Origin: a phage
Sequence record: PV730300.1
Direction: 5' to 3' (one strand)
Length of the DNA stretch: 64,000 nucleotides
In this document: positions 1 through 64,000 of the stretch, one piece after another
Numbering within the stretch: the first letter of the stretch is position 1
Layout: the number at the start of each line of letters is the position of its first letter
Made by a program: the position numbers and the translations under genes
The notes under the pieces: model-generated
The model's input: only the letters and a program-made list of their open reading frames with translations
Told to the model about the DNA's origin: nothing
Database searches by the model: none

Positions 1-40
1 TATACCGCTTCTTCCGATAGCTATTGTTGCTACACCCATC
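1..40 (-). CDS. partial CDS, 5' end only (gene continues beyond window start)
   Basis: ATG (rc of cat 38-40) preceded on the minus strand by AAGGAGG; reading frame open to position 1. Confidence 0.3.
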
Positions 41-74
41 AATCCTCCTTATAAATGGCTTCCCTGCCATGTTA

Positions 75-836
75 TTAAATAAACACTTCAGTAATCAGTT
101 TAGACAAACGTCCACGTTTATTATCGTCCGTTGTCAGTTCAACGTATCCAATAAAATCTACAATTGGCTCACGAACACCTTCTTCATTTTCTGGATACAA
201 AAGTTCCAAAATTTGATGCAGACCATTACTACGTTTTTTAATTGCATATGTCTGGCGAACATCGCCTAATACAATAACATGCGTATTAATACCTGCACGT
301 TCAATAAGAAGTTTAAGTGTTTCTGTTGACATAAGTTGTGCTTCGTCAATAATGACGATTGTATTATCCAGGGTAGCCCCTAACAAATAGTTAGGAATAT
401 TCAATTCGATCTTACCTGATCCAATATCGTTTTCCAATTTGTTGGCTGTCATGAATTGCTGGAAAATACGTTTTGTAGATTCATAGTGTGCTGCTAGTTT
501 ATCTGTTTTATCCCCCGACAAGAAACCAATCTGATCATCTCCGACTTCAGTAGGGTTCTTGATAAAAAGTAGTTTACGGAAGTCTCCTGAGCGAAGCATC
601 TGCAAAGCTTTCCATAAAGCAACAGAGGTTTTACCAGTCCCTGCCGGAGCATTTACAACAGTCAGATCATTCCAAATCATGCTTTGAACAATCTTATTTT
701 GGTCCCCTTCAGGCATAAATTCATCTAAACGGTAATCGTCATTACCTACCGCTTTTGCTGCATAACGGCTTTCAATCTTTGCTGAATTAGCCAGTTTCTG
801 CCGTTGTGTTTTAGCTGCGGTTTTATTTCCCATAGT
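75..836 (-). CDS. phoH: PhoH-like ATPase
   Basis: Walker A GTGKTS, IIDEAQ Walker B-like motif, PhoH-like overall pattern; start moved to the internal MGNK Met, which has AAGGAG 8 nt upstream and avoids overlap with the lysozyme gene. Confidence 0.8.
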   Translation of the reverse strand, partial: TMGNKTAAKTQRQKLANSAKIESRYAAKAVGNDDYRLDEFMPEGDQNKIVQSMIWNDLTVVNAPAGTGKTSVALWKALQMLRSGDFRKLLFIKNPTEVGDDQIGFLSGDKTDKLAAHYESTKRIFQQFMTANKLENDIGSGKIELNIPNYLLGATLDNTIVIIDEAQLMSTETLKLLIERAGINTHVIVLGDVRQTYAIKKRSNGLHQILELLYPENEEGVREPIVDFIGYVELTTDDNKRGRLSKLITEVFI

Positions 837-850
837 AGCACTCCTTTTAG

Positions 851-870
851 AAGGGGCCGAAGCCCCTTTA
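851..870 (-). promoter_or_regulatory. GGGGCUUCGGCCCC hairpin between lysozyme and phoH (second copy of the nrdA/nrdB hairpin)
   Basis: Identical 14-nt stem-loop to 5139-5152; weak U tract, so processing/attenuation site rather than a clear terminator. Confidence 0.35.
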
Positions 871-1371
871 TTAGTTGTAAGCATCTAAAGTTCCAGAAGT
901 CAGAACTTTAATTACTCGTTCAGCACGGTTTGGCGTCTGGCTATACCATCGGCTTTTACGCATGTTTTTACCTGCTTGAGTATAATATGCATTGCTGATT
1001 AAAGTCAAGCTATTTTGAAACCCTTCAGCACCTTTTAACCCCAACTGGAAAACCATGTTGATTATTCCCAATTTACGAGTATCACTAACCTTATCATAGA
1101 TTGGTGATAAGATAGTACTGTTTTTTATGTCTCTCTTCACTTTTGCAACATCGTCAGCAAAGATTTGACGGGCTTCTTTTTCTGTGATAACTCCATTAGT
1201 CTTACGACCAAGAAGATTATCTAAGATTTGAATAGCCTTTGCTTTATCTTTTATTTTAGTCAGAAGGTGTCCTATGCCGACTGTCCAATAACCAAGATGG
1301 TCTTGATAAACAGTAAGCTTCAGTCCTTCATCGACTCGTAGCATATCAAACTCATCTACTACTTTAGCCAT
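871..1371 (-). CDS. e: T4-type lysozyme (endolysin)
   Basis: Translation aligns along its length with T4 lysozyme (EGL..Y.D..GYWT(V/I)GIGHLLTK, INMVFQ(L/M)G, KSRWY.QTPNRA.RVI). Confidence 0.85.
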   Translation of the reverse strand: MAKVVDEFDMLRVDEGLKLTVYQDHLGYWTVGIGHLLTKIKDKAKAIQILDNLLGRKTNGVITEKEARQIFADDVAKVKRDIKNSTILSPIYDKVSDTRKLGIINMVFQLGLKGAEGFQNSLTLISNAYYTQAGKNMRKSRWYSQTPNRAERVIKVLTSGTLDAYN

Positions 1372-1378
1372 TTACTTC

Positions 1379-1528
1379 CTATTCGTCGTCTCCTACTCCG
1401 TGATCCAACTCGTTAAACAACAGATGTTCTGGAGAAGTTTCACGTTTTGGTTTCGTTTTCTTTATGTTGGACTTCAGCTCATTTGCCAAAGCACGAGAAA
1501 AGATCTTACGTTTCTGTTTACTTTTCAT
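1379..1528 (-). CDS. small basic hypothetical protein (49 aa)
   Basis: Unlisted short ORF MKSKQKRKIFSRALANELKSNIKK... with GGAG ribosome-binding site, filling the lysozyme-glutaredoxin gap. Confidence 0.3.
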   Translation of the reverse strand: MKSKQKRKIFSRALANELKSNIKKTKPKRETSPEHLLFNELDHGVGDDE

Positions 1529-1533
1529 AATTG

Positions 1534-1794
1534 TTACTCCGCAATTTGAGCCATGAGATCACGCAGTTCGGTAAAACCGCCTACGTATGTTACCTCCCCG
1601 TTCACTTCAGACAGAATTTGTGGAAATGTGCGTGGAGGAACTCCGGTAAGATCAACAACTGTTTTAGTCATTGATTCTAAATCGTAGTCTTGGTCAAGAC
1701 TTAAATATTCAAACTGTTTATTGCGCATAGTCAATAGTTGTTTTGACATTTCACAAAATTGACAGTTAGGTTTACCAAAAATTACAAATTCCAT
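1534..1794 (-). CDS. glutaredoxin / NrdH-like redoxin
   Basis: 86 aa with CQFC active-site-like motif near the N-terminus; close to the ribonucleotide reductase genes. Confidence 0.6.
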   Translation of the reverse strand: MEFVIFGKPNCQFCEMSKQLLTMRNKQFEYLSLDQDYDLESMTKTVVDLTGVPPRTFPQILSEVNGEVTYVGGFTELRDLMAQIAE

Positions 1795-2636
1795 TACCTC
1801 TCCTTATTAAGTAATACTGCTAAAGACTGTTCAATACCTTTATTTAAATCTGATTTTGTAAGATAGTGACTGGTTACTAGTTGTGACTTCACCGGACGTG
1901 CTGCTGGAGCATTATAGGTTGAAGCTGATACCGCCGATATCTTAACAGGTTCTGGCATCTGTGTCAAGATCTTTTCCGCAAACTCCGCCCAAGAAATAAG
2001 ATGGCTTCCTGCAAAATGGTAAGTCTTAACAGACCTTGACCAACCTGTTTTTAATACTTCAAAAATAGCTTCTGCTAAATCTGGAGCATATGTTGGACAA
2101 GAGAACTGATCAGCAACAATAATAAAATCACGTTGTCCATCATTATAGCGAGACAACATGGTTTTTAGAAAGTTATTTCCAAATTCGCTATATACCGAGG
2201 CTGTTCGAATAATATATGCATTTGGGTTAACTCCTCGCACCATTTTTTCACCAAGTTCTTTCGTATACCCATAATTGTTTATTGGGTTAGGTGTAGTATC
2301 TTCAAAAATAGGATGAGAATAATTAAAAATATAGTCTGTAGAAATATGCACAAAATCAATTTTAAGTTTGCTGCACACTGCCGCAATATTTGCAGGTCCA
2401 TACGCATTAACAGCCAAAGCAGTAGCAAAATCATGTTCTGCTTTATCTACAGCCGTATAAGCAGCGCAGTTAATAACACCGTCTACATAATCTTCAACAA
2501 TAGCGTTTCGCACAGCTTCAAAATTTGTAATATCTACACGTTCTTTAGGATAAATTAAAGATACGTTTGAAGGAACCACTTTACGTAAAGCTTGTCCCAG
2601 TTGTCCATTACCACCCAATACCAGATATGTTAGCAT
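1794..2636 (-). CDS. rmlD: dTDP-4-dehydrorhamnose reductase-like (RmlD family) NAD(P)-dependent reductase
   Basis: N-terminal Rossmann motif LVLGGNGQLG, 280 aa, RmlD-like pattern; overlaps RmlC gene start. Confidence 0.6.
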   Translation of the reverse strand: MLTYLVLGGNGQLGQALRKVVPSNVSLIYPKERVDITNFEAVRNAIVEDYVDGVINCAAYTAVDKAEHDFATALAVNAYGPANIAAVCSKLKIDFVHISTDYIFNYSHPIFEDTTPNPINNYGYTKELGEKMVRGVNPNAYIIRTASVYSEFGNNFLKTMLSRYNDGQRDFIIVADQFSCPTYAPDLAEAIFEVLKTGWSRSVKTYHFAGSHLISWAEFAEKILTQMPEPVKISAVSASTYNAPAARPVKSQLVTSHYLTKSDLNKGIEQSLAVLLNKER

Positions 2637-3196
2637 ACACCCTCACTACGCAACTGTTGAAAAGATTTAGCCATTGCATCTTTTGTTGATAAGATAGGTT
2701 TAAAACCTTCGTCAAAAATCATATCGAAGCCCCAATCGATCCCTATGTCAGGATCATCCCAACGTAAACTTTGTTCGCTAGAAGGGTCGTATGGAGTTGT
2801 GCATTTGTATTCAAAGATAGCGTCCATACTCAAAACTATAAAACCATGTGCCAAACCAGGGGGAAGCCAAAACTGCGTATGGTGTCGTGCACTAAGAACA
2901 ACACCGTCCCAAGCACCGTAAGTTGGACTATCTTTACGTAAATCTACAGCGAAATCCAATACTTCTCCACTTACACAACGAACAAGCTTACCTTGCGGGT
3001 TATTTGTTTGAAAGTGCATTCCTCGCAAAACACCGAAGTTTGATTTAGACATATTATCTTGAACGAAAGTTTGTTTACCAATGATATCTTCGTATTTTTG
3101 TTCATTGTATGTTTCTAAAAAGAAACCACGATCATCTTTATAAACGTCTGGTTTGATAATTACCGCACCTTCAATTTTTGTTTTTTCTACTTTCAT
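2630..3196 (-). CDS. rmlC: dTDP-4-dehydrorhamnose 3,5-epimerase-like cupin (RmlC family)
   Basis: 188 aa; IEGAVIIKPDVYKDDRGFFLE N-terminus and HGF / cupin pattern typical of RmlC. Confidence 0.6.
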   Translation of the reverse strand: MKVEKTKIEGAVIIKPDVYKDDRGFFLETYNEQKYEDIIGKQTFVQDNMSKSNFGVLRGMHFQTNNPQGKLVRCVSGEVLDFAVDLRKDSPTYGAWDGVVLSARHHTQFWLPPGLAHGFIVLSMDAIFEYKCTTPYDPSSEQSLRWDDPDIGIDWGFDMIFDEGFKPILSTKDAMAKSFQQLRSEGVC

Positions 3197-3205
3197 TTTC
3201 TCTCC

Positions 3206-3532
3206 TTACCAGACATGTTGAGAAATAATAGTTTCCGTTTTAATGTTATATTTTTCAAGTAGCTCTGCATAGGCTTCTTTTGCATTCTCATTTACTTTCT
3301 CAAGATCTACAGCTACGCTTCCTTCTCCGCCTTCTAAATAAATACCATATATGCAATAAGACTCATCAGCATCGTAGAAAGGAGAGATGCGACTTAAGTC
3401 AAGACCTTCTTGTAAGAACCAGTTAAAATCTCCGTCAAATTCTTCTTCAATTCTAGGGTCTTCTCCTACAGCCTCTTCCCATTTATTAAAAGGTGCACCC
3501 TGTAACATACGCCATTCGATATCAATACCCAT
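3206..3532 (-). CDS. acidic hypothetical protein
   Basis: ORF with Asp/Glu-rich translation. Confidence 0.4.
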   Translation of the reverse strand: MGIDIEWRMLQGAPFNKWEEAVGEDPRIEEEFDGDFNWFLQEGLDLSRISPFYDADESYCIYGIYLEGGEGSVAVDLEKVNENAKEAYAELLEKYNIKTETIISQHVW

Positions 3533-3707
3533 TTTTCATCTCCTCCTCTTCTTGAGCAGCTTTAATAATTGCTTCATAAATATCGTAAGCAATGCCTCCA
3601 CAACATCTAGCTTCGAAAGCTATTGCTTCTGCAATGTGATCTGTTAATTCTCGTGGAATACGGACATACTCTTTTTCATTCTCCATCTTCCACCTCTTCT
3701 TTTTCAA
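3522..3707 (-). CDS. hypothetical protein (true start probably the internal ATG MENEKEY)
   Basis: ORF; internal ATG overlaps the stop of the upstream zinc-ribbon ORF. Confidence 0.3.
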   Translation of the reverse strand: MKKKRWKMENEKEYVRIPRELTDHIAEAIAFEARCCGGIAYDIYEAIIKAAQEEEEMKNGY

Positions 3708-3822
3708 AGACTACTACTCGTCCCTCACCATGACAATTCAGGCAAGGAAATGTTACCATAATTTCCACTTCCATCTGTCCAGTCCCACCGCACACAGGAC
3801 AAAAAATAAGTTTTTCAGCCAT
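3676..3822 (-). CDS. small zinc-ribbon protein (48 aa)
   Basis: Unlisted ORF MAEKLIFCPVCGGTGQMEVEIMVTFPCLNCHGEG... with two CxxC pairs; AAGGAGG 5 nt upstream. Confidence 0.35.
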   Translation of the reverse strand: MAEKLIFCPVCGGTGQMEVEIMVTFPCLNCHGEGRVVVFEKEEVEDGE

Positions 3823-4031
3823 TATTCCTCCTTAATTATTTCAAACTTGGCAACACCGTTTACAATAATATGACCACAAGACATAACTCCTAGCCAAGGA
3901 TCGCCGTTTTTCTTCGGGCGTTTACCGAATACATCACAAAAACCATTCTTCATTTCGGAGGCTTCATAAGAAGCCCCTTTGTCAAAAACGTCTTTGAATG
4001 TGTCGATTATACCAACACATCTCAAAATCAT
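3822..4031 (-). CDS. hypothetical protein
   Basis: ORF in tight gene array. Confidence 0.35.
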   Translation of the reverse strand: MILRCVGIIDTFKDVFDKGASYEASEMKNGFCDVFGKRPKKNGDPWLGVMSCGHIIVNGVAKFEIIKEE

Positions 4032-5116
4032 TAGAAGTCAAGCTCCTCATCATCAGAGAGATCTTTGTTAGCTGAATTCAATTTGTAATTAGTTAACTGA
4101 ATCTCTTGGGCTGCTGACTGAATCAAATCAGGATTCAACCATTTTTCCATCCAAGCTAAAGGACTATGTTTAGGTGCTTTAAACTTAGCTTTCATTTTCA
4201 ATCGACGATAAATAGGAGCAGCATTGAAATAAACCCACTGTTTAGACAATTCGGCGTTAAGACCTACAATAAAACGACCTTCACTAAACAGGTAGTCACA
4301 CCACTGTTCCTCTTGTTCAACAACAGTGTCGAGGATCAAAGTCAACTCTTCAATATTGTCTTCGTAAATTTTACGCCAAATTGGGTCATGCATCAATGCA
4401 TCAATTACAGCATAATCCATCTTAACATGCAAGATTTCATCTAACATAATTTTCTGGATCAGTTTACAAGCCCCAACAAACAGTTGTTGTTCTGCCATAG
4501 CAAAAGTAGCAGAGAAGGAAGATATAAACTGAATACCTTCTAATCCAATCAGGGCTACCATCCCTTTAAGAATCAGCAGTCGAAGTTCATCGTTAGCTTC
4601 AATCAATCCTAGAGCATACTTATGACCAGCTTCTTCCAACTGACCCATGATATCAGCAATGATACCCATACGATTGAAAATTTTATCATTAATCATAATC
4701 TGATTGATGACTTCGATTGGATCTGGAGTACATTGACGGATTATTTCAGAATACGTTAACGCATGGAGAACTTCCATTTCACTCTGCTTCATCATCATAG
4801 CACAGGCTTCATTGTTACTCAAGAATGGAGAGAACAAAGTGATGATTGATTTTGCAAGAGAATCATTTTCCCATTGGAACGATAAGTTTTTAATCATAAC
4901 ATCATAGTTGTTTTTAGAACAAGCTACGAAATCTTTACGTGTCTGATCCAGATTGACTTCATTCTCATCCCAATCTTGTGCTTTTTGAAGTTTGTAGAGT
5001 TTGTGCATTTCTGGATAAGTTACGTTAACAGAATCAAAGATCCCTAATTGTTCCCCTAAAAATACTGGATATTTTCCTGTTTTGTAAACTTCATTGTGTA
5101 AATTAATTGCTGCCAT
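4031..5116 (-). CDS. nrdB: ribonucleotide reductase class I small (beta) subunit
   Basis: Ferritin-like NrdB pattern (LEGIQFISSFSATFA, DEILHVKMDY); adjacent to nrdA. Confidence 0.8.
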   Translation of the reverse strand: MAAINLHNEVYKTGKYPVFLGEQLGIFDSVNVTYPEMHKLYKLQKAQDWDENEVNLDQTRKDFVACSKNNYDVMIKNLSFQWENDSLAKSIITLFSPFLSNNEACAMMMKQSEMEVLHALTYSEIIRQCTPDPIEVINQIMINDKIFNRMGIIADIMGQLEEAGHKYALGLIEANDELRLLILKGMVALIGLEGIQFISSFSATFAMAEQQLFVGACKLIQKIMLDEILHVKMDYAVIDALMHDPIWRKIYEDNIEELTLILDTVVEQEEQWCDYLFSEGRFIVGLNAELSKQWVYFNAAPIYRRLKMKAKFKAPKHSPLAWMEKWLNPDLIQSAAQEIQLTNYKLNSANKDLSDDEELDF

Positions 5117-5133
5117 TTAAAATTCTCCTCAAT

Positions 5134-5155
5134 AAAAGGGGGCCGAAGCCCCTTT
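5134..5155 (-). terminator. hairpin/attenuator between nrdA and nrdB (minus strand, UUCG tetraloop)
   Basis: Minus-strand RNA reads GGGGC-UUCG-GCCCC followed by CUUUUAUU. Confidence 0.5.
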
Positions 5156-5184
5156 ACGTTTACCCTTCTTCACCTGTTCTCCTA

Positions 5185-7428
5185 CTACATTTTACAGGCA
5201 CTACACCCTTCGTCTTCAGAATCTTCTTGTGCTAAAGAGTCTGCTGATTTTGTTCTACTATTAAGGTAATACAATGACTTGCCACCCAGTCTGGCAAAAT
5301 TCAGAATAAACTGCATCTCAGCTTTCACTGATAAACGTCCACCTACCAATTTAGAATAATCTAGCCAAGAATCACAAGAAATTCCTTGGTCCGTGAACTT
5401 GGTAAAGATACCATACATTTCTGCAAGATCTTTAGCCGGAGTATCCCAGGCGGATTGGTAGAACATTTTCAGTTTTTCGTAGTCTGGAACAATAAATAAT
5501 ACACTACCTTTCTGACTTTGTTTATACATAATAGTATCACGAACAGGATACAGAGAGTTAGTAGTATTGCTTACCAAACTGCTGGACTCATTAGGTGCAA
5601 TAGCAGCCAAGACACTGTTACGGATACCACCTTGTTCAATGATTTCAGCACGTAAGCCTTCCCAGTCCATTTTAAGATCAAAATTACCGATACTATCTAC
5701 TGTTTTAGCATAAGTGTCAATTGGTAGCCAACCTTGAGGCCATTTGGTTTTATCGATCCATTCCGCATTACCTTTTTCCTTAGCCAGACGCAGAGAGGCT
5801 TTTGCCAACCAAAAGTAATGACGTTCTGCAAGTTCATGCATTAATTTTTTAGCATAAGCATCTGAATAATTTACAAAATTGCTTGCCAAGTAATGCGCTA
5901 AGTTTGTAATACCTACACCAATAGATCTACGTGCTTTAGCAGTTATTTCGTTATGTTTAAATGGATAATCCATTGTTTCAATAACGTTGTCAATTGTCAA
6001 TACAGTGTAGTATGCAACATCCTCATATTCTTCAGGTAATACACGACCAGCAACAATAGAAGATAAGAAGCATAAAGCCAATTCTTGATCTTCTGTATTC
6101 TCACCAGTAAAGAGATCCGGCATACTGTGGAAAGCTTTAGTTGGTAAGAAGATCTCTTGACACAGGTTTGATTGATATACCGTATCCAGGAAAGGTGTAT
6201 GGTTGTTAACGTTGTCAGCAAAGAACATGTAAATACGTCCTGTTTCTGCACGTTGAACAATAATCTCTGTCAGAAGATCACGAGCCTTAACAAATTTTTT
6301 CTTAATGCGACGACGGCTTACTTTGTCATAAACTGCATCAAACTCTTCTTCACTTTTATACAAAGCTTCATAAAGTTCAGGAGCATCATCACAACTAACT
6401 AACATCCAGTCTTCGTTTTTTGCTGCTCGACGCAAGAACGAACGGTTAACAACAATAGAATAATCTAGTTTATCCACTCGTTTATCTATAGGTGTTGTTG
6501 GATTCTTCAGTCGAATCAGATCGTCGAAGTCTGGTTCAAGTATGGTAAAGGTAACTGTAGCACTACCTCCACGGCTTGCTTGCTTTGAAGCTCCAACACT
6601 ATCTTCCATCCATTTCAGATACGGAAGAAGACCACCGTGAATAATACGATTATTCTTAACACCTTGACCTGTGGCACGAGTTTGAAGATTAACACCAATA
6701 CCTGCGTTATTCAACGTATACTCATGAGCTAAGTAATTAGCAATGGCTAAAGACTCTGCTGTATCGTCTGCACGGAATAAACAACAAGACGCACTTCCTT
6801 TGATCGGAGTTCGTAGAGTTGTCAGATACGGCGATGGCAGATTAATCTTAAGATCGCTAACATAAGTATAAAGTTTTTTAATATCTTCTATACGGCGTTC
6901 TTTTGGTTGGATCTCCATAACCTTCATTGCGACACCAATGAAAAGAAACTGTGGAGACTCATGCACCACATCGTTTACTGCATCTCGAATAAGATATTTA
7001 TCCACCATTTGACGTAAAACAGAATAACCATAAGTTAGATTTTTATTATGCTTTACAATCTTACCGATTTCTTTGATCTCTTCATCAGTATAATCCATTT
7101 TAGCCCAATGACCACGTTCTACCATATCATGATAAAAGGTATTCAGTGAAGGGATACTGTGGTATCCCCCATGAGCCTGTTTGTAAATCATACCCAGAAG
7201 AAGTCTTCCTGCCATATCACTGTAAGCTTGTGTTTTCTTGTCAATACACGCTGCAATCATTGCTTTATGCAGATCACGTGTAGACACACCGTCATAACAC
7301 CGCTTCACAGCTTCTAATTCAATTTCAGACCAGTTTAGTTTACCTGCTGCAAATTCAGACCACTTGCGAAGTTTTTCTGGGTTAAACTCCTCTGTCTTAC
7401 CATTAGATTTAGTTACAAAACGAATCAA
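5185..7428 (-). CDS. nrdA: ribonucleotide reductase class I large (alpha) subunit
   Basis: 747 aa, NrdA-like, C-terminal Cys pair (CSACKM). Confidence 0.85.
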   Translation of the reverse strand: MIRFVTKSNGKTEEFNPEKLRKWSEFAAGKLNWSEIELEAVKRCYDGVSTRDLHKAMIAACIDKKTQAYSDMAGRLLLGMIYKQAHGGYHSIPSLNTFYHDMVERGHWAKMDYTDEEIKEIGKIVKHNKNLTYGYSVLRQMVDKYLIRDAVNDVVHESPQFLFIGVAMKVMEIQPKERRIEDIKKLYTYVSDLKINLPSPYLTTLRTPIKGSASCCLFRADDTAESLAIANYLAHEYTLNNAGIGVNLQTRATGQGVKNNRIIHGGLLPYLKWMEDSVGASKQASRGGSATVTFTILEPDFDDLIRLKNPTTPIDKRVDKLDYSIVVNRSFLRRAAKNEDWMLVSCDDAPELYEALYKSEEEFDAVYDKVSRRRIKKKFVKARDLLTEIIVQRAETGRIYMFFADNVNNHTPFLDTVYQSNLCQEIFLPTKAFHSMPDLFTGENTEDQELALCFLSSIVAGRVLPEEYEDVAYYTVLTIDNVIETMDYPFKHNEITAKARRSIGVGITNLAHYLASNFVNYSDAYAKKLMHELAERHYFWLAKASLRLAKEKGNAEWIDKTKWPQGWLPIDTYAKTVDSIGNFDLKMDWEGLRAEIIEQGGIRNSVLAAIAPNESSSLVSNTTNSLYPVRDTIMYKQSQKGSVLFIVPDYEKLKMFYQSAWDTPAKDLAEMYGIFTKFTDQGISCDSWLDYSKLVGGRLSVKAEMQFILNFARLGGKSLYYLNSRTKSADSLAQEDSEDEGCSACKM

Positions 7429-7444
7429 CTTCTCCTCCCTATTA

Positions 7445-7699
7445 TTAATGCATATTCAAAACATCTACATCATAACCGAACTTCATTTCATTAAAAAGTC
7501 CATTAGCATATAGAAAACCTTCAAAATGAGTTATGTCATCAAACCCTTTTGCTTTTGCTCGACGGTCTGCTTCTTGTCTTTTAGGAGATAAACGTTTTGA
7601 AGTGTCTAGAATTACAGTTACATTACAACCAACAGTTTCATCAAAATAGACTTCGATTTCACAGCCTTCATATTTATTATCAGTCATTGTCCCTCTCAT
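7445..7699 (-). CDS. hypothetical protein
   Basis: ORF. Confidence 0.4.
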   Translation of the reverse strand: MRGTMTDNKYEGCEIEVYFDETVGCNVTVILDTSKRLSPKRQEADRRAKAKGFDDITHFEGFLYANGLFNEMKFGYDVDVLNMH

Positions 7700-8106
7700 T
7701 GATTAGTATCATCTGCTTTCGCAGGATCATAAGAGTTACCGAAATCATCCATCTTAATATGTGACGCACCCCAACCTGTAAATTCTTCATCACCAAAATG
7801 AAAAATATCATTTTCTTGGTAGATTCGTTTAAAACCACAATTAGGTGAAACAGGGAAAGTGAAAAGCGTTGTATTTGCAAACACTACTCGCTTATCGTTA
7901 TTGCTTCGGATATTCACATTACGCTCAACAGAATAGTGTGAATCTTCAGCCATACCCAGCATTACAAGCGACGCTCTAATAACAGCATTTTGTTTCTCGT
8001 GTGGGATATTGCCATTGTGTTTATTTGATTCTAGTTTCCAGATAGGGGTAGACATTACAGTAGACATGCTTACGGTAGCCCAAGTTGTAGTATTTACTAA
8101 TGACAT
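7696..8106 (-). CDS. hypothetical protein
   Basis: ORF; start placed at the MSLVNTT Met, which has GAAGGAG at good spacing. Confidence 0.4.
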   Translation of the reverse strand: MSLVNTTTWATVSMSTVMSTPIWKLESNKHNGNIPHEKQNAVIRASLVMLGMAEDSHYSVERNVNIRSNNDKRVVFANTTLFTFPVSPNCGFKRIYQENDIFHFGDEEFTGWGASHIKMDDFGNSYDPAKADDTNQ

Positions 8107-8160
8107 ATTTTCTCCTTCGTTTTGAATGGGAGGACTCACCTCCTCCCAGTATTGTGCTAT

Positions 8161-8188
8161 ATTATACTAAAACTAATACTAAAGTCAA
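8161..8188 (-). promoter_or_regulatory. sigma70-like promoter on minus strand (TTGACT-N16-TATAAT)
   Basis: rc of 8183-8188 is TTGACT, rc of 8161-8166 is TATAAT, 16-nt spacer. Confidence 0.5.
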
Positions 8189-8204
8189 TAACTATTTAAA
8201 CAGA

Positions 8205-9203
8205 TCACCATTTAGTATGATTTGTTAAAAGTTGACGATGTTGAATCCAGCCTTTGAAATTGCCAGACCAAAACTTACCATTACGATCTACATGGGTAAT
8301 ACCTGGTTCCCAAGAGTTAAAATCCCAAGGAGCATTGATAAACAAATCTTCAAAACAGTTCTCTCCATATTGTTCGCATGTTTCTTGCATTGGAGTGGCT
8401 TGATGTTCAAACGGAGAAGCATGAACCTTGCGCCCAGTCAGCAAACGACCATAGATATCTAAAGCTTTATCTTTAGTTGCATTCAAACGACGATAGCTAA
8501 CCTGTGCACAACACGAAGCTGAAATAGCTTTGGCTTCTTCCAAAGTAAGCACAACAACTTCTCCAGATTCATCTTGAACGTAGTATCCACCAAAAACAAA
8601 ATGATCGTCACCTTCTGTGCCAATATTATCATAGAAATGGTCTACATAAGGTGTGTGCCATTGCCCTGGTTTCAGCACCTCTGGTGTAGATTCTTCATAC
8701 TCTTTGTGCATATCTTTAGCCAAAGCTTCGATAGTAGGATCGGCTTCTTTGTCATCACGTAGCCACCAGAAATTTTCATATTCTGTTGCTGTCAGAACTG
8801 TTTTAATTCGTTGGAAAGGTTCTAGAAGACGGTTTGCAACTTGTTTGTGGTACCCTGCCAAAGAGAATTCTTCTGCAAAACGTGCTGCACTAAGCGCGGC
8901 AAGATCCCACCACTCTTGAGCAGTATAACCTGCATCAATAAGAGCGTCATGATCAACACCTTTATCCTGCATACCAGGTTGGTTAGCCCCAAAACGATAA
9001 GGACGAGCAGGTTGATTTCGCACCATTTCAATCAGTGTTTTAACAGGTATAGCACGGCTAGAAGCAGCATTACGACTGAACAGGCGGTGAGTCATCAATT
9101 CTGAATGAATAATACGTGGATATTCTAGTTCAAAAGTTACAATCTCTTTTCCGTCTTCAGTGATGGAATGCGCAATAATACTAGCCGAAATCTGTTTTGT
9201 CAT
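8205..9203 (-). CDS. thyX: flavin-dependent thymidylate synthase (ThyX-like)
   Basis: ThyX N-terminal pattern including HRLFSRNAASSR (RHR-x7-S-like signature). Confidence 0.65.
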   Translation of the reverse strand: MTKQISASIIAHSITEDGKEIVTFELEYPRIIHSELMTHRLFSRNAASSRAIPVKTLIEMVRNQPARPYRFGANQPGMQDKGVDHDALIDAGYTAQEWWDLAALSAARFAEEFSLAGYHKQVANRLLEPFQRIKTVLTATEYENFWWLRDDKEADPTIEALAKDMHKEYEESTPEVLKPGQWHTPYVDHFYDNIGTEGDDHFVFGGYYVQDESGEVVVLTLEEAKAISASCCAQVSYRRLNATKDKALDIYGRLLTGRKVHASPFEHQATPMQETCEQYGENCFEDLFINAPWDFNSWEPGITHVDRNGKFWSGNFKGWIQHRQLLTNHTKW

Positions 9204-9212
9204 TTTTTCTCC

Positions 9213-9821
9213 TTAGTTTTTAAAATTGTTCAAAGTGTTAAAAACATCCAAACATGTTAGCCACTGATCTTCTAAACCTGTGATCACAACATTTGGTTTT
9301 TTCTTTAGTTCTTCTAGATGGTTATCTTTATAAGGCGTATTAAAATATATTTTAACCACTTCATCTGGAAAATATAGTAGGTTATCAGCCCTGTCATCTA
9401 TTGCTATATCACAAGGCAATAAGTATTTTTCTTTCGTAGCAAAAAAGCCGTTACCAGATCCTTTGCTAAAATCAATCGTATCTAACGTTCTTAAAACATG
9501 CTTATGTTTAGAACTTAAGTGACCACCTTTTGTCACACTTGCGATCAAAAGATTGCTACCTTTCCTTGAAACATACTTTAAGAAATCCGGCATACCTGGA
9601 ACAAAACCCATTGTATCATAGAGATGAGGATTATCCAGAAATCCGTAAGGATCTATATTGAACTCCTCCCTGAAACCAGGAAAGTAGTTGGTAAGATCAT
9701 AGTCTGCATTTTTTGTGAATGTGTCTATCTTAACACCAAGTCCACTAATCTTATTCAACCATTCTAACCAAGCAACATCTAATGGAGCCACAACTAAATC
9801 CCAATCACATACTATCTGCAT
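9213..9821 (-). CDS. HAD-like phosphatase, possible 5'(3')-deoxyribonucleotidase
   Basis: N-terminal DxD-type motif (CDWDLVV); nucleotide-metabolism neighbourhood. Confidence 0.35.
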   Translation of the reverse strand: MQIVCDWDLVVAPLDVAWLEWLNKISGLGVKIDTFTKNADYDLTNYFPGFREEFNIDPYGFLDNPHLYDTMGFVPGMPDFLKYVSRKGSNLLIASVTKGGHLSSKHKHVLRTLDTIDFSKGSGNGFFATKEKYLLPCDIAIDDRADNLLYFPDEVVKIYFNTPYKDNHLEELKKKPNVVITGLEDQWLTCLDVFNTLNNFKN

Positions 9822-9857
9822 AAAACCTCCTCTCTCTTTTAGTATAGTTATCTTATA

Positions 9858-10433
9858 CTAACTTTCAATTTCCTGCAATAGGATTTTGACTATTTGTTTA
9901 CGGCGTTTTGCTACTGTGCTTTCAGGTTCTATTTTACGCTTCTTCAACCAAGCCTTATCTTTCTTAGCTCTACACAAAGCTATCGCTTCTTTTTCAGCTT
10001 TTGCTTCTTCAAAAGATATGCCTTGCTTGTCTGCATAAGCAAGAATAGAGTTGCACAATTTACAAACCATTCGCAAATCTTCTTCTTTCACATAGATCAA
10101 ACGGAAAACAAAAAGAGGGATATCATCAAAACATTGAAGTTGTTTTGCTGCGTGAATATGATCCACTTGGAAGTCTTTCATTCCTCCTCTATGTCCACAT
10201 ATTTCGCACTCACAATTCCAAACTTGTTTTGGTTTTCCAGTTTTCTTATCTATCATTACATTGCCGTCTTTATCTACACGATCAACTTTAAAACGCCTTG
10301 CATTGATAACCTTAATTTTATTAGGGTGTCTCATCCATGCTTTTCTAAAGCATCCCCTAAGATAAGTATAAAATTCAGCTTGTGTTTTCCAGGGTGTTCC
10401 TTCACCCCACATTATTTTTGGTTCACCTGCCAA
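9858..10433 (-). CDS. HNH homing endonuclease
   Basis: CECEICGHRGG...DHIHA...CKLCN: HNH motif with Zn-ligand Cys pairs. Confidence 0.7.
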   Translation of the reverse strand: MAGEPKIMWGEGTPWKTQAEFYTYLRGCFRKAWMRHPNKIKVINARRFKVDRVDKDGNVMIDKKTGKPKQVWNCECEICGHRGGMKDFQVDHIHAAKQLQCFDDIPLFVFRLIYVKEEDLRMVCKLCNSILAYADKQGISFEEAKAEKEAIALCRAKKDKAWLKKRKIEPESTVAKRRKQIVKILLQEIES

Positions 10434-10656
10434 TATTGCTCACCTTTTTAGCTGTATATTCCCCTGGTGGGATATTGTGTTTAAAAAACAAAAGGCGGTC
10501 TAACCCAGCCTTGCACATTGTTTCTGGAATAGTCAAAGTTAGTAAAAGTTTATCACCTTTTCGGTTGAATATTTTATAAACTTCTCCTGCTCCATATTGT
10601 TTAGTATTACTCGCCACTAATACGTTCCTTAAGTTGTTTAATAGCTTCGATTGCAT
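10423..10656 (-). CDS. hypothetical protein
   Basis: ORF. Confidence 0.35.
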   Translation of the reverse strand: MQSKLLNNLRNVLVASNTKQYGAGEVYKIFNRKGDKLLLTLTIPETMCKAGLDRLLFFKHNIPPGEYTAKKVSNIGR

Positions 10657-11002
10657 CTACATAAGAAGAGTTATACATGTGTTTCAGTGCTACTCGTACT
10701 AAAGGATCTTTTGTGAAGAAATCAATAAGAAGCATAGCTTGATCATGTTTAGCTGCATTTGTCATAGATGGATAATTTTCACGAACCATATACGTGTTAT
10801 TTTGCATAAGGGTTCTTTCTAGTTCAATACAATGAATAGCTTTATCTAGGTTAATCTGACGTTCACCTTTGATACGTGTTGCGTATTTTGCCAATTTGCA
10901 AAAACAAGGTGTGCCACCAACCAAATAAGCTAGTTCAATAGGTTGCATTGCCATTTTTGTGTAGTGATCACCGTCAACCTGATTATCAAAAGCATTAGAC
11001 AT
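10607..11002 (-). CDS. hypothetical protein
   Basis: ORF. Confidence 0.4.
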   Translation of the reverse strand: MSNAFDNQVDGDHYTKMAMQPIELAYLVGGTPCFCKLAKYATRIKGERQINLDKAIHCIELERTLMQNNTYMVRENYPSMTNAAKHDQAMLLIDFFTKDPLVRVALKHMYNSSYVDAIEAIKQLKERISGE

Positions 11003-11258
11003 AATTTTCCTCCTGAATTCCTACTGCGCCGTCTTCTGGGTAGTCTGTATAATAAGCTACCCTACCTTGATAGATAACATCACCATCGCTATTGTAGATT
11101 GCTGTATCTTCTTGAATTGTTATTTCAACGTCAAGTAAATCTGGGTCTTTCTCGATGGTATAGTTCAAACCTAACATTTCAAACAGTTCGAAAATTTCGT
11201 TACCTGTTAATGTAATGCTCATATTTCCTCCTTTTATTGTGGTTAGCAGAGTATACAC
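10995..11258 (-). CDS. hypothetical protein
   Basis: ORF; preceded by a minus-strand promoter. Confidence 0.4.
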   Translation of the reverse strand: MYTLLTTIKGGNMSITLTGNEIFELFEMLGLNYTIEKDPDLLDVEITIQEDTAIYNSDGDVIYQGRVAYYTDYPEDGAVGIQEENYV

Positions 11259-11278
11259 TAATATAAAATTTTTGTCAA
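11250..11278 (-). promoter_or_regulatory. sigma70-like promoter on minus strand (TTGACA-N17-TATACT)
   Basis: rc of 11273-11278 is TTGACA, rc of 11250-11255 is TATACT. Confidence 0.5.
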
Positions 11279-11280
11279 TA

Positions 11281-11303
11281 AAAAAGGGAGCAATAAGCTC
11301 CCT
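11281..11303 (-). terminator. intrinsic terminator (minus strand)
   Basis: GGGAGC-loop-GCTCCC hairpin followed on the minus-strand RNA by a U-run. Confidence 0.5.
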
Positions 11304-11308
11304 GATTA

Positions 11309-12268
11309 TTAGATTCCAATAATAGTTGCTGCTCGTTTATCCTTGGATCTGGTGTTTGCTCTACTACGTGACAAACCTCCACAAGATTCACAACGAATGA
11401 TATCGAAAGAACTTACCGCAGTGTGGTATTGCTTACCAGTAACAACGTGAACATGATCACTTCCGCAACGAGAACAACGGACTTTCTCATCTGGGTAATA
11501 AGCGGATAAGTTAGGATGTTGTGGAATCCACGGAAGGATTTTCATATACAAATCACGGAGTGAAACAACATCACCATCGTTGTAAATCTGCATACGTTCA
11601 AAAGCATCACGATCACCTTCACAACATGCTTTCCATAAAGGGAACCCCTCGTTATCCAGTTTTTCACTCTCTGTTTCGAAATATGCTCCCATTTCTTTAA
11701 GGGAGTTGGAAGGAAGTGCAAATTGTTTCTTAGCTGCCTTCAATGTATCAACAACTACATAATTAGAAGGAGGAGCCATATCGTGATATGCAAATCGTTG
11801 GTTAATGTATGCACGGTCAAACTTATACCCGTTGTGTGCCACAACTACATCTGCCTCATTCAGAAGGTTCCAAAGATCTTGGCAAAGCTCCCAATCATCT
11901 GTATGATCAATATCAAAAAGAGGATAAGAAGACAAATTCTTACCTTCCACTTCACCAGTATACAGATCAGCAGAAGAATAAGATAACAAATAACCTCTGC
12001 GAATTACCTGGTCTGGAGAAATGAAGGCTTTGAATCGACGGAAAGTATATGCAATCTCTGGTGCAGTTTCAACATCAATAATTTTAATAACTGGTTGTTT
12101 CTTTTTAACGGGTTCTTGTTTACTTCCACTGAAACGTGCAAGGAAATCATTTACTGTGCTTTTTCTTGTTGGGCTACCTAAAACAATTGCTGCAATATTG
12201 CGAGAAGACATACCCTCTGCACTCATACTAAGGATATCTGCTTTCTGCTCTTCTGTTAATCTGCTCAC
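11309..12268 (-). CDS. putative nuclease (RNase H-fold exonuclease-like) with C-terminal zinc ribbon
   Basis: IDVET acidic motif; C-terminal CSRCG...CESCGG. Confidence 0.4.
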   Translation of the reverse strand: MSRLTEEQKADILSMSAEGMSSRNIAAIVLGSPTRKSTVNDFLARFSGSKQEPVKKKQPVIKIIDVETAPEIAYTFRRFKAFISPDQVIRRGYLLSYSSADLYTGEVEGKNLSSYPLFDIDHTDDWELCQDLWNLLNEADVVVAHNGYKFDRAYINQRFAYHDMAPPSNYVVVDTLKAAKKQFALPSNSLKEMGAYFETESEKLDNEGFPLWKACCEGDRDAFERMQIYNDGDVVSLRDLYMKILPWIPQHPNLSAYYPDEKVRCSRCGSDHVHVVTGKQYHTAVSSFDIIRCESCGGLSRSRANTRSKDKRAATIIGI

Positions 12269-13383
12269 TCTGCCTCCTGTTGTGAGATGTATGACTGAAG
12301 CATACTCTCAAATGTTGTATCGTCATTATCCCAGCGTTTCATGTATACCAACTGGAAAATTGTTTCTATCCATTCATCTGTTGTCATATGGACTTCTTCT
12401 CCATCCCAAGAAGTAAAATTAACACCATCTGGGAACCACGAGTAGTAAGTATCTTTAACTGTTTGGAAAAGCTCTGCTTGAGTTTTACAAGCTGAAAGAA
12501 GATTAAAACAAGTAATATCTCCAAACTTAATATCAAAATCTTGATAAGGTCGAATACTATCTGTTTTATCTCCCATTAGCATCTGATATGCTAACCAGTA
12601 ACTGCCCCAACCTTTAACTTCTTTCTTTTTACCTTTATCTACGATCCATATATCGCCAATAGACTCGTCAATAAGAATTATATCTGGATTTTTAAATACT
12701 CCATCCTCTTTGTAGAAATTAAAAAGGATACTAGGAGTATGTAAACTATCTTTATCTATAGACACTACGATATAAGAAAATTTACCCGTCCTTTTATAAT
12801 CTTTATAACCTTGGAAACCATACTTCTCTAACTCATCATCGGCTTCTATTACAGTAACAACATCACCATTGTGGAACTCCACAAGATAATCTTTGGTTTC
12901 TGAAAGCTGAAGTGGTTTGATATCTAATCGTTCAGATTTATATTCTACAGGCATTTTGAAGGCGTGTCTGAAAGTTTTTCCTACGCCAATAACTCCGCAA
13001 TATTTTTCTAAACGTAGATGTTTTAGAATACCTAAGACTTTTGTTTTAGCTGCTTGGAAGGTGTGTCCGATATCTTCTGGCGGGTATTGCTTATCAATGA
13101 TTTCGAACTCTTCCTTTGTGAAGGGACGTTTGTTTTTGGAGGCTCTTTCTGCATTTGTATCTCCTAGCCAACCTCCAATTTTAGTCTTGCTTTTACCCCA
13201 AAACTCTGTCTTATTTTTAAATTCCTTTTGAGCACCTGAAGGGATGTGCTTCGCAATGATTGTTCTTTTCTCTAATGCAGATGCTGCTTGGAAAGCGATC
13301 TGATCATAATCAATTGCAGCTATTGTTTCTTCGTTGACATATAAATGAAGATCTTCAGGTTTAATTAAAATATAACCGCTAAT
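12265..13383 (-). CDS. hypothetical protein; frame is open well upstream of the listed ATG (12954), start uncertain
   Basis: Same frame runs without a stop from 13395 to 12954 with protein-like translation (contains GVIGVGKT just upstream of the ATG); no ATG/GTG/TTG in that stretch; candidate ATT start at 13383 after a GGGGGA ribosome-binding site. Confidence 0.35.
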   Translation of the reverse strand: MSGYILIKPEDLHLYVNEETIAAIDYDQIAFQAASALEKRTIIAKHIPSGAQKEFKNKTEFWGKSKTKIGGWLGDTNAERASKNKRPFTKEEFEIIDKQYPPEDIGHTFQAAKTKVLGILKHLRLEKYCGVIGVGKTFRHAFKMPVEYKSERLDIKPLQLSETKDYLVEFHNGDVVTVIEADDELEKYGFQGYKDYKRTGKFSYIVVSIDKDSLHTPSILFNFYKEDGVFKNPDIILIDESIGDIWIVDKGKKKEVKGWGSYWLAYQMLMGDKTDSIRPYQDFDIKFGDITCFNLLSACKTQAELFQTVKDTYYSWFPDGVNFTSWDGEEVHMTTDEWIETIFQLVYMKRWDNDDTTFESMLQSYISQQEAE

Positions 13384-13395
13384 ATTTCCCCCTAA

Positions 13396-13605
13396 TTATT
13401 CATCGTCATCCTCTGTTGAGAATGTTTTAGTATACGGACATTGACGACTTTTCGGGATTGCTATAACTTCATCTTGGTTAGCGTTAGAATAGTAGCAATA
13501 TTTTGTATTGCCATTAACTTCAGAATCAGACAAGATTAAAGTAATTTGACCTGCTGCTACTGTGAAACTAAAAGCTAAAAGAACGACTGTCAGAATCTTT
13601 TTCAT
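13396..13605 (-). CDS. small secreted protein (N-terminal signal peptide)
   Basis: MKKILTVVLLAFSFTVAAGQ signal-peptide-like N-terminus; AGGAGG ribosome-binding site. Confidence 0.4.
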   Translation of the reverse strand: MKKILTVVLLAFSFTVAAGQITLILSDSEVNGNTKYCYYSNANQDEVIAIPKSRQCPYTKTFSTEDDDE

Positions 13606-13611
13606 AACGCC

Positions 13612-13641
13612 TCCTAAAAAGCCTACCTCATTAAGTAGGTA
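13612..13641 (-). terminator. intrinsic terminator (minus strand)
   Basis: GCCTACCT-loop-AGGTAGGC hairpin followed by a U-run on the minus-strand RNA. Confidence 0.55.
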
Positions 13642-13677
13642 GGCATAATATCATAACTAATCCCGCAAGTCAAGAAC

Positions 13678-14556
13678 TTATTTAAGGATTGTTGCTTTGG
13701 TTAAATCTTCCATCAGACCTCGAATCTCATTGAAGCACAGAAGGACTGAAGCTTCAATACTACCTTCTTCGTCTGCAAAATATTTCGGAAAACGTAGTTT
13801 AGAAAGTTTAAACTCTTTATCCACTACAAAATCTACAACACCATCATATTCAAGACCGATTGCAACCACATCTTTACCATCTTCTTTTAGTTCGACAGCT
13901 TTAGACTCGTATAGGGATTCTTTACTCCAAACAACAACGCCCTCGCTATCCTCCATTTTGATATAATTTCCGAGAGTAATACGATCTGCTTCGTGATTCT
14001 CCAACAATTCGCCAAAACCTTTTACAATAGCTTCTTCGTGCACACTAAAACCTACCGAAGGGAAAGTCCCCAGAACGGAACGGAGGAAAGAAGTAATCTC
14101 TTCTGCAACCTTTTTACTTCCATTAAGAACATAAAGAAGATTCGTAGTTTTATCCAAGACAACATAGTTAAAGAAATCTTCAGGTTCTGTTTCAGGCAAT
14201 AGTGCAAATTCAATATCTTCCTTCATCGCTTTGACTACTTCTTTATCGACATAAAACTCTTTACCTTCGCTCTCCATGTCCTGACGCATTTCTTCTAGAC
14301 GTTCATTCAGAATACGTTTAACTTTCTTTTTATCTACCTTCTTCACAGATTGACCTACATTAAGCAGTTCAAGATCTGAAAACTCTTTTACAAATTTAGA
14401 GTCATCTTCGAAACGAACAAGACCGATAGTGTGTGACTGGGAGCCTTCTGCTGTTACAAATTCCAGAGGAATATCTGTAATGCTGTTAAGGGATGCTACA
14501 GAAGCATTGTCACCAACAACCATAGGCAGAGCGGATTTAAAAGATTTTACAAACAT
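13678..14556 (-). CDS. RdgC-like recombination-associated protein
   Basis: About 290 aa; resemblance to RdgC recalled from memory, not aligned. Confidence 0.35.
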   Translation of the reverse strand: MFVKSFKSALPMVVGDNASVASLNSITDIPLEFVTAEGSQSHTIGLVRFEDDSKFVKEFSDLELLNVGQSVKKVDKKKVKRILNERLEEMRQDMESEGKEFYVDKEVVKAMKEDIEFALLPETEPEDFFNYVVLDKTTNLLYVLNGSKKVAEEITSFLRSVLGTFPSVGFSVHEEAIVKGFGELLENHEADRITLGNYIKMEDSEGVVVWSKESLYESKAVELKEDGKDVVAIGLEYDGVVDFVVDKEFKLSKLRFPKYFADEEGSIEASVLLCFNEIRGLMEDLTKATILK

Positions 14557-14612
14557 GTTTCCTCCTATTTAATACATCTCACATTACCGCCCATAAAGGG
14601 CGGCTTACAACA

Positions 14613-15338
14613 TTACTTGTTAATAATACCTGCAATATTAGGTTTAATGAAACCTGACCACTTCATGATCTTACCTTTATCATCAAAGAACACATACACT
14701 TTCTGTTTTTCATTATAAACAGCATGAACACCAGTGTATGCCCCTTCTGGACGATTGGCATTTCGTTCTTCAATTGCAGCACATTCTTGTGCAATGGCTG
14801 AATCGATATCTGAAGTTTTCCAAGTTTTCAGCAACTGTTGTTTAGTTGGATACTTGGAATCATTGCTTTTCAATACCTCTTTAATAACTTTCTTTTCTGG
14901 ATATTTTGAACGGATTAGAGTGTCACGAGACATACGCATAATACCCGCAGCCATTAGCGCCATTTGAACTGGCTCTGTAAATGTTTGTTCCAAAGCATCG
15001 AAATCGGTATACACAGTTGGAGTAAAAACATCGCCTACAGCATAGTCCAAGAAATTCATCGTATGTTCTTCACCAAAGAACATGTAAGTCAGATAACTGG
15101 ATACTACAAAAATATCCGCTGCTGCATCCAAGAGTTCTACATGATCGTTTACTTTCGCGGCTGTTTCATACTCTTTAAGCTCTTCACGAACGAACCCGAT
15201 TTGGGACATAAATAGCTCTTGAGTGAATTCAGGTTGTTCGCCACCTCGTGCTTTGGCATTCCAATCAATCACGTGCTTTGCTGCATTTTTGAAAAATTCA
15301 GTATCGAATTTAATATCTTTAAAAAAATTCTCGATCAT
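14613..15338 (-). CDS. MazG-like nucleotide pyrophosphohydrolase
   Basis: EELKEYETAAKVNDHVELLDAAADIFV: MazG-type EExxE...D helix motif. Confidence 0.55.
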   Translation of the reverse strand: MIENFFKDIKFDTEFFKNAAKHVIDWNAKARGGEQPEFTQELFMSQIGFVREELKEYETAAKVNDHVELLDAAADIFVVSSYLTYMFFGEEHTMNFLDYAVGDVFTPTVYTDFDALEQTFTEPVQMALMAAGIMRMSRDTLIRSKYPEKKVIKEVLKSNDSKYPTKQQLLKTWKTSDIDSAIAQECAAIEERNANRPEGAYTGVHAVYNEKQKVYVFFDDKGKIMKWSGFIKPNIAGIINK

Positions 15339-15347
15339 TATAACTCC

Positions 15348-15608
15348 TTATTTAAAATAGCTTTCTAGAAAGTTGCTAATATTTACTACAGTCTCACCCA
15401 TGTAAATTCCTGCGAAACCGAAAACAAGCATACGTGGAATATTGAAATACCATTTATCCGCCGGAAAAGATGCCAGAATTACAATAGCAATTGCTATCAA
15501 CATCATAAGAATTGTTGCTAAGATTATCATAAAAATGCCTCCAGGTATTTTGCACAATGATAAGCTAAGAAACAAGAAACTACCGCATACCCAACTCCAG
15601 ACATACAT
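15348..15608 (-). CDS. small membrane protein
   Basis: Hydrophobic predicted transmembrane segments. Confidence 0.35.
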   Translation of the reverse strand: MYVWSWVCGSFLFLSLSLCKIPGGIFMIILATILMMLIAIAIVILASFPADKWYFNIPRMLVFGFAGIYMGETVVNISNFLESYFK

Positions 15609-15721
15609 GAATCAATCGCAACACATATGGTTCTTTTCTTTGAATTCTTAGGAAAGTTTTCAGAAGCATTCATACAATAAAAAGAAAGCACACTGAAAAC
15701 GATTAAAATGGCTAAGAACAT
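15527..15721 (-). CDS. small membrane protein (overlaps the previous ORF; only one may be real)
   Basis: Hydrophobic ORF. Confidence 0.25.
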   Translation of the reverse strand: MFLAILIVFSVLSFYCMNASENFPKNSKKRTICVAIDSCMSGVGYAVVSCFLAYHCAKYLEAFL

Positions 15722-15730
15722 TTTTCCTCC

Positions 15731-16858
15731 TTATTCTGCTGGTTCCCAAGTGCCTGGGATCATTTCTCGGATACGAACACCAACAGGTTTTGTTGGAATA
15801 CCTTCATCTGAAAATTCTTCATACTCTATTTCAACGAACTGATTAATCAAGGTAGAAGCATTCTCTGCTTTACGATAATTGATAGTCTCATGAGCATCTT
15901 TACGCATTAAGAATTCGACTACTTTACCATTTTCCATCTCACCTGTCAACACTCCATCGCCATTTTTATCACTTTTTGAATTTATTACTTTAACTTCAAG
16001 CGTATGACGAGGCTTACGTTTAATAACATCATAAGAACGTTTATCAAATTCGTAAACTCCGTGAGCATTACGATATACTACACCTTCAGCTTTCTCAAGT
16101 AAAGCTTTTTCATAGAAAGCATCAAACTGTTCTTGGTTTTCAATATACTCTGTATGAACTACACAAATAAGCTCATCAAGACCATAATCCTCCACTACTG
16201 CCTTAAGAGCAGTAAGAACATCAACACGTTTTTCAAACGGTAGATCTGGAACTGGAATATCGTATACGTAATAATTCAGCAAAGGTGTATTTGCATTATG
16301 CTTCTTCCAGGCACTGTTAATTTGTTGCAGACTAAGAACACCTAACCCAGCAAACACTTCACCATCAAGAGGATGACCAACAACTTCACTAATAAAGTTT
16401 GGAATACCTTTCCAATGAGGTGGCAGGTTGTACACTTCCCCAGCTTTTGATAAACACTCCCCTTTCATGTTAATCATAGAACGTAACCCGTTCAGTTTGT
16501 ATTGTGCATAACCAGGGAACACAACCCTTTCAGGATAATCTTTATAATCCTGGCATTTCATTGGTGTGGAAGGAACATGGTTTTCAGCTTCTTCTTTTGT
16601 TTTATAATAGCCATTCTTTAACTGTTTTGTCCATTTGGCAAAAGCTTCAAGTTCAGCTTGTTCTTCCGGTGTTGTTTCATTGGAACGACCAATGTTTTTT
16701 GCTTCTGCTGTATAAGATTTTTCTGTGATTTTTCCACCTACCCTTCCATGAGCTACAGTAACAACTGCACCATCTGTATACACTGTCCACTGTTTAAGTT
16801 TTCCTTTTGAATCTTTACCATACAGCGTTTGATTTGTTTGTTGCATTAGTCCTCCCAC
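15731..16858 (-). CDS. ATP-dependent DNA ligase
   Basis: Nucleotidyltransferase motif I KLNGLR (KxDG-type); size about 375 aa as in T7-type ligases. Confidence 0.7.
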   Translation of the reverse strand: MGGLMQQTNQTLYGKDSKGKLKQWTVYTDGAVVTVAHGRVGGKITEKSYTAEAKNIGRSNETTPEEQAELEAFAKWTKQLKNGYYKTKEEAENHVPSTPMKCQDYKDYPERVVFPGYAQYKLNGLRSMINMKGECLSKAGEVYNLPPHWKGIPNFISEVVGHPLDGEVFAGLGVLSLQQINSAWKKHNANTPLLNYYVYDIPVPDLPFEKRVDVLTALKAVVEDYGLDELICVVHTEYIENQEQFDAFYEKALLEKAEGVVYRNAHGVYEFDKRSYDVIKRKPRHTLEVKVINSKSDKNGDGVLTGEMENGKVVEFLMRKDAHETINYRKAENASTLINQFVEIEYEEFSDEGIPTKPVGVRIREMIPGTWEPAE

Positions 16859-17067
16859 TTAAAAACTGAAATTTTCAATCTGTTACACACTTCATCCAAA
16901 TCTGCGTCGAGTAACGTTGTAGATGTTGCCAACATATAATCAATACTTGTGAAACCTTGCCCTTTGGCATAGTCAAGCATATCTTCATACATATCTTCAA
17001 GATCACCGTCATCAAAAGTAGCTAGAAAATCCTCGTCTCCGCTACGAACATAAAATGCAGTACTCAT
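16846..17067 (-). CDS. strongly acidic small protein
   Basis: 73 aa with many more Asp/Glu than Lys/Arg. Confidence 0.4.
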   Translation of the reverse strand: MSTAFYVRSGDEDFLATFDDGDLEDMYEDMLDYAKGQGFTSIDYMLATSTTLLDADLDEVCNRLKISVFKWED

Positions 17068-17255
17068 TCTTCTTCATCCCAAGATTCAAAAGCACAACAA
17101 TCATCGGTTTCTATAATACCAACACGTCCGCAGGTATTGCAAGTGATTTTATCCCCGTAGAATAAATAATTTTTATCACCCTCTGTGTTTACAGTTATGT
17201 CATTACTACCACAAGGGCAAGTCAGCCAACCAACAACAACGATATCTTTTTTCAT
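17064..17255 (-). CDS. small zinc-ribbon protein
   Basis: CPCG...CNTCG Cys pairs. Confidence 0.4.
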   Translation of the reverse strand: MKKDIVVVGWLTCPCGSNDITVNTEGDKNYLFYGDKITCNTCGRVGIIETDDCCAFESWDEEE

Positions 17256-17264
17256 AATCCCTCC

Positions 17265-17591
17265 TTAAGCGTTAAGTTCGTTGTTGAGTTCGTAAATCTC
17301 TTCTTGAAGAGCATCAATCTCTTCCTCCAAACGGGAGATCTCTTCTTTTAGATATACCATTTCGGATTCTTTCTCTTCTAATTCATTTTCAAATTTTACT
17401 TTATTAGCCTCATTTTCATAATGCAGTTCAGCGTAATCATCACGCATTTGTTCAATAAGATGAATCAGAGACAAGATATAATTGTCTCCCGTTTCATCAC
17501 GCCACTCTTCACCGTGACGGAGAACGGTAATTCGTCCAGTATCTTCATCTAAAATTGTCTCATATTTACGATCATCTGTATAAATCTGCAT
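17265..17591 (-). CDS. coiled-coil protein
   Basis: Heptad-rich C-terminus (EEISRLEEEIDALQEEIYELNNEL). Confidence 0.4.
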   Translation of the reverse strand: MQIYTDDRKYETILDEDTGRITVLRHGEEWRDETGDNYILSLIHLIEQMRDDYAELHYENEANKVKFENELEEKESEMVYLKEEISRLEEEIDALQEEIYELNNELNA

Positions 17592-17600
17592 TATTTCTCC

Positions 17601-18005
17601 TTATTGAAGTTTAAGTGAACCACGAAGACGTTTCTCTTGCTGATCACGGATATATTGTGGAACCTCGTGAATTGAATCATTACCGTGCCTATTTTCAACA
17701 ACTAAAGAGATAACTTGATAACCAAACTCTTCAGCAAGAGCTAGGTAAGGTTTAAGTTCTTTCTCTGTGGTTGAAGTATTAGAAACAATAATCTTGTTAA
17801 GATTAGATGCCATAGCATCACGAACAATACCCTGACACCATGCGTGTGCTTTACCTACATTTTCTGGCTTCCAATCGTAAACACCACTTTCTGTGTAATG
17901 ATATTGATCTGCCTCACAGATAGGCCAATAACCTTCAGAAATAATTTCTGCTACTGTAGATTTACCAGCACCTGAAACGCCACGTAAAATGATAAGTTGT
18001 TTCAT
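17601..18005 (-). CDS. P-loop kinase, putative polynucleotide 5'-kinase
   Basis: Walker A GVSGAGKST in a 134-aa protein; adjacent to RNA ligase and phosphoesterase genes. Confidence 0.5.
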   Translation of the reverse strand: MKQLIILRGVSGAGKSTVAEIISEGYWPICEADQYHYTESGVYDWKPENVGKAHAWCQGIVRDAMASNLNKIIVSNTSTTEKELKPYLALAEEFGYQVISLVVENRHGNDSIHEVPQYIRDQQEKRLRGSLKLQ

Positions 18006-18938
18006 TTATCCTCCAAAAAAGTTTTCGATTTTTTCACGTCGCTCTTGCTGATTTAAAGCAGCCCATTGAGTCTTCGTAAAATTATTTCGAATCCATTCTA
18101 ACAAAGCGTAATATTCTTCGTCAACCATTTGCTTGGCATTTTTTGGATTATCCCAAATCAGATCCCACTTTTTATCTCCACCACGCATAAGAAACTTCTT
18201 AGTAAGATAGTGTGGTGATTTAATTTTTAAAAGTAAGTTGAACGGATAGTTTGTTTCACGAACTACAAACCCTTCGTGTTTACAATGTTTAGACATTTCA
18301 ACCACATCTGAAAATTTAATCATCGGATAAACTTCAGGACGTTTAAATTTTGTAATAGATGCAATCCCATCAAGCACACCTTCAGGTAACATAAAACTTG
18401 TCCCATCAGGATTTTGAATTCTGGCACCAATTAAGTATGCACCTGGTTCTTCTTCGACAATATGCGGATCAGAAGGATCACAGATTTCAAACAGGAAAGT
18501 TGCTTTTGCACTCTCTGCCCATTTGATGAAATGTTCTATGTCATCGCACTCTGAAACAATATGATTCTTTGCAATACTTGCAAAATCTGATTCAAGGCTT
18601 CCTGTTGTCGATACAATAAGTTGACCTTTATATACACCTACAGAGGCCATAAAACCATTTACTTTACGAACCACATCTACAAGTTCATCCGCTGGTAGAT
18701 CTGTGCCATTCTCAAAACGATTAAAAATCTTAGTGAAAGGCCAAATAACAACATTGTCATCAGCATCAACAACGATTCCGCGACATTCTAGAAGACGAGA
18801 ATCAATGCTCCATAAGTTATCCCAGAAAACTTTGTTCTTATACTTAAGAACAGATAGACCAGAATACTCTCCTTCTTTATATGTTTTCTTATGAACTAAA
18901 CCTTTTTCAACCAAATCGTCGCAATTAAATTTAGTCAC
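18006..18938 (-). CDS. RNA ligase-like covalent nucleotidyltransferase
   Basis: Motif I KVNGF (KxNG), motif IV EGFVVR, motif V LLKIKS in the correct order. Confidence 0.6.
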   Translation of the reverse strand: MTKFNCDDLVEKGLVHKKTYKEGEYSGLSVLKYKNKVFWDNLWSIDSRLLECRGIVVDADDNVVIWPFTKIFNRFENGTDLPADELVDVVRKVNGFMASVGVYKGQLIVSTTGSLESDFASIAKNHIVSECDDIEHFIKWAESAKATFLFEICDPSDPHIVEEEPGAYLIGARIQNPDGTSFMLPEGVLDGIASITKFKRPEVYPMIKFSDVVEMSKHCKHEGFVVRETNYPFNLLLKIKSPHYLTKKFLMRGGDKKWDLIWDNPKNAKQMVDEEYYALLEWIRNNFTKTQWAALNQQERREKIENFFGG

Positions 18939-18939
18939 A

Positions 18940-19491
18940 TTACTCTCCTTTGATTATTTTGTGATGGTCTACAGTCACGATATCTCGTTTACTCATCATA
19001 GAAATTATCTCATCAAAATGCAAGATTTTTCCGTGTGCATCCCAACCCACATCTAACATTTTACCATAAGCTTCATCAGGGAAAGATCCGTGGGAATGCC
19101 CGTGTAGCATGATTGATCCACGACCTTGTTTATTCCAGGAGGCTATAGGGTAATGGCTTAAGACGAAGAACAGCTTCTGATATTTCACTTCGTCATAATA
19201 CACCACTTCTCCATACTCTGCAAGCACTTCTCGGTGTTTGCTGTAGTCATGGTTCCCAACACAGTAGGTGATATCTCCTTGGAGACGGGAAGCAATTTTA
19301 CGGGTATCTTCTTCAGTTCCGAAACAGAAGTCGCCCAAATGCCACATCTTAACACCAGGAGTAGTAGCACATTTGTTCCATGCTTCGATCAAGGCTTCTG
19401 TCATGTGGTCCATATCTTCCCACGGACGATATTCAGGAGCAAACTCTCGAATACGTTTATGCATAAAATGCAAATCGCTTGTAATAAACAT
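18940..19491 (-). CDS. calcineurin-like metallophosphoesterase
   Basis: DLHF, GDFCFG, GNHD, LHGHSHG metallophosphoesterase signature blocks. Confidence 0.7.
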   Translation of the reverse strand: MFITSDLHFMHKRIREFAPEYRPWEDMDHMTEALIEAWNKCATTPGVKMWHLGDFCFGTEEDTRKIASRLQGDITYCVGNHDYSKHREVLAEYGEVVYYDEVKYQKLFFVLSHYPIASWNKQGRGSIMLHGHSHGSFPDEAYGKMLDVGWDAHGKILHFDEIISMMSKRDIVTVDHHKIIKGE

Positions 19492-19847
19492 TAGTATAAT
19501 CCCTCGCTAAATAATTCATGGTCGTGACCATTACGCTCATGGTCGATCTGGTCAGCATTTTCCGCGATGATGTAAGCATCCGCACGACTCCACCAATTGT
19601 AATACTGATCGATAAAGCCTTGATTATCTGGTGTGCACAAAGTTTTGTTGATTACACCTGCTTCTTTCAACACGTTTAACTGTGCATATAGTACAGGATT
19701 TGCATGTCGAACACAAGGAATAATTAATTCTTCACCATTATTCAAAATATACTTATTCGCAGCACAGACGATAACACGTTGCGCATAATGGCCCTCACCA
19801 ATCCAGGTGAGAGGTTGGTAACAAATGTTCTGATCAATACTACTCAT
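19491..19847 (-). CDS. hypothetical protein
   Basis: ORF. Confidence 0.4.
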   Translation of the reverse strand: MSSIDQNICYQPLTWIGEGHYAQRVIVCAANKYILNNGEELIIPCVRHANPVLYAQLNVLKEAGVINKTLCTPDNQGFIDQYYNWWSRADAYIIAENADQIDHERNGHDHELFSEGLY

Positions 19848-19858
19848 TAAATTTCTCC

Positions 19859-20215
19859 TTAATAGTGAACACGAATCATTTTAATACCATAACGCAGCAT
19901 GGATTCTTTTGCAAGCATGAATTTATCCCCAGCGGCGGGATTAGAAGTATGCACGAAAATGGTAGGTGAACCAAAGCAAGGTTTACCAAACGCCAGAAGT
20001 TCTTCCAAACGCAAGAAAACATCATACCCGTCTTGATCAGAATCTTCACCCAAATCGTTGTCAAAATGCCACTCGTCTACAAAACGATAACCCTTCTGCA
20101 CCTCATTCATGTAACGAGAGGCAAGAAGTTCCTGTGAGGTTTTAAACCAGATTGCATCTGGACAACCATAATCTTTTGGATCACGTAAATCATCAAGCCA
20201 AATAATAGTACCCAT
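19859..20215 (-). CDS. hypothetical protein
   Basis: ORF. Confidence 0.4.
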   Translation of the reverse strand: MGTIIWLDDLRDPKDYGCPDAIWFKTSQELLASRYMNEVQKGYRFVDEWHFDNDLGEDSDQDGYDVFLRLEELLAFGKPCFGSPTIFVHTSNPAAGDKFMLAKESMLRYGIKMIRVHY

Positions 20216-20225
20216 ATAACCTCCT

Positions 20226-20696
20226 CTAAGCTGGCATTATTAAAAAAGAACTCTCCACTTCAAAATGCCAATCATCCACAAGCCCTGATTCCCAATCCTT
20301 CTCTTCATGGAAAGAGCAAATCCAACGGTACATACCTGGCGGTGTATTCTCAACATCTTCTGGCAACCCGTAATCCAAAGCTGTCAAACCGTTCTCTGTA
20401 AAACTAGGATGGAGATTAGGAGCTTTCAATACAGAAACCATGCCTCCAACATCTACAGCCACAATCCACTCTGTCATGTATGGGCTGTCATATTGAGGCT
20501 CATCAGAACCTACCTCAACAGCCTCTGTGCGTAAGATGATAATAGCCTGCTCTGTGATTGGGGCTTTGACAATATACCCGTGGTCCTCAAAAAGATCGAT
20601 AACCTCGAACTCATCACCGTTTTCGATACCATAGCTCTTATTCAAAGAGATAAACTTCGGGTTATCATCGTAAGCTTTAGTTACTTTAATTTTCAT
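20226..20696 (-). CDS. acidic hypothetical protein
   Basis: ORF. Confidence 0.4.
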   Translation of the reverse strand: MKIKVTKAYDDNPKFISLNKSYGIENGDEFEVIDLFEDHGYIVKAPITEQAIIILRTEAVEVGSDEPQYDSPYMTEWIVAVDVGGMVSVLKAPNLHPSFTENGLTALDYGLPEDVENTPPGMYRWICSFHEEKDWESGLVDDWHFEVESSFLIMPA

Positions 20697-20917
20697 TTTT
20701 CCTCCTTCACTTTAACCTCAAATTCTACAGGCTTGCCCTCAATGTAAAAACACTGATACTCTGACTTATCATCCTCATCACGAGGCCAAGTTACCAAGGA
20801 GTTATAGCAATCTTCTGGTGCTTTGAAGATGTTTTTAGTCTCCACAGTAACATTCCCATTAAGTGTTGCCAATACCACCCAACCAGCTACAGGGATCATA
20901 GTGTCTCCACTTTCCAC
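20693..20917 (-). CDS. hypothetical protein
   Basis: ORF. Confidence 0.4.
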   Translation of the reverse strand: MESGDTMIPVAGWVVLATLNGNVTVETKNIFKAPEDCYNSLVTWPRDEDDKSEYQCFYIEGKPVEFEVKVKEEK

Positions 20918-21078
20918 GTTTTACCATTATCAACCAAGGTCTTTGCTACAGCATACTCCTTCCCATTAATAATGAAATAATAAACTATAAAAGATTTTCC
21001 GATTGTTACTGTCTTAGTAACCTCTACGCGTTTAACACCTTGCATGTATTTCGCCTTACCGGAATAGAGTAAAATCAT
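20896..21078 (-). CDS. hypothetical protein
   Basis: ORF. Confidence 0.35.
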   Translation of the reverse strand: MILLYSGKAKYMQGVKRVEVTKTVTIGKSFIVYYFIINGKEYAVAKTLVDNGKTWKVETL

Positions 21079-21356
21079 TTTGCATTCCTCTTGTTGTTGA
21101 TAACATCCATAGTAGTATATGGTTTATTAGTGCCATGATACTCTAGAATCATTGGAGAGCCTTCTTGCACTACTTCAAAAATACCATAAACAGAACTTTC
21201 AGCAAATACCATTTGCTTCGTGCCTTCATCGTTTACAACGAGAGAAAACTTCTTGCCTGTCCCGTTGAGGATCTCGTATTTCTTGCCAGCAGTGAATAAT
21301 CCAGAGTACCACTCGTTATCTGTTGCTTTTACACACTTCAGGAAAGTCTTGATCAT
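21075..21356 (-). CDS. hypothetical protein
   Basis: ORF. Confidence 0.4.
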   Translation of the reverse strand: MIKTFLKCVKATDNEWYSGLFTAGKKYEILNGTGKKFSLVVNDEGTKQMVFAESSVYGIFEVVQEGSPMILEYHGTNKPYTTMDVINNKRNAK

Positions 21357-21706
21357 TTCTTTTTGCTCCTCTTTTTAGATTTCTCATACAAACCTAACAC
21401 AGCCGCTTCTTTTGCACAAGTAGGAACTGAAGTCATTCCTCTTCTTTTTGCTTCTGGTAGTTGCAAAGTCCATATTCCCCACCAATAAATTTGGTCTGCC
21501 GTGAGTGGTTCAGCCATTGGATCTGCCTCCTGCTCCTCAAGACGTTGCAACGCTTCTTCAATCTTCTCGATTGGTGTGTCAAAGACGAATGCCTCCGTAT
21601 CAAATTTATCTTTCTTAGGAACTGATTTGGCTACTTTGAGAACCTCGTTTTTCGGTTTCTTAGTAACGTTCTTTGGCTTTGATAACTTCTTCGGTGTTTT
21701 CGCCAC
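21353..21706 (-). CDS. lysine-rich hypothetical protein
   Basis: ORF with basic N- and C-termini. Confidence 0.4.
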   Translation of the reverse strand: MAKTPKKLSKPKNVTKKPKNEVLKVAKSVPKKDKFDTEAFVFDTPIEKIEEALQRLEEQEADPMAEPLTADQIYWWGIWTLQLPEAKRRGMTSVPTCAKEAAVLGLYEKSKKRSKKK

Positions 21707-21899
21707 TTACTACCTCCATACGATCTAAAAAGTCATTCACAAATCTCCAGTAACGTTGACCTGTTCTAAGATCTTCATAGATAACCACAGGATCAAACAC
21801 TTTAGATATTCCGGCAGGTTTTGGAAATTCCACTACTGTATATAAACCACCTTTTGCTACACAAGAATAGGTTACGCCTGTAATTGGATAGTTGCTCAT
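21660..21899 (-). CDS. hypothetical protein
   Basis: ORF. Confidence 0.35.
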   Translation of the reverse strand: MSNYPITGVTYSCVAKGGLYTVVEFPKPAGISKVFDPVVIYEDLRTGQRYWRFVNDFLDRMEVVSGENTEEVIKAKERY

Positions 21900-22090
21900 T
21901 TCTTTACGTACTCCATGATTGGGGTATGGTCGCCAGTAAGCGTAACACGGCTGTAGGACACATCTTGTGTCTTCAGTGTATCAATCCACTCTAAGAAGTG
22001 TTCTTTCGCTTCTGTGTAGTTCTGTGTGCCTTTAACAACGTGTATACCATCTAGAGTTACACGGAATACCATTTGAATAACGTCTTTCAT
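21896..22090 (-). CDS. hypothetical protein
   Basis: ORF. Confidence 0.35.
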   Translation of the reverse strand: MKDVIQMVFRVTLDGIHVVKGTQNYTEAKEHFLEWIDTLKTQDVSYSRVTLTGDHTPIMEYVKK

Positions 22091-22186
22091 TTCTTACCTC
22101 CTTTGTTGTCAAAATAACTTACCAGAACATCGTGAACCACACACATGGCAAAAATCAGAACAATTGTTGTCAGGACTGGATTCTCA

Positions 22187-22510
22187 CTAATTAGTGCTAT
22201 CATCTTTAACCACCTCCAATTGCCTTTCGAGTTTGACTTTGTTTGAGAACTGATAATGACACAACTTACATTGCATGTCAACAATCTGATCGTGATTTAA
22301 CCCTACAATTTTAACTTCCTTTGCACCATCCCACTCCAAATACTCAAAGCCATCCAAATGATTACTCTTGTCCAACAGGAATGCTATCTGCTGCCATTCA
22401 ATCTGAATGTCATTTAAATGATATGCTGCACAGAAGATATCCTCATAGTAAAAGACGATCATTGTCATTGCTTCGTCCAGCACAACTACCTCTTGTCTTG
22501 TAAATCTCAT
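22187..22510 (-). CDS. hypothetical protein (first gene of the leftward arm)
   Basis: ORF. Confidence 0.4.
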   Translation of the reverse strand: MRFTRQEVVVLDEAMTMIVFYYEDIFCAAYHLNDIQIEWQQIAFLLDKSNHLDGFEYLEWDGAKEVKIVGLNHDQIVDMQCKLCHYQFSNKVKLERQLEVVKDDSTN

Positions 22511-22621
22511 TCTAGCCTCCTAAACGCGTCTCTGACGCACTTTTTATATATAAGATGATAAATCACCTTACCTAGTAAGTGAACTTGCTCTACGAGCCTC
22601 TTATGAAGCTTATGTTATAGG

Positions 22622-22649
22622 TTATACTATTGCTACCTGTTTAAGCAAG
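22622..22649 (-). promoter_or_regulatory. sigma70-like promoter on minus strand (TTGCTT-N16-TATAAC)
   Basis: rc of 22644-22649 and 22622-22627; sits in the divergent control region. Confidence 0.4.
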
Positions 22650-22991
22650 GTTTTTGCACACAGAAAATAATTTTTAATAAAACTCTTGACTTTTGTGTTC
22701 GAAGTATGCTACCCTAGAAATCTATTAACGAGCGCAGCGAGTTAAGGTTTTAGGTTGTTGATGTAGTACTCTGTACTCAAGTACTGTACTCCGTACTAGA
22801 TTAATAATTATTAAATATTAATAATAAATAATTATTAGATCTAACAAACAGGTACAGTGTATCAGAACTGGTACGTACAGATCAACTTCTATCAATTAAA
22901 AATAAAATAATAAATTATTATAAATAATACTTGATCTATAGATCAGTATGAAGTACAGTACGGAACATCTTAACAAGAATGGAGGTGTGCA

Positions 22992-23177
22992 ATGATTAGT
23001 GAGAATCCGTGCAAATGGCATCATGTGCCTATTAAAGATTGTATGTCTTGTAATCCACGTTCTATTTATAACATTGCATCTTATGATGATGACAATGTGT
23101 TAGACGATGATGAAGGCTGGGAGGATTTGGATTGGACTGGTTATGAAACCAAAAAGGATAAAATTATTCCTAGTTGA
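22992..23177 (+). CDS. hypothetical protein
   Basis: ORF; GGAGG ribosome-binding site. Confidence 0.4.
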   Translation: MISENPCKWHHVPIKDCMSCNPRSIYNIASYDDDNVLDDDEGWEDLDWTGYETKKDKIIPS

Positions 23178-23214
23178 CTTAAGATATCCTTCGTGCTAAA
23201 CTAGAAGTGAGGAG

Positions 23215-23466
23215 ATGCCGATCACTCCCCATTTGGGGTTCGAAGGATATATGCAAAATAGCTTTTATTTTAGGTGCCGTGCTTGTAATAGGCATTTGAC
23301 AAACCACTCCAGACGTGATAAAAATGGAGTCATCAAGGAATCAGACCTCTGTTCTATTTGCACAGGTTTGGCTTTTGATGATAGTCCCGAAAGGGTTTAT
23401 CAGCATCAATGTATAACAGACGTTCTCGTGTCAAACTTGGTAGAGGACGAACAACTAACAGATTAG
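23215..23466 (+). CDS. small Cys-rich protein
   Basis: CRACN...CSICTG Cys pairs. Confidence 0.35.
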   Translation: MPITPHLGFEGYMQNSFYFRCRACNRHLTNHSRRDKNGVIKESDLCSICTGLAFDDSPERVYQHQCITDVLVSNLVEDEQLTD

Positions 23467-23475
23467 GAGGAACAA

Positions 23476-23723
23476 TGTCTCTATTAGAAAAACACGTGTT
23501 TGAAGATGGTAACGGCAATGCAGTTTTTCTTTTCCATCCAGAAAAATACACATCTGAAAACAATGGTACAACTTCTATTGTAATCACTAAAGATGTTAAA
23601 GTTATTGATTTCTTGGCTCTGATGCGAGAGATGGATCTTGAAATTAATACTTTTAACGCAGAAGCTTTGGTTGTTGCTCTTCTGGAAAAGAAAGATAGTG
23701 AAGAAGTAGCAGAATATGCTTAA
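23476..23723 (+). CDS. acidic hypothetical protein
   Basis: Start placed at MSLLEKHV with AGGAGG upstream. Confidence 0.4.
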
Positions 23724-23730
23724 ATAACTA

Positions 23731-23760
23731 TTGACAAACGTATCCTTCATATGTTAGGAT
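23731..23760 (+). promoter_or_regulatory. sigma70-like promoter at the head of the tRNA/RNA cluster
   Basis: CTATTGACA motif at 23731-23736, then about 17 nt and a TGTTAGGAT-type -10. Confidence 0.45.
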
Positions 23761-23762
23761 AC

Positions 23763-23952
23763 GTTCATCAAGTGTGGTAACAGGGTCGTTGACTTTTGTT
23801 AAGAGGGGCTTGCACTGCGGTAGTGTTAGAGACTACTTCTTCAGAGGTTAGCTACCAAAGAGGAAAAGGAATAGTCTCGGCTCAAGAACTTTTACGCTGA
23901 AAGTTGGGCTTGGTCTTAGAGAATGTAGCGGTTCTCTACAATCGTCAGCGTC
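23763..23952 (+). ncRNA. candidate structured small RNA 1
   Basis: Perfect 10-bp terminal helix GTGGTAACAG (23763-23772) / CTGTTACCAC (23943-23952) enclosing nested helices; no coding potential; no tRNA T-loop. Confidence 0.35.
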
Positions 23953-23969
23953 TCTGTTACCACATTTAT

Positions 23970-24044
23970 GGCCCTGTAGCTCAATGGGAGAGCTGTCGGC
24001 TCATAACCGATAGGTAGCTGGATCGAAACCAGCCAGGGCCACCA
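23970..24044 (+). tRNA. tRNA-Met (anticodon CAT)
   Basis: Manual cloverleaf: acceptor GGCCCTG/CAGGGCC, anticodon loop CTCATAA, CCA encoded. Confidence 0.7.
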
Positions 24045-24046
24045 AC

Positions 24047-24121
24047 GTCTTTATGGTGTAATGGATAGCACAGGAGTCTTCTAAACTCTTAGTCAAGGTT
24101 CGATTCCTTGTAAAGACACCA
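24047..24121 (+). tRNA. tRNA-Arg (anticodon TCT)
   Basis: Acceptor GTCTTTA/TAAAGAC, anticodon loop CTTCTAA, T arm CAAGG-TTCGATT-CCTTG. Confidence 0.65.
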
Positions 24122-24122
24122 G

Positions 24123-24306
24123 AACATTTTAACATGAATTAGCTCAAGTGATTTGAACCCACTACTGATCATGGTGGCAGAGAATGAGGCAAGTATGTCA
24201 GACATTATAAACAAAGGCCACGGTTATATTAGAAGACATAAATGCTCGAAGAGCACCGTTCGTTGAGAACGGGGGTTGGTGGAGTCACCATTCATGGTAA
24301 AATGTT
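24123..24306 (+). ncRNA. candidate structured small RNA 2
   Basis: 16-nt terminal helix AACATTTTAACATGAA (24123-24138) / TTCATGGTAAAATGTT (24291-24306), 15 of 16 paired, enclosing several hairpins. Confidence 0.35.
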
Positions 24307-24317
24307 TTAAAAAACTA

Positions 24318-24347
24318 TTGACAACTAACATTATTTTATGTTAGATT
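24318..24347 (+). promoter_or_regulatory. sigma70-like promoter (internal to the tRNA cluster)
   Basis: AAACTATTGACA at 24318-24323, 17 nt, TGTTAGATT-type -10. Confidence 0.45.
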
Positions 24348-24355
24348 ATAAGTAT

Positions 24356-24446
24356 GGAAGGGCAAATCGACGTGGCGACGAAAACGGTCTTGAAAACCGC
24401 CGAGCTTGAAAGAGCCTTGGGAGTTCGACTCTCCCTCCTTCCGCCA
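24356..24446 (+). tRNA. tRNA-Ser (anticodon TGA), class II
   Basis: Acceptor GGAAGGG/TCCTTCC, anticodon loop CTTGAAA, long variable arm, CCA encoded. Confidence 0.7.
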
Positions 24447-24451
24447 GATTA

Positions 24452-24537
24452 GGTAGATTGGTGAAATGGTAGCCACGACAGTTTGCTAAACTGTAGTCGG
24501 AAACGGCGTGTAGGTTCGAGTCCTACATCTACCGCCA
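24452..24537 (+). tRNA. tRNA-Ser (anticodon GCT), class II
   Basis: Acceptor GGTAGAT/ATCTACC, anticodon loop TTGCTAA, long variable arm. Confidence 0.7.
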
Positions 24538-24667
24538 AGTTCTTTTTAATATAGCTTACTTTAATAGAGTAAACTTTCGGCAGATGGCCCCCACCATCTT
24601 ACCGATAACTCATAGTTAGTGGTGTGAACACTGGCTATTTTAAAAAGAATTTAAATATTAGTATTTA

Positions 24668-24755
24668 GGTGAGTTAATTCCGTAGGGGTAGCGGGGCAGA
24701 CTGTAAATCTGTTATCATTGCGATTCGGGTGGTTCGACTCCATCACTCACCACCA
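24668..24755 (+). tRNA. tRNA-Tyr (anticodon GTA), class II
   Basis: Acceptor GGTGAGT/ACTCACC, anticodon loop CTGTAAA. Confidence 0.7.
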
Positions 24756-24761
24756 AATTAA

Positions 24762-24847
24762 GATGAGTTGGCTGAATGGTTTAAGCGGCGGACTGTTAAT
24801 CCGTGTTCGAAAGAACGATATAGGTTCAAATCCTATACTCATCGCCA
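24762..24847 (+). tRNA. class II tRNA, isotype uncertain (anticodon loop reads CTGTTAA, i.e. GTT)
   Basis: Acceptor GATGAGT/ACTCATC, T arm ATAGG-TTCAAAT-CCTAT, about 15-nt variable arm; anticodon assignment ambiguous by hand. Confidence 0.45.
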
Positions 24848-24937
24848 GAATTATGGACTTGTAGAGTTAAGGTAAACCCCCAGTCGCCAAGAGGCTTCTG
24901 AAATTGCAGGTATCGAATCCTGCCGAGTCCCAGCTTT

Positions 24938-25012
24938 GCTCCTATAGTATAATGGCTATTACAACGGTTTTGTAATCCGTGGATCTCTGTTCGATTCAGA
25001 GTGGGAGCACCA
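24938..25012 (+). tRNA. tRNA-Thr (anticodon TGT)
   Basis: Acceptor GCTCCTA/TGGGAGC, anticodon loop TTTGTAA, T arm CTCTG-TTCGATT-CAGAG. Confidence 0.6.
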
Positions 25013-25287
25013 ACACAACATTAAGAGCACTGTGATTGATCGTCGTATCCTGTGCACAAGGTCTGTTCGAAAGACAGTGTTCTTAGTATTGTGTTGATCA
25101 CACAAAAAGAGTTACCTGAAACTTGACCGGAGTAGGGTTGGATGGGGCAAAAGAAGAAGCGGCTCTCCCATCGACAGCAACGAAGAATAATATTTGACTT
25201 TGGTTTTGTATTATTTTAAGTTAGCTTACCGAACGTAGGGCTAGTCACCCAATGGGATACTCGTCACTGTCCCACTCAATAAAACTA

Positions 25288-25317
25288 TTGACAACCAATA
25301 GTAAAATGTAGTATAGT
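25288..25317 (+). promoter_or_regulatory. sigma70-like promoter (internal to the tRNA cluster)
   Basis: AAACTATTGACA at 25288-25293, about 18 nt, TATAGT. Confidence 0.45.
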
Positions 25318-25328
25318 AAAGATGTAGG

Positions 25329-25403
25329 GCGTTCTTGGTGTAGCGGTAGCATTCCGTCCTTCCAAGTCGGCGGCACGAGTTCGATCCTCGTAGAACGCTC
25401 CAA
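25329..25403 (+). tRNA. tRNA-Gly (anticodon TCC)
   Basis: Acceptor GCGTTCT/AGAACGC, anticodon loop CTTCCAA, T arm ACGAG-TTCGATC-CTCGT. Confidence 0.7.
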
Positions 25404-25500
25404 ATTATTTAATAAAGGGTTGCCAGAAAACTTTCTCTTTTACTCATGGTTTTCTCCTTCTCTCACACCTCTTCTGGTTGCCCTTCATTAAATGATTTAT

Positions 25501-25576
25501 TGGTTTGTAGTGTAGTCCGGTAGCACACGACACTTTGACTGTCGTAGGTTTGGTTCAAATCCAGACAGACCAGCCA
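25501..25576 (+). tRNA. tRNA-Gln (anticodon TTG)
   Basis: Anticodon stem CGACA/TGTCG, loop CTTTGAC, T loop TTCAAAT. Confidence 0.7.
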
Positions 25577-25581
25577 TATAA

Positions 25582-25658
25582 CGGAATTTAGCTCAGTTTG
25601 GTAGAGCATACGCTTTGGGAGCGTAGGGTCGCAGGTTCGAATCCTGCAATTCCGACCA
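25582..25658 (+). tRNA. tRNA-Pro (anticodon TGG)
   Basis: Acceptor CGGAATT/AATTCCG, D stem GCTC/GAGC, anticodon loop TTTGGGA, T arm CGCAGG-TTCGAAT-CCTGC. Confidence 0.8.
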
Positions 25659-25664
25659 ATTTAA

Positions 25665-25738
25665 TGTTTCGTAGTTCAATGGTAGAACCCACGACTGATA
25701 ATCGTGAGACACAAGTTCGATTCTTGTCGAAACAACCA
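25665..25738 (+). tRNA. tRNA-Ile (anticodon GAT)
   Basis: Acceptor TGTTTCG/CGAAACA, anticodon stem CACGA/TCGTG, loop CTGATAA. Confidence 0.75.
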
Positions 25739-25740
25739 GT

Positions 25741-25810
25741 TTCCCGTTAGACTTACAGGATAAGAGTTCCACAGCTTATTGTGATGCTGGTTCGAATCCA
25801 GCACGGGATA
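25741..25810 (+). tRNA. putative tRNA, anticodon not assignable by hand
   Basis: Canonical T arm GCTGG-TTCGAAT-CCAGC and pairing acceptor ends, but no clean anticodon arm could be folded. Confidence 0.3.
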
Positions 25811-25816
25811 CCTAAT

Positions 25817-25895
25817 AGCGGGATAGAGGAGTCTGGTCGTCCTCGCCAGTTTCATATGCTGGAGATCATCGGTTCGAATCCGATTCCCGCCTCCA
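25817..25895 (+). tRNA. tRNA-Met (anticodon CAT), possibly initiator-like or Ile2-type
   Basis: Anticodon loop TTCATAT, T arm ATCGG-TTCGAAT-CCGAT, A1-C72 mismatch at the top of the acceptor stem. Confidence 0.6.
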
Positions 25896-26009
25896 AATAT
25901 CGCTTGCCAGCGGTATCTTTGAAGACCTTGCCTGGTTCCTTCTAAGATGGAGGGGTGCGACTCCTTAACGCACAATTATAATAAAGCATTTCAACTTAAC
26001 AGTATTTAT

Positions 26010-35259: not shown

Positions 35260-35747
35260 TGGAAAGTGAGATCTTACCAGGTGACGATACAGATTGGGGA
35301 ACCATTATCAAAAAGATGATGGACCTTGAACAAGTTCAAATCGAAGCTGGTTTTTTAACAAACAAAAGGCATCCTGAATCAGATCTCACTATTCCTGCAA
35401 TAGCAGCTATTCAACAATATGGTAATGAAACAAACAACATACCTGCTCGCCCTTTTATAACAGATGGTGCTGTTATCTCACAGAACAATATCGCTAAAAA
35501 GATGAAGCAGGTGTTTGCAAATTACTTACTGAATAATGTCGGGTTAGCTGTTTTTGAGCCTATAGCGAGAGCCTCTAGAGAAGGAATAGCTCAAGCGATT
35601 GCAATGCAACGTTATCGTCCTTTATCTCCTGTGACAATTAAGATACGACAAGATAAAGGCAACTATTCTAATCATATCTTAATAGATACGGCACACATGA
35701 TAAATGCAATCGAAACAAAAATCACAAAAAGCAAGTCTAAAAAATAA
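35259..35747 (+). CDS. neck / head completion protein (putative)
   Basis: Position only. Confidence 0.35.
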   Translation: MESEILPGDDTDWGTIIKKMMDLEQVQIEAGFLTNKRHPESDLTIPAIAAIQQYGNETNNIPARPFITDGAVISQNNIAKKMKQVFANYLLNNVGLAVFEPIARASREGIAQAIAMQRYRPLSPVTIKIRQDKGNYSNHILIDTAHMINAIETKITKSKSKK

Positions 35748-35748
35748 C

Positions 35749-35777
35749 TTGCATAAACTTTGTTTTTGATGTATACT
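35749..35777 (+). promoter_or_regulatory. sigma70-like promoter (TTGCAT-N17-TATACT)
   Basis: TTGCAT at 35749-35754, TATACT at 35772-35777. Confidence 0.45.
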
Positions 35778-35792
35778 AAAAAGGAGATACAA

Positions 35793-36209
35793 GTGTTACT
35801 AGATCAATTTACTCTCCTTGATCTAACTGAATACCAAGGTCGTAGACGAGTCTACAAAGAGGCCGTTGGTTCAGTTATTGCTAACTTAGAAAGTAGTGTA
35901 GAATATGAACCATTTACTATTGAAGCTGCAAGCTTACAACCGATATCTGGTAAAACACTGAATGCACTACCTGAAGGTTACAGATCTAAGGCTCAATATA
36001 GTTTCTGGACTAAAACAGAAATGAAGGGGTTACAACAAGGAACAGAACAGTTATCAGATCAGATATTGATAGATGGTAAATGGTATTCTGTTTATTCCCT
36101 TAAAGATTGGACCAGAACATCTTTCTTAGTCCATCATCACTGTGTTGCAATATTAGACGATCAAAACAACTCCTGGTCTTATGGAACAGAAGGAGGAAAC
36201 TTTGGCTAA
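35793..36209 (+). CDS. tail completion / neck protein (putative)
   Basis: GTG start with AAGGAG upstream. Confidence 0.35.
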   Translation: MLLDQFTLLDLTEYQGRRRVYKEAVGSVIANLESSVEYEPFTIEAASLQPISGKTLNALPEGYRSKAQYSFWTKTEMKGLQQGTEQLSDQILIDGKWYSVYSLKDWTRTSFLVHHHCVAILDDQNNSWSYGTEGGNFG

Positions 36210-36840
36210 TATTTACCAACAAATAGAAGCATACGAAAATGCCATCTACTTAAATATAGGTGGCTTCCTTCAAGAATTAGTGGGGTTGCCAGTCTATGTT
36301 ATGGATAAGCCATTCATTAAACCGGATACTCCTTACCTAGCACTACGTATTATCACTTCCAGCGATTCTGGAGGTTGGTCTTACCGAAGCTCTATTCAAA
36401 ATGATATGTATTCCTACGAGATGGATAATACCTACGAGATTGAACTTGTAGCCTATCGTGGAAGACCTACCACTTTGATGAGCTATGTTCTGGCTGCTCT
36501 CCGTGGTGCAGAGGAATTAAAATACAAACATCTCTATTCTAAAGGTCTTGGTTTTTTAGGAGCCTCCAATATAGCTCAAGCCAATACAATTGTAGACGGA
36601 GATAAGACTGAATTAAGAGCGCGTATGGTTATGACGTTCAACACTCGTATGAGTATTGAAGATATTGCTACTACACCAATAGAAGCAATCAACATGCACA
36701 TCCGTTCATTCAGAGATAGTTACAATGATCCTATCCCTTTAGATTTAATTCTAAACAGGGTTTATGCAATTACTTTGGTTCCAGGCGAATACTCGTCAGT
36801 CAATCAAAATGGATCATTATTTAACAACCCTACCGAATAA
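36181..36840 (+). CDS. tail-associated protein (putative; start may be the TTG at 36202)
   Basis: ORF overlapping the upstream gene end; AAGGAGG precedes the in-frame TTG. Confidence 0.35.
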   Translation: MEQKEETLANIYQQIEAYENAIYLNIGGFLQELVGLPVYVMDKPFIKPDTPYLALRIITSSDSGGWSYRSSIQNDMYSYEMDNTYEIELVAYRGRPTTLMSYVLAALRGAEELKYKHLYSKGLGFLGASNIAQANTIVDGDKTELRARMVMTFNTRMSIEDIATTPIEAINMHIRSFRDSYNDPIPLDLILNRVYAITLVPGEYSSVNQNGSLFNNPTE

Positions 36841-36874
36841 ACTCATTGGAATTAAGTTTCTAACAGGAGCATAA

Positions 36875-38248
36875 ATGGCAACTTTTCGTGAAAAGGTAGC
36901 AACCGTAACTTTACTGTATGGTGCTACATCAATTCGTGAAACCCAGTTCGATATTCCCCTGATCCTTACAGGTCAGAACGTAACTGGCGAAGCGATTCAA
37001 TATTACTCTTCTTCCGATGCACTTTTGGAAGCAGGTTATGGATTAAATGATCCAGCGTATATTATGGCAGTCAAACTGTTTAACGGTTTGTTCCCACCAG
37101 ATCAAGTCATGGTTGGTAAGCGTGAAGTTACAAACTTTACTCTAACTCCAATCGTAGAAGATAGTGCAACTTACACAATTACCATCAAAAATGGTACCAA
37201 GAAAAAAGAATTTAAATTCATTGCTGATGACACTGCAACTGCACAAGAGATTGTAGTTGGTCTGACTGAAATGATCAATGCAGATCTTGTTTATGGCCCA
37301 CTGTTTACAGTAGCTAACAACGGCGCTGCAATGACTTTCACTCCAGTAGAAGGTAAGTTTGGTTCTATTGACAGCACAGGTTTCACTCAAGAAACTGTCT
37401 ATGCTAATGCTATTACGGAAGATATCGCTGCTCTGCATGATATTGATAGTAGCTGGTTCTGGACCCTTTCAGATTCCCATGAAACAGAAGATGTTCTAGC
37501 TTTGGCTGCATGGGTAGAAGAGAATGATAAAGTTTACTTCTTCTCTAGCTCTGAACCTGGAATTAAAACGAAAGCAGAAGATAACGTTCTGGAACGACTG
37601 AATGACCTCGGTTATAATAACACTTGCTTTGCTTTGTGGATGACCGATGCAGATTCTGTATTCCCAGAAGCGGCAGTTGTTGGTGCAATCTGTTCTCGTC
37701 AACCTGGTTTAACTACTCTTCACGGTAAAACACTGGTAGGTGTAGAGATCGAGAAACTGGATCAGACTTCGGAAAACAATATTGTTCAACAGAACGGTAA
37801 CATCTATCGTAAAGAGCATGGAACTCTGTTCTATCGTGATGGATTGATGGTTAGCGGTTTCTTTGTTGACTATGTTGTTCATGCTTTGTGGTTTAAAGCT
37901 CGCACAGAAGAATCACTGTTTACACTGTTTAAACAACAGTCTATGCTGGGTGGTGGTGTTCGTGCTACTTCAAACGGTCTGGCTTTGATTCGACAAGCTG
38001 TTCTGGCTAACCCGATCCAAGTAGGTATCCTCAACGGTTCCATCGCTAATGAAGTTGTTACTTCTGAAGAGACTGGTTTGCGTGTCGATCTGAAACCTAT
38101 TGTTTATATTCCTTCTCGTGCCGATATGACTGATGCGCAAATCAATGCTCGTCTGGTCGATGGGATGAAGATTGAATATGTTTACGCTGGCTTCTTCCAT
38201 TACGTTAAAGTTCAGGTCAACGTCCTGACTAACCGTACTGCAAACTAA
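36875..38248 (+). CDS. tail sheath protein (putative)
   Basis: 457 aa, high-expression codon usage, immediately upstream of a tube-sized gene. Confidence 0.5.
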   Translation: MATFREKVATVTLLYGATSIRETQFDIPLILTGQNVTGEAIQYYSSSDALLEAGYGLNDPAYIMAVKLFNGLFPPDQVMVGKREVTNFTLTPIVEDSATYTITIKNGTKKKEFKFIADDTATAQEIVVGLTEMINADLVYGPLFTVANNGAAMTFTPVEGKFGSIDSTGFTQETVYANAITEDIAALHDIDSSWFWTLSDSHETEDVLALAAWVEENDKVYFFSSSEPGIKTKAEDNVLERLNDLGYNNTCFALWMTDADSVFPEAAVVGAICSRQPGLTTLHGKTLVGVEIEKLDQTSENNIVQQNGNIYRKEHGTLFYRDGLMVSGFFVDYVVHALWFKARTEESLFTLFKQQSMLGGGVRATSNGLALIRQAVLANPIQVGILNGSIANEVVTSEETGLRVDLKPIVYIPSRADMTDAQINARLVDGMKIEYVYAGFFHYVKVQVNVLTNRTAN

Positions 38249-38252
38249 TACG

Positions 38253-38275
38253 GCGGGGGTTAAGCCCCCGTTATC
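38253..38275 (+). terminator. terminator-like hairpin after the sheath gene
   Basis: CGGGGG-TTAA-CCCCCG hairpin with a weak T tract. Confidence 0.4.
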
Positions 38276-38294
38276 AAAATAAAGAGGATCTATA

Positions 38295-38774
38295 ATGGAT
38301 AAAATGCTTACTGGCGTAATGGCCTACGACCCATCTCAAGTTATCCTTTCATTAGGTGGTTGGGAACCGTGGGGTTTTGCGGCTGATACTAAAATCGTTA
38401 TTGCTAAATCTAACGATATTATCAACCCTTATGCAGGGACTGATGGCGACGTTTCACTAGCTTTGAGTCGTAACCGTTTGGGAACACTCACAATGTCTTT
38501 GCAACGCACATCTCCAGCTAACGAAGTACTTGCAACATATGCACAAACAATGTATTCTACTCGTCAAGTAGCATTCAGCGTTTACTTGGAAGACCCACGT
38601 GGCTATTACATTAGCACGATTGGATGGATTCAAAGTCAGCCTGAAGATACTATTGGCGAAATGATTACAGAGAACCAATGGGTTATTGGTCTTAAAGATG
38701 CAAGCCTTCTGCGTAATGAAGTTGGTGTAGGTTTGAGCACCCTTAACTCAATCTCTGCTCTGACAATTCAATAA
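38295..38774 (+). CDS. tail tube protein (putative)
   Basis: 159 aa following the sheath gene. Confidence 0.45.
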   Translation: MDKMLTGVMAYDPSQVILSLGGWEPWGFAADTKIVIAKSNDIINPYAGTDGDVSLALSRNRLGTLTMSLQRTSPANEVLATYAQTMYSTRQVAFSVYLEDPRGYYISTIGWIQSQPEDTIGEMITENQWVIGLKDASLLRNEVGVGLSTLNSISALTIQ

Positions 38775-38781
38775 TAAATAA

Positions 38782-38803
38782 AGGGCAGAAATGCCCTTTT
38801 TAT
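38782..38803 (+). terminator. intrinsic terminator
   Basis: AGGGCA-GAAA-TGCCCT hairpin followed by TTTTT. Confidence 0.6.
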
Positions 38804-38819
38804 CATTAGAGAGGAAAAT

Positions 38820-39302
38820 ATGTCACAAGAACAAGATAACACAATTCAAAAATATGCTCGACCAGAAGAAGTAGTTGAGATTCCGTTAGATGGAAACAGA
38901 TCTGTTACTTTCCGTATTATGAAGTGGAGTCCATCTAAAGTGTTTGACAGGATTCCAGAATTGGGTAGTGTTCTGGTTGTTCCTATGACTATGTATAGCA
39001 CAGCAACAATGTCCGCAGACGAAGACCTTGAGTCACGTATTGCTATGGCACTGATCCAACTTTTTGCGGGTTTGGAAGAAAAGAATTTAACTGTCTTTTT
39101 GCGTAAAATTTTAGATGAGGTTTATACTCAAGACGGTTATAACGTTGCAGAAAATTTTGATGAATTATTTATGGCTCACCCAGAACTAGTGTTAGATCTT
39201 ACTGCTAAAGTTCTGGAGGTAAACTACGGCCCTTTTTTCAAACGAGGTTTCGGAAAACTGTTCACACAGCTTCAGGCGATGACGAGTTTAGCAGCAAATT
39301 AA
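38820..39302 (+). CDS. tail assembly chaperone (putative) with candidate -1 frameshift extension to 39568
   Basis: Slippery heptamer T_TTT_TTC at 39233-39239 in frame 0; the -1 frame is open from there to 39568. Confidence 0.45.
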   Translation: MSQEQDNTIQKYARPEEVVEIPLDGNRSVTFRIMKWSPSKVFDRIPELGSVLVVPMTMYSTATMSADEDLESRIAMALIQLFAGLEEKNLTVFLRKILDEVYTQDGYNVAENFDELFMAHPELVLDLTAKVLEVNYGPFFKRGFGKLFTQLQAMTSLAAN

Positions 39303-39564
39303 CACCTGCGATTGAACATGCTATCGACACAGCAACGAAAACCCTTACTTTGAAGTGGTATGAGGTTATTCTTTGCAAAGTCGTTAAAGATACCTCGGAA
39401 ACACTGAAAACATTGGATAACTACGGTGTAGATTATCTTTTAAAACTATATGAGTATTTAACATACGAAGAGTATGTTGAAGCCATGTATGTTAAAGACA
39501 CTTCAATAAAGAGAAAACATCAAAACCAAACAAATAAAATGTCAGATTTGTTTAAGAAACTTGT

Positions 39565-39593
39565 TTGACTTTAAAACGTCACGGTGGTATACT
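39565..39593 (+). promoter_or_regulatory. sigma70-like promoter (TTGACT-N17-TGgTATACT) upstream of the endonuclease ORF
   Basis: TTGACT at 39565-39570, TATACT at 39588-39593. Confidence 0.5.
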
Positions 39594-39620
39594 TCTTTTA
39601 TTGAATAGAGGAGGAACATC

Positions 39621-40937
39621 ATGCGTGGCGTTTTAAATATTATAGGTCAAGACCCAAACAATCCAGACAAAATTCTGGTTACATGCTCTATCTGTTCAGA
39701 AGATAAAGAACTTTATCCTCAACCTTTCAGCATGTTCAAAAGTAACTTTGGTAGGCAAACACCTTGTGGTTGCTCAAAATGTCCAAAACTAAGTGAAGAT
39801 CAAGCCTACATTGTAGCAAAGAGAGCTACAGAAGCTTTAGGATACACTTTTTTAGGTTGGAGTAAAGAATACACAGGCTCAAGTTCTACAAAAATCCGTT
39901 GTGTTTGTCCTGAACATGGGGAATGGAACACTGGTATAATTTCAACGATTCGGAAGGGTGTGGGTTGTCCAAAGTGTGTAGATCCTAGGAAAAGAAAAGA
40001 TTTAGTAAAAGCTGAAGATTTCTTGGCAACAGGCTTCTTTGAAGATGGGACTACTTTTACCAAATCTGAAAGAAAAGATAAAAATGGTTGGAGTCCTTAT
40101 TGGTTTGTTACCTGCCCTACATGTTCAAATGATAAGTTTGTAAAAGCTGGACTTTGCTCTGGTATCTTTGAAGGCATGAAGTCTAATCTTTTGAAGGGTG
40201 CTAAACCTTGTCGTTGTTCTTCAAGGTATGTATACACTGAAGAGCAATATATTTTACGAATTAACACTGAAACACCTTATAGCTTTATTCGTTGGATTGG
40301 GAAGTTTAAAGGTAATCGCTCAAAAGTTGTAGTTTTTTGCGAAGAACATGGCGGTGAGATAGAGATGACTGTTTTTGGTTTGTTATCGGGAAACCGTTGT
40401 ATTACTTGTCACGGACACAAACCGAAACCAGAGACTGACATGAAAGAACAATTGAAAAAGGTTTGTGAGGAACGTGGATACACTTTTGTAAAGCTTATTG
40501 ATTACAAATCAAATAAGAGTTCTTTTCAATACTCTTGCAAAACCCACGGCATCCAACAAATATCAATCACAAACTTTATACACGGTGAACAAGGTTGTCC
40601 AGAATGTAGAGGTAAAAATCAGACCTATGCTTATATTCACCTGGTGGAAGATGAGGGTCTTGGTATTATTGGTCTTAAATTTGGAATAACAAAAAATCCA
40701 AGAATAAGAATAAGGCAACAGAATCGACTTGCTAAATATAAACTACGCAAGTTTAAGTTATATAGATTTGAAACTGTGGCAGCTTGTCGCACCGCAGAGA
40801 AAGAAGTGAAAGACGTTTTACCTTGCGGAGTTTTCTCCCAACAAGACATTCCAGACGGGTGGACAGAGACAACTTATATCTACAACCTGGAAAACATTAT
40901 GAAAATCTTTGAAGATAATGGAGGAATACTTTGTTAG
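39621..40937 (+). CDS. homing endonuclease-like protein: five tandem Cys-rich zinc-ribbon repeats plus C-terminal T5orf172 / GIY-YIG-like domain
   Basis: Repeated Cys-pair zinc-ribbon modules (e.g. CPEHG...CPKC, CEEHG...CITC, CKTHG...CPEC); C-terminal YIHLVEDEGLGIIGLKFGIT...R...Q pattern; own ribosome-binding site (GAGGAGG); lies directly 5' of the intron core. Confidence 0.5.
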   Translation: MRGVLNIIGQDPNNPDKILVTCSICSEDKELYPQPFSMFKSNFGRQTPCGCSKCPKLSEDQAYIVAKRATEALGYTFLGWSKEYTGSSSTKIRCVCPEHGEWNTGIISTIRKGVGCPKCVDPRKRKDLVKAEDFLATGFFEDGTTFTKSERKDKNGWSPYWFVTCPTCSNDKFVKAGLCSGIFEGMKSNLLKGAKPCRCSSRYVYTEEQYILRINTETPYSFIRWIGKFKGNRSKVVVFCEEHGGEIEMTVFGLLSGNRCITCHGHKPKPETDMKEQLKKVCEERGYTFVKLIDYKSNKSSFQYSCKTHGIQQISITNFIHGEQGCPECRGKNQTYAYIHLVEDEGLGIIGLKFGITKNPRIRIRQQNRLAKYKLRKFKLYRFETVAACRTAEKEVKDVLPCGVFSQQDIPDGWTETTYIYNLENIMKIFEDNGGILC

Positions 40938-40994
40938 AAATTAACGCCTTAACTTAGGGGCTAATGTGTAGTGATACACATTATCAACTTTGTG

Positions 40995-41185
40995 AATTGC
41001 TGGGACACCCTTAGAGCCACACTACCACTGCGAATCGAAAGATGAAGCCACGGTTTGAAAAGTGTGTGGATTGGGTAATCAGCAGCCAAGCTCCGTTTAG
41101 GAGAAGGTTCAACGACTATCCCGTAAGGGAGTAGGATCAAGTGGTCCGAAGCGCAAAGCGTCTCATGTAGATGAAGATATAGTCT
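40995..41185 (+). ncRNA. group I intron catalytic core (P, Q, R, S elements)
   Basis: P-like AATTGCTGGGAC (40995-41006), Q AATCAGCAGC (41077-41086), R GTTCAACGACTA (41107-41118), S AAGATATAGTCT (41174-41185), in canonical order, with GACTAT/ATAGTC able to form P7. Confidence 0.7.
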
Positions 41186-41264
41186 AATCTGTAGGGAAAC
41201 TTACAGCAGCGAAAGCGGGGAAGAATTAACGAATCTTCCCGAATACAATGCAAAAATTAGTAAC

Positions 41265-43220
41265 GTGGTTACGTTTAAGGTGGACAAGAACAGTCTCAAG
41301 GAAGCAAAAGATGCCGTGTTGAGTGTTCAGAAGTTTGCAAATAAAATGCAACCCACTATGAACATGACCAAGTTTAGACAACAAATGAAAGAGATTGAGC
41401 GTGAACTTAAGAAAGCTCAAACTCAAAGTCAAAAACCTATGCGAGCACCTACTCCCGCTGGAGCGGGTGCTCCTGTAGGTGGATCTGGCAGACCTAGAAC
41501 TCCTAAAACCCCGCAAGGAAGAGAAGAAGAAAAAGCTCGTAAAGCGGCTGAACGCGAAGCTAAAGCAGCAGCACGTAGGGAAGATTTAGGTAATCTTCGT
41601 TTGCAGAACTTTAACTACCGAGCAAAAGCATTTAGTAAAGCCAGTCCTGGCGCTATGCAAGAAGCTAGAGACGTTATGGGTAAAGCTGTAGAGCAATATA
41701 AGAAGGGTGAAATAACTCTTCAACGTATGAACCAAGCTCTTGCTCACCAGTTAGATGCTTTACGCAGATCTCATCGTGAAAAGAATGCTGAAATAGAAGA
41801 CGAGGTTCGCGGTCGTCGCCGTATTCGTAGAGAGCTAGAAGCAGAAGCTAAAATGCGTATACGTATGCGAAACCGTGAACTTAGAGATATAGAACGCAAC
41901 CGTAAGCGTGAATTAGCTCAGCAAAAACGTGATCGTGATCGTCGATATGGACAATTAAAAGAAGGTGCAGCAGGTCTTAATCCACGCATGATTGCATCCT
42001 CTTTGATAGGTGCTGGACTGTTTGCAGGTGGTTCTGTAGTTGGTAACACTTTGATGAATACTAACGAAAGAATTAAAATGGTTAGTCGCGGTGCTGAAAA
42101 CGTCCAAACGAATGCTAACTCTATTTTAACAATGACCGCATGGGGTGAACAAAACGGTGTAGACTCGGCAAATATCATTAAAGCAATAGATAACATTAAA
42201 GACGTTCGTGAACGTCTAGGTAATACCATGATGAACACCAAATGGAACGCAAAAGAAGGGAAATGGAAAGGTGGTGATAACGGTATTACTGATATTATGA
42301 ATGCTTTTGGTTGGAACCCCGATCAAATAAAACATTTGCAAAATGACCCGTTAGCTTTTATCCAAGCCACTGTTAATGAAGGCGAACGTCGAGGCATGAA
42401 CTCTGCTCAAATCGGGCGACTTCTTGAAAACCTTGGTGATGACCTTATGCACTACCAACGTATGTTTAGTAAAAACGGCGAAGGGTATAACGAAGTATTG
42501 AAAATGCTTCAAAGAACAGGTGCAACATTAACTCAAGAACAAATAGATGCTTCTAAAGAGTTTACTCGTTTTGCTGCAACAGTTCAGCTTGTAGGTCAAG
42601 GTATGCAGAACCATTTCCTGGAAGGTTTTGTAAAAGCTTTACCTAAAGATGATTCTTGGTTGGATAATGTTAAAGTGCTAGATCAGTTCGCCAAAGATTT
42701 AGGTGAAGAACTTGGTAAAACAACAGTTCAACTTGGTGGTTTTGCTAAAGAATTGGGAGATGGTTTCGGATCTTTTACCAATTGGCTTAAAGAAACATTC
42801 CCCGATACCTTCGGAGACAACACAGATCCTAATAAATCTATGGCACAAAAAGCATATGAGGCAACGCAAAGTGGAGACAGTAACCCTGTAGCAGATTGGT
42901 TGTACAATTTAACAGGTATTGATACACAAGATATTGGTCGTATGTGGAGAGGAGAGCAAACAAGGACACGTGCTTTTGGATTTGGTAATCCTCTTGAGGA
43001 TTTACGTGAATCAGCCTATACACCTAACGTAAGTTTGGCTCGTAATCAACCTGTTGTTGAGAATACGGTAGCAATACCAAGTGATCTTATCAAAGTTACG
43101 ATCAGCCCTTCTTCCGAGTTTGGAAATATTCTTGATGCAAGAATTCAAAACAGCGGAAATAGCATTTTCCAACGTTTGTCTCTTTCAACTCTAAGTGGAC
43201 AATCTAACACTGGTGGTTAA
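41265..43220 (+). CDS. tail tape measure protein (putative); 5' end probably supplied by splicing
   Basis: 651 aa, coiled-coil and basic-rich, followed by a strong terminator; the listed GTG start has no ribosome-binding site and the frame is open upstream to 41175. Confidence 0.55.
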   Translation: MVTFKVDKNSLKEAKDAVLSVQKFANKMQPTMNMTKFRQQMKEIERELKKAQTQSQKPMRAPTPAGAGAPVGGSGRPRTPKTPQGREEEKARKAAEREAKAAARREDLGNLRLQNFNYRAKAFSKASPGAMQEARDVMGKAVEQYKKGEITLQRMNQALAHQLDALRRSHREKNAEIEDEVRGRRRIRRELEAEAKMRIRMRNRELRDIERNRKRELAQQKRDRDRRYGQLKEGAAGLNPRMIASSLIGAGLFAGGSVVGNTLMNTNERIKMVSRGAENVQTNANSILTMTAWGEQNGVDSANIIKAIDNIKDVRERLGNTMMNTKWNAKEGKWKGGDNGITDIMNAFGWNPDQIKHLQNDPLAFIQATVNEGERRGMNSAQIGRLLENLGDDLMHYQRMFSKNGEGYNEVLKMLQRTGATLTQEQIDASKEFTRFAATVQLVGQGMQNHFLEGFVKALPKDDSWLDNVKVLDQFAKDLGEELGKTTVQLGGFAKELGDGFGSFTNWLKETFPDTFGDNTDPNKSMAQKAYEATQSGDSNPVADWLYNLTGIDTQDIGRMWRGEQTRTRAFGFGNPLEDLRESAYTPNVSLARNQPVVENTVAIPSDLIKVTISPSSEFGNILDARIQNSGNSIFQRLSLSTLSGQSNTGG

Positions 43221-43226
43221 TAAAAT

Positions 43227-43250
43227 ACCTCGCTTCGGCGGGGTTTTTTC
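43227..43250 (+). terminator. intrinsic terminator (UUCG tetraloop)
   Basis: ACCTCGC-TTCG-GCGGGGT hairpin followed by TTTTTT. Confidence 0.7.
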
Positions 43251-43257
43251 GTTTCCC

Positions 43258-43287
43258 TTGACACGAAGTTTCTATATGTGTTACAAT
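43258..43287 (+). promoter_or_regulatory. sigma70-like promoter (TTGACA-N18-TACAAT)
   Basis: TTGACA at 43258-43263. Confidence 0.45.
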
Positions 43288-43346
43288 AATCAATATGGGA
43301 AGATCTTGCATCTTCCTTTTGGCATTATCATTACTACGAGGTTATC

Positions 43347-44054
43347 ATGGCAGCAATGACTCCACAACAGTCGGTGAGAGCCGTCTATAAGGCAGAACAG
43401 GAAATCAACTCTACCGAGAATAAAAATACCTCGGCATCTACCGTAAAGGGTGATAATGGTTTCTGTATTTTAGCAAGTGTTTATAATAGTTCAAGCGATC
43501 AATACATTCAAAACTTTAAAGCAATTACTTTCGATTCAGTCCCTGAAATAGGTGTAACTCGTGAAGCAGATGTTACAAGTTTTCCTGTGGAATCAGGATC
43601 GGATGTAAGTGACCACGTTCAAATAAAAAACAACAGATTTAAACTTTCAGGTATAATTACCGAAACACCAATTCGGCTTATGCGAGATCAATTATACAGT
43701 GCAGGTGTAAATGGGGCAAGGATTTCTCAAGCAATAGAATATCTAGATCAAATATTTGAGTCAAGACAACCAATAGTTCTTTTGACAGAACACAGAACTT
43801 TTGAAAATGTTATTCTCAAAGGCTACTCTTATGATTATAAATCTGAATTTGCTATGCAATTTGATTTAGAGTTCGAACAAATCCGTCTAGTCTCTAAGGC
43901 CACCACTAACGCTATCGCTGTAAAAACAGCACCAAATAAGTCAACTGGTGGTGATGTGAAAGGACAAGTTCCATCTGGCGGTCCTAAAGTGGATAACCCA
44001 ATTACAAGAAACACTGCGTCATCTACTGGAACACCAACTAATACGGGGAATTAA
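43347..44054 (+). CDS. baseplate/tail protein (putative)
   Basis: Position in the tail module. Confidence 0.35.
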   Translation: MAAMTPQQSVRAVYKAEQEINSTENKNTSASTVKGDNGFCILASVYNSSSDQYIQNFKAITFDSVPEIGVTREADVTSFPVESGSDVSDHVQIKNNRFKLSGIITETPIRLMRDQLYSAGVNGARISQAIEYLDQIFESRQPIVLLTEHRTFENVILKGYSYDYKSEFAMQFDLEFEQIRLVSKATTNAIAVKTAPNKSTGGDVKGQVPSGGPKVDNPITRNTASSTGTPTNTGN

Positions 44055-44056
44055 TA

Positions 44057-44470
44057 ATGGCAACATATTCTAAGACAACCCGATCTACAAGCAACTCTGG
44101 TTATAGTGCAGTATATTTAGAAGATCATTCAACATACTTTGCGTGGTATTTGAAAACAGAGGAATATCCAGATCAAACTTATACGGTAACTTTAGATGGG
44201 GTTGATTACGACATTCGTTTAAGGTGGAACACTAGGGACGAGTCTTGGCAATGTCAAATAGGGCTGTCTGGAGACGATCCAAGTATTACTTTTAAAGTTA
44301 CAAATGGTTTAGATCTTCTTAAACCTTATAAATATCTTGAAAGTGTGCCAGATGGTCAATTATATATAGTAGATACAGTCAAGATTAATGGTCGTCCTGG
44401 GTATACAACTACAGGTCGAGATAAACGTTTTGTATTGGTTTATATTGATAACAAACCTAATCAGGCGTAA
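44057..44470 (+). CDS. baseplate/tail protein (putative)
   Basis: Position in the tail module. Confidence 0.35.
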   Translation: MATYSKTTRSTSNSGYSAVYLEDHSTYFAWYLKTEEYPDQTYTVTLDGVDYDIRLRWNTRDESWQCQIGLSGDDPSITFKVTNGLDLLKPYKYLESVPDGQLYIVDTVKINGRPGYTTTGRDKRFVLVYIDNKPNQA

Positions 44471-44479
44471 GGAGATAAT

Positions 44480-45490
44480 ATGGCAGAAAGAGAGTATACA
44501 AAAGCTCCTGCCCCTAATTTAAACAGGGCATACAAATTATTAATTGGTTCTGCCACAAACACAATACAGAAGAGAACTAAGAACTCGGCATTTAAATCTA
44601 CAGTAGATTTGGATACCAAGTTAGGGACAACAGAAAAATCCTCTTCTAATTTGTATTTGTTGCAAGACCATCAAATAACCTTCAGTATTAAGAAAGATAA
44701 TAACAAAGATCCTAACCAAGCAGAGATTGTAGTTTATAACCTTTCGGATGATACTGTTAACTATATAAACCGTGGTATCCGAAATAACTTGGCTGTTGCT
44801 TTAGCGGTAGGATACGAAGGTGAAGAGTTGGTTATGATCTTCAAAGGAACTATCCAGTGGGTTAGTGATACTTTTGACTCGGTAGACAGGAAAACCACTT
44901 TACACTGTTTAGATGGCGGTATTAACATTGCAGAAGCAAGAACAAGCCGCAGTTATCCAAAAGGAACTAAAATAAAACGTGTTGTGACAGATTTAGTAAA
45001 GGATTTAGGAACTACAGAAGGTAATATACACGTAGATAATGATCAAACCTTATCCTCAGCAACAGCTATGTGTGGAAACACTTCACATTACCTAGAACAT
45101 ATTTGTAAAAGTATTGATCACAATGTGTCAATACAAGATGGATCTGTTTATGTCACTCCTCGTTCACAAATGTCTAGTGCACGTAGCGCCTATATTAGCC
45201 CTGAAACTGGTCTGATAGGAAGTCCAGAACCATTCCACAACGATATAAAACCTACTAAAAAAGTTACCAAGTCCTCTAAGAAGGCAAAGAAACCTACAGA
45301 TGGTGTTAAATTCAAATGCCAAATGAATGGTGCAATATTACCAGAAAAAACAATCTGGTTAAAAAGCCGAGATTATGATGGTCCATTTAAAGTTGTTTCT
45401 GTTTCTCACAATGGTGATAAAGAGGGTAAAGAGTGGGTTACTGAAGTGGAGTGTGTATCCGTGTCTGAAATAATGACTAAGGAGAAATAA
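44480..45490 (+). CDS. baseplate hub-like protein (putative)
   Basis: Position in the tail module. Confidence 0.35.
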   Translation: MAEREYTKAPAPNLNRAYKLLIGSATNTIQKRTKNSAFKSTVDLDTKLGTTEKSSSNLYLLQDHQITFSIKKDNNKDPNQAEIVVYNLSDDTVNYINRGIRNNLAVALAVGYEGEELVMIFKGTIQWVSDTFDSVDRKTTLHCLDGGINIAEARTSRSYPKGTKIKRVVTDLVKDLGTTEGNIHVDNDQTLSSATAMCGNTSHYLEHICKSIDHNVSIQDGSVYVTPRSQMSSARSAYISPETGLIGSPEPFHNDIKPTKKVTKSSKKAKKPTDGVKFKCQMNGAILPEKTIWLKSRDYDGPFKVVSVSHNGDKEGKEWVTEVECVSVSEIMTKEK

Positions 45491-46224
45491 TGGATGCATT
45501 GAATTTTGTCACAGCAATGCGTGGCTTAATGACAGAACAATTAGCAGAAGTCCATACAGCCCTGCCAGTCCGTGTGACTGGTGTTAATTATGGTGCTAAG
45601 ACTGTCACCTTAGAATCTATTGTTAAAAACACACGATCTAGCGAAGATGAAATAGATTACCCTACTTTTGAAGATGTTCCTTTTATGGTTAATGGTGGTG
45701 GGACAGGAAGAATCTCATTCCCTATTAAAGCTGGCGATTTAGGAACTGTTATATTTTCTGAAAGAGATCCTTCTAATGCACTGCAAACTAATGGGGAAAC
45801 CTCTTCATCATCCACTTTTATGCAACCTTGTGGATTATACCCTATTTGTTTTATTCCCAAAATAGCTACAGGAACAGATTCAACAGAAGCTGTAGATTCT
45901 GAAAAGGTAGTTATTTCTAATAACAAAAACACGTACGCTTCTTTCGACCCTACAGGTAATATCTCAATATGGAATAGTCAAGGGATGAAAATAGATATTA
46001 CTACCTCCGGTATTACTATTACAGATGGCACAGGGACTTTGGATCTAAAAGGTGGTAATTTAACTTTCAAAGGCGGCGTGGCAGATATCAATGGTCTTAA
46101 AATAGATCAGAACGGTTTGATGACAGATGGCAATGGCATCGGATTCCATACTCACACGCACACGGTTCGTAACATTCAGAGCGGTAACTCAAGTGCCGAG
46201 TCCTTAAAACCAACAGGAGCCTAA
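45490..46224 (+). CDS. baseplate spike-like protein (putative)
   Basis: Position in the tail module; Gly-rich C-terminus. Confidence 0.35.
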   Translation: MDALNFVTAMRGLMTEQLAEVHTALPVRVTGVNYGAKTVTLESIVKNTRSSEDEIDYPTFEDVPFMVNGGGTGRISFPIKAGDLGTVIFSERDPSNALQTNGETSSSSTFMQPCGLYPICFIPKIATGTDSTEAVDSEKVVISNNKNTYASFDPTGNISIWNSQGMKIDITTSGITITDGTGTLDLKGGNLTFKGGVADINGLKIDQNGLMTDGNGIGFHTHTHTVRNIQSGNSSAESLKPTGA

Positions 46225-46225
46225 C

Positions 46226-46852
46226 ATGGGAATCCCTTTTGACTTAAAACTTGGGCCAAACAACGACCTCATCATGGATGATGGGGATTTGGTCCTCACT
46301 ACAACCAGAACAGAAATTGCAGCACAAACTCTTGGGATAACTCTGAACACGTATCGTGGAGAGTGGTTTTTAAATACTAACTTCGGTGTTCCTTACTTAC
46401 AAGAGATTATTGGTGTTGCTAGAAAGAAAGATATTGTAGACAGAATATTTTTAGCAGAGATTGCCAAAAACGTTTACATAGATACAATAAACAGTTATAA
46501 ATCTGCTTATGATATGGACCAACGTTATTATTCAATGACAGTTATGGTCACAGTTGGAGCAGATACAGTAACATCTATATTCAATACTCAACCTTCTGAA
46601 GAGTTTATTTACCCTGAAGCTGGCGAAGACAATGCAGCGATCATTTGTGAAGCTTACAGTATTGTTGAGAATTCGAATAGACTTTATCGCTTTATCAACT
46701 TTGTTGGTTTGCCACGTGATACCTACTCTACTTGGTGGAATGAATGGTCTACAGAGTCAGCAGTGGAAAGAATCATGGTTAACGAAAAAGGTGATGCATT
46801 AGCTACAAACAATGATTTCGGTATAACAGCTATGACAGGAGTAGAAGAGTAA
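46226..46852 (+). CDS. baseplate wedge protein (putative)
   Basis: Position in the tail module. Confidence 0.35.
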   Translation: MGIPFDLKLGPNNDLIMDDGDLVLTTTRTEIAAQTLGITLNTYRGEWFLNTNFGVPYLQEIIGVARKKDIVDRIFLAEIAKNVYIDTINSYKSAYDMDQRYYSMTVMVTVGADTVTSIFNTQPSEEFIYPEAGEDNAAIICEAYSIVENSNRLYRFINFVGLPRDTYSTWWNEWSTESAVERIMVNEKGDALATNNDFGITAMTGVEE

Positions 46853-47325
46853 TGGCAGATTTAACTACGATCAAAATTTCTGATCTTACACAAACAACCT
46901 CTGTGTCTGATACAGATTTCTTTGTAACAGATCAGGCTGGAATAACAAAGAAAACTTCTTTGAAAGTGCTGTTGAGTGGTGCAGGGGTAACTAGAAACCG
47001 TCTGAATGCACGGGGAACAGTAACTAGCACCTTGGTATTAGATATTAGTTCGGCAGAATATTTTTCAGCAACTTTATCTTCTGCAACGTGCACAATTAGT
47101 TTTACTAATATTCCAGTAGCAACAAATGCAGTTTTAAACTTTACTTTAGCTTTGCGTCAAGGAAGTGGTGCAAATAAAGTCGTATGGCCTTCTTCTGTAA
47201 AATGGAGTTTTGGTCGTTCCCCAGTTTTGAGTTATCGTCAAGGTGCAACAGACACTTTTGAGTTTATCAGTTATGATAATGGAGCAACTTGGACAGGTAG
47301 CTTAGTTTTAGCAGGAGTTATTTAA
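46852..47325 (+). CDS. tail/baseplate protein (putative)
   Basis: ATGA start/stop overlap coupling with neighbours. Confidence 0.35.
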   Translation: MADLTTIKISDLTQTTSVSDTDFFVTDQAGITKKTSLKVLLSGAGVTRNRLNARGTVTSTLVLDISSAEYFSATLSSATCTISFTNIPVATNAVLNFTLALRQGSGANKVVWPSSVKWSFGRSPVLSYRQGATDTFEFISYDNGATWTGSLVLAGVI

Positions 47326-50201
47326 TGTCAAGAGTTAAGCACAATATTGACAACACGTTTCAGTTGATTGAAGGGTTGGTTCAGTTTTTGGAAAGAAATA
47401 CTGGGCTTACCATAGATCCTACGGTTCAGCATTACATTATCAACCCACAAAACGTATTGGCGAACAACAGACACTTTATTAACTGGACAGCGCAGGAAGG
47501 GCAACCAAACGGTGACGCTACTACCGAAGGTCAATCTGTGCTTATCACTGGTTTTGCTTATGCATATTTGGCTACAGGGGATAAAAAATATCTTGAATCT
47601 GCCGAGAAGTATTGGCAAGCCTATATAGATCACTTCTTCGGGGGCCAACCTATTCCTGATCCTCCGGCTAAGTATCGTCCCAACTGGATCATCAATGGTA
47701 AAGAACCACGTTTAGCACATTACCCTCTCACAGATGATGGGTATCCTACGCACGGCGGGTTCAAAGGTAGCATGATGACTTGGATTAACGGAAGGACTGT
47801 TATTCCTAAAGGTGCACCGCATTGGGGGGAATACTTAGATAAAGCTTGGTTTGCTTTCAATGGCAATCTTGGTTGGAACTCCGTTAACGCAACAGTGTAT
47901 GCAACTAACCCAGATGGTTCAACCAACTGGAAAGAATATGGAGATCAGTGGGACGTTGAATGGATTATAGATCGTCTAGGACGTAAAGTTGACTGGGATG
48001 GTAACATTTTATCCACTGGGCATAGCTTTGCAGAATATGGAACAGTGCAACTTAAAAACGCTTCTGTGAACGGTGACTATAAATTCAACTACGCTACATG
48101 CAACCCTGTAGAACACGGTGGATATCTGCTTAAGCGTAATGAGATGTGGCATAACCGTCCTGTAAACGTTCCGGTAGAGTTAGGTTATCAAGACAATGCT
48201 TCCGATGCTGAAACGTGGTGGTGTGATGCAAACTACTTGATGTATCAGATCACAGGAGAGAGAAAATACTGGCTTTGCTGGCAATCTTCTTTATTGTTGT
48301 GTCAAGACTACTCAAACATTGATATGTTTGATAAATTCTTCCGTAGATCTACGACAGCAATAATTCCTTTTACAGATGGTATCTCGTATGATTACTCATA
48401 CCCATCTACAGCAATACCTAAATATTCTCGTGACGAATTAGGATACACAGTAATTCGCCAAGATGTTTCAGCACAAACAACTCTAGAACAACAGGCAGTT
48501 TGGTTCAGAGTAGATCAGAATTCAAAACTGCGTATTGAGTTTCAAGGTGTAGATGATGCAGGGGAAGGTGTTCTTTTCCGTCCAGAGCTAGAATTAAGCA
48601 AAACTAAGAGTGAAACAGACACAGTGACATATCGTTGTGGCTTACCTCTTGGTGCAGCTAATATGACTAAGATGGATATACCTTTATCTAGTTTTATGCG
48701 CACTGAACCTCCTGGAGGTGGTGTATATATTATTGCTGAACCTAGAATCATTGTTGACTGGGGAAGCAATACTGTGATACAATATAAATATGCAACTGGT
48801 ATTGCTGGGACAAATAGTGATCAGATAGTTTCTGCTAATATGGATTCAGATGGTGGTTTTACTATTGGGTTTTGGTTAACACCAACTAAAACAACCAATT
48901 TAAAATCTATTACGTATCGTTCATACGCAGATGATTTTAACATCACTATTACGGATTCCGCAGGTTGGAGATGGTGGGCCATGTTAGAAAAAACAAATTC
49001 TGCATGGGTTACTAAAGCTTTAAGTCCTGCTGATTTCAAATTAAGTACTTGGCAACCTAATCACAATGACACAGAGACAAAACCTTCGTCAATAAACCTG
49101 ACTGCTGTTGATCAGATGAACATTGCATTGGATTCTGAACCTGCAAATGGCTTGACAGGGGCAATCGACTTTTATTGCGTTAACGATATCCCATCTTTGT
49201 ATTCTTCAGCCGCTGGTGATGATTACACAATGTATTTCAGGGTTACAGTTTCATCTGAAAATCCTTATACAGCAAAACTTGGAGATTGTACAATACTGGA
49301 CTACAAACTTGACAGTTTGAATTATACTCCAGGAATCATTCCATTTTCCAATATTAGTGATCCTAACACAGCATTATATGATGGTTGGCGTGGTATTCCT
49401 TACCCAGGTTATCAGTATCCATCCTTATATTGTTTTAAAGGGAGAGATATTGACTGGGTTCGTATGAACAACAGTATAGACTTTTTATATGATTCACAAA
49501 TGTGGTTTTATAATAAGTTTGCCCCTGTAATGCCTGGGCCAATGGCACAAGCTTATGTTTGGGATCGTTGGGATGCTCATAAATATGGAAACAAAAATGA
49601 GTTCACAATGTATCATTGGAACGATAAAGCTTGGGATGGTTATGAAGCAAGAGCATTCTTCTGTGCGTGTCATACGGTATACGAACTAAAGCGACGAGGA
49701 GCCGAAGTTCCTGAAAAACTTTTAACAGTTTGTAAAAACTGGATCAACTATCTGAAATGGTTCCAAGATAACAACGAAGGAAGAACACCAACAATATTTT
49801 ATCCCAATGGAGAAGTGGCTGCGCCTGTAGATGACTTTACAAGTCACATGTCTGCGCTCTTTATGGCGGGATGTGCTATAATGGGGATGGCTGGATATGA
49901 TTCAGAAATTCCTAACATTAAAATAGTAGCAGACCGCTGTTTTGAACTTATTCAGGAAAACTATATTGTTCTTGGTCCTAATCACGTCATGAATGGTTGT
50001 TGGAGTGCTGCTCCTAGACCAGACAGTGATAACGGAGTCTTCTTTGGCTTCCACGCTGGAGAGTTGTTACGTGGTTTTGGGTTGTATGCCTTATACAAAA
50101 AACTTAATCCCCAAAATGCATTACCTGTTTTGGATTCGAGCAATATTCCTGCACTTACTGTTTTGACAATGGCAAACATTAGTGTGGACGTTACCAAGTA
50201 A
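47325..50201 (+). CDS. large virion-associated protein with glycoside-hydrolase-like character
   Basis: 958 aa, very Trp/Tyr/Asp-rich; domain assignment not verified. Confidence 0.4.
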   Translation: MSRVKHNIDNTFQLIEGLVQFLERNTGLTIDPTVQHYIINPQNVLANNRHFINWTAQEGQPNGDATTEGQSVLITGFAYAYLATGDKKYLESAEKYWQAYIDHFFGGQPIPDPPAKYRPNWIINGKEPRLAHYPLTDDGYPTHGGFKGSMMTWINGRTVIPKGAPHWGEYLDKAWFAFNGNLGWNSVNATVYATNPDGSTNWKEYGDQWDVEWIIDRLGRKVDWDGNILSTGHSFAEYGTVQLKNASVNGDYKFNYATCNPVEHGGYLLKRNEMWHNRPVNVPVELGYQDNASDAETWWCDANYLMYQITGERKYWLCWQSSLLLCQDYSNIDMFDKFFRRSTTAIIPFTDGISYDYSYPSTAIPKYSRDELGYTVIRQDVSAQTTLEQQAVWFRVDQNSKLRIEFQGVDDAGEGVLFRPELELSKTKSETDTVTYRCGLPLGAANMTKMDIPLSSFMRTEPPGGGVYIIAEPRIIVDWGSNTVIQYKYATGIAGTNSDQIVSANMDSDGGFTIGFWLTPTKTTNLKSITYRSYADDFNITITDSAGWRWWAMLEKTNSAWVTKALSPADFKLSTWQPNHNDTETKPSSINLTAVDQMNIALDSEPANGLTGAIDFYCVNDIPSLYSSAAGDDYTMYFRVTVSSENPYTAKLGDCTILDYKLDSLNYTPGIIPFSNISDPNTALYDGWRGIPYPGYQYPSLYCFKGRDIDWVRMNNSIDFLYDSQMWFYNKFAPVMPGPMAQAYVWDRWDAHKYGNKNEFTMYHWNDKAWDGYEARAFFCACHTVYELKRRGAEVPEKLLTVCKNWINYLKWFQDNNEGRTPTIFYPNGEVAAPVDDFTSHMSALFMAGCAIMGMAGYDSEIPNIKIVADRCFELIQENYIVLGPNHVMNGCWSAAPRPDSDNGVFFGFHAGELLRGFGLYALYKKLNPQNALPVLDSSNIPALTVLTMANISVDVTK

Positions 50202-50209
50202 GGGGTAAA

Positions 50210-52363
50210 ATGAAACAAGCTATATTTACTGTCACGCGAGACAAGAGAGTAAATGCGAGTTCATTTAACTACACGACTGTTGACGGAACAGCAGTCGCTG
50301 GTAGAGATTATATTGCAAAATCGGGAACACTTGTGTTCCCTGATGATGCTGATTCTGCTACTATTGTGGTTGAAGTATTTGAACGACCAAAGAACTCAAT
50401 AGATCTTAACTTCTCCCTCCAAGTTTCAGGGATTAGTCAAAATAACATGATGGTTGAAACAACCATCAATTGTATTATAACTACTATCCAAGAAAATACT
50501 ACTCCAATAACTTGGACTACAAAAGACGTTAAAATGTTCTCTCCTATGTATTGGACAATAGATTCTCAAGCAACGGAAAGTTGTTCTATTGTATCTCATG
50601 GAGACTCTTTTACTGCAAGATTTGTAAACAGAACAACAGCAGGTTTGGCAGGGGTTATCTGGAGCACAGTTGACAAATATGACCATAAAGGTGTTGGGTA
50701 TTTACCCCACACAGATTTAAGTTCAGAGAAACTTTGGTTTAAAATGGAAATTAGTCAAAACATGCCAGGTTTTAAAGAAGAACCTTTGGTGCCGACTTTG
50801 ACTGTAACCCTCCTGGATAAAAGTGTTCATTATGTCAGTTTAGGATTCTATGCTTCAGATATTTCAGAAGATGGTAAAACAGCCACAATCAAGCTAGATT
50901 TTGGTAATATCTTTTCTGGCCCTAATAATGATATTCCTTTGGATATGAGTGCCGTAGACAATATTTTCTTCTCTTTGATTACAGCAAGGTATGAAAAAAT
51001 AGAGGAGATTGTACCTATTGACAGTCAAGAGGCTTGGTTTACTTTCACTCTTCTTGAACCTACTTCTGGTTATAGTATGATGAAAGTCAGCAACCTTGTC
51101 CAGCCTGAACATGATATTCGCATGTGCACATCTTATGATGATATGTATAACCTGACTCCAGAGAGAGTTATTTATAATACATATGCACTAGGTTATCGTG
51201 GAATGATTAACCATTACAACGGAATGTCTCACTATTATGAGTTCTCATGGAACGGAACATCTTGGGCTTTAAATAGATCTGTTTTCCTGAATCCGGCTAC
51301 AGAAGCTTGGCTTAACAGTTTCCATTCTATAGCTAATGAAAATGGCTACACAATAATGAACTCTTTGAGTTTTGAGTTGATGAGCACAGTTTGTCCTGTT
51401 GAATGGGTCCAGCATGATTGGAACGATGCTCTTGCAGCAACAGGGTATAAGCCTCCTAGTTACGTGTTGTCTCCAACTATTGACGAAGGCATGGAATATT
51501 TGCAAAATGTTATTAACAAAATAGCATCTATTTCTCAAGCTAATAACATTCCAGTCGTCATTCAAATTGGTGAACCTTGGTGGTGGTATAATACAGCAAG
51601 TAAAATGCCTTGCATATACGATTACACTACCAAACTGGCATTCAACACAGAAACTGGCTTATTTGCACAAGATGCAGGAACAATAGATAATTATAAAACA
51701 GGAACGCCGTTTGACGAATACTATGCGTTTTTGTCTCGTAAACTAGGATTAAGAGTTACAAAGTTTGCAACAGACACTAGAGCAACTTATCCAGGAGCTA
51801 AAGTAACATTGCTGCCATTCTTACCATCAATTATCGGCAATGGTTTAATGGAGAAAGTTAACTTTCCGTCTGATTACTACATTCCTGAAGCTTTTGATTT
51901 TTATTGTTCAGAGTGTTACGACTGGCTTCTGGAAGGTAAAATGATGAAAGCATTTGATGCAATTACCATACCACATGAAAAATTAGGTTTTGAATATTCT
52001 GATATTCACTATCTTGCAGGTTTTGTTCCAGATGCTACTCTTGCCCCTTTGTATGGCTTTGATCCTGAATCAAACTACCGCACGTATCTTTGGAAAATGA
52101 TTATAGGTAACATAGTGTTGAACGCCAATAAGTTTGACGGACTTACACAATATATATGGGCCTATCCTCAAATAATGCACGATTCTATCACGGTAGTTAA
52201 TTCTCAATCCCAAGTTTTCTATATGGGTAACGTGCCTTTGAACGCTTATTTACAGGATATCACTCTTAAGCAGGTAAATGTTGAGATTGCCACCCTAAGT
52301 GGAATTACATTAGCCACTAAATCTGGAGAAGATTTAGTAACAACACAAAAATTTTATATATAG
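50210..52363 (+). CDS. large tail fibre / baseplate protein (putative)
   Basis: 717 aa in the tail module. Confidence 0.4.
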   Translation: MKQAIFTVTRDKRVNASSFNYTTVDGTAVAGRDYIAKSGTLVFPDDADSATIVVEVFERPKNSIDLNFSLQVSGISQNNMMVETTINCIITTIQENTTPITWTTKDVKMFSPMYWTIDSQATESCSIVSHGDSFTARFVNRTTAGLAGVIWSTVDKYDHKGVGYLPHTDLSSEKLWFKMEISQNMPGFKEEPLVPTLTVTLLDKSVHYVSLGFYASDISEDGKTATIKLDFGNIFSGPNNDIPLDMSAVDNIFFSLITARYEKIEEIVPIDSQEAWFTFTLLEPTSGYSMMKVSNLVQPEHDIRMCTSYDDMYNLTPERVIYNTYALGYRGMINHYNGMSHYYEFSWNGTSWALNRSVFLNPATEAWLNSFHSIANENGYTIMNSLSFELMSTVCPVEWVQHDWNDALAATGYKPPSYVLSPTIDEGMEYLQNVINKIASISQANNIPVVIQIGEPWWWYNTASKMPCIYDYTTKLAFNTETGLFAQDAGTIDNYKTGTPFDEYYAFLSRKLGLRVTKFATDTRATYPGAKVTLLPFLPSIIGNGLMEKVNFPSDYYIPEAFDFYCSECYDWLLEGKMMKAFDAITIPHEKLGFEYSDIHYLAGFVPDATLAPLYGFDPESNYRTYLWKMIIGNIVLNANKFDGLTQYIWAYPQIMHDSITVVNSQSQVFYMGNVPLNAYLQDITLKQVNVEIATLSGITLATKSGEDLVTTQKFYI

Positions 52364-52371
52364 GAGTAAAA

Positions 52372-54012
52372 ATGTCAACTACAATTACTAATTTACCTGA
52401 AACATCAAAAGTTAATGGTTCTGATTACCTGGTTTTAGACCAACCTGATAAGACTGTTAAAAGCACAGTTTCCAACTTTCTTACTGACACTGGGGTGGTT
52501 TTAGCCACCCAGTTGAAAGATACAGATGGAGCAGGTTTAGTTAACACATCTAGCGGAGATTCAGTCCAAACCGTTATTGATTATCTGATAGATACTGACC
52601 TGGCTCATCTTAGTAATCTGGCTACTGCCAAAGCGTCTACCATTAAAGCCAACAACATTAATATTGCTTATAAATATGGTAATGTTTCTTATCTCTCTAC
52701 CGGCACTACTGGTACGCCTTCAACTGGTAACGCACATACTTTTTATGATGCAACTGGTAAGGGGTTTAAGATAAATGCACCGCAACGGCAGAAAAACACT
52801 TCTGGTGTAATAGCATTCTCGGAAGTATGGACTAAGTTAGATTTAGACCCTACTCTATTCGAAAAAGCAATATCGCTAGGAATTGGTACATTCATGTTCT
52901 ATACCTGGACAGCGCCAGTACAGACATATAAAGATTTCCTCGACCTTGCGAGTATTTACGGATTTGATGTTATTTTACAGGCAGTACCAAATAGTACGTA
53001 TTCATCCGACCTGGACGCGGATTTCGCTAAACTGTCTCCTTTATTCGACCATGACGCTGTAGTAGGGTTATACCTATTCGACGAGCCGAACTTGTCTACA
53101 TACCCTCTTACCCGCCAGGGTGAGATTATTGCTAAAGCGAAAACACTTAGTAACCTACCGCTGTACGCCGCTAGTAATGCAGAAGTTAACGGGGAATCTC
53201 TACCACTCCATATGGATATTGATTACGTATTTACATCCCAGTACGCGCATTTCATAGGTGCAGTTGGTATCCGTCGATACGCTGCCTCTATGTGGTCGGC
53301 TATGGAGGAGGAGGGGATGAGGGCAGGACGTATCATCCCGTTACTAACAGCGTATTGGTATGAGAACGAGGCCCCAACTTTAAAATCCGCACAGATTACA
53401 GCGGTTAATAACTTCATCTGTAAAAACTTTTCTAAGATTGGCATGTGGGCTTTCTATGCTAATAAAAATGGGCACTTTCTGGAAAACGATGACCAGATAT
53501 ATAATCTCGTGAAACAAAGTCTTGCCATCCGCAAGAGTAAAATAAAAGACTGTAAGTTGATACGTACACTATTCCGAAAGGCTAACGCCCTGCCCGCTAA
53601 CTGCTATAAATACCAGACAAAACCAACTGTCGTAGGGGATGTGTTCTGGCTAGATCCTGCATCAACCGCTACATGGAACGACCCCGCAGGAGTTATTCGA
53701 ATTAAGACAGGGGAGCAATTCGCCATAAACTTTGGGCGACCAGTACGTCTGGAGGCGATTATAGCAGCTTTCACCGACAACAACGGTTCAAGTAACAGCG
53801 CCACCCTGTCCCTCACTTTCAACCCAACTATCGCATCTGGTAGGGTGTATGATACTACTGTCACAAAAGTAGGCGGCGGCGATTTTGAGTGGTTTTTTAC
53901 GGATTTATCGAACCCACCACATTTAGTTACTACAGTGGCTATAAAGGTTGTATCGTCTACTGGCTCTGACTATCTGATATTGGAGCGTATTGGTTTTGTA
54001 GTAACTGAGTAA
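52372..54012 (+). CDS. tail protein with possible glycosidase-like domain
   Basis: 546 aa; central region suggestive of a TIM-barrel glycosidase; terminator follows. Confidence 0.4.
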   Translation: MSTTITNLPETSKVNGSDYLVLDQPDKTVKSTVSNFLTDTGVVLATQLKDTDGAGLVNTSSGDSVQTVIDYLIDTDLAHLSNLATAKASTIKANNINIAYKYGNVSYLSTGTTGTPSTGNAHTFYDATGKGFKINAPQRQKNTSGVIAFSEVWTKLDLDPTLFEKAISLGIGTFMFYTWTAPVQTYKDFLDLASIYGFDVILQAVPNSTYSSDLDADFAKLSPLFDHDAVVGLYLFDEPNLSTYPLTRQGEIIAKAKTLSNLPLYAASNAEVNGESLPLHMDIDYVFTSQYAHFIGAVGIRRYAASMWSAMEEEGMRAGRIIPLLTAYWYENEAPTLKSAQITAVNNFICKNFSKIGMWAFYANKNGHFLENDDQIYNLVKQSLAIRKSKIKDCKLIRTLFRKANALPANCYKYQTKPTVVGDVFWLDPASTATWNDPAGVIRIKTGEQFAINFGRPVRLEAIIAAFTDNNGSSNSATLSLTFNPTIASGRVYDTTVTKVGGGDFEWFFTDLSNPPHLVTTVAIKVVSSTGSDYLILERIGFVVTE

Positions 54013-54021
54013 TAATACATT

Positions 54022-54046
54022 CCCCTCTTAGGAGGGGTCTTTTTCT
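54022..54046 (+). terminator. intrinsic terminator
   Basis: CCCCTC-TTAG-GAGGGG hairpin followed by TCTTTTT. Confidence 0.7.
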
Positions 54047-54067
54047 TAGAAAAACAAAGAGGTACTT

Positions 54068-54220
54068 ATGAACGAATTATTCTCCCAAGGCGGTATTGCC
54101 CCAGGTATTACTGCCATTGGTCTTAGTGCTGCCGGAGTATTAGTTCACTCTGCTGGTAATGTGGACCTTGGGGAATTAGCTGCATATCGTGATTTAAAAA
54201 GTAATGAGAACGCACTATGA
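54068..54220 (+). CDS. small membrane protein (50 aa)
   Basis: Unlisted ORF with AAAGAGG ribosome-binding site and hydrophobic core GIAPGITAIGLSAAGVLV; stop overlaps the next start (ATGA). Confidence 0.3.
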   Translation: MNELFSQGGIAPGITAIGLSAAGVLVHSAGNVDLGELAAYRDLKSNENAL

Positions 54221-54459
54221 GAAAATTTTTAATAGGTATGTTCTGTACATATCCTGATAATAAAGTCAGTTCTACGAAAGTCTGGAACGCTGTAGGCATG
54301 TCGGTTATGACAGGCATGTTTATCTTTTTAGGAATAGAAAAAGAAATTCCTGAATGGATGGGTTGGGCTTTTGTTTTCATGATAACTCCTTCTCGCCTCA
54401 TGAAAAATCTTATTGATTTACGCTGGGGCAGATCACAATCTACCAAAGAGGATGACTAA
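54217..54459 (+). CDS. small membrane protein (80 aa, two predicted transmembrane segments)
   Basis: Translationally coupled to neighbours on both sides. Confidence 0.35.
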   Translation: MRKFLIGMFCTYPDNKVSSTKVWNAVGMSVMTGMFIFLGIEKEIPEWMGWAFVFMITPSRLMKNLIDLRWGRSQSTKEDD

Positions 54460-55946
54460 TGGACGAATATGGTTTGACAGATGCGGGATTTGTAATCCCG
54501 ACTTTTGACGATGTTTTAAACAACTACATGACAGCAGTAAAAAACACATTTGGTGCAGATGCAGCCACTTCGGAAGATACTGTGATCGGACAACTGTTTA
54601 GAATAATTGCATACACAGATTACACATTGTGGGAAGGTATGCAAGGTGTTTATAATACTCAAACACTGGATGGTGCAGAAGGTATTTATCTTGATGAAAT
54701 CTTTTCTAAACGCGGTTTCTATCGAGCAGGTGCAGCAGCAAGTACAGGTTATGCATATGTTAAGAGTAATAACAAAGCAGCTTGGACTTATGAGCTAGGC
54801 ACGGATATTTACTTCAACTCTGATAGTGATATGAACTACTATGTTAGCACACCAACCATGTTGAATGCTAAGATTGCAGCTTATCAAATCTCTCGTGCTA
54901 ATGCAACTGCTACAGGTGTTCCAAATATTACTTTTTATGCACAAAGTGCGGTCGATGGAGGACTAAACAGCAAAACACTTGCACCTGGTTCTTCTACATT
55001 TATAACCGATCTTGAAACTTTTATCAAGGCAAATTTAACAGAAGCTGATCGTAGTCTTGTATTTTCTGATTCAGGTAACTTATCAATTGGTTTTACTTCT
55101 TTAACCAGTGATACTCCAGTGGGGCTGGTAACTCCTATTAAATTTTATGCTAGTGTTCCGGTTGGAACCAAGTGGAGTGAGATTCCGGTAGTTGCAGCAG
55201 AGAAAGGATACAATCCTGTTGGTGTGGAGTCTATTACAGGGATATCTTCTACCTTTACAGGTTATCTTGACAGTGGTAACTTCTATTCATTTTCTCCTGG
55301 TCGAGATGTTGAGACAGACGCAGAATTCCGCTCTCGTTTCAATGACAACGTTGATGAAGCTAACGCAGGGACACGAGCAGCTATTGTGAAAGCTCTGTTG
55401 CTTACAGATGGTGTTACTAAGGTGAAGATTTATGATAACCCTACGTTACATGATCAAGAACACGCTCCAGCTATGACTTTCCAGACTATAGTTTATGGTG
55501 GCAGTGCAGAAGAAATTGCAAATGTTATCTATAAAACCAAACCAATCAACACTTTGACACACGGAACAACTAACATAACAGTTACAACAGAAGATGGAGG
55601 ACAAGAAATTATTCGCTTCTCCCCTGGTGCTTCTGCTACGTATTCTGTAAAACTTGTTTATCAAACTGTCAACGGAACAACTTTAAGTGGAACAGAAAAA
55701 CAAAACATCGTAGAAGCTTTACAAAACCTGCAAGCTTACTTTGAGTTAGGTTCTTCAGTAACGAACGATCAAATCAAAGGTGTTATTTATGCAGCACTTG
55801 CTTTTGGACGCTTGACTTCTCTTCGTGTTTATGTTAAACTTAATACTGAGGATGACAGTAAATATACAGAGAATAATATAGTTCCTGCTTATAATGTTGT
55901 CCCTTCTTTTGACCTTGATAACATTTCTTACGAGTATGGAGTGTAA
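54459..55946 (+). CDS. tail fibre / structural protein (putative)
   Basis: 495 aa in the tail module. Confidence 0.4.
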   Translation: MDEYGLTDAGFVIPTFDDVLNNYMTAVKNTFGADAATSEDTVIGQLFRIIAYTDYTLWEGMQGVYNTQTLDGAEGIYLDEIFSKRGFYRAGAAASTGYAYVKSNNKAAWTYELGTDIYFNSDSDMNYYVSTPTMLNAKIAAYQISRANATATGVPNITFYAQSAVDGGLNSKTLAPGSSTFITDLETFIKANLTEADRSLVFSDSGNLSIGFTSLTSDTPVGLVTPIKFYASVPVGTKWSEIPVVAAEKGYNPVGVESITGISSTFTGYLDSGNFYSFSPGRDVETDAEFRSRFNDNVDEANAGTRAAIVKALLLTDGVTKVKIYDNPTLHDQEHAPAMTFQTIVYGGSAEEIANVIYKTKPINTLTHGTTNITVTTEDGGQEIIRFSPGASATYSVKLVYQTVNGTTLSGTEKQNIVEALQNLQAYFELGSSVTNDQIKGVIYAALAFGRLTSLRVYVKLNTEDDSKYTENNIVPAYNVVPSFDLDNISYEYGV

Positions 55947-55948
55947 AA

Positions 55949-56578
55949 ATGGCAGTGAGTGTTGACCATGTAACAACTTGGGCCAGTATCAACGAAGATG
56001 TTAAAAACCTTCTGATTGAAGATTTTAAATCTTCTCCTAACATTGTCAAGCTCCTCTACATCGTATCCAGTGAAAAGCAAAAGATAGATCAGGCAATGAT
56101 CTATCTTGCTAAACACCGCTTGATCTCTACAGCCACAGGCAAATACCTAGATATTCTAGGGGAAGAAATGGGGATCGAACGTAATGGCTCTGATGATGAA
56201 GAGTATAGAACAATATTAAAAATCAGGGCTTACCGCGTAGCCTCATCGGGGACTCGTGGTGACATAATTGATATCTTCGCCCGTTTCACAGGAACAGAGC
56301 GTGAAACGCTTAATACTTACGTAGGTTTGAATAAAACCTTTGATGTGTTTTTCTACAACCTGTGTCTTCAATCTGATCAAGCTTTAGAGCAGTTGCTAAG
56401 TGTTTTCCCTATTATTAGTAGCTACCGTCTTGGAGCAAAAGCAGGATCAGCTTTTGGTTTTAGTTCTTATTATGCTACCAAACCGCCTCATGGTATTGGT
56501 GGTTTAGGTTCCCTGTACATGGAATCTACTGGGGATGAAACAGGACGCATGTGTACGCTTCTCAAGCAAATAGATTAA
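55949..56578 (+). CDS. tail-associated protein (putative)
   Basis: Position only. Confidence 0.35.
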   Translation: MAVSVDHVTTWASINEDVKNLLIEDFKSSPNIVKLLYIVSSEKQKIDQAMIYLAKHRLISTATGKYLDILGEEMGIERNGSDDEEYRTILKIRAYRVASSGTRGDIIDIFARFTGTERETLNTYVGLNKTFDVFFYNLCLQSDQALEQLLSVFPIISSYRLGAKAGSAFGFSSYYATKPPHGIGGLGSLYMESTGDETGRMCTLLKQID

Positions 56579-56587
56579 GGAGTTTAA

Positions 56588-57649
56588 ATGGCGAAGCCAA
56601 TATATTATCCTGACTGGGCTACACAAACTGTAACGCTCCCAGGAACTTTAAACACAAACAAAATTAGACCTAAAGAAACCATCCGCACAGTTGGTATGGA
56701 TTATGGTCAAATCATGACTTGCGAAGAAATGAACTGGATTCTTAATAATATCGGTTTATGGATTCGCTATTTGGTGGATGACTTTCTTCCAACTTTACCT
56801 AATACCTACTTGCCTTTAGTGGGAACTAAGATTACAATGGCAGGTGATGCTACTGGTGAGGCTACTTGGAACGGTAACAAAGAAGTTACTTTATCTATCC
56901 AAGTTCAAGATAACAGTCATAATCACTTGTCGGCAAACATTACAGATGCCACTAGTTCAACAGTAACACCAAACGTGTTGGTAAAACGTGATGCGGGTGG
57001 TGCTATTTATGGTGGCGATGTTTATGTTAACGGTACTTCCACAACAGATCCTGCAACACTGTTCTTCAAAAACTTCGCAGGACAAACAAATGGTGAGATT
57101 TCTGCCGAGTATCAAAGCGGAGGTCAGCTTTACATCTATCGTAGAAATCCTAGCACAGGTAATGTATCGGCAGGTGTTCGTTTATATGATGCAGGTTATG
57201 TTCTAATAGACAGTCCAAGATCAAACAGTGGGCAAGATACTTCTAACGGAAACGCTTTAGTTCGCTTAGATTATCTGAATTCTCGTTTGACTTCTCTTCA
57301 GAACACATTGCAGACGAATATTAACACTGTTCAAAACAACCTGAATAGTGTTAACAACAACCTCTCTTCTCGTATAAACAATGTAGAAAGTAATCATCAA
57401 AGTCAGATTACAAATAACTACAACTATGCTAACGGAACCTTTGTAAGAGATATTCGTTATACTAGCCAAGGTGTGTATTATCCCCCAGGGAACGAGGTTT
57501 CTTGGACTTATATCTGTTCTTCTGGTTATGTTCTTTCTGGTATTATCGTACAGGAAACAGGACGTAGCTCTGCGGATAACATCGGTGGGGTTTACTTCAA
57601 ACGCCTCCAGCGCAACGTTAACGGAAACTGGTACGATATTGGAGGCTAA
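56588..57649 (+). CDS. tail fibre protein (putative)
   Basis: Asn/Ser-rich heptad-like segment (NNLNSVNNNLSSRINNVESN) typical of fibre shafts. Confidence 0.4.
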   Translation: MAKPIYYPDWATQTVTLPGTLNTNKIRPKETIRTVGMDYGQIMTCEEMNWILNNIGLWIRYLVDDFLPTLPNTYLPLVGTKITMAGDATGEATWNGNKEVTLSIQVQDNSHNHLSANITDATSSTVTPNVLVKRDAGGAIYGGDVYVNGTSTTDPATLFFKNFAGQTNGEISAEYQSGGQLYIYRRNPSTGNVSAGVRLYDAGYVLIDSPRSNSGQDTSNGNALVRLDYLNSRLTSLQNTLQTNINTVQNNLNSVNNNLSSRINNVESNHQSQITNNYNYANGTFVRDIRYTSQGVYYPPGNEVSWTYICSSGYVLSGIIVQETGRSSADNIGGVYFKRLQRNVNGNWYDIGG

Positions 57650-58195
57650 ATGATATTTACAAACTTTAAAAAATATATTCCTGAAGACCCTGAACTAAAA
57701 GAATTGGTAGAAGCAGAGAACATTCTTTTTCTTCGTTGCGATCAAGGTTACGATTGGTATGATTTACGTAGCACAGAGTTCAATAACGATAAAATGAAAG
57801 TCGTTTTTGATGATCAAAATCGTATTGTGTTTTGGAATACTGATCCTACACTACTTTGCCCTGAAGATCTTTCTATAGCACAAGTAGACTTTAATATAGA
57901 TACTTTTGAGGATATTAGGAACAAGGTTCTGGATTTAGAAACCTTAACTCTTAAGGATAAAGAGTATTCCCGTGAAGAGTTGATGACACAAGCTAGTGCA
58001 AAAATTCGCTCTTTACAAGAAACAGCGGTAGCACTTATAACACCTTTACAGTATGCTAAAGATTTAGAAATGGCTACTGAAGACGAATTAGCTTATCTTA
58101 AAAATCTTCAAGTTTATGTAGTTAAACTAAATCGTGTTCCGCTTCAAAAAGACTATCCTTACGCTATAGATTGGCCTACATTACCGACAGAATAA
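57650..58195 (+). CDS. tail fibre assembly / accessory protein (putative)
   Basis: Position between fibre genes. Confidence 0.3.
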   Translation: MIFTNFKKYIPEDPELKELVEAENILFLRCDQGYDWYDLRSTEFNNDKMKVVFDDQNRIVFWNTDPTLLCPEDLSIAQVDFNIDTFEDIRNKVLDLETLTLKDKEYSREELMTQASAKIRSLQETAVALITPLQYAKDLEMATEDELAYLKNLQVYVVKLNRVPLQKDYPYAIDWPTLPTE

Positions 58196-58204
58196 GGGAT
58201 CACT

Positions 58205-58540
58205 ATGGAATTTCAAGAAGCATGGGGACTTGCAAAGGATGCAATAATCCCTTTAATCGGAGTCATCTGGTTCTTTTTCAAACAAAAAATGGATAAATTC
58301 GGCTCTGATCTTGAGGAAATGGAGGAGAAAAGTCGAGAGCTAGAGAAGAAGTTGGTCTTTGTTGAATCAACTTATGCAACTAAAGCCGAACTTACCCAGA
58401 TGCTAAATCAAATTAACTCTACATTAATGGCAAATAATAACACCCTTGAGCAAAAAATTGAAAAGATTATGGACCTCAAGAATGCGACTATCCAAATGAT
58501 GCTAGATGACATAGTTAAACGTACACAGAATAAGGGGTAA
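58205..58540 (+). CDS. small coiled-coil protein
   Basis: Heptad-rich sequence. Confidence 0.35.
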   Translation: MEFQEAWGLAKDAIIPLIGVIWFFFKQKMDKFGSDLEEMEEKSRELEKKLVFVESTYATKAELTQMLNQINSTLMANNNTLEQKIEKIMDLKNATIQMMLDDIVKRTQNKG

Positions 58541-58543
58541 TTA

Positions 58544-61500
58544 ATGGCAACATTCCCAACATATCCAGCAACGTCTCTCGAACAGGGCGTAGACCTGGTT
58601 ATTTTCTCATCTAACCAACTCCATGATGTTATTAATGGAAGTGCTACAGAGAGTATTGAAACAGAATCAGGGTTGATACCAACCCTGAGAAAAGCCCTTG
58701 TTGACAACTTTTTCTTTAAAAGCCCATTGGATTGGGCGCAAGGCACAAACGAAACAGTTTTTAACCAACTTCGTTATTTCCAGAATGGAGTATTGAGCGG
58801 TTATTACTATGCCCCTAACGCTACATTGGTTAACCCAATCCCTATGCAAGGGACTCCAGTAGGAGATAACAACTGGGTATTGTGGGGACTGAAAACAGAA
58901 CAACTAGCAACAGAAGTCACCCCGTGGGTATACTCTGGTGCAACGGGTTATGAAACAGTAATTAGTCCTCCTTACATCTTTGATAGTGCTATTGTTACGA
59001 TCAATGGTGTTATTCAGGTTCTGGGGGAAGCTTTCCGTATAGAAGATAGTAAGATCATCTTATCTGAACCTTTGGGACACGATCCTGCAACAGGACTGCC
59101 AAACAAGCTTTTTGCTTATATTGGTAAAATCGTAGCTTCAGCAGATACAGATCCTAACCTAGAGAATCGTCTTGTTAGTTTAGAAACAAAAACGGAAGAA
59201 CTAACAGAAAGCATGGATAAAGTCCCTCTGCAAACTATTGCTCGTAAATATGGTTTGTTAGATGATGAGGTGGCTTACGCAACAGCAGGTCAATCGTTAA
59301 CAGGGATTAAAGCTCTGTATGATCCAGTAGCACAGTCTTCCTACACATTACCTCCTAACATCACAGGAACTTTAACATCCTTATCTGTTTCTGGAGTAAT
59401 GACTTATTCTGGTGGGTCTGTAGATCTTTCTGCACTAGCTGTTGAACGTGGACAGTTTGTTCATTTGCCTACAAGCTTTGGTAATAACGTAACTCTGACA
59501 GCTAAAAATCAGACGATTGGACGTGGTGCTGGTCGTTATCGTTGGGCTGGAAGTTTACCAAAAAGTATTTTGGCCTCCGATACATTGGAGACAAGCGGTG
59601 GATTAGGTCCAAATGCATGGGTTCTGACCAATACAGAAGGACTGTTAACCCCTCGTGGTGGAACATACAACGACTTATTCGATGTTGTCTACTTGTCAGA
59701 ATTTGCTAACAACACAACAGCATATACCACACCAGAAGCAGCTTTCCAAGCAGCACTGTTAGCAGCAAAAGCTTCTAAAAGCAAGATTCTCGATGCTTAC
59801 GGTTGTGATATGACTTTCACGACAAGCTCTTTTGATATTCAAGGTATCACTTTGCGTGGGGGTGTGTTCCGTGGTCAACGCGACTATCGTGTGCAAAATG
59901 CTACAGTAGAAGGCACAACTTTCCGTAACTCTCGTGTTATGTATTGGGGTGGTGCTGTGCGCATGTTCGATTGTTTGTGGGACGGTGCTCCTCGCGCAGG
60001 TCAAGTTGGTAGCTTGGTATTCCAAGGCAACCCAATATCAGGTACTTTTGAAATTGATAACTGTACTTTTAAAAACGGGTTGTATGGCATCCTTCAACAA
60101 GGAACAGGGGAACCAGTAACACGTGGTGTCTTCCGTAACCTTACCTTCATGGACATGCAAGGTGATGCAATAGAACTGAACGTCATCAATAAACATTATG
60201 ACGATGGTTGTGTGATTGAGAATATTTACCTGTCTAATATCGATGGGACTAACGCTCCTATTCCTCTGTCCAACTGGGGTATCGGTATCGGTGTAGCTGG
60301 TAAAGGACCATATGGTTACGGAATCCCTGATGATCAATATTGCAAGAATATTACAATTCGTAACGTTTTTGCAAAACGTTGTCGTCAGATTGTCCACGTA
60401 GAAGTTGGTCGTAATATCTCTATCGAAAACATTCATGGCGATCCAGACCAGACCGTATCTGTTGGGACAGGTTTGGCAACTGGCGCAGTTGTAATGTATG
60501 GAAGTAAAGATTTTACGATTGACGGTGTTTACGGAGAGCCTAAAACAGACGGTAGCACACTTGCAAGTAATATCCGTATGATTTATTTGGAGTGGGGAAC
60601 TAACGCAGTTCTGGATGAAGAGGGTAATCCGGTAGTTCCGGCACAGGGCAGACCTTCAAATCCATGCTTTAACTATTCTGTTCGTAACATTCACACCAAA
60701 ACTGGGCGTGTTTTTGCGGGAGTTTCCGCTGGACCAGGTTATGAAAACAGAGTTAGCTTTGAAAATATTCGTTGCGCTGCATTGCAGTTGTTCGGTATAG
60801 CTTCTTGGCTTTCAATGTCTAACATCACCTGTAATATCTTCGATTGTGTTGGTCAACCTGAATCTGGTCCAGGGACATTTTATGATGGATTCTTCCGTAG
60901 AGAAAAATCTGTTCTTGAAATGGTTAACGTAAACTGTTACCCAGATGGCAAGACGATGGTTACTGGTCGTCCACAGTGGAGCCGTTGCCGTTACTCTGAT
61001 ATTCATCGTGTCAACTGTAATGTTGAAGCTAATATGTATACCAATATCGCAGGTGGTATTGGAGCTATTGTAGGGACAACGGGCAAAGTTTATTACTTAG
61101 AGCCTAATCCTAGTCGAAACATTGATGGAATGCATTTCCCAACAGGGAAAGAGTTTGACAAAGGTGATATGATAGTCAAGGCGGATAATACGTTCTTCCT
61201 TGTAACAACAAGTGGGGCATATATTCCAGATATCCCAGCTTTCGGTATTCGAGCTACACAGGCAGGAGATACCTTCCTAACACAGAACTTGACTCCTAAC
61301 GGGACAGCAACAAATGCTTCTTGGTTGTATCATTACCCTCTGTCAGCAGGGACACGTATCCGTATTCCTGGTGCTGGCGTAGGTGGAGCAGATTTGGACA
61401 CAGTTATTACTCGTGCACCTTATCAAGATAATGATACGTGGACTAACCCAGTTAAAATAGACATTGCAGATCCAATTGTAACGCCTACAAGTGCTGGAGT

Positions 61501-61597
61501 TAGAATTAAAACCATACCTAATGATTCCAGCAATGTTTCTGTAGGTAATACTGCGGTTATTCGCCCAACGCCAGTAGTAGATGTGCCAACAACCTAA
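58544..61597 (+). CDS. tailspike-like protein with probable beta-helix (possible depolymerase)
   Basis: 1017 aa; Gly/Asn/Thr/Val-rich repeats suggestive of a right-handed beta-helix; terminator-like hairpin follows. Confidence 0.45.
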   Translation: MATFPTYPATSLEQGVDLVIFSSNQLHDVINGSATESIETESGLIPTLRKALVDNFFFKSPLDWAQGTNETVFNQLRYFQNGVLSGYYYAPNATLVNPIPMQGTPVGDNNWVLWGLKTEQLATEVTPWVYSGATGYETVISPPYIFDSAIVTINGVIQVLGEAFRIEDSKIILSEPLGHDPATGLPNKLFAYIGKIVASADTDPNLENRLVSLETKTEELTESMDKVPLQTIARKYGLLDDEVAYATAGQSLTGIKALYDPVAQSSYTLPPNITGTLTSLSVSGVMTYSGGSVDLSALAVERGQFVHLPTSFGNNVTLTAKNQTIGRGAGRYRWAGSLPKSILASDTLETSGGLGPNAWVLTNTEGLLTPRGGTYNDLFDVVYLSEFANNTTAYTTPEAAFQAALLAAKASKSKILDAYGCDMTFTTSSFDIQGITLRGGVFRGQRDYRVQNATVEGTTFRNSRVMYWGGAVRMFDCLWDGAPRAGQVGSLVFQGNPISGTFEIDNCTFKNGLYGILQQGTGEPVTRGVFRNLTFMDMQGDAIELNVINKHYDDGCVIENIYLSNIDGTNAPIPLSNWGIGIGVAGKGPYGYGIPDDQYCKNITIRNVFAKRCRQIVHVEVGRNISIENIHGDPDQTVSVGTGLATGAVVMYGSKDFTIDGVYGEPKTDGSTLASNIRMIYLEWGTNAVLDEEGNPVVPAQGRPSNPCFNYSVRNIHTKTGRVFAGVSAGPGYENRVSFENIRCAALQLFGIASWLSMSNITCNIFDCVGQPESGPGTFYDGFFRREKSVLEMVNVNCYPDGKTMVTGRPQWSRCRYSDIHRVNCNVEANMYTNIAGGIGAIVGTTGKVYYLEPNPSRNIDGMHFPTGKEFDKGDMIVKADNTFFLVTTSGAYIPDIPAFGIRATQAGDTFLTQNLTPNGTATNASWLYHYPLSAGTRIRIPGAGVGGADLDTVITRAPYQDNDTWTNPVKIDIADPIVTPTSAGVRIKTIPNDSSNVSVGNTAVIRPTPVVDVPTT

Positions 61598-61603
61598 TGG
61601 AAC

Positions 61604-61626
61604 AGAGGGGGATTCCCCCTCTTCTT
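61604..61626 (+). terminator. terminator-like hairpin
   Basis: AGAGGGGG-ATT-CCCCCTCT followed by TCTTCC. Confidence 0.45.
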
Positions 61627-61658
61627 CCAATAGAATGGTCTAATGATAGGAGAGATAA

Positions 61659-63683
61659 ATGAATTTAACAAGACCTAATAGTGCGATAGCCGATCTGGTA
61701 GAAGCTACTTATCGAAAACGTCGCAGCTTTGAGGCAGGTTTTACATTACGTAATTCCCGTGAAGTTTTGCTGTTAGCAGCAGAAGGGAATTATTACCAAT
61801 GGAAAGGAACTTTTCCTAAAGTAGTTCCAGCAAACTCTACGCCAGCCACCACAGGTGGTATTTCTTCCCTTGCATGGCAAAGTGTTGGGACCGCTGATGA
61901 TATAGCAATTATCAATGCCAAGTTTACGGCAATGCAGCAACAGATTGATGATCTGTCGGAAACAATACCTGAAGCTGGTAAATCGGCTTATCAGATCGCA
62001 CTTGATAATGGTTTTGTTGGAACAGAAGCACAATGGCTTGCTTCTTTGAAAGGGGATACTGGTGCTCAACTTAATATTAAAGGATCATTAGCAAGCACTA
62101 GTGAGCTACCATCTACAGGTAACGTTGCAGGGGACGGTTATATCGTAGGCGATGTAATCTATGCTTGGGATGGTTCTGTTTGGAAGCTTATTTCTTCTCT
62201 TGGACCAGAAGGGAAATCAGCTTATGAGGTATGGTTGGCAGATGGTAATACAGGATCTGTTTATGATTTTCTTACCTCTATAAAAGGTGATAAAGGTGAT
62301 GTTGGTCCTACAGGGCCACAGGGAGCACCTGGTGTTAACGCCAACGGTTTTGATTATCGTGGAGATTTGCCTTCTACAAGTAACTTACCACAACCTAACT
62401 CTGAAAACGTAAGCCAAGCTTATTCTATCAATGGTAATCTTTATGTCTCTAATGGGACAGCTTGGGTCAACATGGGTAATATTGTTGGTCCTCAAGGTCC
62501 ACAAGGTGAGGCAGGTAAAGACGGTCTTGATGGAACAGATGGAGATGAAGGGAAATCTGCATATCAAAGTTGGCTGGATGCTGGTAATGAAGGGACAGAA
62601 GTAGATTTTATTGCCTCACTTAAAGGTCCAAAAGGAGACAAGGGTGATCAAGGAGAGCGAGGTCCACAAGGTGAACTAGGTCCACAAGGACCAGTGGGTG
62701 CAACAGGATCAGGCTTAGAGATTATCGGGGTTCTGAACAGTGAAGCTGAACTTCCTCCTACTGGAGAAGTAGGTGATGCATATAAAATTAATAATGATTT
62801 GTATGTTTGGATTCAAGATGCTACGGAATGGATGAATGTTGGCAGTCTTGGAGGAACATCAATTACAGCTAAAGGTCATGTTCCGAACAGTGAAGCTCTC
62901 CCTGTTTATAATAACTATGGTGATGCCTATTTAACTGAAGACACTAGTAATCTTTACATCTATACCTACGATCAAGACACCAATTCCGCATCTTTTGTTG
63001 ACATGGGAAGTATTAAAGGCGACAAAGGTGAAAAAGGGGATAAAGGAGATAAGGGTGATCCTGGAACAAACGGAACCAACGGTACTAATGGGACCAACGG
63101 TAAAGACGGCGCACAGTGGTTTGTAGCAACAACTAATCCAGTCGCAGGTGATGGTGTTATCAATGATTACGCTTTCAACACTACCACTGGAGCAGTGTTT
63201 AAGAAAACAGATTCTTCTACGTGGACACTTATAGGAACTCTTCCTAGTATACCAGAAGCACCTCAAGACGGCTTGACGTATGGTCGTTCTGATGGGAACT
63301 GGATCGAAATATCAGGATCAGATCCTACAGAAGCTATAACACCAACTAAAGTTACAGCAGGTTTCATGGAACTTGAAACAACTACTGCCAACTCTGGAGC
63401 ATCTTGGACTCCTTCTGGAACTTCCAATATGTATGTTGTTACAGTAACTGACGCTCTGACAGTTGGAGCATGGCCTGGTGTCACTGGCTCTACAAAGCCT
63501 AAAGCGTTTTCAGCAATGATTTATTTGATTCAAGATACAACGGGACACACGGTTACACTAGATGCGTCTTATGGAGCACTGAATGATACAGAAATAGCAA
63601 CTACTGCTAACGCAGTAACAATTTTGCAATTAACGTATCCTGGTGTGGGTAATGTCGTGGACATGGTTGTTGTAACACGATAA
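61659..63683 (+). CDS. tail fibre protein with collagen-like Gly-X-Y repeats
   Basis: GPKGDKGDQGERGPQGELGPQGPVGATG and GDKGEKGDKGDKGDPGTNGTNGTNGTNGKDG tracts; thrice-repeated GKSAY..WL...GN.GTE..F..SLKGDKGD module. Confidence 0.6.
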   Translation: MNLTRPNSAIADLVEATYRKRRSFEAGFTLRNSREVLLLAAEGNYYQWKGTFPKVVPANSTPATTGGISSLAWQSVGTADDIAIINAKFTAMQQQIDDLSETIPEAGKSAYQIALDNGFVGTEAQWLASLKGDTGAQLNIKGSLASTSELPSTGNVAGDGYIVGDVIYAWDGSVWKLISSLGPEGKSAYEVWLADGNTGSVYDFLTSIKGDKGDVGPTGPQGAPGVNANGFDYRGDLPSTSNLPQPNSENVSQAYSINGNLYVSNGTAWVNMGNIVGPQGPQGEAGKDGLDGTDGDEGKSAYQSWLDAGNEGTEVDFIASLKGPKGDKGDQGERGPQGELGPQGPVGATGSGLEIIGVLNSEAELPPTGEVGDAYKINNDLYVWIQDATEWMNVGSLGGTSITAKGHVPNSEALPVYNNYGDAYLTEDTSNLYIYTYDQDTNSASFVDMGSIKGDKGEKGDKGDKGDPGTNGTNGTNGTNGKDGAQWFVATTNPVAGDGVINDYAFNTTTGAVFKKTDSSTWTLIGTLPSIPEAPQDGLTYGRSDGNWIEISGSDPTEAITPTKVTAGFMELETTTANSGASWTPSGTSNMYVVTVTDALTVGAWPGVTGSTKPKAFSAMIYLIQDTTGHTVTLDASYGALNDTEIATTANAVTILQLTYPGVGNVVDMVVVTR

Positions 63684-63686
63684 CAG

Positions 63687-63712
63687 AAGCCCCGAAAGGG
63701 GCTTTCTTTTTA
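63687..63712 (+). terminator. intrinsic terminator
   Basis: AGCCCC-GAAA-GGGGCT hairpin followed by TTCTTTTT. Confidence 0.7.
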
Positions 63713-63724
63713 TGGAGGGTTTAA

Positions 63725-64000
63725 ATGTTTCCAATTCCAATATTTACTATTATGACTAGCACTGGTGTCGTTCCTCTGCCAGCAGGTATTGTTAAAAAAG
63801 TGATTACTTTAGATTACCCAGATAACGCTGGTAATTCTAACAACAGTTTAGCAATTTTGCTTAATGATGGTAGATTGTTTACTCAAGGCGCAAACCTCTT
63901 TGGTGAGATTGCAGATGGAACTCGTAGTGCACGATTCAATAATTTCCACTTAGCTTCTACTGTAGTAGCGGACGTGTTTACCGCAGATCGTTGTTTTGTT
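63725..64000 (+). CDS. partial CDS (3' end beyond window), tail-associated
   Basis: ATG with GGAGGG ribosome-binding site after the terminator; open to the window end. Confidence 0.35.
   Translation, partial: MFPIPIFTIMTSTGVVPLPAGIVKKVITLDYPDNAGNSNNSLAILLNDGRLFTQGANLFGEIADGTRSARFNNFHLASTVVADVFTADRCFV

Follow-up and report, generated by a model that had tools for sequence, protein, structure and literature searches.

A divergent non-coding region of a Phapecoctavirus as a candidate early-transcription hub with a promoter-coupled hairpin

In the T7 primary origin, the promoters phi1.1A and phi1.1B precede an A+T-rich region of 61 bp, and the T4 origins ori(uvsY) and ori(34) combine a promoter with a downstream DNA unwinding element. 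The ops element of RfaH, GGCGGTAGCGTG, is a non-template-strand hairpin in operon leaders, of which G5 and T6 are needed by RfaH. Iteron origins, such as lambda ori and those of the plasmids P1, F and R6K, contain direct repeats of ~17–22 bp that are helically phased (~11 or 22 bp), lie in or adjoin the initiator gene, and border an A+T-rich region. In ColE1/pMB1-type plasmids, ssiA (n′-pas, the signal for assembly of the n′ primosome) is reported to lie near a DnaA box and within ~420 nt downstream of the RNA/DNA switch. The PeSL cassettes of T4-type phages carry a terminator-like stem-loop upstream of a promoter (PMC4122927), and in phage rV5 bidirectional promoters are reported at one divergent junction, genes 10/11, with skew switches that match the changes in transcription direction (Kropinski et al. 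2013, PMC3606486).

Phage-therapy collections make wide use of Phapecoctaviruses and of related phages (phi92 and rV5-like phages). We analyzed a 64-kb stretch of Phapecoctavirus DNA, hereafter the window, which is 99.6% identical to Mt1B1_P17, and focused on a gap of 481 bases (22511–22991) in this phAPEC8-type coliphage. No credible ORF was found in the gap, which indicates that it is non-coding, and a hidden small gene was rejected on this basis. Counting ORFs of at least 120 aa, 20 minus-strand and 2 plus-strand ORFs lie to the left of the gap, and 32 plus-strand and 3 minus-strand ORFs to the right. These counts bear out, on both sides, the switch of orientation that a sequence-only reading had assigned to the gap, and all features listed in that reading were found where it had placed them. 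The sign of the GC skew also flips at ~22 kb; because skew in the related phage rV5 follows the direction of transcription, this switch is no evidence for an origin. If the Schickermooser record, for which a 328-bp terminal repeat is reported, begins at its terminal repeat, then the gap lies 54.5 kb from the genome end, and on the same assumption a genome terminus or direct terminal repeat at the gap was rejected. The nieznany record simply begins within the neighbouring gene. A Pfam search matched no domain, and in particular no DNA-binding domain, in either of the small proteins that flank the gap, and an IMG/VR query with the 107-aa protein recovered no relatives. Pfam likewise gave no matches for the two annotated “DNA methyltransferases”, which leaves a phage GTAC methylase without support.

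Based on the comparisons described below, we propose that the gap acts as the early-transcription hub of the phage in both directions, a reading to which we assign a probability of roughly 55%. Host sigma-70 RNA polymerase would start leftward at a promoter PL, into ~34 kb of small early genes, and rightward starts at the tandem promoters P1 and P2 would feed a gene of 61 aa together with other small genes and the tRNA cluster. The P1 transcript, or the displaced non-template strand, would open with a very stable conserved hairpin, P2 has a 36-bp pure A+T tract in the UP-element position, and five GTACT copies would lie in the ~200-nt P1 leader between the conserved parts. DNA replication may be a further function of the promoter-hairpin module and the A+T tract, and would be compatible with the hub. 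The proposed arrangement resembles rV5-like early regions in its divergent long early operons and in its sigma-70-type promoters, some with an extended −10, but a promoter-coupled hairpin, an extreme A+T tract and short repeats are not described there (PMC3606486). The gap offers experimental targets in its three predicted promoters, in a conserved hairpin of which each genome has three copies, and in DNA that melts more readily than any other in the genome.

Promoters and a conserved hairpin

Sites were scored as sigma-70 promoters by hexamers 16–18 bp apart and a −10 in which the second base is A and the sixth T, and three sites in the gap were scored as positive. The leftward candidate PL (minus strand, 22621–22648) has the −35 TTGCTT (22648–22643), a 16-nt spacer and the −10 TATAAC (22626–22621); as judged from this consensus match, it is predicted to drive the minus-strand early operon that begins at 22510. 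P1, a predicted rightward extended −10 promoter (plus strand, 22686–22715; TTGACT-N18-TGcTACCCT), has the −35 TTGACT (22686–22691), an 18-nt spacer ending in TGc (TGn element) and the −10 TACCCT (22710–22715), with a predicted start at ~22720–22724. P2 (plus strand, 22931–22959) has the −35 TTGATC (22931–22936), a 17-nt spacer that includes AGATC, and the −10 TACAGT (22954–22959). The divergent control region with promoters facing both ways, as surmised from the first inspection of the sequence, can thereby be given predicted positions, with PL leftward and P1 and P2 rightward.

P1 and the −35 of P2 are invariant in 11 close relatives (the EP57 record is without the P2 −10), and PL is kept in all 11: a deletion in EP57 recreates TATTAA at the same spacing, and a 7-nt deletion in phAPEC8 spares the −10. 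The insertions and deletions among the 11 relatives fall in the leader. A P1-type motif, TTGAC(T/A)-N17/18-(T/C/G)(A/G)TG(C/G/A)-TACCCT, is also present in phiWec188, phi92, FKP3 and KP13-16, and at two further Mt1B1_P17 loci, and a P2 homologue, TTGACT-ttAGATCT-N-TAGAGT, is found in phi92 and phiWec188. Conserved in four lineages (the window, phiWec188, phi92 and FKP3) are a leftward promoter, P1, the hairpin, and an A+T tract followed by P2; the 180 bp between P1 with its hairpin and P2 are not conserved across the same four.

The hairpin is formed by the sense strand at 22725–22745 (plus strand), corresponding to +5 to +25 of P1, and consists of an outer stem TTAA/TTAA, a closing C:G pair, tandem G.A/A.G pairs, GC/GC, and a GCA loop of the GNA type. 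Its core, C-GA-GC-GNA-GC-GA-G (CGAGCGCAGCGAG, 22729–22741), is unique in the window, even when up to 3 mismatches are allowed. The hairpin is invariant in the 11 relatives; among 23 sequences the outer stem covaries and the loop is 3 or 4 nt long. The structure is specific to the sense strand, as the tandem G.A and the G.U pairs would be lost on the other strand. Promoter and hairpin form a module present in three copies per genome in four lineages, one of the three being antisense to its neighbours (L018:15013); in Mt1B1_P17 the two modules outside the gap map near 22,990 and 135,150. In Rfam 15, no family reached the gathering score (22450–23300 returned only noise up to an E-value of 10), and no match was obtained for the leader, the hairpin or the bacterial repeats that share its core. 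The latter are long MITE-like palindromes of many soil bacteria, in which the hairpin core makes up an arm, and were turned up by a scan for the bipartite pattern. As a candidate in its own right, the bipartite pattern in bacterial genomes was rejected, its matches being near the estimated chance number and scattered over many phyla.

A counterpart of the hairpin is found in pMB1/ColE1-type plasmids, which contain its 13–14-mer. The 14-mer CCGAGCGCAGCGAG, shared with phi92, occurs in at least 5000 plasmid records; there it belongs to the displaced strand, in the sense of RNA II, and follows the RNA/DNA switch by ~135 nt and the DnaA box by 60 nt. Phage and plasmid thus carry an identical core, CGAGCG-N-AGCGAG, on the strand displaced by primer transcription (P1-sense in the phage, where the stem covaries; RNA II-sense in the plasmids), and in both a loop base change (C or T in the plasmids) and a flip of the closing pair (C:G to G:C) are observed. 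The plasmid hairpin lies ~690 nt from the RNA II promoter, whereas the phage hairpin lies 5–25 nt from its predicted start. The AAGCGG motif and the DnaA box of ColE1 are without a counterpart beside the phage hairpin, and a PriA role of the hairpin within ssiA is itself putative. Only the 13–14-nt core of the full ~70-nt signal is shared, and no downstream AAGCGG is present in the window.

Two further systems share individual features. With RfaH ops the hairpin has in common a small GC-G(N)NA-GC fold in the leader of a long operon, and 9 of 12 ops positions agree with AGCGATAGCGAG, a variant of the hairpin whose loop is 4 nt; the loop of the window copy, however, is 3 nt, and the 4-nt-loop variant has A where ops has G5. 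PeSL cassettes (PMC4122927) resemble the module in being a repeated early promoter with a stem-loop, in several copies per genome, and differ in that the stem-loop described here is located downstream, in the initial transcribed region. Identity with PeSL was rejected on account of this position on the opposite side of the promoter.

A+T tracts and palindromes

Two A+T tracts lie downstream of the hairpin. Tract 1 (22797–22843) is an inverted repeat with arms at 22797–22812 and 22827–22843 and a 14-nt A+T loop, and no 40-mer in 145 kb is less stable (−34.2 kcal/mol; mean −51.4, sd 3.3). Its arms are invariant in the 11 relatives; phAPEC8 lacks 3 nt of the loop, and UP17 carries an extra C with which the arms pair perfectly. 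Tract 2 (22894–22929), which is 36 bp long and 100% A+T, is situated directly 5′ of the P2 −35 in the UP-element position and is the second least stable 40-mer in 145 kb. phi92, FKP3 and phiWec188 have an 87–95% A+T tract in its place (87–100% across the lineages including the window). The least stable 200-mer in 145 kb is also located just downstream of the P1 hairpin.

The sequence-only reading had drawn attention to perfect palindromes in this DNA. They are present as described, TTAATAATTATTAA at 22801–22814 within tract 1, and GATCTATAGATC at 22933–22944, the latter in fact inside a 14-bp palindrome, TGATCTATAGATCA, at 22932–22945. Their value as a signal did not hold up, since perfect palindromes of at least 12 bp number 21 in the window and 20.3 ± 4.1 in shuffles that preserve local composition, and palindromes as a signal were rejected on this chance-rate occurrence. 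The tract around the 14-bp A+T palindrome is 97% A+T, a composition in which palindromes of this kind arise easily. TGATCTATAGATCA and AGTACAGTAC (22952–22961) form parts of the predicted P2, of which the GATCTATAGATC palindrome is the −35 and spacer. An enrichment of GATC or AGATCT, as would suit Dam/SeqA, was rejected as well: the O/E of GATC is 0.94 with no density peak here, and AGATC is conserved only in the P2 spacer.

The GTACT array

Five closely spaced GTACT repeats, the most conspicuous element of the first inspection, are indeed present at 22766–22797 (plus strand; starts at 22766, 22773, 22781, 22786 and 22793), at ~+45 to +75 of the P1 leader, as are the GTAC elements reported on the right, GGTACAG (22851–22857), GGTACGTACAG (22870–22880) and AGTACAGTAC. 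GTAC is the most depleted 4-mer in the window: a second-order Markov model predicts ~199 sites, yet only 58 are present (O/E 0.29), of which 10 are crowded into 197 bp of the gap. The chance of at least 5 GTAC sites per 34 bp is ~9e-11 per position, or ~6e-6 when corrected for the window, and the further 81 kb of the near-identical Mt1B1_P17 genome contain no comparable cluster. The array is far beyond chance; it is apparently conspicuous only since GTAC has been purged from the remaining genome.

Among relatives the array varies. Of 11 aligned genomes, 8 retain the five copies intact, and 62 of 71 records match the gap as a whole with at least 95% identity; copy number nevertheless ranges from 3 to 5 among close relatives. 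In dw-ec, 22771–22783 is missing and two copies are lost, and the third copy of phAPEC8 reads GCACT. At the corresponding position phi92 has ATACTAACATACATACTCTATACTAACA, with ATACT-type repeats in which A replaces G. The phiWec188/179 clade has no GTAC between P1 and P2 and keeps the flanking genes and the tRNA cluster in the same gene order, which is precisely the observation that the sequence-only reading had named as telling against its view of the repeats. In the BI-EHEC record, 9 of 10 GTAC sites read ATAC or GTAT, but this is a nanopore-only assembly in which errors are possible. As proof that the G is dispensable this loss was set aside as ambiguous: one indel falls at a GTAC site inside an ORF, yet 7 of 11 coding changes are synonymous. 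Deletion endpoints in relatives fall within direct repeats, which fits slippage; one such repeat, D1, joins 22803–22841 with 22906–22944, and in nieznany the stretch from ~22856 to 22922 is deleted, which removes the right-hand GTAC stretch.

As judged from these comparisons, the array is clade-specific and dispensable, and is not part of the conserved core. It would be young and confined to one clade, was probably generated and resized by slippage between copies, and would contribute at most one arm of a long imperfect leader hairpin. For sequence scans this is a caution: nothing in the region is less conserved than the GTACT repeats that first attract attention.

Alternative readings of the region

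The hub has to be weighed against three other readings, and has weaknesses of its own. All of its promoters are consensus matches, and in a generic promoter scan sites were no more numerous than in shuffles; the P1 −10 is unusual in carrying three C's, and a plain mRNA promoter would hardly be expected antisense to its flanking genes, as one module is. The persistence of ten GTAC sites in ~65 otherwise GTAC-purging genomes, which suggests some constraint on the array or a very recent origin, also counts against the hub. A first alternative is that the GTAC(T) repeats are iterons or operators; they would be bound by a GTAC-recognising protein of the phage or the host, which would either control the divergent promoters or start replication. 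In its favor are the extreme and unique clustering in a genome that avoids GTAC, the intact copies in most aligned genomes, and the additional GTAC elements, both those that lie inverted on the right and that of the P2 −10. A core role of the right-hand elements is not supported: they lie in the stretch deleted from nieznany or in the P2 −10 itself. The likeness to iteron origins is that of direct repeats adjoining an A+T-rich region; the units here are 5 bp long and much shorter than known iterons, their spacing (7, 8, 5 and 7 bp) shows no helical phasing, so that the sites are not on one helix face, and they are not conserved. For a classical operator the array is poorly placed, 45–75 bp past the P1 start and 135 bp short of P2, and the small neighbouring proteins are without a DNA-binding domain recognizable in Pfam. 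With the repeats absent from phiWec188/179, altered in phi92 and BI-EHEC, and variable in number, the sequence-only claim that they form the functional core is not supported by these comparisons, and we consider an iteron or operator array very improbable. A structured leader RNA is somewhat less so, but still unlikely. Here, the P1 transcript would form a long imperfect hairpin (22757–22895), in which the GTACT arm would pair with the right-arm GTAC elements GGTACAG and GGTACGTACAG (plus strand, 22851–22880) with the A+T palindrome at the tip, and which would act as an RNase III site or attenuator that tunes the flow to the 61-aa gene and the tRNAs, the 5′ hairpin protecting the RNA end. RNase III cuts comparable irregular hairpins in T7 early mRNAs. 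The window leader folds with z = −3.2 (0 of 200 shuffles were as stable), excess folding is also seen in FKP3 (−3.4) and in clade variants (−2.5 to −3.9), which speaks for the hub as well, and three natural changes keep or improve the pairing (C:G to U.G, G:C to G.U, and the inserted C of UP17). The phi92 leader, by contrast, shows no excess folding (z = +0.25), which together with the lack of covariation support for the long hairpin also weighs against the hub. No compensatory changes are present, 47 of 53 pairs being invariant in 11 sequences that are too similar to be informative; the nieznany deletion takes most of the right arm; the stability derives mostly from the A+T palindrome; and no U-tract terminator was found after the hairpin. 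The right arm also contains, at 22853–22858, TACAGT, a copy of the P2 −10.

A transcription-primed origin of the ColE1/T7/T4 type would be compatible with the promoter hub, and we regard it as possible, if on the doubtful side. P1 transcription would form an R-loop, and the displaced plus strand would fold into the conserved hairpin, which would signal single-strand initiation or helicase loading, by host PriA and DnaB or by a phage T7 gp4-like helicase; the A+T tracts 75–200 bp downstream would melt and allow a fork to be set up, and the three promoter-hairpin modules would be three origins, as in T4. A promoter that reads into an easily unwound A+T element is found here in P1 and the tracts at 22797–22843 and 22894–22929, where the weakest duplex in 145 kb, in 40-mers (the two lowest) as in 200-mers, follows the hairpin closely. 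The known T7 and T4 origins share this layout, with one or two promoters into an extreme A+T tract and several candidate sites per genome; another point of likeness is that the phage studied here encodes a Pol I-type polymerase and its own helicase (an SSB is also encoded). The T7 and T4 origins differ in that the promoters here are early host sigma-70 promoters and that a conserved hairpin stands between promoter and A+T tract. The strand specificity, the covarying outer stem with its loop of 3 or 4 nt, the occurrence of the 14-mer on the displaced plasmid strand close to where ssiA is placed, and the three modules in each of four lineages, one of them antisense to its neighbours, all suit an origin. 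Module copy 2 has no unusually weak duplex nearby, however, the plasmid AAGCGG motif is missing, and strong promoters are ordinarily preceded by A+T tracts that serve as UP elements. The hairpin core of the soil-bacterial palindromes may point instead to a generic stable hairpin put to several uses, for example to protect RNA 5′ ends. A DnaA-dependent origin was rejected: TTWTNCACA boxes form no cluster, with one in the gap, and are not enriched in the window (7 found, 9.65 expected).

More tentatively than the origin itself, we suggest that the hairpin C-GA-GC-G(N1-2)A-GC-GA-G could be a portable single-strand initiation signal, exposed by an early promoter for host polymerase, beside which the host primosome or the phage helicase/primase would load next to the weakest duplex of the genome, and that the three modules would be the origins of the Stephanstirmvirinae. 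If the module is an origin, it would tie phage replication to the ColE1 primosome-assembly signal. That the hairpin recurs in MITE-like bacterial repeats, in further phage lineages and next to the ColE1 origin points to one widely reused structural signal, and it is with similar reserve that we suggest such a signal has not previously been described as such.

On the leftward side, a small GC hairpin, GCGTC-NNN-GACGC (minus strand, 22526–22538), is located in the 5′ UTR of the leftward mRNA, just 5′ of the ribosome-binding site, and phiWec188 has an equivalent GCGT...ACGC hairpin.

Conserved elements of the gap

The 481-base gap (22511-22991) is bordered by a minus-strand 107-aa gene (22187-22510) and a plus-strand 61-aa gene (22992-23177), the latter followed by a cluster of ten tRNA genes (23970-25895). 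We found no credible ORF within the gap, and the change of strand is sharp: ORFs of 120 aa or longer number 20 minus and 2 plus to its left, and 32 plus and 3 minus to its right. The surrounding segment, 22000-23500, shares 99.6% identity with Escherichia phage Mt1B1_P17; it matches 71 phage records, almost all Phapecoctavirus (Stephanstirmvirinae). We compared the gap with ten close relatives, with the phiWec188/179 clade, more distant but with flanking genes and tRNA cluster retained, and with two further lineages at this junction, phi92 (Justusliebigvirus) and Klebsiella phage FKP3. All lineages compared conserve: (i) a candidate leftward promoter, PL (TTGCTT-N16-TATAAC, 22648-22621, minus strand); (ii) a candidate rightward promoter, P1 (TTGACT at 22686, N18, TGc, TACCCT at 22710-22715, plus strand), whose unusual -10 and TG extension are retained in every lineage; (iii) the motif CGAGCG-N-AGCGAG (22729-22741), 13-16 nt beyond P1; and (iv) an A+T tract, 87-100% A+T across lineages, followed by a second candidate rightward promoter, P2 (TTGATC at 22931, N17, TACAGT at 22954-22959, plus strand). 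The AGATC(T) in the P2 spacer is likewise kept; the roughly 180 bp from the hairpin motif to the A+T tract are not.

Analysis of 145 kb with nearest-neighbour energies identified the A+T tracts 22797-22836 and 22889-22928 as the two least stable 40-mers (-34.2 and -35.6 kcal/mol; mean -51.4, sd 3.3; next weakest -38.9), and 22760-22959 as the least stable 200-mer. The first tract is a 16/17-bp inverted repeat with arms unchanged in 11 relatives, where changes are confined to a 3-nt loop deletion and one insertion that makes the stem perfect.

At the sequence level, the gap is a non-coding region at a strand switch, with conserved promoter-like hexamers facing both ways, a conserved hairpin and an extreme A+T tract, and we estimate a probability of roughly 55% that it serves as an early promoter hub. 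The sequence-only reading had described a divergent control region with GTACT repeats and perfect AT palindromes, and every element it listed was located where it had been placed. The two-way promoter arrangement is supported, but the repeats are not its conserved core. The palindromes are present but not special (the window has 21 of at least 12 bp, versus 20.3 +/- 4.1 in local-composition shuffles); given the layout of P2, GATCTATAGATC corresponds to the P2 -35 and spacer, and AGTACAGTAC to its -10.

The phiWec clade carries an additional 70-aa minus-strand gene between the 107-aa gene and P1 (L002:2573-2785 in phiWec188), so the left side of the gap tolerates gene insertion. With its C-x-HH...C-xx-C motif and acidic tail, the 61-aa protein may bind zinc; its 82-83% identity in this clade, where the GTACT array is missing, shows that it is independent of the repeats. 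Directly 3' of its gene lie a promoter sequence, TTGACT-N17-TAAACT (23174-23202), and a GGAG...CTCC hairpin (23205-23235), both kept in a phiWec-type contig (L005). A 55-bp repeat_region is annotated within the gap in three phage records from Danish wastewater; nepoznato (L001:3907-3961) and anhysbys (L010:381-435) have it at different sub-positions, and neither of these two records explains it.

The hairpin and its wider distribution

The conserved core folds with a closing C:G pair, tandem G.A/A.G, two G:C pairs and a GNA or GNNA loop. Its flanking bases form an outer stem whose sequence varies between lineages while the pairing stays: TTAA/TTAA in the window, CCCC/GGGG in locus L045, GGG/CCC in L052, and, in L055, CCTAT/ATAGG around a GAAA loop. 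The phi92 core gets one pair only from its adjacent flank, and the G run there finds its partner in a C run farther upstream. Across 23 sequences, 77.6% of cells are paired versus 65.7% in shuffles (none of 500 as high), and sliding the partner lowers the figure to 29-38%; at the first flanking pair, four pair types occur. Because the loop length varies (3 or 4 nt) and the G.A and G.U pairs form on the sense strand only, the element is a hairpin formed by RNA or by the non-template strand of the DNA, and not a duplex operator.

Together, promoter and hairpin form a module, TTGACT-N17/18-TGnTACCCT followed by C-GA-GC-GNA-GC-GA-G, of which genomes in four Stephanstirmvirinae lineages have three copies each. 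The window copy lies at 22686-22745; Mt1B1_P17, with three in its genome, has two further ones at L019:16862-16925 and L018:15013-15070, the last directed against its flanking genes. Klebsiella phage KP13-16 carries a matching module between co-directional genes, which resembles the second module of Mt1B1_P17. In IMG/VR, the pattern TACCCTA-N6-24-core occurs at 75 sites in 52 stretches; three large contigs have three module loci each, and among the matches is an unrelated family that has an SU10-type portal and carries two back-to-back copies upstream of the terminase gene. At least three flanking pairs are found at 11 of 36 distinct sites, versus none of the nine singletons matching a reversed control pattern. 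The hairpin has no match in Rfam.

A literature text search found the core string printed in many papers within plasmid or primer sequences, and it is a piece of the pBR322/pUC backbone. A 76-nt pBR322 stretch found a 100% match; plasmid records that match it by 80% or better number at least 5000, and almost all of them exceed 90%. One natural plasmid that carries Rop has the core (CGAGCGTAGCGAG) on the strand with the sense of RNA II: it is about 135 nt downstream of the ColE1/pMB1 RNA/DNA switch and 60 nt downstream of a DnaA box, with AAGCGG 13 nt after it. Among ColE1-type plasmids (L080:700-780, L081:300-360, L082:300-360) the loop base varies, and in two divergent plasmids the closing C:G pair is G:C. 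According to two papers, ssiA (the n' primosome assembly signal) is located near that DnaA box and no more than about 420 nt from the switch, on the strand that Pol I exposes as it extends; judging from its position, the plasmid hairpin would be part of ssiA.

In a scan of bacterial genomes, matches were close to the estimated chance number. The scan also turned up long perfect palindromes, GTCATTCCGAGCG(N)AGCGAGGAATC, that have the core as an arm. Present in many soil phyla, they look like a MITE-like repeat and have no Rfam match; they occur in Acidobacteria, Planctomycetes, Chloroflexi and Bacteroidales (for example L105:6555-6657 and L133:3204-3280). Its presence in plasmids and bacterial palindromes marks the core as a widely reused, intrinsically stable hairpin, which weakens any single functional reading.

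Possible roles of the P1 unit and the GTACT repeats

A role as promoter hub is compatible with a second one, in which the P1-hairpin-A+T unit also acts as a transcription-primed origin in the style of ColE1, T7 or T4. The layout, the hairpin strand, the three module copies and the antisense copy all fit, but DnaA boxes are not enriched, and the GC skew, whose sign flips at about 22 kb, is no evidence of an origin because skew follows transcription in rV5 (PMC3606486). We regard this second role as possible but tentative. Somewhat less probable is that P1 produces a processed structured leader RNA: the leader folds more stably than shuffles (z = -3.2), with the GTACT arm predicted to pair with an arm of GGTACAG and GGTACGTACAG, and FKP3 and clade variants show the same excess, but phi92 does not and the alignment offers no covariation.

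The sequence-only reading had taken the architecture to be that of an origin of replication and/or an operator array for a GTAC-recognising regulator. The cluster is real and far beyond chance: GTAC is the most depleted tetranucleotide of the window (58 observed versus 199 expected, O/E 0.29, second-order Markov model), yet 10 of the 58 sites fall in 197 bp of the gap and five in 34 bp, a density with a window-corrected probability of about 6e-6. Another 81 kb, from the near-identical Mt1B1_P17 genome, has about 1 GTAC per kb and no comparable cluster. An operator or iteron array bound by a GTAC-binding protein is nevertheless very improbable, as phiWec188, with the same gene order, has no GTAC from P1 to P2, phi92 has ATACT-type repeats (ATACTAACATACATACTCTATACTAACA) at the matching place, and the copy spacing of 7, 8, 5 and 7 bp does not keep the copies on one helix face. 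Repeats missing from relatives that share the gene order are what the sequence-only reading had named as its own refutation, and the phiWec188 gap shows this.

By sequence comparison, the array is the least conserved part of the gap. In dw-ec, 13 nt and two array copies are deleted with endpoints inside repeats; in phAPEC8 the third copy is GCACT; and nieznany lacks about 67 bp with the right-hand GTAC elements. We infer that the array is probably a leader repeat of recent origin that is prone to slippage and has no conserved role, conspicuous because GTAC has been purged elsewhere in the genome.

Of the ten GTAC sites of the gap, BI-EHEC has nine as ATAC or GTAT, and in its segment 32200-82199 (L015) 20 of 36 shared sites are lost over 47 kb, mostly as GTAC to ATAC with some indels; 7 of 11 coding changes are synonymous. 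This record is nanopore-only and shows an indel at one GTAC site within an ORF, and the loss may reflect either a stronger purge or miscalled bases where GTAC is modified. In Mt1B1_P17, gp233 (L018:1746-2255) and gp216 (L018:8672-9355), in the leftward early operon, are annotated as DNA methyltransferases; with an E-value limit of 0.01 neither had a Pfam hit, which leaves the annotation without support here. GTAC is dense in only one other zone, 52.7-54.7 kb (about 6 per kb). This zone starts within a 546-aa ORF (52372-54012) whose product, judged by its sequence, resembles a tail-fibre or tail-spike protein, and would be consistent with a recent import into a GTAC-purged genome. Elsewhere in the window, a plus-strand group I intron (Rfam RF00028, 92.9 bits) lies at 40938-41206, in a region of late or replication genes.

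Follow-up and report, generated by a model that had tools for sequence, protein, structure and literature searches.

The window analysed here is a 64,000-nt stretch of sequence record PV730300.1 (A+T content, 61%). It comes from a phAPEC8-like myovirus of E. coli, a Phapecoctavirus that shares about 99% identity with published genomes. Its plus strand carries a tRNA cluster, packaging and portal genes, a prohead protease-scaffold-decoration-capsid block, and tail and baseplate genes, while the minus strand carries an arm devoted to DNA metabolism. Promoter-like pairs of hexamers lie in front of many of these genes (Table 1).

Both strands (128 kb, approximately 128,000 positions) were scored with a generic sigma-70 matrix made from E. 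coli consensus frequencies only. A match of at least 12 bits was considered strong, and the TG element was not part of the score. A loose scan accepted pairs matching at least 9 of the 12 hexamer positions. Shuffles of intergenic regions preserved the dinucleotide composition.

Table 1. Putative promoters and candidate sites in the window. Minus-strand sites are named in the text by their higher coordinate. TG in parentheses abuts the -10 hexamer directly.
Position	Strand	-35, spacer (nt), -10	Score (bits)	Genetic context	Hairpin, terminator or repeat
1939-1967	-	TTGACA-17-TGtTAAGAT		in-gene sense-strand candidate	
8161-8188	-	TTGACT-16-TATAAT	13.7	downstream of thyX	hairpin near +6 of predicted transcript
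11250-11278	-	TTGACA-17-(TG)TATACT	15.2	top match of window	terminator 11285-11303 directly precedes
13645-13673	-	TTGACT-17-TGaTATTAT	12.7	additional site	terminator hairpin 13621-13644 begins right after -10
15921-15949	-			in-gene sense candidate, same kind as 1939-1967	
18095-18124	-			in-gene sense candidate, same kind	
22622-22649	-	TTGCTT-16-TATAAC	3.8	not supported	
22686-22715	+	TTGACT-18-TGcTACCCT	10.5	additional candidate; divergent region, ~276 nt before first plus-strand ORF	
23174-23202	+	TTGACT-17-TGcTAAACT	12.6	additional candidate; before small ORF 23215-23466	
23731-23760	+	TTGACA-18-TGtTAGGAT	12.8	first tRNA (tRNA-Met, 23970) ~210 nt downstream	embedded in inverted repeat, 16-nt arms (23731-46 / 23756-71)
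24318-24347	+	TTGACA-18-TGtTAGATT	12.7	tRNA-like gene 24356-24442 starts 9 nt past -10	
25288-25317	+	TTGACA-18-TATAGT (no TGn)	14.0	tRNA-Gly (25329) starts 12 nt past -10	
26053-26081	+	TTGACT-17-TGtTAAGAT	12.0	21 nt before ATG of 26103-26399	terminator 26011-26029 ends 24 nt before
26489-26518	+	TTGCAA-18-TGaTAAGAT (weak -35)	7.8 (hexamers)	21 nt before ATG at 26540	terminator 26450-26471 and T-run directly precede
29477-29505	+	TTGACA-17-(TG)TATTAT	14.0	between terminase stop (29473) and portal gene (29575)	hairpin 29514-29544 at predicted start site
31169-31197	+	TTGACA-17-(TG)TAGACT	14.5	before protease (Peptidase_S78_2)-scaffold-decoration-capsid block (31234 onward)	enclosed by ATATCC-N18-GGATAT
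35749-35777	+	TTGCAT-17-(TG)TATACT (weak -35)	9.6	15 nt before GTG at 35793	
39565-39593	+	TTGACT-17-TGgTATACT	13.9	before homing-endonuclease-like ORF 39621-40937	
43258-43287	+	TTGACA-18-TGtTACAAT	14.3	before baseplate and tail genes (43347 onward)	terminator 43227-43244 ends 13 nt before
48754-48783	+			in-gene sense candidate, same kind as 1939-1967	
55812-55840	+			in-gene sense candidate, same kind	

Architecture of the sites

The ten plus-strand sites from 23731 to 43258 listed in the first-pass annotation were all found exactly where it had placed them, and the spacing of 17-18 nt that it described was confirmed, with 17 nt at five sites and 18 nt at the other five. The -35 had been called near-consensus, which holds for the eight sites with TTGACA or TTGACT; however, the TTGCAA of 26489 and the TTGCAT of 35749 match only four of six positions and are weak. 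The longer -35 form, CTATTGACA, is present in six copies in the window vs. 0.81 expected, but just four of the ten sites carry it (23728, 24315, 25285 and 31166), less often than stated, and the CTA prefix is confined to three paralogous promoters of the tRNA region and one further site.

The TG extension was said to be frequent. It occupies the canonical TGn position at six of the ten plus-strand sites and at 13673(-), but abuts the -10 directly at 29477, 31169, 35749 and 11278(-), and is missing at 25288 and 8188(-). At the four abutting sites the TG may not work as an extended -10 element because it is not one base away from the hexamer. The -10 elements TAAGAT, TAGGAT, TAGATT and TATACT turned out not to be unusual, in that the three strongly conserved positions are intact in all of them and the other positions vary as they do in E. 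coli promoters. Among 19 sites compiled for comparison of the architecture, all 19 have a -10 of the form TAnnnT, and the spacers are 16 nt (n = 1), 17 nt (n = 11) or 18 nt (n = 7). An A-rich stretch lies upstream of the -35. No conserved positions were found among the compiled sites beyond the -35, the TG, the -10 and this A-richness.

Three minus-strand equivalents had been described as following terminator hairpins. The site at 11250-11278 is sound and does follow a terminator. The site at 8161-8188 is also a good predicted promoter, but its hairpin is downstream of the -10, not upstream. The third, at 22622-22649, scores no better than chance, the window having 5,545 positions of at least 2.8 bits and 358 of at least 7.8 bits. 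The promoter at 13673(-) had not been listed. The in-gene candidates lie in coding sequence, so that their conservation carries no information.

Each of 26053, 26489, 43258 and 11278(-) has a terminator immediately before it, and hairpins follow or overlap 13673(-), 29477, 8188(-) and 43258. Those at 29477 and 8188(-) are stable and sit just past the predicted start. Since a T-rich stretch stands behind the downstream hairpin at 29477 and 43258, some transcripts from these two promoters might stop early. The window has only four TATCC-N5-30-GGATA pairs, two of which bracket a -10. The two inverted repeats differ in arm spacing, with 11 nt at 23731 and 18 nt at 31169.

Enrichment and orientation

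The full pattern TTGACW-N14/15-TGn-TAnnnT was found 12 times in the window vs. 0.42 expected, a count reached by none of 100 shuffles, and all 12 copies are on the transcribed strand. TTGACA-N16-19-TAnnnT was found 18 times vs. 5.3 expected. Six of the listed sites occupy ranks 1-6 of the matrix among the approximately 128,000 positions, and all are intergenic and co-oriented with genes. A sense-strand match of at least 12 bits was present in 11 of 30 intergenic regions, while the antisense strand had none in any of the 30 (12 matches vs. 0); shuffled intergenic regions gave a mean of 0.43 regions with a match and a maximum of 3. Furthermore, the intergenic sense scores were higher than the antisense scores (Wilcoxon p = 2e-4). 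The TGn element accompanied 7 of the 12 intergenic sense matches against a baseline of 7% (p = 6e-6). Counting all matches, it was present in 12 of 22 on the sense strand and 0 of 9 on the antisense strand; the corresponding numbers within genes were 5 of 10 and 0 of 9.

The enrichment is confined to this high-scoring, TG-bearing and oriented subset. The loose scan of the window showed no excess over shuffles, TGnTA(A/G)GAT alone occurs in nine sense and nine antisense copies without strand bias, and several antisense in-gene hexamer pairs (e.g. 34363, 31703, 56049 and 52378) score equally high.

Two T4-type promoters were considered, and neither fitted the sites. The late motif, TATAAATA, gave 8 matches vs. 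5.1 expected, eight being reached by 16 of 100 shuffles, and none of the matches in the window precedes the start of a structural gene. The MotA box of middle promoters, with its TGCTT core, has its centre near -30 and is separated from the -10 by 11-13 nt, whereas the TTGC(A/T)(A/T) hexamers, at 17-18 nt, occupy the place of a -35.

Conservation in related phages

Orthologous intergenic regions were compared in the diverged relatives phi92, phiWec181, KP13-26, 05F01 and ECGD1, which are 67-80% identical. In six of eight promoter families the best matrix match lies at a nearly constant distance from the start codon (37/37/36/37 nt, 16/16/16/16 nt or 21-22 nt across lineages, to name three), and a seventh keeps it in all lineages but one. 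The exception is the postTMP family, in which the -10 is 60/48/60/6/4 nt from the start codon in five lineages. The TG was retained in 30 of 32 orthologous cases, while the first 11 bases of the spacer are only 24-68% identical between lineages. The orthologous promoters were chosen as the top matrix matches, so that the conservation of the hexamers is partly circular; that of position and TG is not.

In the tRNA region, the orthologue of 23731 is found at the same 212-nt distance in phiWec181 and at 298 nt in phi92. The arms of its inverted repeat, judged by eye, co-vary in phiWec181. The architecture of 24318 is identical in phi92 and phiWec181 (TGtTAGATT), and 25288 keeps its 12-nt distance to the tRNA in these two phages, the distance being 25 nt in KP13-26. 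The TGnTACCCT of the candidate at 22686 is likewise kept in phi92 and phiWec181.

Further downstream, three of four lineages keep 26053 at 19-21 nt from the start codon, whereas the top match in 05F01, 52 nt upstream, is not equivalent. The TGaTA(A/T)GAT of 26489 and its distance of 21-22 nt are kept in phi92, phiWec181 and KP13-26, the TTGACAAAA of 29477 in five lineages, and the TTGCA(T/A)-17-TGTATACT of 35749, with its 16-nt distance, in four. The intergenic region of 31169 is 87% conserved, compared with about 76% identity in the flanking genes. Both sites with a weak -35, 26489 and 35749, retain the TG in all four lineages, which would agree with an activity tolerant of a poor -35 but does not prove it.

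On the minus strand, 8188 is conserved in both ECGD1 and 05F01, and each of these phages has a hairpin of its own there. The promoter and the hairpin at 13673 are also both kept in these phages, with different stem sequences, while 11278 is absent from both and is therefore lineage-specific. The promoter at 39565 is part of a rare mobile insert in the tape-measure gene, a homing-endonuclease gene with a group I intron, and not of the core phage; relatives without the insert share only its first two T.

In the whole genome of a relative there are 33 intergenic sense vs. 2 intergenic antisense matches of at least 12 bits. The early array of phage anhysbys (44.1-53.5 kb) consists of a stereotyped TTGACA-N16-TAAGAT/TAAACT-GTATCACA cassette followed by a GGGCGG...CCGCC hairpin, before nearly every small ORF. 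The window sites differ from this array in spacer length, which is 17-18 nt compared with 16 nt in the array. The annotation of the entire 149-kb genome of anhysbys, a close relative, names no RNA polymerase, sigma factor, MotA or AsiA; its proteins are mostly labelled hypothetical. Promoters in this region are unmarked in the annotations of the Phapecoctavirus phages anhysbys, nieznany, ASO2A, ESCO13 and phiWec181, as well as in those of Justusliebigvirus phi92 and the unassigned Klebsiella phages KP13-26 and 05F01. A search of the literature found no start-site mapping for Phapecoctavirus or Stephanstirmvirinae and no expression data for the former.

Discussion

The sites are very probably ordinary strong phage-type promoters for the host sigma-70 holoenzyme, often with an extended -10. 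From the observed motif, its statistics, orientation, positional conservation and pairing with terminators, we infer that the holoenzyme uses the sites, where transcription starts and when in infection this occurs. The use of host RNA polymerase, already suggested by the first-pass annotation, is well supported, by inference from matrix rank, orientation, positional conservation and the lack of an annotated polymerase or sigma factor in anhysbys. The phage-specific promoter class that it also suggested did not hold up, because all of the -10 elements fit TAnnnT and CTATTGACA is in four sites only, three of them paralogous tRNA promoters. The -35, the spacing of 17-18 nt, the TGn and the -10 are all canonical.

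In E. coli promoters, the -35 is read by region 4.2 of sigma, the TG by region 3.0 and the -10 by region 2.4. In the window the TG would compensate for a weak -35 (26489 and 35749) or for a -10 that departs from TATAAT. With these promoters the genome arm would be transcribed as a series of short units. The tRNA cluster would be fed by three sites, two of them with starts predicted within a few nucleotides of a tRNA 5' end. Other sites would restart transcription after or across terminator hairpins, ahead of a small gene and of the spanin-terminase, portal, protease-scaffold-capsid, tail and baseplate units, and three or four sites may act likewise in the minus-strand DNA-metabolism arm. The transcript from 35749 is predicted to have a very short 5' UTR. 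Near-consensus sigma-70 promoters before structural genes leave the late timing unexplained.

The possibility was considered that gene timing is set by promoter architecture alone, which seems unlikely. Early 16-nt-spacer cassettes would be set apart from the 17-18-nt TG-extended set. The early genes, outside the window, would have a fixed initial transcribed sequence and a 5' hairpin, while the tRNA, DNA-metabolism and structural promoters would alternate with terminator hairpins or inverted repeats, as at 13673(-), with a predicted start inside the terminator stem, and at 23731 and 31169, with palindromes across the -10. The switch could be a change in supercoiling, a phage factor that blocks recognition of the -35, or a repressor at the palindromes, and would need no new sigma factor.

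A phage-specific class would imply that the host polymerase is modified by a phage factor, such as a MotA/AsiA-like activator acting at TTGC(A/T)(A/T) or a sigma-like protein, with the TAAGAT/TAGGAT/TATACT variants of the -10 as its signature. The TTGCAA and TTGCAT sites, with TTGCTT in orthologues, do recall the TGCTT core of the T4 MotA box, and the early cassette with GTATCACA indicates that recognisable promoter subfamilies exist. Moreover, late timing needs an explanation, and most of the phage proteins are without an assigned function. However, the TTGC-type hexamers, 17-18 nt from the -10, are in the position of a sigma-70 -35, and the generic matrix detects the sites. The uniform TAnnnT, the lack of strand bias of TGnTA(A/G)GAT alone, the lack of further conserved positions, the lack of enrichment of TATAAATA and the absence of annotated MotA, AsiA, sigma or RNA polymerase in anhysbys also make this class improbable.

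It is more doubtful still that the conserved blocks act mainly as operator sites of a phage regulator or as RNA hairpins terminating or stabilising adjacent transcripts. The co-varying repeat at 23731, the repeat and the raised conservation at 31169, the two TATCC/GGATA pairs that bracket a -10 and the hairpins at 13673(-), 29477, 8188(-) and 43258 would all suit this explanation. The different arm spacings (11 vs. 18 nt) make a single dimeric regulator unlikely, most sites are without such a repeat, and the hairpin sequences vary by lineage while the hexamers stay, which leaves the promoter as the common denominator. Such elements would supplement the promoter explanation, not replace it. Least credible of all is that the matches have no function and arise only from the AT-richness of intergenic sequence and from the T-runs of terminators: the A+T content, the loose scan and the antisense in-gene pairs would fit, but the shuffled intergenic regions, the empty antisense strand of those regions, the placement of the full pattern on the transcribed strand, the sense-only enrichment of TG, and the conservation of position and TG across diverged lineages while spacers change argue against it.

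The practical value of host sigma-70 promoters at these positions is in annotation, where they mark likely transcription units for the tRNA cluster and the packaging, head, tail and baseplate genes of a phage group that is widely isolated and present in phage-therapy collections. Host promoters before structural genes move the question from which polymerase is used to how late timing arises. For engineering, the sites offer compact, strong and conserved predicted E. coli promoters with short leaders. The current view of promoter recognition is unchanged by them.

Comparison with known promoters

The sites resemble the extended -10 sigma-70 promoters of E. coli in the TTGACA-like -35, the spacer of 17 +/- 1 nt, the TAnnnT, the TG at -15/-14, the A-rich upstream sequence and the position before co-oriented genes. 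With matches at 10-11 of 12 hexamer positions and a TG, they are much nearer the consensus than the average E. coli promoter. Roughly 20% of E. coli promoters have a TGn; with 7 of 12 intergenic sites, the frequency in the window is about three times as high (p = 0.004). In four window sites, unlike in the canonical extended -10, the TG stands one base nearer the -10.

For rV5, a member of the Vequintavirinae, 33 promoters with sigma-70 consensus were predicted in early and late regions, 11 of the 33 with an extended -10 (Kropinski et al. 2013; PMC3606486, Table S4). The list includes a tRNA promoter and the -10 elements TGaTAAGAT and TGTAAGAT, and its authors noted that the host polymerase may not need retargeting (PMC3606486). 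The 'late' motif of rV5, TggTAaAAtA (PMC3606486), reads as an extended -10. It is without a -35, whereas the structural-gene promoters of the window keep TTGACA or TTGCA(A/T). Moreover, rV5 belongs to a different subfamily, and its sites are not homologous in sequence to those of the window. The same picture had thus already been predicted for rV5, and the motif is of use for annotation without forming a new class of promoter.

The strong sigma-70 promoters of T5 and the promoter-early-stem-loop (PeSL) cassettes of T4-type phages, in which an early promoter and a stem-loop lie between small genes, are also consensus-like host promoters. The anhysbys early array has the form of such a cassette, and 8188, 13673, 29477 and 43258 in the window also precede hairpins. 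A PeSL-like cassette within the window was rejected, as the spacers and hairpins vary from one site to the next and the spacer length is 17-18 nt, not 16. Unlike PeSL, the window sites stand before genes for tRNA, DNA metabolism and structural proteins and not before early ORFs.

Genome layout

Over a 10-kb piece, the window shares 99.0-99.4% identity with many published genomes of Phapecoctavirus. These phAPEC8-like myoviruses infect E. coli, have genomes of ~150 kb and belong to the subfamily Stephanstirmvirinae. The gene layout was taken from the annotation of close relatives and from the window's own ORFs.

Genes and promoter-like sites of the window; single positions of promoters are -35 starts
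Feature	Position	Strand	Remark
Nucleotide and DNA-metabolism genes	1-22510	minus	
Divergent non-coding region	22511-22991		
All further genes	22992 onward	plus	small ORFs first
tRNA cluster	23970-25895	plus	
Spanin		plus	followed by terminase
Terminase	27398	plus	
Portal	29575	plus	
Prohead protease	31234	plus	Pfam Peptidase_S78_2
Scaffold, decoration, capsid genes		plus	after prohead protease
Sheath	36875	plus	followed by tube
Tape measure	41265	plus	
Baseplate and fibre genes	up to 63683	plus	
Promoters, first-pass annotation	23731, 24318, 25288, 26053, 26489, 29477, 31169, 35749, 39565, 43258	plus	
Promoter, first-pass annotation	8161-8188	minus	
Promoter, first-pass annotation	11250-11278	minus	
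Site, first-pass annotation	22622-22649	minus	TTGCTT-16-TATAAC
Promoter, added here	13645-13673	minus	
Promoter candidate, added here	23174-23202	plus	
Conserved site, added here	22686-22715	plus	TTGACT-18-TGcTACCCT
In-gene candidates, sense, TG-bearing	1967, 15949, 18124	minus	candidates only
In-gene candidates, sense, TG-bearing	48754, 55812	plus	candidates only

Statistics of the promoter pattern

The ten plus-strand sites listed by the first-pass annotation were all found exactly as described, and the pattern that they share is real and highly non-random. Expected counts were obtained from dinucleotide-preserving shuffles. TTGACA-N16-19-TAnnnT occurs 18 times in the window vs. 5.3 expected, TATTGACA 11 times vs. 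3.9 and the longer -35 form CTATTGACA 6 times vs. 0.8. The full architecture, TTGACW-N14/15-TGn-TAnnnT, was observed 12 times where 0.42 was expected, and all 12 copies lie on the locally transcribed strand. A loose sigma-70 scan (at least 9 of 12 hexamer matches) was not enriched over shuffles; it was not useful by itself and was therefore replaced by a scored matrix with strand and intergenic controls.

The matrix used only textbook E. coli consensus frequencies, left the TG of the extended -10 (TGn, one base upstream of the hexamer) unscored, and was applied to every position on both strands (~128,000). All of the top six positions lie in intergenic DNA and point in the same direction as the genes. 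Matches of at least 12 bits numbered 12 sense and 0 antisense in intergenic DNA vs. 10 sense and 9 antisense within genes. Of the 30 intergenic regions with a length of 40 nt or more, 11 carried such a match on the sense strand and none on the antisense strand, while shuffles of the same regions gave a mean of 0.43 and a maximum of 3. Furthermore, TGn is present in 7 of the 12 intergenic sense matches against a 7% baseline (p = 6e-6), and in 12 of 22 sense matches, intergenic and in-gene together, vs. 0 of 9 antisense matches.

Conservation in diverged relatives

Orthologous regions with flanking genes 67-80% identical were taken from phi92, phiWec181, KP13-26, 05F01 and ECGD1, and the best matrix match in each orthologous intergenic region was treated as the orthologous promoter. 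Since orthologues were picked as best matches, conservation of the hexamers is partly circular. The distance from the best match to the start codon is nearly constant: 70, 65, 72, 65 and 54 nt to the portal start, 37, 37, 36 and 37 nt to the protease start, 16 nt in four lineages for the 35749 site, and 19-22 nt for the sites at 26053 and 26489. Upstream of tRNA-Gly, the promoter stays 12 nt away in three lineages, and the tRNA promoter TTGACA-18-TGtTAGATT has the same architecture in phi92 and phiWec181. Over the first 11 bases of the spacer, identity between lineages is only 24-68%. The unscored TG was kept adjacent to the -10 in 30 of 32 sequences. Conservation of position and of the TG are independent evidence for the predicted promoters. 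No counterpart of the 11278 promoter exists in ECGD1 or 05F01, which makes it lineage-specific by this comparison.

The sites resemble host sigma-70 promoters

The possibility was considered that the sites form a phage-specific promoter class, as the first-pass annotation had proposed. Across 19 compiled sites, only these positions are informative: TTGAC(A/T), a T and a G ahead of the -10, TAnAnT, one A directly 3' of the -10, and an A/T-rich stretch of ten bases 5' of the -35. A conserved CTA prefix or extra positions were sought in the same sites, and nothing beyond A-richness was found. The longer -35 form is present, but at only four sites, three of which are the tRNA-region promoters; these three have a longer repeat, AAAACTATTGACAAC, in common and look like paralogous copies. 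The TAAGAT-type -10 was described as unusual; the variation at -10 positions 3-5 is like that among host promoters. The hexamers have nothing phage-specific and a separate class is unsupported. The sites are strong sigma-70 promoters of canonical form, often TG-extended, and such promoters have already been predicted in a sister subfamily. Judged from sequence, the set as a whole very probably consists of functional host-type promoters, with individual weak sites being less certain.

TGnTA(A/G)GAT alone is enriched (18 vs. 5.5 expected), yet is split 9/9 between the strands; it was rejected as a stand-alone signal for want of strand bias and gives no evidence of -35-independent promoters. A MotA-box reading of the TTGC-type -35 hexamers was rejected on spacing, and the T4-late motif TATAAATA is not enriched in the window.

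The genome of the relative anhysbys, assembled from four loci, was scanned with the same matrix. Intergenic matches of at least 12 bits numbered 33 sense vs. 2 antisense and occur in the early, middle and structural regions. Between 44.1 and 53.5 kb of that genome, in a part that the window does not cover, lies an early array of ~20 stereotyped cassettes between small ORFs, such that nearly every ORF is preceded by one. Each cassette consists, in order, of an A-rich stretch, TTGACA, 16 nt, TAAGAT/TAAACT/TAATAT, GTAT(C/T)ACA and a conserved GGGCGG...CCGCC hairpin, an arrangement like that of the promoter-early-stem-loop cassettes in T4-type phages. The TAAGAT-type -10 is thus a common one in this phage. 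The window sites, in contrast, have spacers of 17-18 nt rather than 16 and are not stereotyped. The annotation of the anhysbys genome lists neither an RNA polymerase nor a sigma factor.

Comparison with published promoters

In the rV5 genome, 33 sigma-70-consensus promoters were reported across the genome, 11 with an extended -10, and the authors concluded that host polymerase retargeting might not occur; their Table S4 includes a tRNA promoter and the -10 elements TGaTAAGAT and TGTAAGAT (PMC3606486). The rV5 'late' motif in that table, TggTAaAAtA (PMC3606486), reads as an extended -10. In Certrevirus, an AAAA-N3-TGTTGAC-N19-TATAAT promoter is concentrated in early regions (PMC7344957). One paper counted 9 promoters in the Phapecoctavirus ASO2A, none of which is annotated in this region of its record. 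No promoters are marked in this region in the records of ESCO13, phi92, anhysbys, nieznany, phiWec181, KP13-26 or 05F01. A literature search returned no relevant transcription-start data for Phapecoctavirus or its subfamily, and the start sites given for these promoters are predicted.

Minus-strand and additional sites

Three minus-strand sites had been described as following terminator hairpins. This holds for 11250-11278. At 8161-8188 there is a good promoter, with the hairpin located after the -10 and not before. The site at 22622-22649 scores 3.8 bits and does not have the invariant last T of the -10; it is indistinguishable from chance because 5,545 window positions score at least 2.8 bits. 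When a leftward promoter for the minus-strand arm was sought in 22511-22991, nothing convincing was found, the best candidates scoring 10.2 and 9.9 bits with unclear conservation. For the five in-gene candidates conservation is uninformative because the coding sequence there is ~87% identical. After the promoter-like site at 22686 there is no ORF for ~276 nt; 3' of this site lie GTACT-rich direct repeats (22760-22800) and AT-rich palindromes (22800-22930).

An Rfam search of the tRNA region found tRNAs only. Two tRNA-like genes (24356-24442 and 24668-24752) were missed by ARAGORN and detected by Rfam, at 37.4 bits as tRNA-Sec, which is below the gathering score, and 39 bits as tRNA; relatives label them tRNA-Ser(TGA) or pseudo-tRNA, and tRNA-Tyr. 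The predicted starts from promoters 24318 and 25288 lie a few nt from a tRNA 5' end. From the predicted start of promoter 23731 to the first tRNA there is a stretch of ~200 nt (23770-23967) closed by a 35-nt imperfect inverted repeat (23770-23804/23933-23967). Rfam gives no match to this stretch, which may represent a structured leader or a degenerate tRNA.

Hairpins and inverted repeats at promoters

At 26053, 26489, 43258 and 11278, four sites in all, a T-run terminator hairpin ends 7-24 nt 5' of the -35. At the minus-strand site 13673, a terminator stem (13621-13644) begins directly 3' of the -10 and the predicted start falls inside it. A transcript begun there would not carry the 5' stem arm, whereas RNA reading in from upstream would include the complete hairpin. 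ECGD1 and 05F01 have the same arrangement, although their stem sequences differ. The promoter at 29477 is followed, ~2 nt past the predicted start, by a stable hairpin (29514-29544; -21.5 kcal/mol, z = -3.6), and each of the other four lineages, read by eye, has its own hairpin at that place; for a consensus fold of the portal leader the sequences of the five lineages were unalignable, and the hairpins were seen lineage by lineage only. A hairpin lies 3' of the minus-strand 8188 promoter in three lineages (promoter and hairpin within 8120-8188), and the 43258 promoter overlaps or directly precedes one (43258-43320). The hairpins at these promoters keep their place in other lineages with changed sequences. 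Their role could be leaky termination, 5'-end stabilisation, or both.

The intergenic region 5' of the prohead protease (31135-31240) is 87% conserved vs. ~76% identity of the genes, and here ATATCC-N18-GGATAT brackets the -10. The 23731 promoter lies inside an inverted repeat with 16-nt arms (23731-23771) that, read by eye, co-change in phiWec181. The window has just four TATCC...GGATA pairs, two of which bracket a -10. Both repeats could be operators or hairpins of upstream transcripts. Promoter elements are often interleaved with hairpins or inverted repeats, and near-consensus host promoters precede structural genes, whose late timing would call for some further explanation.

A mobile insert at 39565

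A 1.7-kb segment (39567-41250) between a tail-chaperone-region gene and the tape-measure gene is absent from relatives, and only the first two T of the 39565 -35 belong to the common flank; this site is part of a mobile insert. The insert contains its own promoter, a 438-aa ORF (39621-40937) and a group I intron. The ORF is homing-endonuclease-like, based on five CapR-homology domains (2.6e-46), DUF723 and a weak T5orf172 match. Right after it comes the intron (Rfam RF00028, 92.9 bits, E = 5e-24; bounds ~40950-41250), which is ORF-less and splits the tape-measure gene after 19 nt, that is, the sixth codon plus one base. The predicted splice joins 40931-40949 to the sequence from 41251 on and yields LLEINASKISNVV, which matches the uninterrupted anhysbys gene exactly. 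Among 50,697 phage records, the insert was found only in nepoznato, whose annotation omits the intron and shortens the tape-measure gene at its start.

Follow-up and report, generated by a model that had tools for sequence, protein, structure and literature searches.

The window analyzed here is a 64,000-nucleotide stretch of phage DNA from a Phapecoctavirus, a phAPEC8-like myophage of E. coli. Two real structured RNAs, termed RNA1 (23767 to 23969, ~203 nt) and RNA2 (24121 to 24308, ~187 nt), are present on the + strand inside its tRNA gene cluster. A promoter, P1, is predicted at 23731 to 23760 on the same strand, with a TTGACA element, an 18-nt spacer, a TAGGAT element and a TG located 5′ of the −10; a consensus scan matched 10 of 12 positions, with the TG present. 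P1 is conserved in phiWec190 and PsgM04F, and a AAAACTATTGACAA box is common to P1, P2 (24318 to 24347) and P3 (25288 to 25317). Matches to the promoter consensus were no commoner in this region than in shuffled sequences, and the start site predicted for P1, at ~23767, is based on the consensus match only. P1 is predicted to be a sigma-70-type promoter with RNA1 as its 5′ leader.

RNA1 extends from this predicted start site to the last base before tRNA-Met(CAU) (23970 to 24044). The latter is followed by tRNA-Arg(UCU) (24047 to 24121), both genes being on the + strand and detected by ARAGORN and Rfam, and these two tRNAs are what separates RNA1 from RNA2. RNA2 starts at or just past 24121, the last A of the CCA of tRNA-Arg, and closes the first unit at its 3′ end. 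A preliminary description of the two segments, made from the sequence alone, had placed both between a promoter and tRNA genes; this was correct for RNA1, but RNA2 lies after tRNA-Arg and before P2. Most tRNAs of the cluster are separated by gaps of just 2 to 9 nt. An intact tRNA-Ile(GAU) is located further along the cluster at 25665 to 25738, and aberrant tRNA-like genes are found at 24356 to 24442, 24848 to 24937 and 25739 to 25816. The region is a mosaic between lineages, with identities varying from 77 to 99%, element by element. This phage also encodes an Rnl1-type RNA ligase, whose gene lies between those for a kinase and a phosphoesterase; T4 counters anticodon nucleases with this kind of ligase/kinase cassette. 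In deposited genomes, RNA1 and RNA2 are often wrongly annotated as hypothetical proteins.

The minimum free energy of RNA1 was −76.8 kcal/mol (z = −5.8), and none of 200 shuffled sequences folded as well. The fold of the minus strand was much weaker, at only −53.7 kcal/mol, which together with the many conserved G-U pairs of these elements indicated that the structure belongs to the tRNA strand. Profile matches to RNA1 were found only in Phapecoctavirus, with 71 deposited records being matched. Variants of RNA1 are ~80% identical between lineages overall, the interior having diverged by ~30%. An alignment of three sequence variants, a sample drawn from two or three lineages, had 98.2% of cells paired, and compensatory changes on both sides were observed for 13 of the 73 pairs as compared to 0 to 4 in slid controls. 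The molecule is closed by a terminal rod of 26 pairs (helix 1 of the alignment), whose 5′ strand (23770 to 23799) pairs with a 3′ strand (23938 to 23967) that stops 2 nt 5′ of tRNA-Met. No variation of any kind was detected in 24 of these 26 pairs; as the rod never varies, covariation provides no proof of its pairing. The perfect 10-bp helix previously assigned to the ends of RNA1 exists but is a part of this rod, with GTGGTAACAG at 23774 to 23783 and CTGTTACCAC at 23954 to 23963, so that the ends originally given (23763 and 23952) were wrong and the coordinates of RNA1 were off by ~10 nt. Two inner helices had also been proposed. One, TAGAGAA/TTCTCTA (helix 10 of the alignment), covaries, five of its seven pairs being changed on both sides, while the other, ACGCTGA/TCAGCGT, was not supported, being broken by the TCAACGT of relatives. 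An alternative pairing, CGUUGAC/GUCAGCG, extends the terminal rod and fits TCAACGT. RNA1 has an invariant palindromic loop, UAGCU, and nothing comparable to a T loop was found in it.

For RNA2, the coordinates and closing helix of the preliminary description were confirmed, with AACATTTTAACATGAA at 24123 to 24138 pairing with TTCATGGTAAAATGTT at 24291 to 24306. This helix was present in the minimum free energy fold (z = −3.9; 0 of 200 shuffles as good). Homologues were detected in Phapecoctavirus, Klebsiella phage 05F01 and Seunavirus (the PVP-SE1 group), and 98 deposited records matched RNA2. An alignment of nine homologues from these three phage groups, which are ~70% identical in sequence, had 97.4% of cells paired. 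Compensatory changes were found in 21 of 52 pairs, relative to 8.7 ± 1.9 in shuffled alignments (0 of 500 reaching this level) and 3 to 6 in slid controls. The 5′ strand of the closing helix (24121 to 24139; helices 1 and 2) comprises a distal portion of 11 bp, in which 24121 to 24131 pairs with 24298 to 24308, and an acceptor-like stem of CAUGAAU (24133 to 24139) with AUUCAUG (24290 to 24296). All cells of the closing helix (100%) are paired, and 5 of 16 pairs have changed on both sides. Conservation or covariation of the terminal helices, named in the preliminary description as a test of its proposal, was therefore found for both elements, through these five pairs in RNA2 and the invariant rod in RNA1.

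The interior of RNA2 contains several arms. A D-arm-like region, UAGCUCAAGUGAUUUGAAC (24140 to 24158), includes the invariant UUAGCUCA and a GCUC (24142 to 24145) that pairs either locally or with an invariant GAGC (24251 to 24254). Both pairings are nearly invariant, and the long-range GCUC/GAGC D stem is 100% paired almost without variation. A copy of an anticodon arm follows at 24159 to 24177 (helix 4), with a 6-bp stem, four pairs of which have changed on both sides, and an invariant 7-nt loop, CUGAUCA (24165 to 24171), containing the palindrome UGAUCA. Beyond an invariant motif predicted to be single stranded, GAGAAUGAG (24180 to 24188), there is a long variable hairpin domain (24188 to 24246; helices 5 and 6) whose sequence is specific to each phage group and whose pairing is retained, 8 of 12 pairs being changed on both sides. 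The 3′ tRNA-like part (24247 to 24296) is made up of UCGAAGAGC, an analogue of the D 3′ strand; a second arm of 5 to 6 bp (24256 to 24272) with a CGUUGAG loop and four of six pairs changed on both sides; GGGUU, an analogue of the variable loop (24273 to 24277); and a T-like hairpin, GGUG-GAGU-CACC (24278 to 24289), that is invariant in all nine homologues. GGU[UC]GGUGGAGUCACC is likewise invariant. The stems of RNA2 thus covary, while the loops and junctions are invariant, and motifs of 7 to 16 nt are unchanged between phage subfamilies.

RNA2 was shown, at the level of sequence comparison, to be a remodelled tRNA-Ile(GAU). Nucleotides 19 to 56 of RNA2 aligned with nucleotides 7 to 42 of the phage tRNA-Ile with a score of 30, while the maximum scores of shuffles had a mean of 18.7 (standard deviation, 2.2), and a score of 29 with the host tRNA-Ile was equalled in 0 of 500 shuffles. 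This significant 5′ match was obtained for the Phapecoctavirus copies, the 5′ halves of the Seunavirus copies giving weaker matches (10 to 51 of 500 shuffles). The 3′ half of the Seunavirus RNA2 shares GAGGUCGGUGG with the host tRNA-Ile (1 to 4 of 500 shuffles), and the host tRNA-Ile strings UAGAGCGC and GAGGUCGGUGG occur there with the 15-nt spacing of the tRNA. Columns 29 and 163 of the alignment, an analogue of the R15:Y48 Levitt pair, covary (A-U in three sequences and G-C in six), and the alignment can accommodate a tRNA-like core.

RNA2 retains an acceptor-like stem, positions of the U8, A14 and A21 type, the D region and an anticodon arm with GAU. As in the tRNA-Ile(GAU) of the phage and of the host, an acceptor-type stem adjoins a T-type hairpin and U8-A9, GCUC...GAGC, U33-G34-A35-U36 and A38 are present; an AGGUC-type variable loop is also found in the Seunavirus RNA2. 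The loop CUGAUCA differs from the CUGAUAA of tRNA-Ile solely by replacement of A37 with C, and hence the arm at 24159 to 24177 combines a stem, a loop of 7 nt, U33 and GAU with a C at position 37, where the tRNA has a purine. This single change created the UGAUCA palindrome. Relative to tRNA-Ile(GAU), RNA2 is ~100 nt longer and its T loop is 4 nt on a 4-bp stem instead of 7 nt (UUCRANY) on a 5-bp stem. It has no discriminator or CCA, the 3′ strand of the acceptor-like stem (24290 to 24296) running on into the distal helix (24298 to 24308), so that the acceptor stem is prolonged by an 11-bp leader-trailer helix. The extra nucleotides, the T tetraloop and this extension in place of the discriminator and CCA mean that RNA2 would not be chargeable or usable on the ribosome. 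ARAGORN called no tRNA in 23763 to 23969 or 24122 to 24310, nor in versions of RNA2 from which the insert had been deleted, and the Rfam tRNA model (RF00005) did not match RNA1 or RNA2 at E ≤ 10. The earlier statement that neither segment has a tRNA T loop is accurate for the canonical loop but overlooked the tRNA derivation of RNA2, and a reading of RNA2 as unrelated to tRNA would be misleading.

A covariance model of RNA2 detected one copy per phage and no paralogue in the window; both RNA1 and RNA2 occupy a single place per record and are not mobile. In Klebsiella phage 05F01, RNA2 is flush between tRNA-Met and tRNA-Leu, in GAP31 it adjoins tRNA-Leu, and in PVP-SE1 and SSE-121 homing endonuclease genes are inserted beside it; the structure is kept whatever genes adjoin. 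Searches with this model were negative for phi92, Certrevirus F1M1E, FV3, Providencia PSTCR6 and T4. As phi92, F1M1E and FV3 are close relatives with similar tRNA clusters, RNA2 is evidently dispensable for the operon.

Scanning with Rfam 15 gave no match in 23763 to 23969 or 24122 to 24310, either at the gathering score or, using permissive filters, at E ≤ 10. The sole match to YrlA (RF02553) was of 22.8 bits (gathering score, 69) and fell on tRNA-Pro/Ile (25603 to 25722) and not on RNA1 or RNA2. Pattern scans of IMG/VR for RNA2 detected the same phage groups only, plus chance matches in prophage coding genes, and those for RNA1 gave nothing or a single phiWec-like contig. A metagenome scan with a loose pattern yielded chance matches alone among the matches listed, and a scan of bacterial genome contigs yielded 96 chance matches in unrelated high-GC bacteria; no full-length copy of RNA1 or RNA2 was found in the scanned bacterial genomes or viral contigs. 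BLAST with both elements against 5,426 E. coli genomes gave no match, so that, within the sensitivity of BLAST, the host has neither a homologue nor a long antisense target. Neither a partner protein nor a target RNA was detected, nor any pairing between the elements. A literature search yielded no transcriptome or described RNA for Phapecoctavirus or Seunavirus, one candidate paper being on an unrelated Kagunavirus. Coding was examined as another explanation and rejected, in agreement with the preliminary description: the sole stop-free frame common to all RNA1 variants had 13 nonsynonymous versus 2 synonymous codon differences, and RNA2 had no conserved reading frame.

Judging from the layout, RNA1 and RNA2 are most likely co-transcribed with the tRNAs and then released by tRNA-processing enzymes as stable RNAs whose ends are sealed. 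Both steps had been suggested previously, and the positions fit: RNA1 lies downstream of P1, with 2 nt between its rod and tRNA-Met, the tRNA-Arg CCA is where RNA2 starts, and the RNA2 copies of other phages adjoin the 5′ end of tRNA-Leu. Host sigma-70 RNA polymerase would start at P1, near 23767, and transcribe RNA1, tRNA-Met, tRNA-Arg and RNA2. An RNase P cut at the 5′ end of tRNA-Met would free RNA1 as a species of ~203 nt with both ends locked in the 26-pair rod. Maturation of the 3′ end of tRNA-Arg would liberate the 5′ end of RNA2, and in phages with a tRNA after RNA2, its 3′ end would be set by RNase P. The long closing helices would bury the termini and shield them from end-dependent RNase E and 3′ exonucleases; with both termini buried, RNA1 and RNA2 should accumulate as stable species, like species 1 and 2 of T4.

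On balance, we consider it probable that RNA1 and RNA2 are two unrelated, uncatalogued noncoding RNA genes of an early tRNA operon, released by tRNA processing, with RNA2 acting in trans as a mimic of tRNA-Ile. RNA1 is without recognisable ancestry and is taken to be more than a leader, namely a second stable RNA acting in trans. A function for RNA2 as a tRNA-Ile mimic or decoy is favored and is the weakest step in this proposal. Its anticodon arm may act as a decoy for a tRNA-binding factor, candidates for which would be a host nuclease that targets tRNAs, a modification enzyme or a synthetase-type enzyme; alternatively, RNA2 may self-associate through its invariant palindromic loop, UGAUCA. 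For both the decoy and the dimer, it is the invariant loop, and this feature only, that suggests the idea. Retention of the exact tRNA-Ile anticodon arm together with loss of what translation needs points to a specific molecular partner.

It is possible, but doubtful, that RNA1 and RNA2 are instead cis-acting processing or insulation elements, such that the folded spacers matter and the excised pieces are by-products without function. The paired ends would then prevent mispairing with neighboring tRNAs and offer the processing enzymes either tRNA ends or a duplex of the RNase III type. Three more spacers (24539 to 24650, 25011 to 25096 and 25402 to 25498) are closed in a similar manner by helices that begin 0 to 1 nt past the upstream CCA. 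One of these bears on a third structured stretch that had been suggested at 25013 to 25280: a strong long hairpin was indeed detected at 25011 to 25096, but the stretch as a whole (25010 to 25285) gave a z of only −2.4. Similarly, an 18-bp helix whose end lies 4 to 5 nt before tRNA-Thr closes an unrelated 330-nt leader in Seunavirus. As each long spacer in the cluster is closed by a long helix, RNA1 and RNA2 are not special in this respect, and the role of the closing helices could lie in the processing or folding of tRNAs and not in a trans-acting product. RNAduplex comparisons between the spacer RNAs, with shuffles, detected only trivial self-complementarity. The invariant rod of RNA1, at ~22 to 26 bp, is long enough for RNase III, and T4 species 1 RNA was an RNase III substrate in vitro in the literature of the 1970s. 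However, cis-acting elements would leave it unexplained why RNA2 has loops and junctions that never vary, why the interiors are elaborately multi-branched and why two phage subfamilies have kept a tRNA-Ile anticodon arm exactly. The structure of RNA2 is also independent of neighboring genes, a phage genome of limited size would be expected to lose functionless spacers, and the spacing of 2 to 9 nt between most tRNAs of the cluster implies that spacers are not required for processing.

A more far-reaching form of the trans-acting interpretation, which we rate as rather improbable, is that RNA2 is a purpose-built mimic of tRNA-Ile(GAU), made early on the transcript that also carries the phage tRNAs, and serves as a decoy or inhibitor of a defense nuclease that targets tRNAs, or of an enzyme that modifies the anticodon loop or aminoacylates tRNA, or else forms an RNA-only dimer or oligomer through UGAUCA. 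RNA1 and the sealed spacers would then be further trans-acting RNAs, delivered by tRNA punctuation. If true, such a set of mimics or trans-acting RNAs would also suggest a function for species 1 and 2 of T4.

It is unlikely that RNA1 is a riboswitch- or attenuator-like cis-regulatory leader governing read-through into the tRNA genes. Its location between a promoter and the first tRNA and its complex conserved fold would suit such a role, but no terminator/antiterminator alternative was detected, no intrinsic terminator was called in 23760 to 23970 and no Rfam riboswitch matched at E ≤ 10. Nor are tRNA operons known to be under riboswitch control.

Decay, with RNA2 a tRNA-Ile pseudogene produced by insertion or partial duplication, RNA1 a filler and both drifting neutrally, is very unlikely. 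The derivation of RNA2 from tRNA-Ile, its resemblance to a partial internal duplication with an insert, the other aberrant tRNA-like genes of the cluster, the homing endonuclease genes beside RNA2 in PVP-SE1 and SSE-121 and the patchy distribution among related phages are all in keeping with decay. Neutral drift would, however, ruin the pairing, and 97 to 98% of cells are paired at identities of ~70% (RNA2) and ~80% (RNA1), with many double substitutions and motifs of 7 to 16 nt invariant between subfamilies; moreover, an intact tRNA-Ile(GAU) is present in the cluster. Least probable is a DNA-level feature, such as mobile-element termini, recombination sites or protein-binding palindromes, for although there are long terminal inverted repeats around each segment, an invariant GATC (a Dam site) in the RNA2 loop and a mosaic region with 77 to 99% identity between lineages, a DNA-level or opposite-strand structure would have A-C mismatches where the numerous conserved G-U pairs lie, covariation reaches many internal hairpins and there is one copy per genome, with no paralogues and no full-length copies in the scanned bacterial and viral sequences.

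RNA1 and RNA2 probably represent two new, unrelated families of a T4-like kind that are absent from Rfam, in phage groups (phAPEC8-like and PVP-SE1-like) that are widely isolated for therapy. At the least, covariance models for them would correct the annotation of ~70 to 100 deposited phage genomes. The RNA-ligase repair cassette suggests that the region may bear on phage counters to tRNA-targeting defenses.

The closest known case is that of T4 species 1 and 2 (rnaC and rnaD), the likeness being one of position and not of sequence. Stable non-tRNA RNAs have been known from the T4 tRNA operon for some fifty years without a function being assigned, and rnaC and rnaD are likewise small, stable and functionally unexplained RNAs inside a phage tRNA operon. 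In T4, rnaD is 1 nt past tRNA-Arg and rnaC is 6 nt further on, and RNA2 similarly starts at the CCA of tRNA-Arg(UCU); the T4 species are smaller, at 139 and 119 nt versus ~187 nt for RNA2 and ~203 nt for RNA1, and the 5′-leader position of RNA1 has no counterpart in T4. With filters off, the RNA2 covariance model gave only partial noise of ≤12 bits on the T4 locus, none of it on rnaC or rnaD. The fold of rnaC had a z of −4.6 with paired 5′ and 3′ ends, and a tRNA-type T arm (CCGGGUUCGAAUCCCGG) sits beside an acceptor-like 3′ strand, so that rnaC, too, is partly tRNA derived. The parts retained differ, as rnaC has kept a T arm and has no anticodon arm, whereas RNA2 has kept the anticodon and D regions and lost the T loop.

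Combination of a long end-pairing helix with a tRNA-like module, as in RNA2, is also a feature of YrlA (RF02553), the tRNA-like domain of tmRNA and the anticodon-arm mimics of the thrS operator. YrlA has a canonical T arm and a terminal stem in place of an anticodon arm, while in RNA2 the stem prolongs the acceptor arm, the T loop is lost and the YrlA model gives no match at E ≤ 10. Over its first 50 kb, where most genes are unnamed, the counterpart of the window has no annotated Ro60/TROVE gene. YrlA-type RNAs are described as occurring in phages and as acting through tRNA features that they display to proteins (Chen et al. 2014, PMC4201824). ROOL and GOLLD are described as structured RNAs of phages and prophages, often located beside tRNAs, that form homo-oligomers (PMC12286853). 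Oligomerization of RNA1 and RNA2 through their invariant palindromic loops (UAGCU and UGAUCA) would be analogous but is pure conjecture; neither RNA matched these two families in Rfam, and ROOL and GOLLD are several times larger than RNA1 and RNA2.

RNA1 (23767-23969) and RNA2 (24121-24308), both on the plus strand, each represent a new family of RNAs from phage tRNA operons, and RNA2 is a remodelled tRNA-Ile. The region from 23700 to 26000 was present at full length and with 99.4% identity in Escherichia phages nieznany, tuntematon, WPEC4, and many other members of the genus Phapecoctavirus (Stephanstirmvirinae). ARAGORN and Rfam detected 11 plus-strand tRNAs (23970-25895), followed by an intrinsic terminator at 26011-26029. 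Three matches to the sigma-70-type promoter consensus, P1 (23731-23760), P2 (24318-24347), and P3 (25288-25317), had the box AAAACTATTGACAA in common, splitting the cluster into three units. Upstream, these promoter-like sites also had an extended box in common, (A)AAACTATTGACAA (23722-23736, 24309-24323, and 25279-25293), pointing to a class of early promoters specific to the phage or to duplication of a promoter cassette. Comparison with phage phiWec190 gave identities of 77 to 84% for unit 1 and adjoining elements and of 94 to 99% for elements from 24848 onwards, except for 25098-25285 (77%), indicating that the cluster is mosaic between Phapecoctavirus lineages. Additional insertions were found in phiWec190 in the tRNA-Thr/tRNA-Gly and tRNA-Gln/tRNA-Pro gaps. 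Three tRNA-like genes of the window were missed by ARAGORN. The one at 24356-24442, the counterpart of the tRNA-Ser(TGA) slot of phiWec190, reached 37 bits with the tRNA-Sec model of Rfam, short of its gathering score, while those at 24848-24937 and 25739-25816 had good T arms and acceptor stems with aberrant D and anticodon regions.

RNA1 forms the 5′ leader of unit 1. With the last base of the −10 element at 23760, transcription should start near 23767. The predicted fold (−76.8 kcal/mol, z −5.8; much weaker on the minus strand, at −53.7 kcal/mol) included a terminal rod of 26 pairs joining 23770-23799 with 23938-23967. The 10-bp helix previously proposed to close a segment from 23763 to 23952 exists as a portion of this rod, its real position being 23774-23783/23954-23963, about 10 nt from those ends. 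As tRNA-Met begins at 23970, the rod ends adjoin the predicted start and this tRNA, and hence an RNase P cut would free an RNA of ~203 nt whose ends are mutually paired. RNA1 was found in Phapecoctavirus only, and comparison involved three sequence types (the window, phiWec190, and one IMG/VR contig). Among these, 98.2% of cells were paired and 13 of 73 pairs had changed on both sides, as against 0 to 4 in slid controls; the 26-pair rod was strikingly invariant and the interior had diverged by ~30%. Of the internal helices in the preliminary description, TAGAGAA/TTCTCTA was confirmed and covaries, but ACGCTGA/TCAGCGT was contradicted by relatives with TCAACGT, which disrupts the pairing. The same variant replaces U-G by U-A in an alternative extension of the rod, CGUUGAC/GUCAGCG.

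The closing helix of RNA2 was located at 24123-24138/24291-24306, exactly as proposed, and could be extended to 24121/24308. None of 200 shuffles folded as well as this sequence (−55.2 kcal/mol, z −3.9). Full-length homologues were detected in all Phapecoctavirus genomes (97 to 100% identity), the phiWec/PsgM04F sub-lineage (82%), Klebsiella phage 05F01 (71%), and the Seunavirus phages PVP-SE1, GAP31, SSE-121, 4MG, Csp-D17, and NINP13076 (~70%); Seunavirus belongs to a different subfamily, Vequintavirinae. The RNAalifold consensus of nine sequences consisted of 52 pairs, with standard pairs in 97.4% of cells. Both sides had changed in 21 of these 52 pairs, compared with 8.7 ± 1.9 in column shuffles (0/500) and 3 to 6 when partners were slid by 1 to 3 columns. 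Five pairs of the terminal helix had changed on both sides, bearing out its conservation and covariation. Many conserved pairs were G-U, indicating that the structure is formed by the plus strand. The stems were variable and the loop or junction motifs UUAGCUCA, CUGAUCA (a hairpin loop), GAAUGAG, UCG[AU]AGAG, and GGU[UC]GGUGGAGUCACC were invariant. The reported lack of coding potential held for both RNAs: no RNA2 frame was open across homologues, and the sole frame staying open in RNA1 had 13 nonsynonymous versus 2 synonymous codon differences. Short hypothetical proteins are annotated over these segments in several GenBank records.

In the phages compared, RNA2 always occupied a tRNA slot. 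It lies directly 3′ of tRNA-Arg(UCU) in the window, starting at the terminal A of the CCA; in 05F01 it is flush with tRNA-Met on one side and tRNA-Leu(UAA) on the other; and in GAP31 and 4MG it is adjoined by tRNA-Leu. With a covariance model of the nine sequences, each homologue-bearing phage gave exactly one copy; phi92, Certrevirus F1M1E, FV3, Providencia PSTCR6, and T4 gave none, and no paralogue was detected in the window. Additional full-length copies were likewise not found when IMG/VR and 185,579 species genomes were scanned by pattern and E. coli genomes by BLAST. In Salmonella phage PVP-SE1 (L004, 2686-3260) and in SSE-121 (L006, 516-1010), an HNH homing-endonuclease ORF of 164 aa, not annotated in the PVP-SE1 record, was observed directly 3′ of RNA2, flanked on one side by a fragment resembling the 5′ part of tRNA-Leu and on the other by the intact tRNA-Leu; in GAP31 and 4MG, RNA2 is followed directly by tRNA-Leu without the endonuclease.

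RNA2 descends from tRNA-Ile. Its 5′ third aligned with the D and anticodon arms of the phage tRNA-Ile(GAU) (25665-25738) with a score of 30 (mean shuffle maximum, 18.7; standard deviation, 2.2), and a score of 29 against the host tRNA-Ile(GAU), a sequence verified in 5,408 of 5,426 E. coli genomes, was reached by none of 500 shuffles. The hairpin at 24159-24177 constitutes an anticodon arm: U33, G34-A35-U36, and A38 are all present, and its loop differs from that of tRNA-Ile solely by C for A at position 37. The 3′ part of the Seunavirus RNA2 contained UAGAGCGC, 15 nt, and GAGGUCGGUGG, two strings of the host tRNA-Ile that are spaced as in the tRNA itself. When drawn in a tRNA frame, RNA2 had an acceptor-like stem, CAUGAAU/AUUCAUG, in which five pairs were conserved and two of the five covaried; U8-A9; GCUC pairing with GAGC; A14 and A21 analogues; a second arm of 5 to 6 bp, capped by the loop CG(U/C)(U/G)GAG; a variable loop of five bases; and a T-like hairpin adjoining the 3′ acceptor strand. 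The analogue of the R15:Y48 Levitt pair (columns 29/163) was A-U in three Stephanstirmvirinae and G-C in six Seunavirus sequences, and the 26/44 analogues exhibited an A/G to G/A swap. This drawing (97.5% paired, 22 covarying pairs) and that of RNAalifold were equally compatible with the alignment, in which the D stem was almost invariant. Identification of RNA2 as a tRNA was rejected: ARAGORN and the Rfam tRNA model did not recognise it, even after removal of an insert of ~100 nt that includes a long variable hairpin (24188-24246); the T loop has four bases; and both the discriminator base and the CCA are lacking, an 11-bp helix prolonging the acceptor stem. RNA2 is, therefore, tRNA derived yet not a tRNA.

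Three other long spacers were also closed by helices, each beginning 0 to 1 nt beyond the CCA with which the preceding tRNA ends. These were 24539-24650 (11-bp closing helix, three conserved internal hairpins, z −4.2), which is conserved in phi92 and 05F01; 25011-25096 (rod of ~22 bp); and 25402-25498 (rod of ~25 bp, 44-nt CU-rich loop, z −5.3). The 44-nt loop contained the anti-Shine-Dalgarno-like sequences CUCCUU and CACCUC. The two rods were 98 to 99% identical in phiWec190, with 98% for 25402-25498, versus only ~81% for RNA1 and RNA2. In Seunavirus loci (PVP-SE1, L004 1716-2037; also L005, L007, and L009), tRNA-Thr comes first and was preceded by a conserved non-coding leader of ~330 nt, with an 18-bp G-U-rich closing helix ending 4 to 5 nt before the tRNA. 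It is possibly a further RNA family; its sequence is unrelated to RNA1, which likewise had no significant similarity to the cluster tRNAs, Rfam families, or E. coli genomes. The helix closure of spacers and leader indicates that "sealed" non-tRNA modules are general in these operons. PVP-SE1 also contained, directly 3′ of tRNA-Ile, a tRNA-like sequence (2199-2308) in which a canonical T arm and an acceptor stem are combined with a variable region of great length; both ARAGORN and the record annotation missed it.

Both RNA1 and RNA2 are conserved, covarying, single-copy structures on the tRNA strand, flush with tRNAs. From this layout and established knowledge of tRNA processing, P1 would drive their co-transcription with the tRNAs, RNase P and 3′-end maturation would release them, and burial of both ends would stabilise them. 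The main rival explanation, that they are purely cis-acting insulation or processing elements, is supported by the generality of closing helices but was considered less likely, because most cluster tRNAs are 2 to 9 nt apart and processing, hence, needs no spacers. Invariant loops on covarying stems are, moreover, the signature of a recognition surface, and RNA2 keeps precisely the anticodon arm of a single tRNA across two subfamilies. We therefore conjecture that RNA1 and RNA2 are trans-acting RNAs rather than mere folded spacers. Replacement of A37 by C in RNA2 would prevent t6A modification and also yields a 6-nt palindrome, UGAUCA, making a role as a protein decoy or in loop-loop self-association plausible.

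A putative RNA repair cassette of three minus-strand genes was found at 17601-19491, encoding a P-loop kinase (AAA_33; 17601-18005), a T4 Rnl1-family RNA ligase (18006-18938; PF09511, 56.8 bits for the WPEC4 orthologue), and a metallophosphoesterase (18940-19491). In T4, a cassette of this type restores tRNAs that anticodon nucleases have cleaved, and its presence here indicates that tRNA-directed conflict is part of the biology of this phage; for RNA2, the cassette is context and not evidence of a role. In WPEC4, the single record examined for this, the annotation of the ligase does not go beyond "hypothetical protein". That record also has a single uninterrupted 3.3-kb CDS across a group I intron detected within the DNA polymerase I gene (40938-41206, plus strand; RF00028, 92.9 bits, full-length model match).

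The preliminary description was, in sum, essentially right in what it observed, with the RNA1 coordinates corrected and one helix dropped, and partly right in interpretation; the function of both RNAs is now within experimental reach. No published description of either RNA, or transcriptome of these phage genera, was found in the literature; a 2023 catalogue of ~10,000 viral candidate structured RNAs might include them. YrlA-type Y RNAs, tmRNA, and the anticodon-arm mimics of mRNA operators are functional analogies, without a family match. The closest precedent is T4, in which rnaD (species 2; 119 nt) starts 1 nt downstream of tRNA-Arg and is followed by rnaC (species 1, 139 nt), which has a significant fold, paired ends, and a canonical T arm. 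These RNAs are not homologous to RNA1 and RNA2, the likeness being one of kind and position alone.

Follow-up and report, generated by a model that had tools for sequence, protein, structure and literature searches.

A tRNA gene with an asparagine anticodon and a long variable arm in a phAPEC8-like coliphage belongs to a widespread, covarying family

Reviews restrict the long variable arm to tRNA-Leu, tRNA-Ser, bacterial tRNA-Tyr and tRNA-Sec (PMC9976931, PMC7609411). A natural, widespread long-arm asparagine tRNA would break this rule, and a gene in the window analysed here – 64,000 nucleotides of phage DNA, record PV730300.1 – raises the question of whether such a tRNA exists. The initial annotation, made from the letters alone, had described an 86-nt tRNA gene with a normal acceptor stem and T arm, a 15-nt variable arm and an anticodon loop reading CUGUUAA, and had wavered between a misfold by eye (a Leu tRNA with a shifted stem, for example) and a genuinely atypical combination of body and anticodon. 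Is the fold real, which amino acid would the tRNA carry, and why should it have an arm? The phage is a phAPEC8-like coliphage (Phapecoctavirus, Stephanstirmvirinae), and over the 3 kb around the gene it shares 99.5% identity with the Escherichia phages nieznany and tuntematon. The gene is built as follows:

24762–24847, + strand: the whole gene, for a tRNA of long-arm, class II shape and anticodon GTT, 86 nt with the encoded CCA (ARAGORN, Rfam, minimum-free-energy fold)
24762–24768 and 24837–24843, + strand: acceptor stem, GATGAGT/ACTCATC, 7 bp
24771–24786, + strand: D arm, GCTG-AATGGTTT-AAGC, 3 bp plus G13.A22
24788–24804, + strand: anticodon stem-loop, stem GCGGA/TCCGT, loop CTGTTAA at 24793–24799
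24795–24797, + strand: anticodon GTT, for AAC/AAU, in the 7-nt loop CTGTTAA
24805–24819, + strand: variable arm of 15 nt, GTTC-GAAA-GAAC, then GAT
24820–24836, + strand: T arm, ATAGG-TTCAAAT-CCTAT
24844, + strand: discriminator G73, an AsnRS determinant and a LeuRS and TyrRS antideterminant in the tables of PMC9976931
24845–24847, + strand: encoded CCA, the 3' end of the tRNA gene

The coordinates and the three arms of that first description agree with the program calls, and so does the anticodon. ARAGORN places a tRNA-Asn (gtt) at exactly 24762–24847, with the anticodon at gene position 34; Rfam model RF00005 scores 62.0 bits on 24762–24844 (gathering score 29, E 2.3e-12), its alignment accommodating the extra 12–13 nt by an insert within the variable region; the unconstrained RNAfold minimum-free-energy structure of 24762–24847 is a five-arm cloverleaf with GUU in a 7-nt loop; and in the public records of near-identical phages the depositors' tRNAscan-SE annotated the gene as tRNA-Asn-GTT. 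A fold with a standard Leu or Ser anticodon, named beforehand as the outcome that would refute the atypical reading, appeared with none of these four programs: the gene holds no Leu or Ser anticodon register, and no other register yields a 7-nt loop with U33. The Leu/Ser misfold is dropped, and the atypical combination – GUU in a canonical loop on a five-arm cloverleaf – stands.

In its general features the molecule is an orthodox tRNA of the RF00005 type, with a 7-bp acceptor stem, 5-bp anticodon and T stems, a GTTCRANYC-type T loop and a canonical 7-nt anticodon loop with U33 and A37. Its architecture is class II: a variable stem-loop of at least 10 nt is accompanied by a 3-bp D stem with a non-Watson–Crick 13:22 pair, and the variable arm, made of the 4-bp stem GTTC/GAAC, a GAAA tetraloop and, 3' of the stem, the three unpaired bases GAT, is a 15-nt helical arm in place of the 4–5-nt variable loop that defines the class I architecture of described tRNA-Asn. 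The acceptor/T configuration is 7/5, not the 8/4, 9/3 or 8/5 of allo-tRNAs and tRNA-Sec-like molecules, and GUU in a 7-nt loop leaves neither the stop anticodon nor the expanded loop of a suppressor or recoding tRNA.

The fold is also what evolution has kept. When 15 homologues from different phage genera were aligned with MAFFT and scored for the cloverleaf and the variable helix, 97.6% of cells proved to be paired, against 72.5% in shuffles and 31–46% with slid partners, and none of 500 shuffles reached the observed value; 20 of the 25 pairs have changed on both sides. The variable helix takes full part in this pattern, with double changes in all four of its pairs and 98.3% of cells paired across the same 15 homologues, the stem occurring as GTTC/GAAC, GAAC/GTTC, GAGC/GCTC, ATCC/GGAT and GTCA/TGAC. 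Column pair 13–23 is unpaired in 6 of the 15. The tRNA structure is thus conserved far beyond chance.

The gene lies within a cluster of tRNA genes, flanked or crossed by two candidate transcription signals:

23970–25895, + strand: tRNA cluster (ARAGORN, Rfam, public annotations of relatives)
24318–24347, + strand: sigma-70-like promoter, TTGACA-18-TAGATT, TG extended (consensus scan only)
26011–26039, + strand: intrinsic-terminator-like hairpin with a T run, past the downstream end of the cluster; the relative MZ726793 has it labelled as a terminator

The cluster runs Met/Ile2-CAT, Arg-TCT, Ser-TGA, Ser-GCT, Tyr-GTA, Asn-GTT, an RNA3-like element and Thr-TGT, followed by Gly-TCC, Gln-TTG, Pro-TGG, Ile-GAT, a tRNA-like element and Met-CAT; ARAGORN finds ten tRNAs in it, Asn (gtt) among them. 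The promoter probably drives the sub-cluster Ser-Ser-Tyr-Asn-RNA3-like-Thr, and is best taken as a lead, the total of promoter-like sites being not above shuffle expectation. Two tRNA-like neighbours with odd middles, already singled out at first sight, do each combine an acceptor-like stem and a T arm with irregular internal arms; neither of them (24855–24935 and 25741–25813) reaches any tRNA model, and the second shows no convincing homology to the T5 Ile–Met spacer.

Such company invites the suggestion that the long-arm gene has no role in translation either, and serves to titrate, as a decoy or sponge, some defence protein that binds tRNA, or acts as a processing signal in the polycistronic tRNA transcript, or is a decaying pseudogene. 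Several elements of the cluster are clearly non-canonical, the neighbouring Tyr and Met genes are flagged as pseudo in one public record, and the authors of the PARIS study themselves raise over-expressed viral tRNAs as competitive inhibitors of AriB (PMC12409363). However, compensatory changes maintain all five helices, the perfect 7-bp acceptor stem included, and G73, U33, A37, the T loop and the encoded CCA are conserved, whereas a decoy would need neither a full AsnRS identity set nor a perfect acceptor end. Asparagine is, moreover, abundant in the phage's proteins – Asn codons make up 58 per 1000 in 39 ORFs of the window, 838 in all, at a GC content of 39% – and Asn-GTT is the sole Asn tRNA of the cluster. 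We regard a role outside translation as very unlikely.

How widely is the gene distributed? A sensitive BLAST search with the 86-nt sequence found matches in 716 of 50,697 phage records. In a selection of the matched records, long-arm GUU tRNAs of 82–86 nt are spread over Justusliebigvirus, Mydovirus and Seunavirus (rV5-like), over Epseptimavirus, Novosibvirus and Tequintavirus (AKFV33, SP15, Bas26), and over T4-like Klebsiella and Enterobacter phages (Straboviridae), and the GUU anticodon is retained in every homologue found by BLAST, across four phage lineages. Class I forms occur as well: in Salmonella phage Maynard the tRNA-Asn is a 75-nt class I molecule that shares the D arm and the anticodon arm, and the tRNA-Asn of T5 itself is of class I, with 78 nt. 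A BLAST search of 5,426 complete E. coli genomes yielded no full-length copy, the best hit being a chance 35-nt match in yobD; the gene is therefore not an E. coli host or prophage gene.

A wider census used a pattern specific to the long-arm GUU tRNA, ACTGTTAAT N17-27 GGTTCRANNCC, over IMG/VR and the GTDB species genomes. It matched at least 120 loci in each, and among the matches listed ARAGORN confirmed a tRNA-Asn of 79–90 nt at 105 viral and 44 genomic loci. The 144 unique long-arm GUU tRNAs among these listed matches form our family set, in which (always among the matches listed) all seven acceptor pairs are formed in 139 members, G73 is present in 137, and the first pair is U1-A72 in 108 and G1-C72 in 35. 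Their variable regions, again in the 144 sequences listed, measure 10–20 nt and form hairpins mostly with GNRA loops, folding at a mean of -3.5 kcal/mol as compared with -0.66 ± 0.08 kcal/mol for shuffles. For an unbiased sample, the gap of the same pattern was widened to N9-27: long-arm forms account for 11 of the 120 viral tRNA-Asn loci of IMG/VR listed (~9%), while the type I isotypes adjoining the sampled loci are almost never long-armed. Bacterial matches sit mostly in dense tRNA arrays of 9–36 genes per 8 kb, although several Solirubrobacterales chromosomes carry a singleton long-arm tRNA-Asn whose neighbours are a glycosyltransferase, a dehydrogenase and an HTH gene. In the arrays, long-arm tRNAs of Lys, His, Thr and Ile-UAU type also turn up here and there. 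The family is borne mostly by phages and mobile elements, and the window gene is an ordinary member of it – widespread and covarying – rather than a one-off.

Which amino acid such a tRNA receives depends on its identity elements, for which the tables of Giege and Eriani (2023, PMC9976931) provide the reference. The bacterial Asn set comprises G73 and G34 U35 U36 (A37) and can be transplanted into tRNA-Lys; the Tyr set comprises A73 and G34 U35, the Leu set A73 and tertiary elements, and the Ser set G73, C72, G2-C71, R4-Y69, C11-G24, G30-C40 and a large variable region. Both LeuRS and TyrRS have G73 as an antideterminant and SerRS has C2-G71, and U1-A72 is no AsnRS determinant (PMC9976931). 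That first pair is typical of bacterial tRNA-Asn and a determinant of the amidotransferase route. The window gene carries the full published AsnRS set (G34 U35 U36, A37 and G73), with G1-C72 in place of U1-A72. Its anticodon stem-loop is identical at 17/17 positions to that of E. coli tRNA-Asn, for which the reference sequence used here recurs without a mismatch (100% identity) in 5,425 genomes; the same comparison gives 14/17 for the phage's own Tyr and 10/17 for its own Ser-GCT. In the D arm, identity is 15/19 to the class I Asn of Maynard, 15/21 to T5 Asn, 13/19 to the phage's Ser-GCT and 9/21 to its Tyr.

These values bear directly on the suspicion that a Leu, Ser or Tyr tRNA has been misread here, be it through a shifted anticodon stem or as a recent GUA-to-GUU (Tyr) or GCU-to-GUU (Ser) mutant. 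The opportunity for such a mutation exists, since each takes one substitution, 6 nt separate the gene from Tyr-GTA on its upstream side, and Ser-GCT belongs to the same cluster; the geometry of the arm, too, is Tyr-like. Yet D arm and stem-loop are both nearer to a class I phage Asn than to either putative parent in the same phage, GUU is conserved across phage families, and the discriminator is G73, not A73. A73 is found in all 71 Leu tRNAs of the sampled loci and in nearly every Tyr, so that neither tRNA-Leu (excluded also by GUU) nor tRNA-Tyr describes the gene, which shares G34 and U35 with the latter but has G73 and U36; G73 likewise argues against charging by LeuRS and TyrRS. Across 108 viral loci, the long-arm Asn tRNAs have no special similarity to Tyr, Ser or Leu of the same phage (0.55–0.57, like all isotypes), nor is Tyr enriched among their neighbours. 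The misread or recent-mutant reading is effectively refuted, and we give it next to no credence. Origin by duplication of the adjoining tRNA-Tyr is not supported, there being neither sequence affinity nor neighbour enrichment.

Serine is the more serious competitor. SerRS ignores anticodons and takes the long arm and G73 as its main determinants (PMC9976931, PMC7609411, PMC7590224), so the host enzyme might charge the tRNA wholly or partly with serine and thereby place Ser at Asn codons, as allo-tRNAs or anticodon-mutant tRNA-Ser do. The window gene has five of the six Ser sequence determinants (G73, C72, R4-Y69, C11-G24 and G30-C40), and its subfamily from enterobacterial phages, with G1-C72, has as many as typical genuine Ser tRNAs; the phage's own Ser-GCT likewise has an arm of only 15 nt with a 4-bp stem. 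In body-only profile HMMs (arm removed, loop masked) the window gene scores best on Ser, at 29.1 as against 22.2 bits, though the control, Ser-GCT of the same phage, came out best on Leu; applied to the family, the same profiles gave Asn 35, Ser 23 and Tyr 23, subject to the same misassigned control. Work by Himeno et al. in 1990, moreover, reportedly obtained some serine acceptance from tRNA-Tyr merely by making its variable stem two nucleotides longer.

Against this stands, in the first place, the missing sixth determinant: A2-U71 replaces G2-C71, a pair called absolutely conserved in E. coli tRNA-Ser and present in 71 of the 77 genuine Ser tRNAs at the same loci. The wider family departs further, 109 of its 144 members (among the matches listed) being without C72 and 76 having the anti-SerRS pair C2-G71, with the same arm. 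The arm is itself Tyr-shaped and not Ser-shaped: Ser arms at these loci have stems of 5–7 bp and mostly one unpaired 3' base, whereas Tyr arms have a short stem (3–4 bp) and three unpaired 3' bases, like the 4 bp plus three of the window gene. SerRS has no need of a stem-loop kept identical to that of host tRNA-Asn, nor of GUU in all the BLAST-found homologues of four phage lineages, and with 838 Asn codons in the window ORFs a substantial substitution of Ser for Asn would be costly. Serine charging by the host, in whole or in part, therefore seems to us an unlikely outcome, if a shade less so than a role outside translation.

We consider it probable that the tRNA is both charged with asparagine, by the host AsnRS, and used to decode asparagine codons, because the full Asn set, the host-identical stem-loop, the likeness of the D arm, G73, the arm geometry and the Asn-rich ORFs point the same way. 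It would read AAC and AAU and combine the Asn stem-loop of the host and G73 with a Tyr-shaped long arm and a class II-style D arm, its basic job being to supply Asn-tRNA for an A+T-rich phage with an Asn-rich proteome. We infer not only charging with asparagine but also that AsnRS, EF-Tu and the ribosome tolerate the arm. AsnRS, like other class II synthetases, comes to the tRNA from the side of the variable region, so tolerance by this enzyme is not self-evident. The gene thus raises the question of how AsnRS, of class IIb, accepts the arm, and of how SerRS rejects a G73 long-arm tRNA with most of its determinants; it may also offer synthetic biology a natural, SerRS-avoiding long-arm scaffold. 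E. coli translation does accept long-arm tRNAs that have been engineered to an Ala, Tyr or His identity (Mukai et al. 2017, PMC5389517; Mukai 2020, PMC7590224). Allo-tRNAs and the engineered SerRS-rejecting tRNAs with a long variable arm resemble the window tRNA in having an anticodon or identity outside Leu, Ser and Tyr; allo-tRNAs, unlike it, have an 8/4 or 9/3 configuration and Ser or Ala identity, where the window tRNA has the standard 7/5 and the Asn set.

Set beside the natural tRNAs, the molecule has a mixed character. With E. coli tRNA-Asn(GUU) (asnT/U/V/W) it shares, besides the stem-loop and G73, G26, a canonical T loop and the reading of AAC/AAU, but it has a 15-nt helical arm instead of a 5-nt variable loop, G1-C72/A2-U71 instead of U1-A72/C2-G71, and a D stem of 3 bp plus G13.A22; to the Maynard class I tRNA-Asn it is tied by the D arm. 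G34 U35, the short variable stem, the three unpaired 3' bases and often a shared cluster link it to bacterial tRNA-Tyr(GUA), from which it differs in G73 for A73, U36 for A36 and the lack of affinity to the Tyr gene of the same phage. The long arm, G73, C72, C11-G24, G30-C40 and R4-Y69 recall bacterial tRNA-Ser, but G2-C71 is absent, the arm is shorter, three 3' bases are unpaired and not one, and anticodon and stem-loop are those of Asn.

Why, then, an arm? One answer comes from defence systems that cut tRNAs. AriB, the nuclease of PARIS, lowers the levels of tRNA-Lys, tRNA-Thr and tRNA-Asn(GUU) in E. coli, and variant tRNAs of T5 rescue the cell; in tRNA-Asn the cut falls between positions 40 and 41 (U36AAUC|C41), and in the published AF3 model an AriB dimer bridges C40-A41 and U16-U17 of the D loop (PMC12409363). 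The cut-site sequence is unchanged in the window tRNA relative to host tRNA-Asn, which makes the arm a nearby difference from the host molecule (D arm and acceptor also differ), and the arm leaves at position 44, three nucleotides from the cut site and on the face that AriB occupies in the model. Our best guess, and a tentative one, is that the arm may be a shape-based escape from tRNA-cutting defence nucleases such as AriB: it would add a helix between the 3' strand of the anticodon stem and the D loop and so block an AriB-like nuclease, leaving the stem-loop optimal for charging by AsnRS, for Tgt and t6A modification and for decoding on the ribosome. The long-arm Lys, His, Thr and Ile-UAU tRNAs of the arrays would be the same trick.

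T5 offers the closest parallel. Its tRNA-Asn, tRNA-Lys and tRNA-Thr variants are, like the window gene, phage copies of a tRNA cut by a host defence nuclease (PMC11464382, PMC12409363), but the T5 tRNA-Asn belongs to class I and, so far as is known, owes its escape to substitutions within its anticodon stem; the window gene has none of these and only the arm, which would make it a shape-based alternative to escape by point mutation. In T5-like relatives the equivalent locus is occupied by the long-arm form, beside the same RNA3-like element. Against the idea stand the class I nature of the PARIS-evading tRNA-Asn of T5, the host-identical stem-loop of the class I tRNA-Asn of Maynard, and the long-arm tRNA-Asn of SP15, which served only as a control against PrrC170 and gave no rescue. 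The rescue by T5 tRNA-Asn was set aside as a test of the long arm, that gene being 78 nt long and of class I. The phage also encodes, 5 kb away, a P-loop kinase, a phosphoesterase and an RNA ligase of the T4 Rnl1 family, a set that makes up the components of a T4-style repair pathway for broken tRNA and that we count as a circumstantial point for the escape idea.

Hundreds of GenBank records annotate these genes as 'tRNA-Asn' without comment. In the accessible literature – identity and non-canonical-tRNA reviews and papers on phage tRNAs in defence, with subscription journals mostly outside it and an older description possible – we found no description of a long-arm tRNA-Asn, and the word 'variable' is absent from the PARIS specificity paper (PMC12409363). 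The long-arm tRNA-Asn is, apparently, a widespread and undescribed architectural variant of tRNA-Asn. The larger claim, that it is an additional class II tRNA species of bacteria and viruses whose arm is a counter-defence device, may hold, but we would call it doubtful. A class of this kind is of interest to specialists in tRNA and in phage defence, as it allows a tie between the shape of a tRNA and escape from tRNA-cutting defences to be put to the test, and the family is represented in experimental phages: the T5-like SP15 and Bas26, and rV5-like, phAPEC8-like and T4-like Klebsiella phages. The PARIS-sensitive phage Bas34 (SelmaRatti) is also said to encode a tRNA-Asn.

Several of the tRNA genes and tRNA-like elements that share the window's cluster with the long-arm tRNA-Asn(GUU) gene depart from canonical form, and the cluster itself is divided by promoter-like sites:

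Features in and around the tRNA cluster of the window
23731-23760, 24318-24347 and 25288-25317, + strand: promoter-like sites, near-consensus TTGACA-18-TAnnnT
24122-24355, 24538-24667 and 25013-25328: long non-tRNA spacers between sub-clusters
24356-24446, + strand: tRNA-Ser(TGA)
24668-24755, + strand: tRNA-Tyr(GTA)
24855-24935, + strand: RNA3-like element, from homology to T5 misc_RNA rna3 and from its fold
25741-25813, + strand: tRNA-like element between Ile-GAT and Met-CAT, from its fold

The tRNA-Tyr gene, 6 nt downstream of which the long-arm Asn gene begins, matches the Rfam tRNA model at 39 bits, received no ARAGORN call and is labelled 'tRNA-Pseudo-GTA' in one public record; its D region, TAATTCCGTAGGGGTAGCGGG, is unusual. 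The tRNA-Ser gene likewise drew no ARAGORN call, and Rfam scores it highest against the tRNA-Sec model, where its 37.4 bits fall short of the threshold of 47. The odd D region, CAAATCGACGTGGCGACGAAA, resembles CAAATAGACTGGCGACTAAA of T5 tRNA-Ser2(GGA). Mukai et al. 2017 described non-canonical tRNA-Ser forms in phages, to which this gene may be related.

Of the two tRNA-like neighbours named in the initial annotation, the first is a homologue of phage T5 rna3 – annotated as a 'putative tRNA-like RNA' and placed directly 3' of T5 tRNA-Asn – and also of an element that follows tRNA-Asn in Justusliebigvirus alia; the RNA3-like element accompanies tRNA-Asn in three phage groups. These homologues share the motif TGTAGAGTTAA-GTAAACC and a T-arm-like hairpin with compensatory changes; the window's copy folds into a 7-bp acceptor-like stem and an 8-nt T loop, with no canonical D or anticodon arm. 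The second neighbour has a perfect T arm, GCTGG-TTCGAAT-CCAGC, and its acceptor-like stem is 6 bp long, but its middle is irregular, with an 'anticodon' loop of 6 or 8 nt. It matched no tRNA model, and no clear homology was found to the T5 Ile-Met spacer, which is annotated as a 27-aa ORF, T5.057.

Each of the three promoter-like sites, which split the cluster into sub-clusters, is preceded by CTATTGACAA. At the positions of the long inter-sub-cluster spacers, T5 has annotated 'stable RNAs'.

Beyond enterobacterial phages, many long-arm tRNA-Asn genes carry the D arm GTGGCGGAATGGTAGACGC together with an Asn-type U1-A72/G73 acceptor end (e.g. L048 1978-2058, L037 3976-4058 and L026 5709-5792). 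We take this D arm to be essentially that of tRNA-Leu; its pairing with an Asn acceptor end would mean that these genes are chimeric in origin, or else that the class II core has imposed convergence.

Long tRNA-Asn genes also occur in bacterial genomes:

Bacterial long tRNA-Asn loci
Actinomycetota, long-arm tRNA-Asn: L066 5621-5705, L075 7197-7280, L104 2536-2620, L106 2550-2632, L107 5998-6082, L110 2570-2654, L116 2020-2104
Bacteroidota, tRNA-Asn arrays: L068 3113-3692, L101 4684-5431, L098 1514-1707, L125 287-901
Partial copies: L016, L019-L021, L030-L032, L038, L039

In Solirubrobacterales and related Actinomycetota, a near-identical long-arm tRNA-Asn(GUU) of 83-85 nt is a singleton chromosomal gene with conserved flanks (a GT28-type glycosyltransferase, a short-chain dehydrogenase and an HTH protein), and no tRNA array surrounds it in the seven loci listed. 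In Bacteroidota, tRNA-Asn forms tandem arrays in which 75-nt and 84-97-nt copies are intermixed, the long ones having a perfect palindrome, such as TCCCGATAGCTATCGGGA, in the variable region. Elsewhere, 3' halves of genes of this kind stand alone in many places. This looks like either a palindromic insert that is mobile or duplicates of an integration site, and it appears distinct from the GNRA-capped arm of the phage genes.

The tRNA arrays of phages and mobile elements also include long variable regions in other isotypes that are normally class I, above all tRNA-Ile(UAU), tRNA-Lys and tRNA-His:

Long forms of other isotypes
Ile-tat, 91-92 nt: L266, L306, L338, L340
Lys, 87-91 nt: L027 1693-1780, L037 5331-5420, L099 2648-2831, L121 4423-4510, L340; annotated as 87 nt, L005
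His, 91 nt: L118 2013-2103, L124 580-670

Long Thr, Trp and Met tRNAs made up 9/56, 5/38 and 9/73, respectively, in loci selected for long-arm Asn, against 0/49, 0/19 and 1/41 in an unbiased sample. Proteus phage phiP4-3 has a shortened relative of the long-arm Asn gene (L011 121-175, with the sequence GGGTAGTTGGCTGAGTGGTTTAAGCGGCAGACCATTAATCTGT), whose anticodon loop is CCATTAA, with no T arm after it; it is probably a decayed copy.

The window also encodes candidate tRNA-repair functions:

17601-19491, - strand: three adjacent genes for a P-loop kinase, an RNA ligase and a phosphoesterase

The kinase (AAA_33) matches a polynucleotide-kinase PHROG weakly, the ligase belongs to the T4 Rnl1 family (PF09511; PHROG 562) and the phosphoesterase to PHROG 547. 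The trio looks like a split Pnkp plus Rnl1 tRNA-repair module, similar in kind to the one with which T4 counters PrrC, an anticodon nuclease.
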